A stretch of DNA of 64,000 bases, from the NCBI RefSeq assembly GCF_000150275.1, contig NW_002060984.1, positions 21,185-85,184 on the forward strand. Direction: 5' to 3'. The stretch is from Trichoplax adhaerens. Lineage: Eukaryota; Animalia; Placozoa. Positions 1 to 64,000 of this stretch are shown here, in pieces (within the stretch, counting starts at the first letter, position 1; every line of letters starts with the position of its first letter). The position numbers were made by a program, and so were the translations under genes. The notes under the pieces were generated by a model, which searched no databases, was not told the origin of the DNA, and was given only the letters and a program-made list of their open reading frames with translations.

Positions 1-116
1 CAATTCACTTTTATGATAGTACTCTTCATTTGGAATAAGAAATAATTTTCCGTACGAGTTCGTGGAAGATGAAATGTAGTACATTGATACTATCAGGTCA
101 ATTATGATAAGTTTAC

Positions 117-194
117 CTGTTGGTCTATCGCTGTCGTTTTCTTTTCAATGAGTTCCTGTAGGGGTAGATTAGGTACGATTTCCACACGTTCCAT
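117..194 (-). CDS. First coding exon of a second ornithine decarboxylase-like paralog (ODC-B); gene continues beyond the left window edge
   Basis: Minus strand reads catcAG|g ATG...CAA CAG|GTAAAC, encoding MERVEIVPNLPLQELIEKKTTAIDQQ. Same length (78 nt), same phase-0 donor and ungapped similarity to ODC-A exon 1 (METVEILPDLTVHEIVIRKTKAMDEE). Absent from the ORF track. Confidence 0.8.
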
Positions 195-892
195 CCTGAT
201 GGCGTTATTGAATTGAATAGACGAGCTACACGTGTCAAAGTCTACGAAAGATGGATGGATAGTGTGTTAGCTGATGAGAAATATTCACGACCTTCATGGC
301 TGTATGCTATTCACGACTATTCTTCTCCTTCAATTCATTAAGATCAAGGTTACAATCTTTAGTAGAATTATGATTAAGTCAGCGTAGGATTACTATACAA
401 GTCATGCCTACAATGTTGAAGTTAATGTTGAGACTGGACGATGTTTGAAAGTGAATCCGTCACCCACTAAGGCCACTTGCAAAGAGTGGAAAATGGACGA
501 TAATATTGTTGAATTGTTTGCAACGATCTATCCGTAGAGGAAAATGTCTAATATAATACACCAATGACTCGTTACTGCCGTTAATTGCAATTCTTGTTTT
601 TGATGATGACCTGGAAATCGATCAATCTCGGCTACTATTGGAATTTTTGCTGTACTGTTCAAGCGTCGCCTCTACAGACTTTGAAGTGAACCACCAACAG
701 AATAAATGATTCTACTTCAATTAGAGAATGATGATGACTAGCTTGCTACTATACCATGCACAAGCTCGATCACGATCTTGATGGTGTGTTGTGGCCAATA
801 TTGCTAAGCGTTTTTAGATGGTTCCAATGAGCTCAACGCCAAGGTAAACTGCCGGTAGTTGATGTTGATGTTAACAGCTGCCCAAGTTGACT

Positions 893-902
893 GTTTATAT
901 AG
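893..902 (-). promoter_or_regulatory. Candidate TATA box of ODC-B
   Basis: CTATATAAAC on the minus strand ~700 nt upstream of the ODC-B ATG, next to a GC-richer and TACTG-rich tract. A splice acceptor just before the ATG implies upstream non-coding exon(s). Confidence 0.4.
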
Positions 903-1190
903 CCTGCCAGCGCCAACGACTACAGTGCCAACTTTTCCCACACCAACAATGAAATTCAGAACTAATGTACTGTACACTGTAGCCCCATTTGGCTTGGACG
1001 CTACTCAGCGCCTGTCGATCGAATAAAAAAGACTGACACAAATTGCAGCTTCTTCTCCCCTAGTGATGCAATACACAGTGCAAAGTACTGTAGTGATGCA
1101 ATAGTGGAACAGTAATCTCAACGCCCTCAGGTGGGCATGATGACGCAATCATCATCATCCAGCGATTCAAGATGTCCACTACTTATATCA

Positions 1191-2835
1191 TAATTAGTGG
1201 ATTGATTCATTCATACTGCAGTCTATTTGTACAATCAACGGCTTCGATGATCATCTATCACAGTAGTATGTAAGAAGAAGAAAAGAGTTTGAGTAGAAGA
1301 GAAATTATATCCTAATTAGTGGGTTGATTCATTCATACTGCAGTCTATTTGTACAATCAACGGCTTCGATGATCATCTATCCCAGTAGTATGTAAGAAGA
1401 AGAAAAGAGTTTGGGTAGAAGAGAAATTATATCCTAATTAGTGGGTTGATTCATTCATACTGCAGTCTATTTGTATAATCAATGGCTTCGATGATCATCT
1501 ATCCCAGTAGTATGTAAGAAGAAGAAAAGAGTTTGAGTAGAAGAGAAATTATATCCTAATTAGTGGGCTGATTCATTCATACTGCAGTCTATAGGATTCA
1601 TTCATACTGTAGTCTATGTGCACAATCAACGGCTTCGATGATCATCTATCCCAGTAGTATGTAAGAAGAAGAAAAGAGTTTGGGTAGAAGAGAAATTATA
1701 TCCTAATTAGTGGGTTGATTCATTCATACTGCAGTCTATAGGATTCATTCATACTGCAGTCTATTTGTATAATCAATGGCTTCGATGATCATCTATCCCA
1801 GTAGTATGTAAGAAGAAGAAAAGAGTTTGAGTAGAAGAGAAATTATATCCTAATTAGTGGGCTGATTCATTCATACTGCAGTCTATAGGATTCATTCATA
1901 CTGTAGTCTATGTGCACAATCAACGGCTTCGATGATCATCTATCCCAGTAGTATGTAAGAAGAAGAAAAGAGTTTGGGTAGAAGAGAAATTATATCCTAA
2001 TTAGTGGATTGATTCATTCATACTGCAATCTATAGGATTCATTCATACTGTAGTCTATGTGTACAATCAACGGCTTCGATGATCATCTATCCCAGTCAGT
2101 ATGCAACAAGAAGAAAAGAGTTTGGGTAGAAGAGAAATTATATCATAATTAGTAGATTCATTCATTCATACTGCAGTCTATGTGTGCAATCTATGGCTTC
2201 GATGATCATCTATCCTAGCAGTATGTAAAAAGAAGAAAAGAGTTTGGGTAGATGTGAAATTATATCATGATTGGTGGATTGATTCATTCACACTGCAGTC
2301 TATGTGTACAATCTATGGCTTCGATGATCATCTATCCCAGTCAGTATGCAACAAGTAGAAAAGAGTTTGGAGAGAAATGTATCTCAGAACATACATGTAC
2401 TGTAAGATTCATACTGAAATCCATGCTTACAATCTATGACTTCGATGATCATCTATCACAGTGAGAAGAAGAAAAGAATTTGGGTAGAAGAGAAATGTAT
2501 CTGAGAACATATGTGTACTGTAAGATTCATACTGAAGTCTACGCGTACAATCAATGGCTTCGATGACCATCTATCACTGTTAGTAAATAAGAAGAAGAAA
2601 AGAATTTGGGTAGAAGAGAAATGTATCAGAGAACATACATGTACAGTACTGTAAAATTCACACTGTAGTCTGTGCGTACAAAGAATGGCTTCGATGGCCA
2701 TCTATCACAGTGAGTAAATAAGAAGAGGAAAAGAGTTTGGGTAGAAGAGAAATGTATCTAACAACGTACTATAAGATTCATACTGCTGTCTATGCGTGCA
2801 ATCAATAGCTTCGATGATCATCTATCACAGTCAGT
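1191..2835. repeat. Tandem satellite, 122-bp unit with ~147-bp variants, about 13 copies
   Basis: Unit TAATTAGTGG..GATTCATTCATACTGCAGTCTA..GGCTTCGATGATCATCTATC..GAAGAAAAGAGTTTG starts at 1191, 1313, 1435, 1557, 1704, 1851, 1998, 2146, ~2268, then diverges to ~2835. Confidence 0.95.
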
Positions 2836-3133
2836 AATCACAAAGATGATCTACAAAATACAATTAACAATCAATCCATATTGTATTGCTGCTTTATCCA
2901 ATTTCGGACAGTAGTCATTCCAGGAATATCATTATAAAAAATGTGAGATACTATAAATATTCCATATTTATTGGTGTGTTATCTGGGCTTATATCATTGA
3001 CAGTATTATCAACAGCGATGAGTAAAAAATAGTGTAGTTACTGAATCTATTGCTAATTAACTAAAAAGGGACGCAAACTCAGCCATAAAGGCAAAATAAG
3101 AGTATTAACTAAAGCAATTCGTTATCTTATAAT

Positions 3134-6100
3134 TTAATTAGTGGTCAAGTTAAAAGGTAGATTAACCTTTCCTTGAATTTCGTTCCTAGAAATGAAATTT
3201 TAAACCTTATTAATTCAAGGTGTTTATTAATGCAGGTGTTTGTCATTGGAGAGATGAGTAGTAGTAGCATCATGCTAATGGACCTTACCATAAATGCTCT
3301 TGAATGTAATAGTAACATTTTGGCTTCTTGAATGAATTAAATTTGGATGCCAGGCTTAATGAATAAGCTCCAGTTTCTGTAAATCCAATAAGGTCAAGTA
3401 CATATAGGCATAATATGAGAGAATAATGGCAATTAGTCACTAATAATCACCAAAACCTTTGTAGGACATGACATAAAAGCATTCTTGATAAACCTTCAGT
3501 ACGGGTATAGATTGTAGATATTGTTTGATAGTACAGGACTTTTAACAGTTATTTACCTTCGAAGTATACCCAGTCACCAGCGTTAAGCTGAATTTATAAT
3601 TTCAAATGGCGATAGATAACGAATATATAGGTATTAGAAGATATCGTTTACGACGCGTTAGTCACAATCTGTTCCTTTTGAAGCTAGGTCATAAGTATAA
3701 TTTTATTGTATATACGAGTCTGTTATGCTACTAAAAACTTCAGTACCTTTGGTAGTAAACATTCTTTCATTAAACAATCTAAGGAATCACATGTCTGACC
3801 AAATAAAACCGCAGTTTCTTCGCCATGAGTATTACTTTTGACCGGTTTTAAAGTAATTAGGGCATGATCAATTGGGAGAATATTAAGGCACCCATAAACG
3901 CTATCGTTAACGTAGTATAACACTTTCTAAAAGTAGTTATTTAAAAAAAAGTGTTAAATAGAACCATCGATTTTAATAAATTGCGCTATAAGTTTTTGAA
4001 TCAATCACTTGTAGTTAAGAGAGTTTGAGCAAATATAAATCGTTACGATAGAAATATTACCTCAAAATCGTTTGTATTCTTATAAAGATGTGCATTTTCT
4101 GTTTTAAGAAGAGTTTTAAATATACATTACTGGAAGGATAGCTTAAGAATGTAATCATACAACAATTAACACAATACCGACGGCTGGTCTAACGTAGCAA
4201 TATATTATCTTTACCATGCTCAAAATCAAACAGATCGCCATTTCCTTTTCGAACAACTCTTCTGCCAATTACGTTAAGAACTAAAGTGCATGCTCTCGTT
4301 GCAAAATAGCGGCCTAAAGAATATTTAAAACGAAAACGTAAGCTGTAGTTGGCTAAAGTTCACTTGTAAGAAGCAACAAAGCGTTACACCCTTGCAAGGA
4401 ATATACTGTACAGTACATAAGTGAAAACAGCTGAATCAATAAACAAACTACCAAACCTCTTGTTGGCATCCTCGTTTTACTAAGACCATCTAAGTACACT
4501 ATGAGTATATTGTAGTTACGGTATACGTAATACCGTAGTATACTGTAGCTGTAATGTGCTATTAAATTATAAGAGATTACAGTGACAGCATCTAATGAAC
4601 ACGATTACGACAATAAATTACAATTCATGAATAACGTTACAACCTAAACATTGTAATCATAAATTTAGTTCGCTTATTTAATATCAAGATTATTTAAATA
4701 TCATAGCACTATTTTAATTGCTTAATGTGATAACTATATCGCAATATAGAATTTTAACGCGTACTGAGAATATACTAATCAAGCTATATCATAGCCGTAA
4801 ATTTTATCTTTTATCACTTAATTGTTCTGTAGAAATGTTGAATAATAAGCAACCAAAGTTACCGTACGTACTCAAATGCATTACACAATGGATCAAAAAT
4901 TAGCGCATTATATAGAATTAAGGAACTATGTGCTATATTATAAACTAATAACCTGGTTCAGCAATAATTCTAACACCCAACTCCGGAGGGAAATATTTCT
5001 GTAATGCTTTACTAATAACTGCAGCTGCCTAAAATTTGGAAACGCATATTTGTAATTTAGAATTTCTCACATTGTAAAGTCAAATAAAAAATCTGTTAAT
5101 CGATGCTATATTAAATTTTATATACTTAACCTTCGCAAAGGTCGTTTCTAGGGCTGAAAAAGCTGTAAAACCTCCGCCAATATCAAGTAAATTAAAATGG
5201 TAGCCAAATTTCTCCTGAAAATGGATTACATAAAAAAGGCAATAGGAAGCTATTAATATTGTAGCATTAAAGTTACCTCATCTAAGAGATACTACTTAAC
5301 TAACAGCTAATTTAAATATTTGCTTAGACGTTATTATTCCTTTTTCATAGGCAATCGGAGTAAGGCAATCGCTTCCCACGTGAAAACTACATTAAATAAA
5401 GTCTGGATTTAATATTTCCCTTATCATAATAAAATAATTTATCTTTAACAGGAATATTTTCCCGCTACACTTACCTTACACCCACAACATTCAATTTTAA
5501 AGATTGAGCTACTTCAAGTAAATGGGCTACATCGGCTTTAGCTGCTCCAAATTTTATACCAAGCTAATTACGTGTAGTGAATGTACAGGTTCTTACAAAT
5601 TTTATTTAGTGCTTTCGTTCCCTACTTTTATCTATTAGTACAACAAAATAGAAAAGTTTTCATTTTGTAATTAAAGTGGGTTGAGTACCTGAAACCTGCT
5701 TTCGCATACTTCCATATCTGGGCATATCCTTATGGCCAGTCTAGAGTAAATTCATTTGATAATAACTTTACAGTTATTTGCTAAACTAAATATTGCTATC
5801 AAGTTAAGGACTATAAATTAATTGCTTTTATCGCTATAGTAGAGAATTAACAAACAAATCCAACCATTTTCATGAATGGCGCGTAATCATCTTAACCAAT
5901 TTCCTTACTTTGCGTTTGGATGATATTTTTTGATTTTATATAGTTCATCTTCATTGTCAAACACCGTAAGATTGACATTTTTCTCCTTTGCAAACCTGAT
6001 AATCGATAAAATAAGCACATACCCAATGATCTACTACCGCATGATGATTATCTAGCGTAATATATTTTGCATGATTGCAAGAATGTCAGATAACCACAAT

Positions 6101-8972
6101 ATACATCCAACAGAAATTTAGCTCGAGCTTACACTCAGTTACCTAAGATGAGATATTGCTTTAATAGTGTTTGCGTATATAATTCTATCTGGATTAACAC
6201 CTGCATTGAGTATCGATTGTATTTCACCCTACAAGTATTATGAAGAATAAAAAATATGTCCATGTAAAGAACTATAAATTTATATTAGGCAAAAAAATAT
6301 AATCCATCCTAATCTATAACAAATGGACGTTTATTACAAATTTCAAGAATGCATATACATTACACTACCGAAATTAGATTAAGTACGTAGTATCATAAAC
6401 TTTTTAGTTATCATGTATATTATCGATCGATATTTTAACTGAAAATTATAATTTTATTAATTTCCCTAAGTTTGATAAACTATCTATTAAGAATTAATCA
6501 TTACATTGCTTGTATACCTACCAAGCTTGCACAGTCGAAGCTAACTCCTAAGTTTATTAAAGTGCGTAACAGGACGGGATCATTATTGCATTTCATAGCT
6601 TGAAGGTAATTGTATTTCGATAGCACAGATAATAGTAAGTGCATTAGTGGTGATCAGTTTGAGTTTCGCTCTGCTTATAATTATACTACAAATCAGGAAG
6701 TACAAAAGCTGCCGCAATACACTTAAGTTATAGTGAATTATAGATAACACACGTATGACCATTTCATTTACGATATAAATTGCACTTACCATAGAAAATC
6801 TCAACATTACGGAGTCGCATTTTCCACTGATGTATTATAACCATTGATCAGGAAGATAATAAATACAGCATTATCAAAGAGGGAAAATCATTATTTTAGC
6901 TTTACTTTCGCTGATTTCTTCAGTCCTGGTATATTAATATTCCATTGCATTCTACATTAAATATTTACTATTTATCTAATATCTATTATGTAAGCCTAAT
7001 TATGACTGGATGAATATTGGCCAAAGATTATTACCTCCTGATATCGTTCGATAATATCGCCAACGTTAATTAGCATGAATGGATCATCCCTAAACTAATA
7101 CAATAATTACGCAAACATAAAGTTTTACAGCTTCATTCGCAAGTCTAATACACAAGTTAATTACATATATCAGGGCCAATTATCGCAATATTTTCTTTAT
7201 TCTAAGCTCACAATTGAAATATATAATATAAGACGCTGACTTAAAAAGCGAGATGAGTCCTTAGTTACTGCAAACAGTGGAAAACTTTTGTGAAATCTTT
7301 TTAATTAAGAGTTCTTGTCAATTGATAACATTGATTATCGATGTGAGTAAGTAGGACAGCTTAAATTGTTGGTGAAGTGCCGATGACCTGAGTCGATCAA
7401 GCTACTATTACGACGCGAGCTTCGCAATTTGTCTATATGAATCAGATTATTGGTGTAAATTATCAATAAATTAATAGCTACTTGAACCGATTAAGCTGCA
7501 ATATCGTAAAACCAGTTAGGAAAGCTAAGCATGATTTGTCGATGTGGCCTTAGATAGCTATAGTATTATCAATAAATGAAATGTTAATGACCTAAGCTAA
7601 TCAGCTTACGGCATTCATGAGAAACTACACGATTTGTGCTTGTGAATCGGATTCCAGACATAAATTGTCAATAAAATATTAACCACCTGATCGATTAAAG
7701 TAAAGCATTGCTAAGCTAGTTGGATATACTGCATGGGTGTTACTTATACACGATTTATTGATGTGACTAGTATAAACAGTCAATGAAGTGCCAATAAGCT
7801 ATGTAAATCAGGCTATCGTAATGATAAAAGCTGATCTAATTATGATGCAGTATTGTTAAACTAGTAAGGATAGATATGCATGATTTATTGATATGTAGCT
7901 TTTAGGTAGCATTTTCCAGTATAATATAACTACGTATTTTATCTATGAGAGTAGAATTGGTCACATGAGTAGTTACTAAAATATGAGCCACCTGATTTAG
8001 TTATGCTACAGTATTGCTAAACTAGTTCTGATCGGTAGGTATGATTTGGTGATAGGCAGTTGTTAGGTAGCAAGTTCACATGTAATATAACTAAATTTTT
8101 TATCTATGAGAGTGGAATTATTCGCATGAGTTGTTATTGAAATATGAAGCACCTAATCTAATTGTGCTGCAGTATTCTTAAACTAGTTAGGATAGCTATG
8201 CTTAACTTGTCGATTTGAGTGGGATTACTCACATGATTTCTCAATGAAATATCAATGATCTGAGCTATTGAAGCTACATTAACCAAGTAAATGGGATTAC
8301 TTGTCCATATTTTCAATGGAAAATATTGATGTCTCGAGCTAATTCAGCCGCAGTTATGTTACAAAGTGGCATAATACGTGAATAAGCATAGTGAGTTGTT
8401 TACCAGGTAAGTCATCAATACAAGTGTTTGATGGTTGATGCACTACAGGATTTCATGCTTGCAGATATAGTAAGCACTTAGGCTTGGGTAAAAATGGTAT
8501 AACGACCACAATAAATTCTTATCTTATTCTAAACAAGAACATATACAGGCAATTGATCTGGCTATCTGATTCTTGGAAGGATAAATTGTTCGTATGGAAT
8601 TACATTTCAAGTACGCTTGATCTATAAAGTTGTCACCGTTTTCCATTTATCATAGTATTCAAAAACAAAGTTGATTTAGTGCAGTCAAGCTACCAAGTCT
8701 AGCATAATGAACTACCGCTATCCTATACAGTTACTTGGTACTGTTTTCAGTGAGTAAATCTTAAATTAAGACTCAGTCTACTCTGAAAACTCTGTTGATG
8801 CCCATTATGAAATCTTGATAAAGAAGTACTTGGACTACCAGTAGTCCTTGAGAAATATAACACAATAGTGTTCACTCAGCTACGATCATTTTACCTCTTC
8901 ATCCATCGCTTTGGTTTTCCTAATAACTATTTCATGCACCGTTAAATCAGGTAAAATTTCGACTGTTTCCAT
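3134..8972 (-). CDS. ODC1: Ornithine decarboxylase (ODC-A), 17 coding exons, roughly 430 aa
   Basis: Spliced by eye (e.g. 8895-8972, 7035-7094, 6790-6826, 6522-6598, 6143-6228 ... 4061-4098, 3747-3926, stop at 3134). Fold-III PLP motifs: FYAMKCN (PLP Lys), FDCAS, IIYAN, KFGA, FHVGS, LDIGGGF, IIAEPGRYF, YYVNDSVYG, GQTCDSLD, GAY. Confidence 0.92.
7340..8400. repeat. Degenerate tandem repeats in ODC-A first coding intron
   Basis: Recurrent blocks such as TATCTATGAGAGT(A/G)GAATT (7940, 8101), CAGTATT..TAAACTAGT (~7848, ~8009, ~8170) and GATTT.T.GATGTG; period ~160 nt in the right part. Confidence 0.6.
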
Positions 8973-9208
8973 CTTGTATAAAATTTCTAACAAAATATCC
9001 TGAAATGCAAGTCTTGGCGATTGATGGAGTAATGTCTGCGAGTGTGTTATCGATTCGACAGGAAAGAAGCCGTCTACCAGTTGCAATCTTATCGTTACCT
9101 ACATACAAACATGATGCAGATGTTGTCATTGATATCATTCCATGATTGCAAATGTGCATAAAACATACAGAAGGGTCGTTAATTTTGCTTAGACTTTTCT
9201 ACTCTGGA

Positions 9209-9304
9209 TCAAGATGGAGGAGCAACCGATTTTGATTTCCTGTTTCTGTGTTGGCATTTGACCAGAGATTCTTCCAGCAGAGGTCAGTCCATCGACGTAA
9301 CCAT
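9209..9304 (-). promoter_or_regulatory. Candidate polyamine-responsive uORF module in the ODC-A leader (MVTSMD* then in-frame PLLEESLVKCQHRNRKSKSVAPPS*)
   Basis: accATGg at 9304, TGA-C at 9286-9283, then 24 open codons ending CCT CCA TCT TGA (TGA at 9211-9209). Transcription start unknown. Confidence 0.5.
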
Positions 9305-9527
9305 GGTAAGCAAACTACTGTAGTGTACTATACAGTGTACAGTATGAACGCGATTGTACTGTACACTGTACAGGGCGGGACTGTAGTAGTCGATGCTATC
9401 GCGGTTGCGCACTCAGTACGACTCTCAGGCCTTATTGCGCATGTCTTTCAGCACAATACTCAGTTAGGCTCGCGTTTACTCGCTTCCTTGTTAATAACTT
9501 GATTAATTGGTCGATCGAAAAGGTTTG

Positions 9528-11649
9528 ATGAAGATGGATGATCACGTAGTATCGACATTTCCGTCGCCTCCTAGCGAATATTATAGTTGTTATACAGAGG
9601 AGAATGTTCGGGATGGCTTAACACCAAAGCCACCGCCAATTATCGAAGGCAGTTATGAAATTTATGGCATGAAATTCGATGTAGGTGGTGAAAAAGAAGA
9701 GTGTACAGTAGTTTAGAATATATTCAATCTAGTGCATTTGCATCGTTGGACAACGCGTAGAAAACATACTGTACTCTCTCCTCGATATATCGATGGATGT
9801 AGAAAGAGTGTTATAAGAATAAATGATCCGTGATTAACTTGATCTAGTTACATGTCGGACTAGAAATGCGTTGTGTAAATTCCTGATTGAACTACTCTTA
9901 CTCATAATTAATTATCGCTAAGGAAGTACAATTACGCTTTATCTTTCATTTTTTCATTTTCAGACTCGTGATCCAACAATTCGATCGCTAGAAAGTCAAA
10001 AGATTCAGCAAGTATTCCGAAAAGAAAGTAGTGTAGGTAAGTCTTAACGCTATCCTTAGAATATGTGTAGATAACTATCATAAATATACCGCTACTAAAT
10101 GTGATCAACATCAGCCAATTACACTTTTATTCTTCGATATGAACACTCATTGCCGACAGTCTTTTTGTTCATCCCCTTTTGTAGTAGATTAGTAACAAGT
10201 ACGATCTGTAGTAATCTATAGTAATAGAAGCGCACTGCATGATTCTACAGGGACAAGAGTCTAAAAGCGAAATGGACTCGTAAACCATTGAATCATAATG
10301 CAACAGTCGTTACTACCAACAAGAATTTTAAGAATTGATGCATAATCATACTTGTAAGCTATTCTTAAAAGCATTATTCACGCAGACTGCTCACACATTG
10401 ATTGATATGCAATCGCCTCAGCTAGGAAGTAGAATTATGATTAGCTGTAAAGCTCCTACTGTATTTACAGTTAGCAAATTGACCAAAGATGATCGGATTC
10501 AATCAACTTTGTAACGATTGTGTATTCAAAATTTCCAGATCGATTAGCAGAAATGAGAAAGATCAATTTCTCCATTTTGGTCAATTTTATCGAGTTACTA
10601 GATCTAATAACCAAATCTCCATTTTCACCCAAGGTCAGTTTTTGATGATATGATAAGCCTTAATGTAGTAATTATGACATGTTTCGTATTTGAATTATGT
10701 GAGTTAATGCTATTTACTGAAGGAAATGACTCATATTGTGTTATACTAATATCAACTGAAATTGAGATTAGCAATGTCACGACAACCTGTCTTAGCCTTC
10801 AGCGTAACTTCTAGACAATTTTAACTGTGCCAGAAAGCAATCCACGAATATCGATTGTTTATAATTTGCCATACAATATAATATTTACTAGTGTTATCAT
10901 TTATGCAAGGCAGCGTTTTCCAATTGATAGTAATATATGCATGTCAATCGTTACCAAACATTGTCTTAAGCAAATTCTGTATTGATGTAAGTAAACTAAA
11001 TCGATGCTCTAATTTAACAAATACACTTGTTAACAGAGGCATGAAAAACTGAGCCATCTTGGCACTCTTTTCATCAATATTCATCATTTAATTAACGAAT
11101 ACAGGCCGCATCAGGTAGCTGTTTATATTACACACAATTACTATCAAAATTGTGATAGCATTAAATAAATAGGTTAATAATACAGATCAACCATTATTCA
11201 TATGCTCTATGATGGCCTTATTTTTTTCCTTTTATTCATAACAACTTCAATCAGGCAAGAGAGACACTCAAGGCTATTCTTGAATTACAGAAAAGACAAA
11301 AATTAGAAGCTGTAGAAAAAATTAATAAGTACGTATGCAAAATAACCTCAAAGCTATTGATTTATCTAAAAAAAAATTAAGGTTATTTCAGTCAATGTAA
11401 ATGTTTGTGACTCCTCCTTCGATGTGGTTTCTACTTAGATGCATCGATGAAGTTGAAAATATTATTAACACGTGCGGGAATTTATTGGAGCCCGTATGTA
11501 AAGAAGAAAAAATTGAGTCAAGCGATAAAAATGACATTACGAATACAGAGGAAAGTGAAACGATGAAAATTGTCAACAATAATGACAATATTCAGCTTTG
11601 TTCGCCTGTCAATCGGTGGCTGTGTAAAATAACGGATGAAATGGAATAA
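9528..11649 (+). CDS. MED7: Mediator complex subunit 7, 6 exons
   Basis: Exons encode VSTFPSPPSEYY..PKPPPI..SYEIYG, IRSLESQKIQQ, EMRKINFSILVNFIELLDLI, LFINIHHLINEYRPHQ|ARETL (MED7 signature); GT-AG junctions; stop at 11649. Start at 9528 or 9534. Confidence 0.95.
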
Positions 11650-12288
11650 CATTTTCCATACTATGAAGATATCTGAAGCAGGGATATTGTCCTTCTTTGG
11701 ATTATTGAACAGCTTAATTGGTTGTATATCATAGCAAGTTAGCTGTATTTCTCTCGATTACTAAATTTAAAAAGATATCTCGAAGTCGGATATGTTGACC
11801 ATTGTACTGTATACTTGTACGATATATTATTTAATTTCGCTTTACTGTAATGATTACAGTCAATATCTATTACGGCTAATGTACTACTGTTTTCTTATAA
11901 ATAATTTCGTTCGCCGTTTACACTAATGCTTAGGCAAAGTACATTTGCCACTCTTTGTAAAGGTCATAAAATTTTATTCTTGATTTATAAAGCCAACTCT
12001 AATTCAACAAGTGATTAATTATACATGTAACCTGATTTTAAATTATAAGAAAACACCTAAAGTATAACTAGAATTTACCAACGCCTCCCTCATGCTGTGA
12101 TGCATTGGTGGGATCAAATTCTTATTGCTAGGAAGTAAAATTTTATCCGAAAGATTTATTCCTTGGACTGATATCGAAAGCCCAACGTTAGTTACTTTTG
12201 TTACAATTTTGGAATACAAAATAGCCATATTTACATTACGTCAGCGAAATAATAATATACACCGCTTGAAAATAGATTGAAAGTCCAT

Positions 12289-15075
12289 TTAAAACTTGAC
12301 AACTTGTTTTAGCTTTCTCGACTCCAGAAAGTTGTGCCGTTTAACAGCTTTTTCCTGAACTCCTTTCTGAGTGAAGAATGATAGTAGCGAAACGGTATTA
12401 TCGTTATCAAATTCCTCGTCATCCTCCCTGAAATACGATATATACAGCAAGAATTTAGACCTACCCTAAAAACACTTTTTACCTTGGGAAATATACGAAG
12501 ATCAAAGATTTAATTCAACTAAAAAATATACCAATGAACGCGAACTGCAGACTCATCCAAGATTTTCTGGCATGTTGACCAACTAAACCTCACAAATTGT
12601 GGGTAACCAAACACCTTATCCAAATTTGAATTCAACCACTTTTGTGTAGCTGGATCTATCATACGACAGTAATCATAGGCGTGTTTAAGGATATTATATA
12701 ACTGATAAAGCGACACAATCTATCACAATGTCATTCATAAAATATTATGCACAATCTAAAAACTTAGTGGATACTAGAATTTATCAATAGGAAATGCTAA
12801 ATTTAATACCAGATGGATATCCACATCCATAATCGGATGAATTATAGGATTCATCTTCTGGAAATTTCCAATTACTTAGGACTTTATCTCTAGTTACCTA
12901 AATTCATCATTGAATAGACTTAGTGCACAATCCAATATATTTAAATTTTAATTTTCGAATTCTGCTACTGGGCCGTCATATATAATGTAAATAATATCCT
13001 TACATGTAGTATTTGTAATATAGCAACTATTTAAGTAATTTACCGATTAACAAAGAGTCTATCAACCGACTGTTGAATGATGCAAATCACCAATTGGCAT
13101 TACCTTGGCAATAATGCTTGCAGCGCTGACGCATGGAAATAATGCATCTGCCTTTGGAGTTACTTTAATGGTAATATCAGGAAATAGTTCAGATAGTTTG
13201 TTTTGATAATTTTCCGCTACACCAACGGTATCGACGTAAATCTAATCAATAACATTATATCATATCTTTAATAATACTTGGAAGTATTCTTTGTTAACAT
13301 CATGACATGGTTAAAAGCACCTTCGTCCATACAGCAATATGTGAAATTTACAACATTACCTCTTTTACTTGAACTCCCTTCTGGATCGATTGTCTTATCA
13401 AGTTTATAGCGGCATCATGCGATACGGCATTTAAGCTATATTTCGTCCTGAAAATAGAAATAGTAAAGTCATGCAAGAGTCAGATTACTGAACATGTCCA
13501 TTATACACATAGCCGCTATCCACTGTAGTCGATATCACTGATTGCAAATGATAAACTATTAATGCACTGGTACGAATGCCTCATTCATAGTGCTAATACA
13601 ATGCAATCTGCGTCAGAGTTGTCTATTTGCACCATGTGATTGGGGGAAGATTACAACTAGATATGTATATAAATATACCTTGCAAGCATTTTTGTGGATA
13701 TATCGCTGGGTGAAATAATCTCTACTAACCAACCAACAGAATCATCCGAGTTTATCTTTTGAAATAGTTCGTCTCTCATATCTTCCGTAAGAACCTTAGA
13801 GTCTAGATTTCATTTTAAAGGTAGTAAATAGCAACAATGAACAGAAATATAAATTTTTAGTTTATAACTTTCAATTTTACTATTGCAAGTCCATTGTGAT
13901 TTATCACTTTACAGATTGCTATGTACTGGATGGAAAACTATCTATAAATATCCATCAAGGCACCCACCCTTACCAATCCATCTCGACATTATTTCTCTAT
14001 AGTATCGGATAACATGAACTAATTGTCAATAAACCAATGCTAGTAATACGATAAGCTACAAAATTTGCATTCGCTATATTAGTAAAACTACTAGCAATAG
14101 GATCAAAATAATATGTTTAATCAGTATCAGACTGCCTACTGAGTGACTACCTTGCACGCACCATTCACATAGATTGCACATAGAAGAATCCTGTGGATCG
14201 AGTAAACTAATCACTAAGCAGTATTGTCGATGATTTTTGTTCAAACACTCCAAATCAGAAAAAATTTTACAATTTTGGGACGATGAGCGATTAATCTTTA
14301 GAATGGTTGATACACGTACGCTCAAAATATGACAAGTTACCTGCTACTCCTAATTCCTTCACTTTTTCAGATTGTGATAATGGATAATAACAAGCACCGT
14401 AAACCATTGCACCTAAACAAATTGAATATTAACTATATTAGGTATACGAGTATGTTTGTCGATTAGAGCATCCTAATTCAATTCTTTATTACAGTTACTA
14501 TACTATGCATGCTGCACTTTCAAGTTGTTTTAAAACTGTGACTGACAAAAACCAAAATCCAATCCTACGATTTTATTGCTGTTATTAGCGTTGTTACTCG
14601 ATTGGCGTAATCAACTATGCGAGTGGAAGAGGTCGCTTAGTCCATTTTTACCACGGTACACTACTGTCGTTGTCAAGGTTAATTTGATCATGACGTTTTG
14701 TGACGATGGAAATGGCTCGAACATCATCAATTTACCGATGTAATGCCATTTTTTTCCATTTAGCCAACTGTCCATCATCACAATAAGATATCGCACTCTT
14801 GAGGTAGACTCGCTTGCAATCGTACTTTTATTGGCAGAAAACTCTACATGTACAGTAAATCAAAGCTAGGACTACTAGAATTATAGTCGGTGCAATATGA
14901 TCCTATCATTTGCTTATTCTAAATTGATTGAGTATTGGACATTTGTACCTAGAACTGGACCTCGGCCTGCTTCGTCGATACCTAAGCAACACGGTTCATT
15001 TTGAGCAGCTTGCGGTGTGCCAGAAGTCAACACACAGCTTTTACTATTATCCATTTCGTACTGACTAATATCCAT
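12289..15075 (-). CDS. RNASEH2A: Ribonuclease H2 subunit A, 8 exons
   Basis: LGIDEAGRGPVLG|AMVY, GVA|DSKVL, YSLNAVSHD, IYVDTVG, KADALFPCVSAASIIAK|VTRD, YGCGYPS|DP, VFGYPQFVRFSWST, and a C-terminal PIP-like SLLSFF. Confidence 0.95.
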
Positions 15076-15289
15076 GTTGGAAATACCACTGCTACAATAT
15101 TGCTGCAAAAGGCTCAAAGTTGAAGAATTGGAAATCAAATCCCAAGTGTTATGTCGGCAATGGAATCGATCAATATTTTTCGTTGAAATGGCCTTTCCAG
15201 CTCATATTAATTGATCTCAAATTTCCATAGCTGGTCAAATTACTGTACCGATTTGCAAGTAAGCGAACCAAAACTGCATGGCCAAAAAC

Positions 15290-15324
15290 GCGGGAAATTC
15301 GCTTGAAGGGCATTTAACTTTGAA
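15290..15324. promoter_or_regulatory. E2F-like site (GCGGGAAA) and CHR-like TTTGAA upstream of RNASEH2A
   Basis: Exact consensus matches ~215-250 nt upstream of the RNASEH2A ATG; short motifs, so chance occurrence is possible. Confidence 0.4.
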
Positions 15325-16484
15325 AGCTTGACGTTACTTTCCGCTATGTGTGCGCATGAGTAGTCGCTGTTGTAAAAGAATCCTTCTCTACTTCAGTATA
15401 CTGGTATAGTATAGATACTGATTCATACGTTACGACCAGTCTAGTTACACTACAGTTAGTAGTGACTACTGTCACAGTAGAGTCTTACCGGACTCAGGAT
15501 AGGTGTCCTATCCTACTGTCTATCTGTCCATGATACATTGCCTTCTCATGTGTTTCTGTATTAGGTCAAATTGATGTTGGTACGGTATAAAAGTTATCCA
15601 ACTAATGGTCATTTATTTTATCAATTTCTCAATCCTCTCTTCCCTACAAATTCCCGGCTTTTATACTCTCGACAACAGATTATGTCATAGGATGTCTGTA
15701 GAATCAATAGTAAGCCTTCCTAACACCACTTGCAAGTCCTAACCATAGAGGTTCTTCCCCATAGTCCTAATATTGCTCTTCTACAGTATATCGCACTGAT
15801 ATAGATACTGTGCTAACCTTAGCACTTTTGATAGATCAGCACAATACTGTACAAGCAATAGTGGTTCTTCCCTGTAATTGTCCTAACATGGCGATCCTGT
15901 ATAGTGTGACAGTGCTATATACTGTATTAGAGTAGAAATATCTATGATAGGATAATTTTGTTAGTCTATCCTTATTTAGCTAACTTCTAATTTCGCTATA
16001 CTGTGTTGTAATGTAGCACTGGCTTGTTATAACAGTGACATACATACAATTATACGTGCAATAAAGGACTAAAAGCAGCGTTCTTTTTAGCTTTTAGTAT
16101 TTATCTATTTTAATTTACTATAGAAAGTGATAATATCTTTTAGTTTTACCCTGCCAAATCTTTATGTCGCCATCTTTTCTTCTTAACTAATTTACAAGGT
16201 ATTATATAGATTACTATAGGAATAACTTAAGCGCAATCGCCTAATCTAAAGAAAGAGCCTTCGATAGTATATTGAGATTATAGATGAATTTGACTTAGTA
16301 ACTAAACCCTATCCATAGAGAAAGGGGATTTATAACACGACAGTAAAGTAGTGTAATGTTGGTTATAATCTTACAGTTACCGTATAACTTCACACTAAAA
16401 CATCAACTGTCAATACTAATATCAAAAAAAAGTAGCCATAGATGTCATATAAAATTGCTTGAAAAGCGATTACTGCAATCTTTA

Positions 16485-17340
16485 TATAATTCGAATTTTT
16501 CGGATTCCGGATCCAGGTCGGATTTATGTCCGATATAATTCTAATTTTAATTTTTTTGTTTTAATTTTTGGGATTTTAATTTTTTGAAAAATGTTATAAG
16601 AGTTGACTTTGAAATTTGAACTTTTTGTTATGAATTTGAAACTTGGGAATTTTATGAAGTGACATGAAAGTTACATTAGGAAAGTTTAGTTGAGAAAATA
16701 GAAAAAAAGATGGCAAATGGCAGAGATTGTGTTGATTGTTATGTAGTTAGACTGTTATTTTTATGACTAAATCTTGATGTTTAAAGATTAATTTTTAGAC
16801 TTTTGTAATGCACAATGATTGAAAATTAAGTTGGAAGTGAAGCTTGAGGCATTTTATAGTTAGTTTGATGGCTTTATAGTGTTTCGTAAGGGAATCATAA
16901 GGTAAGTTGAGTCTGAACTTTTAATGATTTTTGTTTTCTTAAGCGGTGCAAAGTAGTTTTTTTGAAAAGGATCTTAATTGAGATTGGTTAATAAATATTT
17001 AGTTTTAAGTACCGCTGAGGGCTCTGTGAAGCCTATAAATGATAGTGCAATCAGAAAATTTAGAGTATAGAGTAAAAGGAGATTCTTTTGAAGAATTCGC
17101 TGAATTTTAAAAGCCTTCGGGGTCGAACTGTTGTAAGTTAAAAACGTTCGTCTTTTTGTTAGGTTGTTTGGTTGTTGACAGTTTCAATTTTATCTTTATT
17201 TTATTTGCTTACTTATAATACTTAGAGTTAAGTATTTGGAAGGTTGTTTGATCAGACTCTCTCACATTTTCTTAATAAATTGTTGATCGGTTGATTCCCC
17301 AATTTTTTTTTTGATGTCAAAGTTTTGTTAAGTCGACCAG
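16485..17340. mobile_element. Possible decayed transposable element fragment (strand-skewed island)
   Basis: Abrupt T/G-rich, C-poor plus strand starting with a GC-rich element (TCCGGATCCAGG, hairpin TCGGA-tttatg-TCCGA). No intact ORF and family not recognisable. Confidence 0.3.
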
Positions 17341-20300
17341 AGTGCAAAGAAAGTAGAATCACAATTTGTTAGAACTTTAATAGCTTGGTTTCTACACATT
17401 TCATTTCATTACATACATGTACTGAAATTAGTAGTCATATGCATGATTCCAAAGTTAATCGTACTAACTATTACTCATGAACTGTTAAGGAAGCGTTTAT
17501 AAATGCAGTGTATCGTGCAATAAAGTTTCTAGCTCTACTCATCACCCTATTTATTCTACAAAACATTATTATTTCTCAATGGTGAATAGCAGACATGAAT
17601 CAATTTAAATTAGAGGACCCACATAGTTCATCATGAAATGTTTTTGAACAACAAAATGATCTATTTTCTTAAATCTTCAGTCAGTGTATGATCCTAAACT
17701 TCTTACTCGTCTAACGAAACATGAAATCAAATTAATCTATTCTGCAATTAATAATTTCCTGGTACGAAGGTACTTAACAAAGGTCAACCATATCATGTCG
17801 TTAACCAATTAGATCATAACCAGGGATCATTTCCATCAAACATGCACCCAGCTAGTTGAATTAGGCATAAAGTCCCCGTAGTAACCGAGTAATAGTCTCC
17901 TGTTATCACTATTAGTCATCTACTGTTCTATTACAATCAACTGAGATTGTTTTAGTCCCACCACTGAGAAATTAAGATGACTACTGGTATACACAATATC
18001 AAGTTATTCCCTCATAAAATAACAACTTTTAATGACAGTCAGATATCATGGGATTGGAAAAATTATTGTTTTGTTTCTAGTCTATGTTATATTAAGTCTT
18101 TCCTATAGCCGATCGGTCCAGTCTGTGATAGAATTACTGCAATAGCATTGAAATGGGTAGATGACTGCAATGCTGCCAATCTTTACTTAATAAAGACTCC
18201 AAGTTTAGCGCTAACTTTAATACATTTACAGCCTTCAATTTTCAAAAACCTGAGCAACGTGCATGTTAACATACTGATTTATTGTGTACAGTTGTAAGTA
18301 TCATTATTTAGAATGGTTTAGTCTAAAGCTATGATTAAGATTATCCTTCAGGGATTTAGTAATCAAAAATATTTTTCTTACACCATTTCTCATGTAAAAG
18401 TAGCTGTACGTAAAATAATTAGATTAAAATATATACGAAATAAAGGTTAAGGCAGATAGATCTCTTTTAATCATTCAACCAGTGAAATTTTGCAAGTATC
18501 AGAATGGTTTATACAACTTTTAAAAGTTGTTTACAGTTAATGTATGCACGTAGTCTTTTATGCTATTGTATAAAGCAAAATACATTGAGCACATAGAAAT
18601 AACAACTCTTGTAGTACCATTTCTTTAGTCGAAATACAATATAATGTTAGCTCCGGCATTTCAATGTCCTCGTCTACCTAGGCATGATATATTTAGATTT
18701 ATATCGTTTACTAAATATCCATAATGTTGACTTGGATGCTAAATGAATCAAGCTCAATAATGCTCTTGTAACAATAGTGTCTGAAGTTTCTATTATTGAA
18801 TCTTACTATATATAATCGGGGTACTCTTACTAAGAACAAGCTGCCTCCGGCTATCGATAAACGATTACGATTAATAGCTACTGTTAAATCCGTCATTGTT
18901 AGCTTAACTAATTATTCTGCAGTAGAACAATGTTCCCTTAAGGCATGGCGGCTATACTGTTCTTATTTTTGCCTCTTCAACTATTGTCTTTGCATTAATA
19001 CACATAATACCATCTTTCCCTATAAATAGTTTGGCGTTTTCCCAAAAAATATAAGAAATTTTAAAATTTTAAAACATCTATATTTGTTTCATAAGGATGC
19101 AATTGGCCTTAATTCATTTTTATGTACTATGAAGGTAGCATTTAACTGTGGTAAGTGTTTTTTATCATTTCCTTTCTGCACAGTAACGAAGTTAATTTAG
19201 ATAAGGAGATACCTTCTGTTAAATTGTATTTTTTTGCATCTTATTAACAAACTAATTACTTAGCACTTTTAATAAAAATGAAACTTTTGACTATTTGATC
19301 ACTTAATACTACAGTACTATACTTCAGTATTTTAGCGAGTATGCCCTGACGGGCTTACAAAATTTGGTAATCCACTAGTGAAACGGCAATAACCACTGAC
19401 CAATATCACGAATCGTTTCTCATGTAATCTATATCATACATACGAAGCTAATTAATTTAATAAGATTAACACCACTTCAAGTACTCAAATATTTAAGATT
19501 ATCGTCAGATTATAGATTACACCCTCCAGGTAAATTAAGTCATTTTTGGTATATTATTCTTAATTCATCGTCAATATATCACAATTAATACTGCATACAG
19601 TTAAATGAATCTGCCGCAGTCAGATGGTCTAATTACAAACTTTGTGATACTGTACTAATATAAAGGATATGGCGTATTTGAATGATAAAGTAATTTAATT
19701 AACTTACTCCTTTATTAAATGGTTAGCTTTATAGCCATTGTACGATGACTTGAGAACTGCATTATATTCGGCATTTCTCCTTCGCATGTACATAACATTT
19801 CAAAGGATGCCATGCGTAGCTACTCTACGTGAAATCGTAGTAATCCATTATTACTAACATACGTTATTAATTTTAGAAAATGAATTGTAATTCGTAGCAC
19901 TTACGTCCAAAATCAAATTACGCTTTGAAATAGATTCGTGAAACTAGTTTTCTGCATGAATAGTAAGCTATAAATCGTATTTGTGGAGCTTTATTGTAGA
20001 TAAAATGATCGATAAAATTATAGAACTGATCATTCATTTACTTCGCAATCTTTGTTCCCTTTTTACTATTCTACAAATGTACCACATAACAGGATACAAC
20101 CTAAAATCACCCATTTCGACGTATTTCTGCTAATAAAGTATAAGATTAAATTTCTTTTGCTATAATAATTGTAAGTCGACAAAACTACAGTAACTGCTTG
20201 TCACAGAATCAGCTTCGTGACAAGGATAACGTAAAATAAGTCTCTAAATTACTATAGTCTCCGGGATTCAGTATCCCTACTCACAAGAATTTAGACGCCT

Positions 20301-21958
20301 TTGATTCTACGTTAAACTCAACTGGACAATTGAGAACTACTTTATTCAACTATCTGACGGGCTTATATACCCTTTTACAGCAGCTAACATTCACGAGTCA
20401 TCTTATAAAAATACTTCTTAGGTGAGAACATCTACTAACTAATTTTTCACAGTCGGACTACAATATGTCCATTCACAGAATTATTTCAGTGCACATTACA
20501 GCACAGCATTAAATTTACTGTAACATATTTATAATTAGAGTAATTCCTATTGTAAGTAACTAGTTGGTAATATATTATCACTATATTATATTAACCAAAT
20601 TTAGATAGCTATTTCTTCACGGTAGTTCGTACCGTGATACTGCTCAATCAATTCATTCCTTTCACTGGCTTTCAGGTTTAGCTTACTAACCATCAATAAA
20701 TACTTTATAGAATATCGATATCTAGTCATAATGTTTAATAAATCAAATGTACGATAAGCAATCGCAGTTACTGCATAAATTTAATTATAAAGATCAAGAT
20801 CTAGGAAGTAATATCATGGTTCCTTGTAAGAAAGGCCATTCCTCATTTTGAATTATTCATACCTTTAACTGTAATGTATTGAGATTGTACCATTATTTTT
20901 AGCATAATCATAAAAAGGGCATTTTAGTTTATTCTTCAATATAGACAGTATTCGCAGTTTTCCGTACAATATATAGATATAGGTTGTCCTTTTATATTTC
21001 TCTACTACTGCTTACAATCATGCAATCATTCATTATTAGATAAACTATTATGATGCAATTACTGCATTTAATTCCATAGCTTTACTCTCTGTATGAGTTC
21101 TATCTCTGAAGCAATAAGTACCACTGATTTCTGATTCAATTCTCAATTGCTGCCTTGCTAGTATTTTGTATGTTACATTACAACAATTTACCTAGTGGTC
21201 TACAGTAACTAACACAACGTTATATGATTCTATCTACAATGAAAGAATTTATTTACTCATGATCATATTTGTGTCAGTCTACAAACGATAAGTAGCTTCT
21301 GTAATTCTTCGAATCGTTTATCTTACCTGGATGAAGCACTGCTGCCGCATTTGTATTTCTAGTTCTTCATGATAATTTTTGTGCCAAGGGATATTTTTGT
21401 TAAATAATGGTACGCCTCAGTCTTTTTATTTTTAACTTTGAACCAGATTTATAAATAATCACTTTGTAATTATCAATATTCAGCACTAACTTCTATCTAT
21501 TAATTTTTATATTTATTAAGTATTTTAAGAATTCTGAACTTAAAATAATACATATACTCTACTACATTCATATGCTCACTTCTCAATTACATTAGCAAAA
21601 TTACGTATTTACTGTAACGTAGCCACAGCATCTTTTTAATTATAAGAATAGAATTTCATTCCGTAATTTTACTACACACTAAATGAAAAAATATGAACTA
21701 GAAAAATGTCGTATAGAAGCTATCTCTTGGCTTAAGTTTAGTTTATGAAAGCTGTTTCTAAGAAAGGGATATCATGGGTGCAATACTTTTTTATTTCACA
21801 CTTCAGGGGCCGATGATATGTAAATATCTAGCAGTTGATGGATTATAATGATTCTATTCTAAATTAACCTTGATCATAAATGGCGTAATACTTACTTGTA
21901 TCTGTGTCATACAATTTTCTATTGAATGTCGTATAATGGAATTTATTTTCATTACTAG

Positions 21959-24900
21959 ATGTTCCAAATTTGCGATGAAGATATTGTTATTGCCGGCATA
22001 TCTTGCCGAATGCCTGAATCCGATAATGCCGAAGAATTTTGGCAACACTTAATTCAAGGAAATGATATGGTCACCGAAGATGATCGACGTTGGCCGCCTG
22101 GTATATTTGGTTTACCTAAACGAAATGGTAAATTGAAAGATATAGAGCACTTTGATGCAATCTTCTTTGGAGTCCATGCTAAGCAATGCAACACTATGGA
22201 CCCTCAGTTAAGAATATTATTAGAAGTAACTTACGAAGCAATAGTAGATGGTGGAATAAATCCAATAGAATTTCGTGGTCGAAAATGGGGTGTTTTTGTC
22301 GGTCAAAGTGGATCGGAAGCCATGCAAGCTTATCAATCGAATCCCGACATACAAATTGGTTATAGTATGACAGGATGCAATTGCTGCATGTTATCCAATC
22401 GATTATCATATTATTTCAATTTTAATGGTGAGACAGCAATTAAATTGCTACATAGTTTATAATAATGAAAGGAAATTTAATTGATGTATCAATTAAATAA
22501 TATACTCATCTACTTGAACTGCTTTACATTTCAATAGGACCTAGTATTTCAATAGATACAGCTTGCTCTTCATCTCTAATAGCTTTTGATCAGGCTATTA
22601 GAGCAATTAAAACAGGAGTTTGCGAGGGGGCTATCGTCGGTGGCTTAGGACTTGATGTTAAACCTCACACAAGCTTAGAATTTATGAAATTAGGCATGCT
22701 ATCACCTGAAGGCGCCTGTAAATCTTTCGATAATTCTGGTAATGGATATTGTCGATCAGAAGGTAATCTACTCTCTCATAGCATGGTATACATGTATTTT
22801 AATCGTCACATACACCCTGTGATAATAGTGGGGCAAAAACACTCACATATCGCTAGAACAAGATCTAGAAGCTCAAGTCAACTTGTTTACTTTTTAGATA
22901 CAAATAAATTCTATGCTTTCCAAGGTTTTACATATTATGTACCGTCATAGTATTATCGTAGATAAAACTAGAAACGTACAGACAACGATAACCAAACAGT
23001 AGGATTTATTCATAATGACCACAGGCTAGATGTCGTATTATAAAATACTATCTATACCAGCTTGGTTAACTCTTCCTCATGATGTCGCTTTACGTATACA
23101 CACTACGCGATGCAGAATTTACAGTATAAGCACAAAAAATTTCATTATGCAACTACCACGTACTCTGGTACATGATCCAATTGCTTTCCCTAACTGAATT
23201 TTATTATACCGTGCTAACGATTAAATATCCCCCATTTGTATCTCATCCACTTGTATTCTAGCCTGTAGTAAGGTATTTAAATTATTATACGCCTAAAGAA
23301 CATCAGCTAACATAAAATTTTTATGATTAATCTTGAGTATAGTAGTCTAACCATGAAGAAATGTGTTCCTTAAGATAGTGGCACAATTTAAAGTCCAATT
23401 ATCATACTTTACAATTTTAATGACTAGATTTTATGATGTTTCGTGATCCCAGAATAAGTACAATTTATCTTAGCTATATGTATACGTAGAGTATATACGA
23501 ATATTACTAACTTTGAACAAATAAACGTTTAGGAATCGTCTCATTGTTACTACTTAAGAAATCTCAAGCTAAACGAAATTATGCGACAGTTATCCATAGT
23601 AAATCAGCTAGCGATGGCTTTAAACAACAAGGTATAACGTTCCCTAATGGAGCTGCTCAAAGTCTATTACTTCAACAAGTTTATCAAGAAGCCAGAATCG
23701 ATCCGCAAAAAGAGGTTAACTATGTCGAAGCTCACGGAACCGGCACCAAGGCTGGCGATCCACAAGAAGTCAATGCTATCGCTTCTGTCTTTATTGGAGA
23801 AGACCGCCAGAATAAACCTCTTTTAATAGGATCTGTTAAGTCGAACATGGGCCATTGCGAGGCGGCGTCTGGCTTAGCCGGTGTAGTCAAGGTTATTCTG
23901 AGTGCTCAACATGGCATTTTACCCCCAAATTTACATTTTAATCAGCCTAATCCAGATATTCCGGGATTACTTGATGGAAGTATAAAAGTAGTAACAGAAC
24001 CCACAACTTTCCCAGGTGAATAACGATTAACTAAGTACCGTACCGAAGTAACTCACCATAGTTACTTCAAAGTAAACATTATCGCATATTGTATTTTATT
24101 ATATATTAATTTAACAAAAAGTAACGTAACTTTACTTGACGAATTTTATTTTAATAGATGGATACGTTGGAATTAATTCTTTCGGTTTTGGGGGAGCTAA
24201 TGCTCACGTATTATTAAAACCCAACGTATATTATCAAGAAGATGCTGATCGAAGTAAACATCAAGAACTATCACTTATTCTATGTTCTGGGCGTACACGA
24301 GAAAGCGTCCAAAGCTTAATCCATCTTGGTCACAAAAATACCGATAATCCGTATTTAATTAACTTAATTAACAGTATATCTGCTACACCGATAAGTAATA
24401 ATTATCATCCGATGCGTGGCTTTGCTTTACTAAATAGTCAAGAGTCTATTCAAGATATCGATCTTACTGTATCAGATAAGCGACCTATCTGGTGGATATT
24501 TTCTGGAATGGGAGCTAATTGGAATAAAATGGGTCAGAACATGATGAAATTTCCGGTTTTCAAAAATACAATCACGAGAGCACGCGAAATATTGATGCCT
24601 ACAGGATTAGATCTTATAAATATATTATTTAGTGAAGATCCTAATGTTTACGATAATGTAAGAGATGCATTTATTGGTCTTGTAGCAGTTCAAATAGCTC
24701 TTATAGATTGTCTTCGAGCTTGTGGAATCGAATACGATGGTAAATATTGTAATTTAAATGGAATTTATTATATTATGTAGACGAATTAGCTAGTTCAAAA
24801 CTAATCCGCCTCTATAATGTAGATTTTAACACTTGAATACTTCGATCAGTAACAGACACAAATTTAAAATTAAAATAATTACAGGTTTAATAGGTCATAG

Positions 24901-27900
24901 TGTTGGCGAAATAGCTTGTGGTTATGCCGATGGCGCACTTACAGCTGAGACAGCTTTACAGATTGCTTACTGGCGAGGACAATCGATTCTTGACGCTAAG
25001 GTAGATAGCGGAGCCATGGCGGTAGTAGGACTAAGTTGGGAAGAAGCCAAACAACGTTGTCTGCCAGATGTTGTAGCAGCTTGTCATAATGCTGAAAGAG
25101 CTATTACTATTTCAGGCGATCCAAATCAAATTGACGTGATGATTACGGAACTTCAATCTCAAGGTTTGTAACTTTTCGGGTACTTTGTTTTAATTTGTAG
25201 AATGAAAGTAGAGTATAATATACGATTAGATCAGAAGCCTACAATTCTATTTGTTTAACATTGCTCGCTCAACAATAAAAATAAACGTAATAATTATTGC
25301 TTTTATTATTCATCAAGAATTGATAATATCCTGTAATCATAGTACGTACGATACAATTTTATATCGATTTAAATTTATAAGTGCTGTTAATTTATCTAGA
25401 AATTTTTACAAGAAGAGTTAATAGTTCCGGCATAGCTTTCCATTCTCCATATATTGCTAAAGGTGCATCGCTATTCAAATCTGCCTTGAAGAAAATTCTT
25501 AAAACGCCGAAGTTGCGCTCTTCGCGATGGATAACTACCTCAGTTCCCAAATCAGAAATCAACGATGAATACGCAATGTACGCTTCAGCAAAATATTACC
25601 ATAATAATTTTATCAATCCAGTACTATTCTATGAAGCGATGACAGCTATACCAGATAATGCTATAGTTATCGAAATTAGTCCTCATCATATTCTTCAAGC
25701 TGTTATAAAGCGAAATCTCACATCGAATTCGTTAGTACTTAAAACCATGCGTAAGCATCATTCCGATAATCGTGAATTATTCTTAAATTCGCTTGGCAAG
25801 CTGTATCTTCAAGGGATAAATATTGATCCTTCGCCTCTTCTGCCTAAAATCTCTTATCCGGTAATAACTTACACTTGAATATGTCAATATTTAAATCTCA
25901 AGTATGTAGATATATTATAAATACAAATACGACATTAAAAACTAATGTATATGTGTACCATAATAGCACTACAGTACTCTTACTTTCTTATCGTTAATAT
26001 AATTTTAGCGTATCAAAATATCTTAAACAAGATAGCAGGTGTACACTATGCAGCTCGCTATAGTATATAGTAAAACTTCAGTACTCATAGCACTTATACT
26101 GTAGGATAATATATTTACAGCAATTATTTACCCATGATAAGATGTTAAAGCAATATATTTGTGATTTTAAAATATATAATTAAAGTATCTCCTTGAATTC
26201 AAGCTTTACACAGTCAATTAATATAAAATTGATGATGGGTAATTCTTTGCTTGTAGCTTTATCGTAAAAAAATTCTGCTAGATGTAATTTAGTAACAGTA
26301 AACTGACATTGCACCACCATATATGAAGCGTTAACTTATAGTATAAGATATGCATTCTTTATTCAATGTAAAATTGTAATTATGATCAAGAAGATTTCCT
26401 TTTTCTTATTTCTCATTATAGGTGCCTGCAGGTACTCCGTCTATTGCACCAGCAATCACCTGGGATCATTCTCAAACTTGGGCTATACCTACTCTCGATA
26501 TGTTTTATTTAAAGAGTAATCAAAACTCTTCTTCTGCTATTACATTCGATATCGATCTCTCCGCAGATTCGCCTGATCATTATGTCTTGGGCCATGTAAT
26601 CGATAACCGAGTAATTTATCCATTCGTAGGTTATTTATTACTTGCTTGGAAAGCGTTAGCTCGATTATTAGATACAACCTATACAAGACTACCTGTTATA
26701 TTTAAAGACGTTGAAATTCATCAAGCGACGTTACTACCATCTACTGGTATTGTCAAGTTTAACGTCGATATTAAAGTGAAAACTGGAAAATTTGAAATAG
26801 AACATTGCAATAATATAATAGTTACTGGAGAAATTAAAGAAGCTGAAGAGAATATTGCTGTTAGTCAGTTATCGCCAATAGATCATAAAGAAAAGTTAAG
26901 ATTATCTAATGAAGATGTCTATAAGGAGCTTCGTGTACGCGGATATGATTATAGCTTAAGCTTTAGATCCATTCATGATGCATCACGTGATGGAACAAGT
27001 GGCCAAATTATCTGGGAAGGAAATTGGGTTACGTTTCTTGACGCTATGCTACAAATGTCAGTAGTAGGCTTATCTGGACGTAGTTTACCCTTACCAACAC
27101 AAATTCGTTATATTTCTATTAACCCCACGAAACAAACTTACTACTTACAAGAGGATGAGATAGATAGCTCTAATAATGATGAAGTGCAAGAAGGAGTAAC
27201 TAACTCACACCATCAATTAGTACAATATATTCTAAATCCTCATACTAATGTTCGAGTTTTAGGTAATATTGTTGAAATGCGTGGAGTAAATATCACTATT
27301 GCGCCGCGGCGACAAGATGATCCAGACGGATTAACCTTAGCTGAGTATCATTTTATACCTTATTTTGAGCAACAAACCATGCACAATAACGAAATGTTGG
27401 TCCAATATAAATCTCACTTACAAGACTTTATTCAAAACAATTGTAATCAAATATCACAACAATCACAGAATAACTTAAATGAGAATAGTATAGTTAAGAA
27501 ATTAACACAGCTACTAGATAGCAATACGCAAATCGATCATGACTTAGATAATGACAAGATCGAACAATATCTAGAGAATAACAATTATAGTTTATTCCAG
27601 CTATTATACAAGGTCTATCAAGTTAAATCCGATATCGGAGCAACGCATCTAGTAGAAGATATTGTACCTGACAGTATAAATTTATTAAGATACGATATTT
27701 TATTGTCGGCATTAATTTCGCCTCGATACTTAAGGACTTCGATCGATATTGTATATGAGAATATGTTTACATCGCCTATTCGTATTGTAGAACTTAATGC
27801 TGTCTATGGACAACTCTTTCGAAGTGTAATCCATTCTATATTATGGCATCCTCAATCAAGTGTAGCTTATACGGCTTTAGTTAGACACACTGAACATCAA

Positions 27901-30900
27901 ACTAAATTAGAGGGCGAAGTTAAAGCTTTTAGTAACATAGCTAGAATAATGCTGTTTAATAAGGATGTTATAAATGATCAAATGAAAAAGTCTACAGATT
28001 TACTTTTAAGTAGTTACACTACTCTGTATGAGAATATCTCAGCTGAAGATCAGATCTCGTTAGCAGCTACATTATTAAGTGACGGCGGATTTTTCATTTT
28101 ACATGAATGCACTCGTAATTTTGCAATAGTTTTAGCTTTATTTGCTTACAATAAGAATATATGGACAGATAGTAGGCCGAATGGTCATCGTTTGTTAACA
28201 GAAAGTGAATGGATAGCTATTTTAGAAAAGAGTGGATTTCAAATTGTCTCCATGAAAAGCGATGGTCTACTGTCGACTTTATTTATCTGTCGATATCGAA
28301 ATGTTGAGAATATTCAATCGTCATCTATGCTATTAGACATTAATAGCATCCAATTTGATTGGGTCGAGATATTAAAGGAAATGATGGCTGATAATCGTAA
28401 ACAAAAGCAAAATAAAAAGATATGGATAATCGCTGATTCTAATAATACATCTGGTGTAATTGGATTTATGAACTGTTTACGTAAAGAGCCAGAAGGTGAA
28501 AATGTTCGTTGTATTTTCAATGCTTCTCTTGAAGATTCGAATTCATCTATAAATATAATATCTGAAATGGAGAAAATTCAACAACACGATTTAATTATAA
28601 ATGTTTATCGCGATGATCGATGGGGATCATTTCGTCATTTATATATTTCTCAACAACAAACATTATCAACAAGTCATCCGCATGCTTATATTAACATGGA
28701 TATTCGAGGGGATTTATCGTCATTAAAATGGTTTACTTCCTCTATCAGTTATACTCGACCTAATAATGATGACGATGATGATTATGACGAAGTTTTATAT
28801 CATATTTATTATGCCCCTATCAATTATCGCGATGTTATGATTGCTACTGGTAAACTAGCGCTAGATGCTCTACCTGCTAATGTCTCGACACAAGAACGTA
28901 TTCTAGGCATAGAATATTCCGGAAAAGATGATCAAGGCCGCTGCGTAATGGGATTATTACCTTGTAATGGTATGGCTACAACTATTGTAACTAAAAAGAT
29001 ATGGTCATGGTTTGTACCTGAGAAATGGAGTCTACAACAAGCAGCGACTATCCCAATAGCTTATTCGACAGCGTACTATGCTCTAGTTTTAAGAGGCCAA
29101 ATTAAATGTGGAGAATCAGTATTAATACATATTGGCGCCAGTAATGTCGGTCAAGCTGCTATTAGAATCGCATTATCTAAAGAATGTAGAGTTTTCACGA
29201 CTGTCGGTACAGAAGAAAAGCGTCAGTTCTTATTACAACAATTTCCACAATTATGTAACGAAAATATCGGCAATTCGCGAGATACATCTTTTGAGGAAAT
29301 GGTTATGAACGCTACTAATGGACATGGAGTAGATATAGTATTAAATTCGTTATCTGGAGAAAAGTTACATACGAGTATTCGTGTATTAGCTGATCACGGT
29401 CGATTCTTAGAAATTGGCAAATACGATTTATCAAAGAATACCTCGTTAGGTATGGCTATATTTCTACGTAATATTTCTTTCCATGGTATCTTATTAGATG
29501 CGTTACTCGAAGACGACAATCCTGAATGGCCGCAAGTAGCTAAACTTGTATCGGATGGTATAGCATCTGGTATCGTGCAGCCTTTGAAAACGATCGTATT
29601 CGATCGCGACGATTTAGAAAGTGCATTCCGATTTGTAGCTCAAGGTAGACATATTGGGAAAGTACTAATTCGAATCCGTGATAACGAGAATGATTCTATC
29701 GATAAATCGATCAACTTAGCTAGTAGAGTTCGATTTAATTGTATAGCGGATAAGAGTTATATTATAACAGGTGGTCTAGGAGGATTTGGTTTAGAGTTAG
29801 CTCAATGGCTAATCGATCGAGGAGCATGTAAACTAGTCTTAACGACTACAACTGGAGTTCGTAATAACTATCAAGCAGGCAAAATATCTACATGGAAAGA
29901 TAAAGACAGTGTAGAAGTTTTGATATATAAATGTAATCTTGCTCTTGAAGAAAGTGTAGAAGATTTAATTTTTGTGGCTGATCAGTTAGGTCCTATTGAT
30001 GGTATTTTTCACTTAGCTGGAGTATTTGATGATGGATTATTCGAAATTCAAAGTCAGGAGTCTTTTCATAAAGTCGCTAAAGCTAAAATTGAGGGTACAA
30101 AACATTTAGATACTATTTCTCGTATACAATGTACTACACTACAATGGTTTGTTACTTTCTCATCGTATGTTTCTGTTCGTGGTAATATCGGCCAAACTAA
30201 TTACGGTTATGCTAATTCTGCTATGGAACGTCTATGTGAAAAACGACATTATGATCAATTACCCGCAACATCGATACAGTGGGGAGCTATCGGAGATACT
30301 GGTATGGTATTTGATCGTCTTATAGGCGATAATAATACACAGATTGGAGGGATGTTACCGCAACGAATAATTTCTTGTTTAAAAGTTATGGAAACATTGC
30401 TGTTTAATAAGCATCCAGTAGTTTCTACTTTTATACAAGCAAATCGTGGAAATAACTTTAGCAGCGATAATCAGATTTCATCATTTGATCTGTTAAATAG
30501 TATCGGCAATATATTAGGAGTTAAGGATCTGACGACTATTAATGAAAATTCGTCTCTATCCGATCTTGGATTAGATTCATTAATGGGTGTTGAAATTAGA
30601 CTACTAATGGAAAGAGATTGTAAACTATCGATGTCTATCGATGAAGTTAGACAGCTTACAATTAATAAACTCAAAGAAATCAGTTCGTCGCTGACATCAA
30701 ACGATCACAGCGCAAATAATATAGAATCGAGATTACAAACGATAACTGCTATGCAGTTTGACGGATTTCCGATCAAAGCGCCTTTACACTATGATACACT
30801 GATTTCATTAAATACAGTTACATCTAAAGATAGGCCAATGTATATGTTCCATCCGATAGAAGGATCTGTCCAACGATTTACAGATATCGCAAGTAAACTA

Positions 30901-31620
30901 GCTATACCCGTTTACGGTATTCAATTATCGCCTGAAGCACCCATGGATAATACAGAAATCTTAGCTAGATTTTATTTAGATAAAATCAGAGAGAAGCAAG
31001 AAAAAGGTCCTTATCGTTTATGTGGATATTCTTATGGCTGTATGATCGCTTACGAGTTAGCGATTCAGCTACAACGAGAATCGAATGACAATGTAGAAGT
31101 GTTATTTATGATTGAAGGATCATATTGCTCTACGAGTGATCGTTTGAAGATTTATAGAGAGCGATATCGAAAAGAGCTTACTGACGATAACGTATACTAT
31201 TCTGAAATGCTATTTTATTTTATTCAAGCTTACATTTCTAATATCTATCACGATACTCTTGTCGATGAATTGATTAGTTTAACGTCGCTTGAACAGAAAA
31301 TTATTCATATTGTATCGTTAATTATGAAGGAACATCCTAATAGTGAGCGAAAATTTTTAACATGGGTTACTAATTCGTTTATTAATTTAAACAAAATTGC
31401 CTATGATTATGTACCATCATCAAAATTTGACGGAGACATATATATGATAACAGCATCAGACAGGGATGAAATAGCAATGGCTCTAGGCAATGACTACGGA
31501 CAGCAAGTTCAATGCGATGGAAAAGTATATAACAAGATGATAGAAAGTAATCATGTCTCTATATTGCACGACGAGAATTCAGTTAATATTGCTAGTTATA
31601 TAACTTCGAAACTTGGATAA
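21959..31620 (+). CDS. FAS-A: divergent animal type I fatty acid synthase-like megasynthase (KS-AT-DH-psiMT-ER(degenerate)-KR-ACP-TE), 7 coding exons, ~2565 aa
   Basis: Exons 21959-22427, 22538-22762, 23533-24015, 24158-24739, 24885-25163, 25400-25860, 26422-31620 join in frame. [45 protein letters not shown] and [26 protein letters not shown] and [26 protein letters not shown]. Confidence 0.95.
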
Positions 31621-32874
31621 GAAGATAACAGCGTGTTTTCATCTCAATAAAGTAGTTTAAGTATTGTGATCAGTATACTTTAGGTCAATAATCACACTTG
31701 AAAATAGGTTTATTTGTATTGATGTAAGAAAACAAGCTACTAATGCTATTATTGAAGTTATGATTTTAAAGCGATATTACATAACCTGCTTTTATAAACA
31801 TGTGTGCTCTATGGTTATATATTATATGCATGAATAAACACTGAACTAGTTTATAAGTCTTTACATCCGTATTACTTATTCCTAAGTATGTTATGATAAT
31901 ATAATTGAAAACAATTATGGATTATTTAAAGTATATCTTAAATATCAAGTCTGTCATTTATTCGTTATAGTATTATAAGTACTTGTGCTGTTAATTATAC
32001 TTAATATCTTGCAATCATTCCTAAATCACGGCTTCGTATTATACAGTAAAATCCATGATTTTACAATTTACGTTAACTTGCTTTTTTGTAGACATTATAA
32101 TCATGTTTTTAGTGGTATTACTATATCTTATTTGAAGTAATTATGGCTTTTCTGTTAATTCACGTACTAGCACATTTGAGAAATAAATAAGCATAATTAA
32201 AAACATTTTTATTATCACTCTAATCATCGTAAGGTTAATAATCTGCTTTTGTTAAAAAATATCAGCAGCAATTTGATGAATGTAATGACTTACGATTTTA
32301 TAAAATAAACTGCAGACAAATAATTCACGTACTAATAAATCAAGGAAAGAGTAGAATATTATTGCATAATCATGTGAATTTTATTAGACGCGATATTTGG
32401 TGTTTTATTACCAAAAAATATTATTTACTCGCTTGCGTACTTACATGTAGTACGCTGTAGTATTGTTACGACATTACGTTACCTAAAACTACAGAGTTTA
32501 TAGAAATATTAATGTTCACAGTATTTCAGTGTTACTGTAGAGCTGATTTTATCGAAAATAGCTGGTTGCGAATTTACTGAATAAAGTTGTACTATAGAAT
32601 AGAGTATAGTATTTTTAGTGATGGTGTGCTTTTTAGAAGGGTAGATCTTAGGTGTTATGGTCAAAATACTACTGTATACACTTATATAAGATTAGGGCAG
32701 TCATCTTTAGAGAGAACTCACTGTAAGTGCTTTGCATTAGACTAGTAAACTTGTCGGAAAGTAGTCCGTGACAAGTATATATTGCATATATAACTATAAT
32801 TATGATATTATTTCTTTTGCTACACCGTTATAATTTCAATTTAGAGGAGTTAGAAGCCTAATGTATATCGCTCT

Positions 32875-33925
32875 ATCAATACAGTGAAGAGCTATCGGAG
32901 ATACTGGTACGATATTCGATCGTCTAATAGGCGATAATAATACACCGATCGCAGGTGTGTTACCACAACGAATAATTTCTCATTTAAAAGTTATGGAAAC
33001 ATTACTACTTAATAAGCATCCAATAGTTTCCGCTTTTGTACAAGCAAATCGTGGAAGTAACTTTAGCAGCGATAATCAGATCTCATCACTTGATCAGCGA
33101 AAATTTCGTTTATGTGGAGCTACAACGAGAATCGAACGACAATGTACAAGTGTTATTTTTGATGGAAGGATCGTATTGCTCTACGAGTGATCGTTTGTAG
33201 ATTTTTATTGAGAGCGATATCGAAAAGAGCTTACTGACGATAACGTATACTAACTATTCTGAAATGCTATTTTATTTTATTCAAGCTTATATTTCTAATA
33301 TTTATCACGATACTCTTGTCGATAAATTTACTAGTTTAGCATCGATTGAACAGGAAATTTTTCATATTGTATCGTTAATTATGAGGGAACATCCTAATAG
33401 TAAGCGAAAATTTTAGCATGGGTTGCTATAGTAATTCGACTATTAATTTAAATAAAATTGCCTATGATTATGTACCATCAAAACTGCATGGAAACATATA
33501 CATAGTAGCAGCGTCAGGCAGAGATGAAATAGCAATAGCTCTAGGCAATGAGTACAAACAGCAAGTGCAATATGATGGAAAAGTATAAGAAAATATGATA
33601 GAAAGCAATCATGTCCTTATATTGCATGACGAGAATTCAGTTAATATTGCTAGTTATATAACTTCGAAACTTGAATAACTAGATAACAGCACATTCGTAT
33701 TTCAATGAAATTGTTAAAATATTATGATTAGTATACTTCAGGTAGACAACTACGCTTGAAATAGGTTTATCTAAATTTATGTAAGAAAATAAGTTACTAA
33801 TGCTGGCATTGAAATTGAAATTTTACGGCGATACTACAAGGATTGCTCCGATAAATATGTATGAAAGAGTATATATCTACGTATGGACTTGTATATCATA
33901 CGCACAAATACGTACTGAACTAGTT
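32875..33925 (+). pseudogene. Partial, internally deleted duplicate of the FAS-A 3' end and 3' UTR
   Basis: Close nucleotide match to ~30270-30490 and ~31014-31853. TGG to TGA at 32885, frameshifts, and deletion of the ACP and the TE nucleophile motif. Confidence 0.92.
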
Positions 33926-34353
33926 TTTATTATTTAACTCTGTTTGTTATTAGTTAAGTGGCATTTATAAAATAAAATAATTATACTTAGCATTTACCTT
34001 TTAATATCTAATTTATTTTATCAGAAACGTTTCGATACGGCATTCCTACTTACATTCGCAGATAACTATATGAGCGCTTTCTTCGGAATTCTATATCGTG
34101 ACTGATTCAAACAAGTTATATTATCATTTTATGTACAGTAAATATAGTCATTCATTTCAATAAACCATTGTCGATAATATTGTAATTAATTTACCTAAAG
34201 TAATCCTAAGTATATCAGTTTAAAAAAATGTAGATTATTTAATATTTTGCAAGTATAAGCGAACATTTTTGTCGTTCTTTTTTCATTAATAATGAAAATG
34301 TAAAATTTTTCATTTAAGTATTCCGACATAAATTGACCGTGAAGGAACCATTA

Positions 34354-37119
34354 TTAGCTATCGTCATCCCTGGGTGGAAGACTAGCTAAATATTCCTTAA
34401 GCTTTTTTACTTGCGATTCTTCACAGCATCCATTCTTAATTAGGGTTAAACTGTTATCTCGGTCAAGCTTTCCGTAATGCATTAAATGATTTCCTAGGCG
34501 TAACTTTGCGTAACGCATTATGAAGTGTAAAATAGCCCAACGCAATTCTAGTAAATCTCCATCTAGTACGAATATTTAAATATAATAATATTTGGAATTA
34601 AGGATTGATTAAATTTAAATATTTCTTAAAACAAGAAATCTTACTCCAGTAACAAACTAACCTTTATAAGGCTTTAATGCATCAGTTAAGAGTGTTGCTA
34701 TATTACTTAAGATACTACTTTGACTAGCAAATGTAGAGAAAACATCGTCATGATTTAGGATGCCTAATATTTTACAGCACGTCCAATCATCCCCTACAAT
34801 TTGAAAGTGAGTTATAATGGCTTCGTAATAGGACTGTATGCATTGATAGCATTGAGTAACATTTAGTGCTTCTAGCCACAGATTGCTAACATGGATCAAT
34901 CTTTCAAGGCTATCTGCTGCAACCTGTAATGATGGATTTGATGGTAAGTTTACGCATGGTTATATATTTAAATTAGAGGTGAGGAGATAAAATGCTTTAT
35001 GATTTCAGTAGTATATAATAAGATTGATATCTATTCACTTATTTGCAGTATTTTCTGTGCTGCTGAGCATTAATATGATACTAGTTGAAAGATTACTTCT
35101 AGATAAACTATAATGATAGGGAGTACTATATTAAGAAATAATGTTTTCGGTGAGATTATGAAATATTCTTACCCTATAAATTAATATCGATGACGGATTG
35201 TTTACTTTATCAAATTTGTGATTGAGTACATCTAGTATAGTGGCTATAGATAAAGCAACAAATGGTCTAGATAATCGTAACGATGACAATTTCTTAATCG
35301 CTGAACTGGATATGATTGTCAATGAAGCCAAACAGATACATACACTTGTGTCAAACCTAGAACAGGCAAACAAAATAAGTATTAAGTGTAATCGATTCAG
35401 TTTATTGCGTTGCGCCAATATCTTGCATACTAGTCGGTTAAAATCATGTTAAAAAACTGTAATGAAATTATTAATTGATGAAATAAATATGATATAGAAT
35501 GCTAATCTTGCAGTAGGTTTCTATCTGCAAAGTTATTTATACAACACAATATCTGGAAATTTAGTGTATTAGTGTTGTGAGGTGGTTATTATATGGTACC
35601 CCGTAGTAATAACCCACCGAATGATCCATCGAAGACCTTACAGAAAATGACCATAAATTTGTTTCTATTAATAGGATACGAATACGTTCGCATATTACTG
35701 TACTGAGCGACAAAGATGGTGTTATCTGGCCAAGTTTATGAAAGTGTGTTTCCATATTAATTTCAGGTAATATCTTAATTTAAAACTTTAATTTTACACA
35801 TAAACATATTTACCTTACGGACTTCTTGGATAAACTGTCATTAAGTGCTATCATTAAATTTTTACAGAGGATAGTAGCTAAAATTAATAGAAGAAGCAAA
35901 GGTAAAAATATTTTAATATTAGTAAAATAGTAAATTAACGTTAAAGATTTTTACCACAATGCAAGATGATGGTGTGCAACATGATTATATGCATGTTACG
36001 TGCACATATAATTACAATCTGTGCGATACCGCCAATCTACTTAATCCTGTATAAAGAGATTAGCATACATTAACACAGAAGATAATCTTGATTGAGACTG
36101 CCTAGCCAAGCATCGACGTGCATTACATATTAACCTGCTGTAGGTGTATAACTGTGTTAATTTACAGGTAGCTACAGATGGTGGTGGTACATGCGCAAGT
36201 GAAAACAAATTAATTATGATTTTGGTTTAAGGCTTGGCACTTTATGAAATGCCACATAATCAGGGACTACGGTAAGCAAGATCTAATTCGATATGAACCA
36301 CTGCAGTATTGTATCAGCAGATTATTTCATCAAGCTACAGCGAAAAGTTTCTTCTTTGATCGAACAAGTAAACTATACGACGACGAAATTGGTATAACGA
36401 TAGTTAGGAACGATACTTTACTAAAATATTAACTCTGAATACATATTGGAAAGTAGCTAACCAGACAAGTTCATGACATGAATTTTTGGTTCAATGCCTC
36501 CAATAGACTTTTATCTTCCTTTTAATACTAATATGAACGTATGCGTATAATAAATCATCACAATATCAACGGAGAATTACGTAAGGCTACGGCACAAGTA
36601 CTTCTCCCTGTTTCGATGCAGTATTATCATTTCATAGTAGCCAAGGAAAGCAGGGAAGGATGGCTCATATTTTGACTATCATTAAGATTACTATGCTACT
36701 ATGATGATAACATTAGAGGCAAAGGTCGCGTACTTACTTTGTACAATAAAATGTTTACCGCAGGAATCTAATGTTAACCATAGGTTTCTCAATAAGCTAC
36801 ATGTAACACATCTAACCCATGACGATGGAGACATCATATGATTTAGTAGTAAGTTAATTTTTAATTCAGCGTCCGAAGTCTTCGTACTTTGTAAACATGG
36901 CAAATTAGAGCAGTACGTCAGCATTTGCATTTCATCGGTACAGGATAAATGTAATCTGTTCGGACCATCTTGTATATTTAAATTATTTTGTAAAGTTTCC
37001 AGCCTACTCATGAACGTAGTAATGGATATATCTTCAGTTTCCCATTGATGGCATTGGATTGCCAATATGTGCAACGGTGAATTTTCGGTTATTATATTTA
37101 AATCAGAGTAGGCCGCCAT
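34354..37119 (-). CDS. Unidentified multi-exon gene, probably a helical (ARM/HEAT-like) protein
   Basis: Run of minus-strand ORFs (36691-37275, 35561-35755, 35131-35418, 34657-34899, 34354-34545), several with apparent AG/GT boundaries; likely start aaaATGGCGGCC at 37119. Exons between ~35750 and 36700 not resolved; fold is a guess from Leu-rich composition. Confidence 0.55.
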
Positions 37120-38889
37120 TTTAGTTGGCATCGTTTGTTTAGTGATTGCATCTACAAGTGTGGCGGTTAATCTACTATGTTCTTCAAGGTGTTTTACTTT
37201 GTACACTATGCTAGCGAAATTGGCATATACATTATACAGTACATTGCATACTCGAATTGGATAATGGCGCACCATGTCGTTGAGTCACGGGGTTTGGAAG
37301 GAATAAATTAATAAATTAATTATTGTGTGACTGAACATGTCTATGTCTAATTGTCTATATATGTGATTTACAACAACATCACAGTGGCATTACGACATCA
37401 CTAGAGCTTTTTTTTTTGGAATGTCTCAGTATCAATGCGATGGATAATCTACTCTGCTATTTTATATTATTTAGTCATATACTGTACCTACTGTAGTAAA
37501 ATCAAGTATCGCAAATCATTCCTAATCAGATTCAATACCGTCATTGGATGCTTTAATCAAAACCATGCCTTAAAATGTAGCTGGTATGAGCAGGCAAACG
37601 TAGGGAAGTTACTAGTAGCATGAAACCATGGACTACTAGATATATCGATGCATGTCGTCATGGCCTAACTAAACGTTCAACATTTTGTAGTCCATGCATG
37701 AAATAGGTAATTTTCCGTTAAGACAAATATATCATTATCCAATCTTGTAAAGAAGCATATAAGAGTATAGTATGATAATTTAATATGAATTTTCTTTTAA
37801 TGGATTATTTTGTGTAGAATGCGTTCCAGCTCATTGAAGTGGAAATTCACTAGTATAACTAATTGCACAAATAGTAAATTATATTATTCACAGATGTAGC
37901 GAACGTCTAATTTTTTGGTGTAACAATGCATCGATTTATCGATTTAAGAAGTGATTTTCAAAAATTATTTGTTTGGAAATAGCGACCATGTCATGTTTTG
38001 CATGGCTGCATGCTCCAAATTCATAATTATTTAATTTGACTAATCTGGTTGGATCCATCTGGTATACCTTCAATAATTAATTATATGCAACAATCTATAC
38101 CAGTACTGTATTGAAGTTTTCCAGGGAAGATTATTGCACTGCAACGTTTCGTGAAAAATGAGTCAAATTTTAAGGACCAATCGTAAAGTGGAACATGGCA
38201 ACTATAAATTTAATCTTGAGATCGGCTCTAATAATTAGTTGTGTGCAATAAAGACATTGTATACAGTGATATTCCGAGATGGGAGTACAATCCTGTCTTA
38301 TCCATAGTTGACAGAAGAGTCCCTGAGAACAGGCCCACTTTTTGAAGTTCCTCAGCCAAAATCTCAATTGGATGAGTAATGGAGTATGCCAGTCGACGTC
38401 TTATTAGTCAGCAGTCCTGTACTGGACCATAAGTGTACCTGTTGGACATCACGCCATCCTCTAATGTCCTCAATGGCCCCCAATCACCCAATGTCCCTTG
38501 AGGGTCGGAGACTATAGTACAGTAAGTGTTTAACTTAATGGAAAATAATTCATTCATGAATGGACATCAGCTGATCAAAAGGAAATGCACGCAGATGAGC
38601 TTATAGAATGGACAGGACAGTATGCAGTCATTCAACAGGTTCAATTTCTGCAGTTCGCTGTGATCGGTAAAGAAGATTGCGATCTTTTTAGACGATCACT
38701 GTTTGCTTTGAATAATATTGATTTAGCACCTGCAATCATTCACTATCACAGCACAAGGAGATTTTGTTGCGGGTTATGGTCATGGTCATCGGTCAAAGCT
38801 AGTGATTAACTTCTAGTACAGTATAATGCCGTTGGTGTGATCATACAGTACTTTGGACTGTAAGTACAGCGGTGCATGGAGCAGAACCA

Positions 38890-39215
38890 TTGCATAGTAA
38901 TGCAGTAAAAAAATGTGCAGTAGTCTATGTCTAGCGTAGTACAGTACTTTACACTGTACTGTACAGTACTTTGTACAACCGGTGGTGTGACATTGCATGC
39001 ACGTGACATGATTATACACAATAATGGCAGGTGATTCGTGGGTACTGTACACCGTACAGTATAGTATTGCAGTAAAAAAGTAAGCTACAGTCCATGTCTA
39101 GAGTACAGTAGCACTTTACACTGTGCAGGACTTACTGTATACTGTACAACCGGTGGTGTGACATTGCATGGCATGTGACATGATTATACACAATAATGAC
39201 AGATGATTCGTGGGT
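38890..39215. repeat. Two-copy ~171-bp direct repeat inside a TACTG/CAGTA-rich tract
   Basis: CAACCGGTGGTGTGACATTGCATG..GTGACATGATTATACACAATAATG.CAG.TGATTCGTGGGTA at 38976 and 39147. Confidence 0.85.
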
Positions 39216-41686
39216 AATGAACACTTTACGTGCAGTACAGTATAGTACAGTACAGTACATTGTACCGCTGGACACTTGCATACTGTACTGTACATACAGA
39301 GTCTGATTATTTTCCATGGCACCCCTTCGTTCAAAAGTCAAAGTTGTATTCCGTTGAAATTCCTGTATGATATTTATACGGTATACTGTACAGTATATAT
39401 CATATACTTGTAGAAGGATATCGCCTCAGATCTATAGAATTGATCTAGTACGGGACTGATTGAACTTGCACAATTCTGTCTTTTCAGGGTGCCATCGAAA
39501 TTAATCAGACTAGACAGTACAATATGAAAGACAAGGAGGCGCGAAGTTGTTTGCATGCTCAACCACGTGATATAACGTTAAGATCAATTAAGCGCTATGC
39601 CATTGGCTAAGCTTATCGCTCTATTTGTTCGTTTCAAGTATGACGAGAGGCAGACAATTAAAGCCAGTTAATGAATGGGAGGATTTTTCACTTAATGTAA
39701 TTGTATTTTAGCAAGTGTAGTGTAATCAACTTCAAGAAAAAAAAATCAGGTGATGTCAAGAATTAGTTGGTTGAACAAGGACTGCGATAGTCAGGCGAGC
39801 TCGTGGCTATGCAGTTTCATCGCAGTATAAGTGAAAATTGCATTATTTGCTACTTCAAGAACGGACGTATCAGGTTATAAAGTAGATCAGTGGTTGCTAT
39901 TCGCCTATCAGTTCTTTCTGCTCTCTACGTGCTCTGGTAGGCATTGAATTGAATTGAATCGCAACGTAACGGATAATTATAATCAATAATTACCAAAAGT
40001 TTTTCACAGCAGTGTGTATTCAAACTACAAAAGCTATAAAATTACGGTGCGATCATTTGCTGTATCCATTTTGATTGAATAACCAAGGCCTTTAGCTATC
40101 GCGGAAGATCAAGGTATGAATGAACATAAAGCATGTGCAACATGTACTGTATATTTCGTAGGTTAATTTCGTACAAAGATTTACTTTTAGACGATGTAGC
40201 GCATACAGTATGTAATGGAAGAATTGAAAGTGGATTTGCAATGGACTACAGTGCACGTAGGCTTGATAGAATTGGAAAATTTCCAGTATTCATTGCTAAT
40301 AGAATGAGAAAGAATTCCTATTCGCTTAATCGATAATCATAGCAAGGATAGTACTGTATAAACTAGTTGGGAGCATGCATGGATTTCATATCTACTGTAG
40401 TGTGAAGATTGCCACAATATTGAATATGCAGTGACAAGTGTTGAAGGCAAAATCATGCCCATCTAGCCTCTTGACTTTGCCCATAGGAATAGTTTTGATG
40501 AATGATTGCTTTGCTAACTGAGAGTTAGAAATGCTTGCCAAAATCGCTGGAAATACGTCAATGCAAATTAGCTTGTAATTATAACTAACTAATGTAAACG
40601 CACGCACATTGCCAGTGAATTTATTTGTGGCAGGGATATCGAAAAGGAAAACTACGCGTTCACCAAGTTAAAATACTTTAAGACTTCCTACAATTTTGTA
40701 TGTTATTGATACTAAACATTAGCTCGATAAAGCAGCATGTTATAAAATGCTCGGCAGTAAAGTATTACCAAACAGCCCGTTTTAATTGACTGTGAGAACT
40801 TGAAAAAAAAAATTGGGATTCCGTTGGGGTGTTACGTCATTAGCACTCATTCATCAAGTCATGCGTTCTCAATCTGCAGTGACTGTATGACATTGTTGCG
40901 ATTCGTTACGATAGTTACGGCTTGGAAATTAAGAAACCATACAGTCGGTGTGCATAAGCAATTTTTCTTTATTTGAATTGATATTCTCTTTATCATAATG
41001 TCTCCTTGGAATTGATCGAGGTTTCTAGAGTGAACAACAACTCCGATGCACTGGAACAGAACAGAAATTACTACCGATTAATAAGAGAAAATGGAATTTG
41101 GATCTTACTTTCAGTTTTTACCTTCATTCAGTACCTAGAATCGCATTATGCATACTGTACTGTATACAGTACAGTACTGTCGTGTACAGTGTACAGTACT
41201 ATACACTCCTTACAGTACATACGATACTGTAAGTCTGGAGCATGACAGAAGCGCTCTACCGTACTGTACTGTACTGGATGTCAGTACGATAGGTAACATG
41301 CAAAGTGTTTACAATTCCTAGAGTAAATTTACTCAACGTCCTACAACTTCAAATGCTCCAAAGCAAATAATTACATTTGTTGTTTTTTTGGTGTGTTGTT
41401 TATGAAAGACGTTTACATATGCATGAAACAGATGTACCAGTAACGTAAATGAATATACATTGCATGTTGAGTTGCTGGTTACAGCTGGAGAATGGACAGA
41501 GTATAAGTTGATCATAGAGGTAAAAGAAAACAGCAATTTTCTTTTACCTTTATGGCCTTGAACCACAGTAGTAAGAAAACGTGCTGGACTGTGTTCTAAT
41601 GAATGATACTACGGGATTATGCTGTGATACATGGTCATTTTATAGTAATACCCTTCACAAACATGATTTTACCGATTTTCTTGCAG

Positions 41687-50528
<8,842 letters not shown>

Positions 50529-52145
50529 TTGAAATACAATTAAGATCCATTTTATTGATATTCAGTATAACTATGAAAGCGTTATTGACATTTTTTACGC
50601 ATATGCTGTGCTGGTTATGCAGCTAAATGGGACCATTAGATCCACTTCAAGATTAGATTATATCCTAGCCCGTAGCTGTGGCCTTATCATGAGGTCTTAT
50701 CAAGGGAACAATACTTGTTTTAAATTATTATTTTATTTCATTAAGGTGTTGCAGGTTGACATAATAGTAATTTAAATTCGGCAATAAACGCCTTAACTGC
50801 ATACGAAATTTATTGTTGCGTTGTACGCGGCAAGGTATGTTACAGTAACATTTTGTTTCATCATTTATGAATGGACACATTAGGAAGCAGTAAGCTATGA
50901 AACTAGATACGCGTAATTAGGTAATCTTGTCGATGTCAATTTGGAATATTTTAACATTTATGAATAGTTTTGATAGTGGCCAAATATAATACGATGTGTT
51001 AAAAGGTGTCTTTAGATGTACGTTGTTGTTTTACGAATTTTGTTGATGTTGCTAAATTGATTTAATAAAAAATGATGAATTAAAACGAAAGCTGTTCATG
51101 AAGGTATTTGTGAGTTGCATGATTGCACGGGATCAACTAACTAAATTCAACGACTATATAACATCTAAACAATGCTGTTTCAGACGTCTTTTCTATCATC
51201 ACTTGAGATTGTGCTATTTTGTAGTTTTTATGTGGATCATTTTCCTATTTTGCGATCAGAATATGCTTTAAATGTACTCATACAGTACAGTTCGGTACCA
51301 ACTCTTGGTTATTTACTGAAATTGGTCGTGCTCAGAGCTCTGTTACTCTACAGAATAATCATGATCACTATCAACGGATCAAGCACTCACAAGACACCGC
51401 ACTAGTATAGCATTTATATGGGTAGATTATCGAGTGCTAGATACTCGAAGATGGCAGACAGTATAATATGGTAATTACTATATACTATTGACTCATGGCT
51501 ACCTCACGTGACGCTTTCTTTTGCATGCATTTTACTTCGATGTTCAAGTTAAGTCGTAAGCCTAACTACTGTACAAGAACTCAATATGATCCCTCGTTAA
51601 CCTTAACCCTATTTAACTCGAGACTATACTGAATATCGCTGGTTAGAGTAGATTTTTGGTAGGCCTATATCAGTAGTGAATCAGTCGGTATCCTGCGGTA
51701 CTGCATATCTATGTATATTGTACAGTAAAAGCAAAATAATATTATTTTAAAAATAGCAGTGATAAGCGCATTCGTTTCCTATAAAGTTGTTCGGAAATTT
51801 CAGTTGTGTAGTGACTTTTAGAATATTGTAAAGTGTTTATATTAGTCTAAGAATGATCGAGAACGCTTATGAGTTTCTGTCGTAATTCAATATAGAGAAA
51901 GGTAAGCGAATAAGCTGTTCAATTTAGTTATATTTAGGCAACTGAAAGTGACATAACTTACATTGATCGGTATAACTAATGGTTCTGATTTTAATCATCT
52001 GATCTTAGTCTCGTATATGCTTGGTAGCGTTGTTCTTTCAGCGATCATACACATTATTGTGGTAGCAAGATAGATTAGCGATTATAGCTTATCATTAACT
52101 CAACTTGGTTGTTCTTTTGGAAGTAGGAACCGTCAATAAGTCATC

Positions 52146-55100
52146 ATGGAGAGTAATCGATCGGATGATACTAGTCAAAGCATTCCGGAAGTCAAGATAA
52201 CGTAAGTCAAAAACATTTGAATGTTGTATGAGAGATGTGGTAAAGATAACTACATCACTAGAATCACGTTGATAGTTAAATTTAAATCCTTTCCTACTGG
52301 AATCAAATAGAAATGACTGCCAAGAATGAGATCGAGTTGATAAATACTATAGCACAACCGTGACCAAGAAACCTCATCAATTGATCATGTTTATGATTAC
52401 TCTATCACTAGAAGATCGTAGATATGGATGTAAAAGGCCCTACGATCGCATACATGATTTACAACTGTTAGATTGACGAATTTTACCGTACAGAAATAGC
52501 GATGAAAGATTCTATGCTTATTGATCGAAATATCTTACCGTAAATAACTGAATTGATCATTCAACTCTAATAATTATAATTTATGTTGATATACATCGAT
52601 CTTTTTGGTTAACGTGCATACATACGAGTATAGATACGATTCATCTTTAAATATAGAAAATACGAGTACTATAATATCTAAAGACTCAGATAGACGTAAT
52701 CATGCTGTATGATTGAAACAAAATTAACATCTATTTTCTGTATAGTGCTAGTAATAGCTGGTTGACTTCAATATGGCGAAATTTTTTGGACTTTTCAAAC
52801 ATGTTTAAAGCTTTTATTGGTACAAATTATATGGGATTACCTTTCGGTATCGCTCAAAGTGGACTTGGGGTAGGTGTATTCCATTGATCAAGATAGCGGA
52901 TATAAAATGGTCAACTGTAGAACAATTCTGAGTGTAGATACACTGATTATTATATTTTATGGTATAGCAGTTAAGACTGTACTTGGCAAAAATGTTTGTT
53001 GTCGTTGTAATGCCTTGTACAATGTACATGGCACTAGCTAGAGGCTTATTTAGTTTAGTCTATAATCTAAGTTGATGAAAGATCGAACAGTTTTGGATGC
53101 ACGCCAATGCCGTATATCTACCTACTAGCTATACGCGTATATATGAGTATTTATGTTGGATTGGCTATAAGAATAATAACATGTTATTTTTATCCGGCAG
53201 TCAGTAGATAAATACGTATACGGTATAACAGTTATCTAGAGCTGTTTGATCTTTTACCAATTTAGACTGTAGACTAATTTATAAGTTAAATTTTCCATTT
53301 TTCACAGATCGACAATGTTGCTATATTGGCCTAGTTGAGAGAGAGTCAGGTTCAGGCCATTATCAGATTGACTAGATAAAAGTAGCATGACTGATCGGTG
53401 AGGGATGGATAAATATACTTTAAAGTAATTCTATAATTTCAATCGACGAAAGGTCGGAGTGCTCTGACAATAATTGATTGTGATGGCTTTTAGTTTTGAA
53501 ACAATTAATATTTGCAATTTTTATAAGCTTAAAACGTTATTTAATGTTGGATGAGTATTAGAAATAATTAACAATATTATTTTACACAACACTGATAAAC
53601 AGTATACCACATATCTACTCTATACGGTAAGCTAGAGTCATTTATGCTAGTACAGTATCAGGTTAATGTTGAGGTACAGTAGTTATCCAATTGACTAAAT
53701 AGAGTATCAGGGTGATTAGTGAATGGTATTAACTGCATTCGTTTAGAAGTGGCCAGTAATTACTTACGAGATACTGCTATCCACATCAATAATGCAATAC
53801 TGATTAATATTTTTAATGATAATAAATTAATTACTCTTCTAGCCTGGATTAGCCATCATGATCATTGTAGCCGTCATCACAGATCACTGCTGCCACTTAA
53901 TTGTTGATTGTAAGAAGATCGTTGTTGATCGATTGGTAACTCGTCGTATAATTAAAAGTAATAATGATACAAACTATCAAAATACCACCGAAATCGTCTC
54001 GGAGCAGTCTGTACGTGAAGAAGTTGAAACCAAGCTAACTTATGGTGATATTGGACTAGAAGCGATGGGTGTATGGGGTTTGAGATTGGTTAATATCGCC
54101 TTGTTAATATCGCAATTTGGGTTTTGCATTAATTACATTATATTTCTTGGTAATACTTTGGGGACGATATTTCCAATTGAAGCAAACTATACTAATACTT
54201 CGGTATATTACCTGCAGGTCAATAAAAACATCATTTTAAACTCTATCGGATATTACAATCGATTGAAAGTGTCTCAATACAGTATATATTTAAAGGTTAT
54301 ATTGACTGTAACAGCATCGCTAATTTATTTATTGGTAACTATTTACTTAATTTTGTAGATTGAAGATCGTAACACAAGTAATAAGAGTCTGTTAATACAT
54401 AATTTGCCTTCTGGTCAATCAACGCAGCCGGCTTTTGTCTTTCTAGCTCTAATACCATTGCCTCTTCTAATTTTGACATCTTACTCACGAAATATTCGAC
54501 AACTTGGATTTTCAAGCGTTGTCGCTAATTCATCTTTAATGGTTGGCTTCATAATGGTATTAGTCTTTATCCTTCGAGGTAAAACTATTATACAACAGCA
54601 TTGGTGATGGATGCTGTCAATATTTACAAATCATCTTTTAAAATGCTTTCCTATCTAACGAATATTGCATTGTTGCTGGCTAGTTATTTCATGGATCTGT
54701 TACATTATTGTTGTTGAACAGATTTTAAGGTTCACTCTGGCATCAAATGGGTTAACTGGGCTACTTCATTTGTATTTTTTGGACAAATGACTGGAGCATA
54801 TGAGGGAATTGGAACAGTAAGATGATGTTTGAATAAATATAACAATCATATTGAGCTATTAATGGTACAAAATATTTGGTTTTAAGTAATGTGGTAGTAC
54901 TAATTGGCTCTTGGCTTTATTATTTAGATAATACCTATTGAATCTAGCATGAAAGGCAATAGGCATCGTTTCGGTTTAATGCTACATCTAGCAATAGGCT
55001 TTATGACTTTATGGTTTATTGCACTTGGTATTTTGGGCTACTTACGTTATGGAAATGACGTTAATCAAATTATTTTAGAAAGTTTACCTCGTAATAATGT

Positions 55101-55731
55101 CATCTATAAGATTGTAACTATTTTTTTATGCGTTGGAGTCGTTTTTACATTCCCGCTACAAGTGTTTGTACCAATTGAAATTCTGGAAGATCCTACTTGT
55201 AAATTTTTCAATAAGTTGTGGAGAAAATGTGTATATACCAGTAGCACTCATCACGATACAATTAGCGATCCTAGTCAACCACTTCTACGTGGTGATCTCG
55301 GTTCATCAAGCCCTACTGCTATCAATAATACAAGTTTATTATGCAGGAACGGAAATTCAGTAAAGGTGAATAATATTATGGTAGTTAAACATTATAAATT
55401 TTATTTCCGTATTAATCTTTCATTATATCCTCTTACTGGAAAACAGGTTACAACATGGCAAAGGAACATTTTTAGAACGATCATCGTTTTGATCATTTTC
55501 GCGATAGGAATTGTTTTTAAGAATGACTATGTTTACTTCTCAAGCCTTATTGGGGCCCTAAGTTCAACGGTAGTGGCCTATATTCTACCGTGTTTATTCC
55601 ATCTTCGACTAAAGTCAGCAGATATATCGTTACCTGTAAAGATTAAAGATAGTCTTTTAATCATCTTTGGCATTGGTGCTGGAACCGTTTCGGTAGTTAT
55701 CAGCATACTTAAAATTGTTAATCAAAATTAA
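52146..55731 (+). CDS. Amino acid transporter, Aa_trans (SLC36/AVT3-like) family, multi-exon
   Basis: Exons encode NMFKAFIGTNYMGLPFGIAQSG, TYGDIGLEAMG, SQFGFCINYIIF, GAYEGIGT|IIPIESSMK, GYLRYG, VFTFPLQ, AYILPCLFHL, with many hydrophobic segments; stop at 55731. Confidence 0.88.
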
Positions 55732-57032
55732 AAGCAATTCCTTGTAAGGATGCTACTATTAGGATAATGACATTCCTATGATCTAATCATAATCACTAGT
55801 TCTATTTTCAATACTTTTAATTCACATTGCTTTCAACTTCCATGTATAGTTGAGATGGTCTAAATTTAGTGGCTCGATTACTGATTAATTAGTAAATACA
55901 AATTTGGTGACGAATCCTGTAATAACTTCCGGATGAGTGATTTAGGGAGTTACATTTTTATATTATTTCGTTAAATGTTACAAAACTGGCAATAATTTTT
56001 ATATAATTGCTGTGATACTGATTATCCTAAAATTTATACTCTACGCATCAGGATTTTACTCAGTTTTTATCATCTAATTTCAAATACTGGTAAAGGCGAT
56101 ACAACTGACACTTTACTCGGTGCAACTCGTGATTTCCTACAATATTGTGAATACAATGTTATTTGTACATTTAAAAAAGCTGAAAACTTGTGTATGCGTC
56201 ATTGGTATTCATATACTTGTATTTGGCCGTTAAATTACTCAAATGATTTATTTTATATATTTGTCAACAATAAATTGTTGCCGTACGGTTAACTATTAAC
56301 GTAATGCCTAGTTCGATATCATAAATGCTATCTGAGTGAGACTACTATATCCGTCGCGTCCTTTCTTGATTATTGTCAATAGTTTGGCATGCTTGATACC
56401 GTACGAGCAGCAAGATAAACATACACAGGTGAAATCAATTGAAAACCAGTCAATTTTACTTTCGTTTGCTATTTTGTTTATTAAGTAATCAAATTAATGT
56501 TAGGCATCGAATATCATGTTTACATGTGGTACCAAATATATAAGTAAATTGTTAGGCATCTGGGTCAAACTTTAAGACAGTTCATTAAAGTGGTATGGAT
56601 AAAATATTTAAAAAAAAAAGTCGTCACACGAATATTATTATACGAGGAATTTTGAGTCGATATCTAAGTTACGCGTTGCTGAATTGATGAGACAACTAGA
56701 ATGCAAGTTCGATTTTTTGTCTTCATGATTAAAACGCTAATTTGTACGATTAATTATTTACCAATAATATTATTCGATTCGCAACAGGCAGAACGAGACA
56801 GCACTGTTTACAAACTTTAAATACTAGATATATCTATTTTTGTCTAGCACGCCCTAATACAATTATCGATACACACTAATTATTGGTGATTTTTACGTTC
56901 TAATGATGATATATACGCGCACGATCATGGATTAGAGCCAATTTTTTTTAAGTGAAATTTGAATAGTTGGATATGTGTAAGTTAATTAGTATGCCATTCA
57001 AAATGTAAAACAAATAATTCGCTCAAAAGTGG

Positions 57033-60000
57033 CTATTGAAATAAAACGTTAACGTTCGCAGCATGCTGTAAATTTGATCTCAATCCTGCTTTCGTAACAT
57101 GTTGAACAACAAATGTTACTTCATCATCATTAAATTCACGTAGTGAAAAGTTCTTAATCATATATACCCTAAGAAAAGATCTACCTACAAAGTTTATATT
57201 TTTTCCATCTTTCAAAAAAATATCAAAAAATTCCGGTTGCGCTGACTCCGTTGCATCATTATCGAGGATAAAGTCCCACATTAAAGTTACGTTTAGTAAT
57301 ATTTGATCTTCGTCAATATCCCAAGAAGTGTCTTTGTATGTAAGGTTAACGATACGGCCAATATCATCTGAGATCACTGAAGGATTAAGTAACTAAATAG
57401 ATTACAAACGTAAAAAGAATTATTTTAACTGTAAATAGACATTCCTCTATGAATTATCGAACGATTGAATAATAAACCAGGTCACTGAATAGAATTCACA
57501 CTAGATATAAACTTACTTTGATTTCACCTAAATCGAGGCAGAAATCTTTTTCCTTTCGCTCTGTATGATTGACTTTCATGATAAAAACATAAGAATTAGC
57601 CTTATCAAATATTAAAAAGATCATGGCCTACGTACAATTGCCTAATGAGGTTGACATACTATTTAATTCTGGTATAATCATCAGTTGTACTTCGCAAATT
57701 GTACAAGAACCACATAATGATTCCGTCAATAAGTAGTGCCTAAATAAAAATGGTGTTATTAAGAAATGGAAGAGGAAATTCTGCAAAGTTATGAGATTTG
57801 AAAGCATTCCTACTCATACTAGTCTAGATATAAATTAAACCTATTTATCCAAGTGGAACGTGGATCTGTCTCTCCAGTATATGTTGCATCAATGATATCA
57901 GTTGATTCATTATTAATAGTTGAAAATGCTAGATAATTTGAAGTGTCGCCCTTGACTTTAAAACCTGAAGGATTAAAACGAGGAGAACAAACCAAACCAT
58001 AGTCCTCCATGCACGCTTCAATTTCTTTTGGCTCACAAACTAGAAAAATAATATATTAAAGGGTATCATTGATGAGAAGATAATAATAACTAAATAATAC
58101 ACCGTGAATAGCAATTTAGTATACCATTTTTAGCTTCTTTTCCTAAGATAATATAAGTCATTGCTGAATCAGTAACAAGTTGCAATGCAATATTGATCGA
58201 GCGCGAAAAATTTTGTGGAATTTTATAGCAACAGGAAATTAAGAGTCCGTCGTTTATTTCGAATTGAGTACGGAACAACCTAATTGGTATAGTGAAAGAG
58301 TTTATTGAGGCTTTATATTTTGAATAGAGGATGGAGTATTTTTAATTTCCTTAAGGCATACCGAAGTACTGCTGCAGAATACTCTAACGATGGTGTGTAT
58401 GATCCATAAATTCGTAGACATTCACCTCCATTGTAAGCATCCAAAGACGAATGAGCAACTGTTGATATTTTAATACTTCCAGCTGTTCCTATGCAATACG
58501 AACGATGGGAATTGGAATAGGATGGCTGTAGCTGTTGTGCACTTAAGTTACTCCACGAAGAATTTTTAGCAATCTAATCAAGGAGTTAAAATTACGATTG
58601 AGAAATATCTACAAATGGAAAAATTACATGGAGCTACCTCAAATTAGAAGAATTTCCAATTTACCTTGCCATTAATGTACATTTTATCACCTCTACCACG
58701 GCAGAATGATGATACTATCGGCAATTCAGTTAGAATACTTGAATTATGACATAGTGAGCTAAGTAAATCCCAAAATCTGTTAAAAATCAAGAAATTACAG
58801 TCTTGGTATTAAAGCATGATTAGTAATACTTGGAACGTGGGTAGGGTTATTAGCAATACTTGTTTTGGTTTTCGATAAAATCTGTTCTTCCAAGACATTC
58901 ATAAACCCAACCAGGTGCAAATAAAGCAGCAGATAAAGAACTCTCTCGAATAACTTCTAACGCCTAATGATTATAATGAAAATTGGATTATTATGTCATA
59001 AAGTTTTTTGATCGTATAAATTTATTTTTCAACGCTATAGAAAATTTAGTTGAACAAGTTCGGGTAGGATGATAAAAACTGAAAAAGTAAGAACGATGGA
59101 ATAGGCGCATTATAACATCCATCTGTAATACTAACATCTCGACTTTTGAAACCACCGCCTTTATAACAACCTCTACCAAAAATATCTATGCCAGCGTAGA
59201 CGTCATGTTTTCGCTCCTGCCCGGCATTCAATACCGACCTTAAGAGATTGCCAGGTTTCCAAACATAGTTTAAAAAAATTCCATCACAGGAATCGAAGAA
59301 AGTTCTGTGTTCAGTAAACCAAAAAAGTATATTGATCAGTGTCAAGTTAAAGCTTTACAGTTGATTAATATCGTCTATTGGATTTTAAGCCTTCAGAATA
59401 GCATTCATTCATTTCTAGTGTTCTCTATTTAAATTTGTTAACCGATGTCAATTATTCTACATCATTCAAAGATGATTTGTTAAAAATCAATATGACGGTA
59501 ATCAGCATTGATTAATACCGTAAACTCTTCTAAAAACGATGATAGAATTGATAAAATAGTTCTCATAATACAGATATTAAGCACCTGTTATACATGTTGA
59601 GTTCATTTTGCCATTTTAGATCGCCAGTATTGGTTACGCTGTCGTACCAAAGTATTTGACCATGTGGTATTTTTTGATGGAGTTTGTTGGTTAATTCTGC
59701 TACAAATTGCACCAATGTCATAATATACTTTTTCTAATAATAAATGGAGAAATGGAGAAGAGAAATTAAAAAGATTTTCTTGTGTCAACATAATCGATCG
59801 TTATTTTGGTGGAGATTGTTGACCTACATCGATTACATCATGTTAATAGAAAGGGGTAGAAATGGCTGACTACTCAGTTAAGTAAAGTAGTATTATAAAA
59901 GTATTGCTTATATTGTTATGGATCGTCGTTGCAAACTAGAACTTGACGTTGCTATTTTGGTGATCAATGGTATAGTTTTATCGTAGAAATTAGGTGCTCA

Positions 60001-61739
60001 TTTGAAATGCTTTACTGTACAGTATGTGGTCGTTTCAAATTTTAATCGTAAGACTCCTCACTGATATGATATGTCGAGTTAAAGTAAGATTGTATCACTT
60101 AGGTTCATTAAGTAAGTCCATCTTATAACCAACACTGTACTGTACGTTTACAATATAAGAATCTGTTCTATTGATTTATTATTAGTTTGACATGGATAGG
60201 GATTGATTTTATAACCATGCATAATCATAATACTGTATCTTTTACAAGCAATGATAATTAATACTAGTTTTACCATTAGTTAGTGGTATTCGCTTGTCCC
60301 TAGTGATTGCGTTATCATCAACAGTTCATTAAGTTAACGCTTCTACTGTAATTGATGGGTTGAAGGTATAGGTCAAAATGTAGAAAAACTGATATACTGT
60401 CCATACGTGGAACATAATTAAGAAAGATGAAATGGACAAGACATTGTCATAAGTGAATCGTTGCAAATTATTCCAATGTCATTTTGTCATTGCATTCATG
60501 CAATGAGAATTAAATTGGAAGACTGAAATTCATTTTCTACTCTAGTGATTTCTATTTCTATTTTTGTCGTCAACTATTACTTTATAACCATACCTCAATG
60601 TTATTCTCAATATTGATCAGCCATCCATCGAAACGATAATAATGTGCTATGTCAACTAATCTGTTAATTAAGAGATGTCGAAGTTGTGCATTACTTAAGA
60701 ATTCACGACAAATTTCATTGCCTTCATCCCATTCAGTGATAAAAGTTCCTAAAACTAAGACTTGATGTTTATGAGCACAGTTGATCCATGTTGATGGTGG
60801 AATGGACAATAAATGATGGCTAAAGTAGATAAATATGTCAATATACTGCCAATGGTAGAAAGTGAAAGCATCGTTGTCACCACAACCTTGAGCAAATCTA
60901 TGCAATGAAAAAAAGGCAAGAAAGTTGAATAGTTGCAGGTTGCTATTCTATCCTGTATCATCATGTCTATCCTATTGCAACGTGTAGCTAGGATTGACTA
61001 CTAATGAATTGATTTGATTACCATTGGCAGTTTTCTATCCTGTATCATCATGTCTATCCTATTGCAACGTGTAGCTAGGATTGACTACTAATAAACTGAT
61101 TTGATTATCATTGGCAGTTTTCTATCCTGTATCATCATGTCTATCCTATTGTAACTTGTAGCTAGGATTGACTACTAATGAATTGATTATCATTGGCAGT
61201 TTTTGAAGGCGATTGTCCATCGTCGACTGACTATTTCTATTGTACACCTTTGATCGCTATCATCATCACCTTCCATGTGGTTTTAATGGAGCAAGAAAAG
61301 ATGATTGCACTACTTTGTTATATAACATGGCTGTCAATATGGATGTAATTGATTGAAATGAGCTAATCAACCTATCCTATTAGCTAAGCAGATGAAATCA
61401 CTGCAATGGCTATAGACATGATGGACTCCCATGGACGCGATCATACTGCAAGTCCTCCTTCTCGACTGCCTGTCTACTCAAGAAGGATAGCCGACAAGGC
61501 CAATCTTACCTATCCTCGTGATAGCCATTCTTCATGTCATGGCAAACCAAAGTTCGAGATCGTTTAGGCAATGCATAGGGCTGATGTAAGCATACACTAG
61601 CGCGATTAATATCATCACATCCACGAAACCAAAGATAAATTTGCTTTAAATGATCTAAATAACTGCAGATCGGTTCACCACTTTGTTGATCATATTGTCG
61701 ACATTGGCGTACATGAACACCATTAAAATGTTCAGCCAT
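57033..61739 (-). CDS. ENGASE: Cytosolic endo-beta-N-acetylglucosaminidase (GH85), multi-exon
   Basis: TLVCHDMKNGYHEDR, FYHWQYIDIFIYFSHH, LGTFITEW, FDGWLINIEN, LWYDSV..G.LKWQNELN, DGIFLNYVW, VYAGIDIFGRG, SAALFAPGWVYE. Confidence 0.94.
60946..61203. repeat. Three-copy 87-bp tandem repeat in ENGASE intron
   Basis: TTCTATCCTGTATCATCATGTCTATCCTATTG..GTAGCTAGGATTGACTACTAAT..CATTGGCAGTT at 60946, 61033 and 61120. Confidence 0.92.
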
Positions 61740-62428
61740 AACTGATAGTTGAATCAAGATGATTACCAATAGATTGGATAGACTTGAACGATGAATGAAT
61801 AATCATCCAAGGCTGCAATCACGAGCAGATTTTCGTCTACAATCAAGGTTGAAAAATGGAATGAATTTGTGCAAAAGTGCGTCGAGGATCGATTGTTCTC
61901 ATCGTCTTCTTGGCTATTGCAAGAGAGCGTCGATTGTCGAGGATTTTTGCCCCCTTACTCTCTGCCTTCCTTTCCTCCTATTGCTCTTGTCTTGATCTTA
62001 TGAACAGTCTAGCAACCTTGGATGATTGCTTGCCAGTATGCCAACTGCAAACAAGTTGAACGATGGAGGCCAGCAATGGAGAGATTTCCTCGCCAATGCT
62101 TGGGGCTCGGGACAAAGAAATGCCGACAGTTGAATCGGTGCTGCAAAAGCCGATGACTTGCGCTCCAGTGAAGATTGAAAGAGTAACACTATGATGATAG
62201 TGTAGCCTAGAATGTTACGCCATGTTTGCGTTCCTTATCCATGTTATTGCACGCATGTATTGGACAGTATTCAACACAATGCGTCCGAGAAATCAACTCA
62301 ACTGTCGCTGACTTCAATCGACCTATCGCACGCTACTACTCTCGACTCTACTGCCCTAAACAGTCCTCCCGTTGTAGTCTTTTAGTATAGATTTCAATGA
62401 CTGGCGTCGACAATCGACTGGCTGCCTT

Positions 62429-63595
62429 CCATCGTCGTTGGACGGGACAGCCTTTGGACAAGAGGTGCCTTACTGTACGATGTACTGTCAACTACAGTAC
62501 ATATCATGTTATAGTACTGTAGAAGGAGGAACAATACTGTGTCTCGTAGGATGGAAGGATAGATGGAACATTAGTAGAACTGTAGAAGTACTGTACAGTA
62601 CTGTACTGTACTGTCCATCGTCGTTGGATGGGACAGCCTTTGGACAAGAGATGCCTTACTGTACGATGTACAGTACTGTCAACTACAGTACATATCATGT
62701 TATAGTACTGTAGAAGGAGGAACTATACTGTGTCTCGTAGGATGGAAGGATAGATGGAACATTAGTAGAACTGTAGAAGTACTGTACAGTACTGTACTGT
62801 ACTGTCCATCGTCGTTGGATGGGACAGCCTTTGGACAAGAGATGCCTTACTGTACGATGTACTGTCAACTACAGTACATATCATGTTATAGTACTGTAGA
62901 AGGAGGAACTATACTGTGTCTCGTAGGATGGAAGGATAGATGGAACATGGGACATGATGGTACCATTTAGACCCATTAGTACATGCAGTAGAAGTACAGT
63001 ACTGTACTGTACTGTCCATCGTCGTTGGATGGGACAGCCTTTGGACGAGAGATGCCTTACTGTACGATGTACTATAAACTACAGTATATCATGTTGTAGT
63101 AAAGTACTGTAGATGGAGGAACAATACAGTACAATGTCTCGTAGGATGGAAGGATTGATGGACCATTGGACATGATGGTCCATGCTGTTAACTGCAGTAG
63201 AAGTCCATCGTCGTTGGATGAGACAGCCTTTGGACAAGAGGCGCCTTACTGTACGATGTACTGTAAACTACAGTACATATCATGTTGTAGTACTGTAGAA
63301 GGAGGAACTATACTGTGTCTCGTAGGATGGAAGGATTGATGGACCGTGGGACATGATGGTTCCATTAGTAAGTACAGTATACAGTATGCAGTAGAAGTAC
63401 AGTACAGTACTGTACACTACGACGATGGACAGCCTTTGGACAAGAGATGCCTTACTGTACGACGTACTGTAAACTACAGTATATAATACTGTAACTGACC
63501 TTTCTTTAGTACTGTAGATGGAGGAACAATAACTGTGACTGGTAGGATCGAAGGATTGATGGACAACTGGACATGATGGTCCATACTGCAGAAGT
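62429..63595. repeat. Tandem satellite, ~186-212-bp unit, about 6 copies
   Basis: CCATCGTCGTTGGA.GGGACAGCCTTTGGACAAGAG.TGCCTTACTGTACGATGTAC at 62429, 62615, 62806, 63016, 63205 and degenerate at ~63417. Confidence 0.95.
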
Positions 63596-63772
63596 AGTCA
63601 GTATGCCAACAGTAATATCCAACTCCTACAATACAAATGTGGATTTTGGGATCGTACAGTACAGTACTCTCGCCGCTCTAGTACTGTACACTGTACACTC
63701 TGTGTGCTCTGACTGTACTGTACTGTACTGTACTGTATGATGACTGTCATTGCCGGTATTATTCTTCGCCCA

Positions 63773-63796
63773 ATGCCCGGCAGTCGGCAGCCAATG
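63773..63796 (+). CDS. Possible first micro-exon of a gene continuing beyond the window (MPGSRQPM)
   Basis: ATG..CCA ATG|GTGAGT strong donor in a GC-richer patch just after a (TACTG)n tract; too short to identify. Confidence 0.25.
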
Positions 63797-64000
63797 GTGA
63801 GTCTTACCTCTGCAAGATTACCAATATGACGGAGAAAAGCCCTTCCACTCTAATCAATTTCTTCATCTTTAATACTACATTGGGCCAAGAAGAAGGCACG
63901 GTAAGTTGTCCTTTGATGCTTGGTGATTATACTTGAAACGGTCAACTTCAATCTTCAATGTTGTCCACTACTGTTCTACCATTTCCCAACAGGCTAGTGC

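What the first reader, a model, noticed from the sequence alone, without database searches (positions are those of the whole stretch)
29122..29154. FAS-A has a knocked-out enoylreductase motif: candidate new animal polyene/polyketide synthase
Seen: the ER nucleotide-binding loop is [13 protein letters not shown] in FAS-A versus [13 protein letters not shown] in FAS-B (48033-48065), i.e. Gly-Gly to Ser-Asn, with further ER changes (SLNFRD to PINYRD, GMEF to GIEY). KS Cys/His/His, AT Ser/Arg/His, DH His/Asp, KR Tyr, ACP Ser and TE Ser/His are all retained. Established: replacing this same Gly-Gly (GG to SP) inactivates the erythromycin PKS ER, and ER-inactive iterative animal synthases make conjugated polyenes (e.g. 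budgerigar psittacofulvin PKS). Inference: FAS-A cannot fully reduce its chain and makes an unsaturated polyketide (pigment, defence or signalling lipid). The methyltransferase region looks degenerate (ELNAVYG), so C-methylation is not expected.
Basis: partly seen in the sequence, partly recalled or inferred. Interest (0 to 1): 0.88.

Follow-up and report, generated by a model that had tools for sequence, protein, structure and literature searches.

The report
Divergent fatty-acid synthase paralogue in Trichoplax
Trichoplax adhaerens has an intact, expressed extra copy of the animal fatty-acid synthase whose chain-reducing domains, above all the NADPH loop of its enoylreductase, have changed, so it may make an unsaturated polyketide-like lipid, though this is unproven.

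Summary
At 29122-29154 FAS-A reads [11 protein letters not shown]; FAS-B at 48033-48065 reads [11 protein letters not shown]. The window is Trichoplax adhaerens; FAS-B is the annotated FAS.

FAS-A (21959-31620, 7 exons, 2565 codons, all GT/AG) is spliced in RNA-seq contigs of three runs. It is a placozoan-specific, fast-evolving paralogue. I found no matching protein in the public sets searched.

Ser-Asn at the Gly-Gly is unique among 393 FAS-like enoylreductase (ER) loops.

Its KS and TE diverge no faster than FAS-B's. ER (1.40x), KR (1.29x) and DH (1.19x) diverge faster.

- KR has lost a near-universal Arg (SRS to TTT).
- The DH motif Gly is Asn.
- The TE Asp is Glu.

Against a dead ER:
- The proposed catalytic Lys and Asp and the other ER motifs I take to contact NADPH are kept.
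- The second Gly tolerates Ala, Ser or Asp in 8% of relatives.
- Ser at the first Gly recurs in arthropod FAS-like proteins of unknown activity.

Verdict: partly supported. An impaired ER, giving a FAS-derived partly reducing synthase, is the best reading (about 0.5). A specialised but fully reducing FAS stays a serious rival (about 0.3). The product is unknown. No orthologue from another placozoan could be retrieved.

The parts
21959..31620 (+). FAS-A gene: 7 exons (21959-22427; 22538-22762; 23533-24015; 24158-24739; 24885-25163; 25400-25860; 26422-31620 including the TAA stop), 2565 codons
   Evidence: tblastn of the Trichoplax FAS protein P0001. Every boundary is AG/GT and the exon lengths sum to 7695 nt. 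Introns 4, 5 and 6 are skipped in contigs of runs X9, X10 and X2.
21959..24015 (+). Exons 1-3, ketosynthase; Cys 22564-22566, His 23733-23735, His 23853-23855
   Evidence: Divergence from outgroups equals that of FAS-B (ratio 0.96-1.03).
24158..25860 (+). Exons 4-6, KS end, linker and acyltransferase; Ser 24899, Arg 24974, His 25441 in a FAS-type IAFHS motif
   Evidence: Divergence ratio 1.05-1.20.
26422..27321 (+). Dehydratase; His 26593, Asp 27040, Gln 27052; the Gly of HxxxGxxxxP is Asn (26605-26607)
   Evidence: Pfam PKS_DH_N; alignment. Gly in 212 of 231 relatives, Asn in 5. Divergence ratio 1.19.
27790..27810 (+). Degenerate SAM-motif position (ELNAVYG) of the pseudo-methyltransferase
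   Evidence: this position is degenerate in all the animal FAS compared.
28699..29691 (+). Enoylreductase (MDR fold)
   Evidence: Pfam ADH_zinc_N and ADH_zinc_N_2. PDB sequence matches to Drosophila, pig and human FAS ER at E about 1e-115. Highest divergence ratio, 1.40.
29131..29151 (+). ER dinucleotide-binding loop I-G-A-S-N-V-G; Ser-Asn at 29140-29145 replaces Gly-Gly
   Evidence: 0 of 393 relatives have Ser-Asn.
29203..29223 (+). ER VGTEEKR stretch after beta-2 (expected 2'-phosphate site), retained
   Evidence: The assignment of its role is from my knowledge of MDR enzymes.
29419..29499 (+). ER Lys (29419-29421) and Asp (29497-29499), the residues aligned with pig FAS K1771 and D1797; both retained
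   Evidence: Alignment to 2vz8.
29734..30321 (+). Ketoreductase; Rossmann TGGLGGFG 29767-29790; catalytic Lys 30085, Ser 30163, Tyr 30202, Asn 30214 retained
   Evidence: Pfam KR. Divergence ratio 1.29.
29845..29853 (+). KR Thr-Thr-Thr in place of Ser-Arg-Ser: loss of a near-universal basic residue after beta-2
   Evidence: A basic residue is present in 355 of 362 relatives; alignment.
30454..30711 (+). Acyl carrier protein; phosphopantetheine Ser 30577-30579
   Evidence: Pfam PP-binding.
30814..31617 (+). Thioesterase; Ser 31030, His 31552 retained; the triad Asp is Glu (31114-31116)
   Evidence: Pfam Thioesterase. Asp in 154 of 158 relatives, Glu in 3. Divergence ratio 0.98.
41687..50528 (+). 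FAS-B, the tandem canonical paralogue (the annotated Trichoplax adhaerens FAS, TRIADDRAFT_34034); ER loop at 48033-48065
   Evidence: 98.7-100% identity to P0001.
32870..33672 (+). Decayed partial copy of the FAS-A 3' end (KR tail and TE part) with in-frame stops, a frameshift and an internal deletion
   Evidence: tblastn 71-80% with stops; blastn 88% over 565 nt.

Best explanation
FAS-A is a functional, placozoan-specific duplicate of the animal type I fatty-acid synthase that has been re-tuned in its beta-carbon-processing half. Shown: the gene is intact, spliced and transcribed. Its KS and TE diverge from outgroups at the same rate as the housekeeping copy FAS-B, and its AT only slightly faster. 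ER, KR and DH evolve faster, and rare substitutions sit in the cofactor motifs. Inferred: the Ser-Asn replacement in the ER glycine loop abolishes or strongly weakens productive NADPH binding. Enoyl intermediates made by KR and DH would then not be saturated, or only sometimes. The enzyme would work as a FAS-derived, partly reducing iterative synthase that loads malonyl units (FAS-type AT) and releases an unsaturated acyl product through its retained thioesterase. If the KR, which has lost its Arg, is outcompeted in late cycles, the product could instead be a pyrone. The ER domain would be kept folded because it forms part of the dimeric modifying region.
For: The motif is unique among 393 relatives. 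The same Gly-Gly is the standard ER knock-out site in modular PKSs (PMC7327777). Most of the 36 ER departures from near-invariant residues are conservative; the radical ones cluster in the six-residue loop, where Ser to Ile, Gly to Ser and Gly to Asn lie beside a milder Ser to Ala. Divergence relative to FAS-B is ER 1.40, KR 1.29, DH 1.19, against KS 0.96-1.03 and TE 0.98. KR has lost an Arg or Lys present in 355 of 362 relatives. The open frame of 2565 codons has canonical splice sites. Spliced contigs occur in three runs, two of them recorded as RNA-seq. The variants shown give pN/pS of about 0.41, while the neighbouring copy fragment is full of stops. FAS-A falls in the placozoan clade with SH-aLRT 100 and has a tip branch of 0.66 against 0.11 for FAS-B.
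Against: No assay exists, and sequence alone cannot decide NADPH binding. Asn is less disruptive than the Pro of the Ser-Pro knock-outs. The second Gly is Ala, Ser or Asp in 33 of 393 relatives, and Ser at the first Gly occurs in 8 of 393. From memory, not verified here, the active MDR enoyl reductases MECR and Etr1p also carry Ser at that Gly. FAS-A keeps Lys and Asp, the EEKR stretch, VLNSL and the FHG motif, unlike the characterised ER0 of EcPKS1 and EcPKS2. This fits either an active ER or a recent loss. ER is still the most conserved domain in absolute terms (64% to FAS-B). The invariant-site violation rate is similar in ER (22%), DH (20%) and KR (18%).
Confidence: 0.5

Rival explanations
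1. FAS-A is a specialised but fully reducing fatty-acid synthase. The loop variant still binds a nicotinamide cofactor, perhaps with altered affinity or an NADH/NADPH preference changed together with KR, and the enzyme makes saturated fatty acids of a different chain length, or for a particular tissue or condition.
For: ER Lys and Asp and all other ER motifs are retained. Most ER substitutions are conservative, including Phe to Tyr twice near the nicotinamide pocket. Natural Ala, Ser or Asp at the second Gly and Ser at the first Gly occur in FAS-like proteins. The cofactor loops of both reductive domains are changed, which could reflect a common cofactor shift. TE, ACP, KS and AT look canonical.
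Against: Ser-Asn is found in 0 of 393 relatives. The first Gly is 96% conserved, and it is the position where, as I understand the classical Rossmann motif, the backbone lies against the pyrophosphate. ER is the most accelerated domain relative to FAS-B. None of the natural loop variants has known activity.
Confidence: 0.3
2. The ER is dead, but the final product is still saturated or the protein is not an autonomous synthase. It would work with a trans-acting enoyl reductase (as LovB does with LovC) or as a heterodimer with FAS-B or FAS-C.
For: The ER fold and dimer-forming domains are conserved. Three FAS paralogues co-exist in the genome, two of them in tandem. Several stand-alone MDR genes exist in the genome.
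Against: No candidate partner was identified. No co-expression or interaction data exist. At 53% identity to FAS-B, heterodimerisation is uncertain. This was not tested here.
Confidence: 0.1
3. FAS-A is a decaying duplicate on its way to becoming a pseudogene, transcribed but without a selected function.
For: Long branch. pN/pS of about 0.41 is high for a core enzyme. Rare states occur in four catalytic or cofactor motifs. I found no matching protein in the public protein sets searched.
Against: There are 2565 codons without a stop in a genome of about 33% G+C, all six introns have GT/AG, and the transcripts are correctly spliced. KS and TE are as conserved as in FAS-B. The duplication predates the FAS-B/FAS-C split, which is long enough for a neutral copy to break. 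The adjacent fragment, only about 12% diverged, already carries stops and a frameshift.
Confidence: 0.07

Closest known systems
[quoted passage not shown]
   Same: They derive from the animal type I FAS, keep the FAS domain order with a degenerate MT and a folded ER whose NADPH site is altered, and work iteratively. The ER domains of EcPKS1 and EcPKS2 are the next-best solved relatives after true FAS (E about 1e-76).
   Different: FAS-A is not in that lineage. It is nested in the placozoan FAS clade, so any similarity is convergent. It keeps the C-terminal TE that EcPKS1 and EcPKS2 lack, has a FAS-type AT motif rather than a methylmalonyl-selecting one, and keeps the ER Lys and Asp whereas ER0 'lack active site residues'. 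Its KS is not diverged, while AFPKs are recognised by intermediate KS scores. AFPKs have been reported only from molluscs and arthropods.
Canonical metazoan FAS (pig 2vz8/2vz9, human 4w82, Drosophila 6fn6; Trichoplax FAS-B)
   Same: Same seven-domain architecture, same exon plan as FAS-B with one giant last exon, and all catalytic residues present. 40-53% identity.
   Different: The ER loop is GASNVG instead of G-S/T-GGVG. KR has TTT instead of SRS. The DH motif Gly is Asn. The TE Asp is Glu. The modifying domains evolve 1.2-1.4 times faster than in FAS-B.
Engineered ER-null mutants of modular PKSs (Gly-Gly to Ser-Pro in the GGVG motif; monensin and aureothin, reviewed in PMC7327777)
   Same: The same two positions of the same MDR-type ER motif, and the first replacement is also Ser.
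   Different: The second replacement is Asn, not the helix-breaking Pro. The context is an iterative animal FAS. The natural variant is untested.
Arthropod FAS-like paralogues with Ser in the ER loop (for example Harpegnathos, Vollenhovia, ticks and spiders; P0354, P0293, P0148, P0231, P0242)
   Same: FAS-derived paralogues with non-Gly residues at the ER Gly-Gly (GSSG, GASG, GTSG, GISS, GTSS, GSEG, GSDG), some keeping Lys and Asp.
   Different: Independent lineages. None has Ser-Asn, their activities are unknown, and several have also lost the Asp or Lys.
Fungal LovB (ER0) with the trans-acting ER LovC
   Same: An iterative synthase with a folded but inactive ER (from my knowledge; also mentioned in PMC7280274).
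   Different: Very distant in the PKS/FAS tree. No trans-ER candidate was identified here.

Membership tests
Metazoan type I fatty-acid synthase | Domain order KS-AT-DH-pseudoME-pseudoKR-ER-KR-ACP-TE on one polypeptide | tested here: met
   Pfam on the last exon; exon-by-exon alignment to P0001.
Metazoan type I fatty-acid synthase | Placement within the animal FAS clade | tested here: met
   ML tree of 37 sequences: sister to FAS-B, FAS-C and P0002, SH-aLRT 100. This is a quick search, the root is not inferred, and FAS-A has an unusual amino-acid composition.
Metazoan type I fatty-acid synthase | Catalytic residues of KS, AT, DH, KR, ACP and TE | tested here: met
   Exceptions: the TE triad Asp is Glu and the DH motif Gly is Asn.
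Metazoan type I fatty-acid synthase | ER NADPH glycine loop G-x-G-G-V-G | tested here: not met
   GASNVG; 0 of 393 relatives share it.
Metazoan type I fatty-acid synthase | KR basic residue after beta-2 (S-R-S) | tested here: not met
   TTT; a basic residue is present in 355 of 362 relatives.
Metazoan type I fatty-acid synthase | Product is a saturated C16/C18 fatty acid | not testable with these tools
   Needs an enzyme assay.
Animal FAS-like PKS (AFPK) | Membership of the mollusc and arthropod AFPK lineages, with a KS intermediate between FAS and PKS | tested here: not met
   FAS-A groups with placozoan FAS. Its KS exons are as close to outgroup FAS as FAS-B's. The authors' own HMM score plot was not reproduced.
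Animal FAS-like PKS (AFPK) | Non-functional ER (ER0) | tested here: inconclusive
   The glycine loop is disrupted, but Lys, Asp and the other motifs are kept. There is no assay.
Animal FAS-like PKS (AFPK) | No C-terminal thioesterase (sacoglossan prototypes) | tested here: not met
   A TE is present with Ser and His.
Animal FAS-like PKS (AFPK) | AT selecting methylmalonyl-CoA | tested here: inconclusive
   The AT has GHSVGE, Arg and IAFHS, like FAS-B (VAFHS). The paper's diagnostic residues were not available as text.
MDR-superfamily enoyl reductase, catalytically competent | MDR fold with a nucleotide-binding subdomain | tested here: met
   PF00107 at 47 bits and PF13602 at 51 bits; E about 1e-115 to solved FAS ER domains.
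MDR-superfamily enoyl reductase, catalytically competent | Residues aligned with pig FAS K1771 and D1797 | tested here: met
MDR-superfamily enoyl reductase, catalytically competent | NADPH binding and hydride transfer | not testable with these tools
   Needs binding and activity measurements.

The most novel reading that the evidence does not exclude
Placozoa independently turned a duplicate of the animal FAS into a partly reducing polyketide-type synthase. This would be the first such enzyme outside protostomes. Its conjugated, autofluorescent lipid product could be the so far unidentified anti-predator compound of the 'shiny spheres' of the upper epithelium.
Probability: 0.1. Interest if true: 0.85.

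Novelty: new variant of a known kind. Interest (0 to 1): 0.55.

Why it matters
FAS-derived polyketide synthases are so far known only from molluscs and arthropods, and a large survey concluded they may be restricted to protostomes (PMC10764717). A convergent case in one of the earliest-branching animals would show that the step from FAS to PKS is an easy, repeatable route to animal natural products.

It would also offer a natural experiment. The condensing half is unchanged, and the modifying half carries a handful of defined substitutions: the ER loop, the KR Arg, the DH motif and the TE Asp. These can be swapped with the tandem canonical copy FAS-B.

Finally, it gives a concrete gene candidate for placozoan chemical defence, whose chemistry is unknown. 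If instead the ER proves active, it would show that this supposedly essential Gly-Gly can be Ser-Asn, which is useful for predicting ER0 domains from sequence.

Tried and rejected
1. Orthologues of FAS-A in other placozoans were sought four ways:
- with the last exon (candidates of 953-3031 aa);
- with a 601-aa ER-KR piece (330-1051 aa);
- with HMMER over 1.84 billion cluster representatives;
- with a scan of JGI metagenome contigs.
Nothing was closer than 53% over the last exon (67% within the ER domain, to P0002); FAS-B and P0002 are the nearest. FAS-A itself did not appear either. A model of only the KS-AT exons, or one under 330 or over 3031 aa, would have been missed.

3. I tried to verify by tool that the active MDR enoyl reductases MECR and Etr1p carry Ser at the first Gly. 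PDB alignments are printed only for the top hits. PDB ids are not accepted by get_proteins. No Trichoplax MECR exon was recognised among the PF00107 and PF08240 hits. A paper search was unproductive. This point remains memory only.

4. Letter-level comparison with the ER0 loops of EcPKS1 and EcPKS2 was not possible. The papers give it only in figures or in supplements that are not held.

5. A literature check of a recalled rat FAS ER knock-out (G1672V) found nothing in the library.

6. The Ser-Asn codons could not be confirmed in the RNA contigs.

7. Pseudogene reading: rejected as the main reading (see rivals).

8. Assembly or sequencing artefact: rejected. Three base changes are involved, and contigs from several independent runs cover the region.

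9. The ODC-like exon lies about 15 kb away, with an RNase HII-like exon in between.

The full-length spliced protein was never searched, folded or printed; all searches used single-exon references. No structure prediction was run, because it could not decide cofactor binding.
Full report
ORGANISM AND LOCUS. The window holds two tandem type I fatty-acid synthase genes on the + strand. The last exon of the downstream gene (FAS-B, 45348-50525) is 98.7% identical to the annotated Trichoplax adhaerens protein TRIADDRAFT_34034 (P0001), and its upstream exons are 100% identical. The window is therefore T. adhaerens, at contig C1373:21185-85184 of a 105.6-Mb assembly. A six-frame search of the whole genome finds three FAS-type ER domains:
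- FAS-A;
- FAS-B, 67% identical to FAS-A in the ER;
- FAS-C, on contig C1398, 62% identical in the ER.
FAS-C is the orthologue of the protein annotated 'Fatty acid synthase' in Trichoplax sp. H2 (P0003, 96.6%).

THE OBSERVATION. It is correct to the base. FAS-A reads [11 protein letters not shown] at 29122-29154. FAS-B reads [11 protein letters not shown] at 48033-48065. The Ser-Asn codons (AGT AAT, 29140-29145) differ from GGT GGT by three G-to-A changes.

THE GENE IS REAL, INTACT AND EXPRESSED.
- Exon-by-exon alignment to P0001 gives seven exons: 21959-22427, 22538-22762, 23533-24015, 24158-24739, 24885-25163, 25400-25860 and 26422-31617, followed by TAA.
- Every intron starts GT and ends AG, and the exons sum to 7695 nt, or 2565 codons.
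- I laid Logan contigs of four public runs on 24100-30000. In X9 and X10 (recorded as RNA-seq) and in X2, contigs skip 24738>24884, 25161>25398 and 25859>26421, each with GT..AG ends. These are exactly introns 4-6.
- X1 reads through the introns and behaves like DNA. Spliced contigs show mature mRNA. Contigs say nothing about expression level.
- The 40 sequence differences printed for 24186-27645 split into 16 synonymous and 24 non-synonymous. With 548 synonymous and 1987 non-synonymous sites, pN/pS is about 0.41. This is a rough figure from a partial list pooled over strains.
- About 1.2 kb downstream (32870-33672) lies a partial copy of the FAS-A 3' end. It is 88% identical in DNA, yet already carries in-frame stops, a frameshift and an internal deletion. 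This shows what unconstrained sequence looks like at this locus.

WHERE FAS-A COMES FROM. In a maximum-likelihood tree of the DH-to-TE region (37 sequences, 1681 columns, LG+C20 PMSF, quick search), FAS-A is sister to (FAS-B, (FAS-C, P0002)). The four form a clade with SH-aLRT 100. The FAS-A tip branch is 0.66 substitutions per site, against 0.11-0.19 for the others. P0002 is an unnamed ENA protein that corresponds to the last-exon open frame of a FAS gene from a different placozoan-like source. FAS-A is thus an old, placozoan-specific and fast-evolving duplicate. It is not a member of the mollusc and arthropod AFPK lineages. Caveats: the search was quick, the tree is unrooted, and FAS-A has an unusual amino-acid composition.

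WHERE THE DIVERGENCE SITS. For each single-exon piece or domain I compared FAS-A and FAS-B with ten non-placozoan FAS proteins. The ratio (1 - identity of A) / (1 - identity of B) is:
- KS exons: 1.03, 1.00 and 0.96
- KS end and linker: 1.07
- AT: 1.20 and 1.05
- DH: 1.19
- pseudo-ME: 1.06
- pseudo-KR: 1.07
- ER: 1.40
- KR: 1.29
- ACP: 1.09
- TE: 0.98
The condensing and releasing parts are therefore as constrained as in the housekeeping copy. The three beta-carbon-processing domains are accelerated, ER most of all.

At positions at least 97% invariant in a vertebrate-heavy panel, FAS-A departs at 36 of 165 in ER, 15 of 74 in DH and 16 of 89 in KR. FAS-B departs at 7, 1 and 1. Most ER departures are conservative (Leu/Ile, Val/Ile, Phe/Tyr, Lys/Arg). 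The radical ones cluster in the glycine loop: Ser to Ile, Gly to Ser and Gly to Asn, with a milder Ser to Ala between them.

RARE STATES IN FOUR MOTIFS.
- ER loop: the first Gly is G in 378 of 393 FAS-like sequences (S in 8). The second is G in 360 (A 15, S 14, D 4, N 0). Both are non-Gly in 7. Ser-Asn occurs in none.
- KR: the S-R-S stretch after beta-2 is T-T-T in FAS-A (29845-29853), while a basic residue is present in 355 of 362. In SDR-type reductases a basic residue at this place usually binds the 2'-phosphate of NADPH. That role is established knowledge of the family, not something I tested.
- DH: the Gly of HxxxGxxxxP is Asn (26605). Gly occurs in 212 of 231 and Asn in 5.
- TE: the triad Asp is Glu (31114). 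Asp occurs in 154 of 158.

DOES SER-ASN KILL THE ER? For:
- These are the two glycines whose replacement by Ser-Pro is the standard way to make ER-null modular PKSs. The same review notes that single catalytic-residue mutants do not abolish ER activity, whereas NADPH-pocket mutants do (PMC7327777).
- The first of the two is the second Gly of the classical G-x-G-x-x-G motif, which as I understand it lies against the pyrophosphate.
- ER is the most accelerated domain.

Against:
- Asn is not Pro.
- The second position naturally tolerates Ala, Ser or Asp in 8% of relatives, including otherwise canonical full-length FAS.
- Ser at the first position recurs in chelicerate and ant FAS-like proteins, whose activity is unknown.
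- From memory, and not verifiable with these tools, the active mitochondrial enoyl reductases MECR and Etr1p also have Ser there.
- FAS-A keeps the residues aligned with pig K1771 and D1797 (29419, 29497), the Lys-Arg after beta-2, VLNSL, FHG and the C-terminal GxHIGK. [quoted passage not shown]

I therefore put an inactive or strongly impaired ER at roughly one half. An ER that still works in a specialised FAS comes in at about 0.3. A dead ER rescued in trans or in a heterodimer is about 0.1, and a decaying gene under 0.1.

MECHANISM PROPOSED (INFERRED). Acetyl and malonyl units would be loaded by a FAS-type AT (GHSVGE, Arg, IAFHS) and condensed by an unchanged KS. KR still has its Lys, Ser, Tyr, Asn and Rossmann motif but has lost the Arg. 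DH has His, Asp and Gln in a changed motif. Together they would produce enoyl intermediates that the ER does not saturate, or saturates only sometimes. The retained TE (Ser, His, Glu) would release an unsaturated acid. If KR is kinetically outcompeted in late cycles, a triketide could leave as a pyrone, as engineered mouse FAS does (PMC12856111). C-methylation is not expected, because the pseudo-ME motif is degenerate as in all animal FAS.

COMPARISON WITH WHAT IS KNOWN. Functionally the nearest analogues are the AFPKs. FAS-A fails the membership tests for that family:
- it lies in a different clade;
- its KS is not diverged;
- it has a TE;
- it has a FAS-type AT.
At best it works like an AFPK by convergence. 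[quoted passage not shown] Full-text searches for Trichoplax or placozoa together with polyketide synthase found no description of this paralogue.

FAS-A was also absent from the protein collections searched in two length classes and from the 50% representative library. It may therefore be unannotated or badly modelled in public sets. A KS-AT-only model, or a very short or fused one, would have escaped these searches.

SPECULATION. The upper epithelium of placozoans contains autofluorescent 'shiny spheres' involved in predator defence (cited in PMC10580291). A conjugated lipid from FAS-A would be a natural candidate, but nothing here links the two.

LIMITS.
- No orthologue from another placozoan was obtained, so the age of Ser-Asn and the per-domain dN/dS are unknown.
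- The read-laying output did not print differences beyond 27645, so the codons are not confirmed in RNA.
- Exons were never joined. The spliced protein was not searched or folded.

EARLIER NOTES OF THE SCAN. One note (s1-766253) proposed a cluster of these FAS-like genes with upstream ODC-like decarboxylases. I found an ODC-like exon at about window 6501-6629 (-) and an RNase HII-like exon at 14917-15201 (-) in between. I see no evidence for a functional cluster.

Noticed in passing
window 32870-33672 (+): A partial, decayed copy of the FAS-A 3' end (KR tail joined to the TE part, with ACP missing). It is 88% identical in DNA and has in-frame stops and a frameshift, so it is a pseudogene fragment from a local duplication.
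   Followed up: yes
G000:C1398:44367-49517 (-), loci L003 and L006: A third FAS paralogue, FAS-C, orthologue of the Trichoplax sp. H2 'FAS' P0003. It keeps Gly-Gly, but its ER is selectively diverged: 22 of 165 near-invariant ER positions are changed, against 4 of 74 in DH and 3 of 89 in KR.
   Followed up: partly
window 29845-29853 (+): The FAS-A ketoreductase has Thr-Thr-Thr where 355 of 362 FAS-like proteins have a basic residue (mostly Ser-Arg-Ser). This may mean weaker binding of the 2'-phosphate of NADPH or a change of cofactor.
   Followed up: partly
window 21959-31620: No protein matching FAS-A was found in the public protein collections searched, although FAS-B and FAS-C are annotated. 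FAS-A may be missing or fragmented in the public annotations.
   Followed up: partly
window about 6501-6629 (-), and C1373:10365-10818 upstream of the window: ODC-like (Orn/Arg decarboxylase) exons lie upstream of the FAS pair. An RNase HII-like exon at 14917-15201 (-) lies in between.
   Followed up: partly
window 53843-55728 (+) and 57036-60947 (-): Downstream neighbours: an amino-acid transporter (Aa_trans) gene and an ENGase (GH85 with the Ig_ENGASE1_C domain) gene.
   Followed up: no
window 1183-2836 and 62428-63584: Two tandem-repeat arrays, with periods of about 122-147 nt and 191-210 nt. The second lies in a stretch richer in G+C (0.44).
   Followed up: no
P0002 and P0378 (ENA, unnamed): A 1698-aa protein that equals the last-exon open frame of a FAS gene 76% identical to FAS-B and grouping with FAS-C. 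It is probably a placozoan contig in a metagenome assembly that was gene-called as if prokaryotic.
   Followed up: partly
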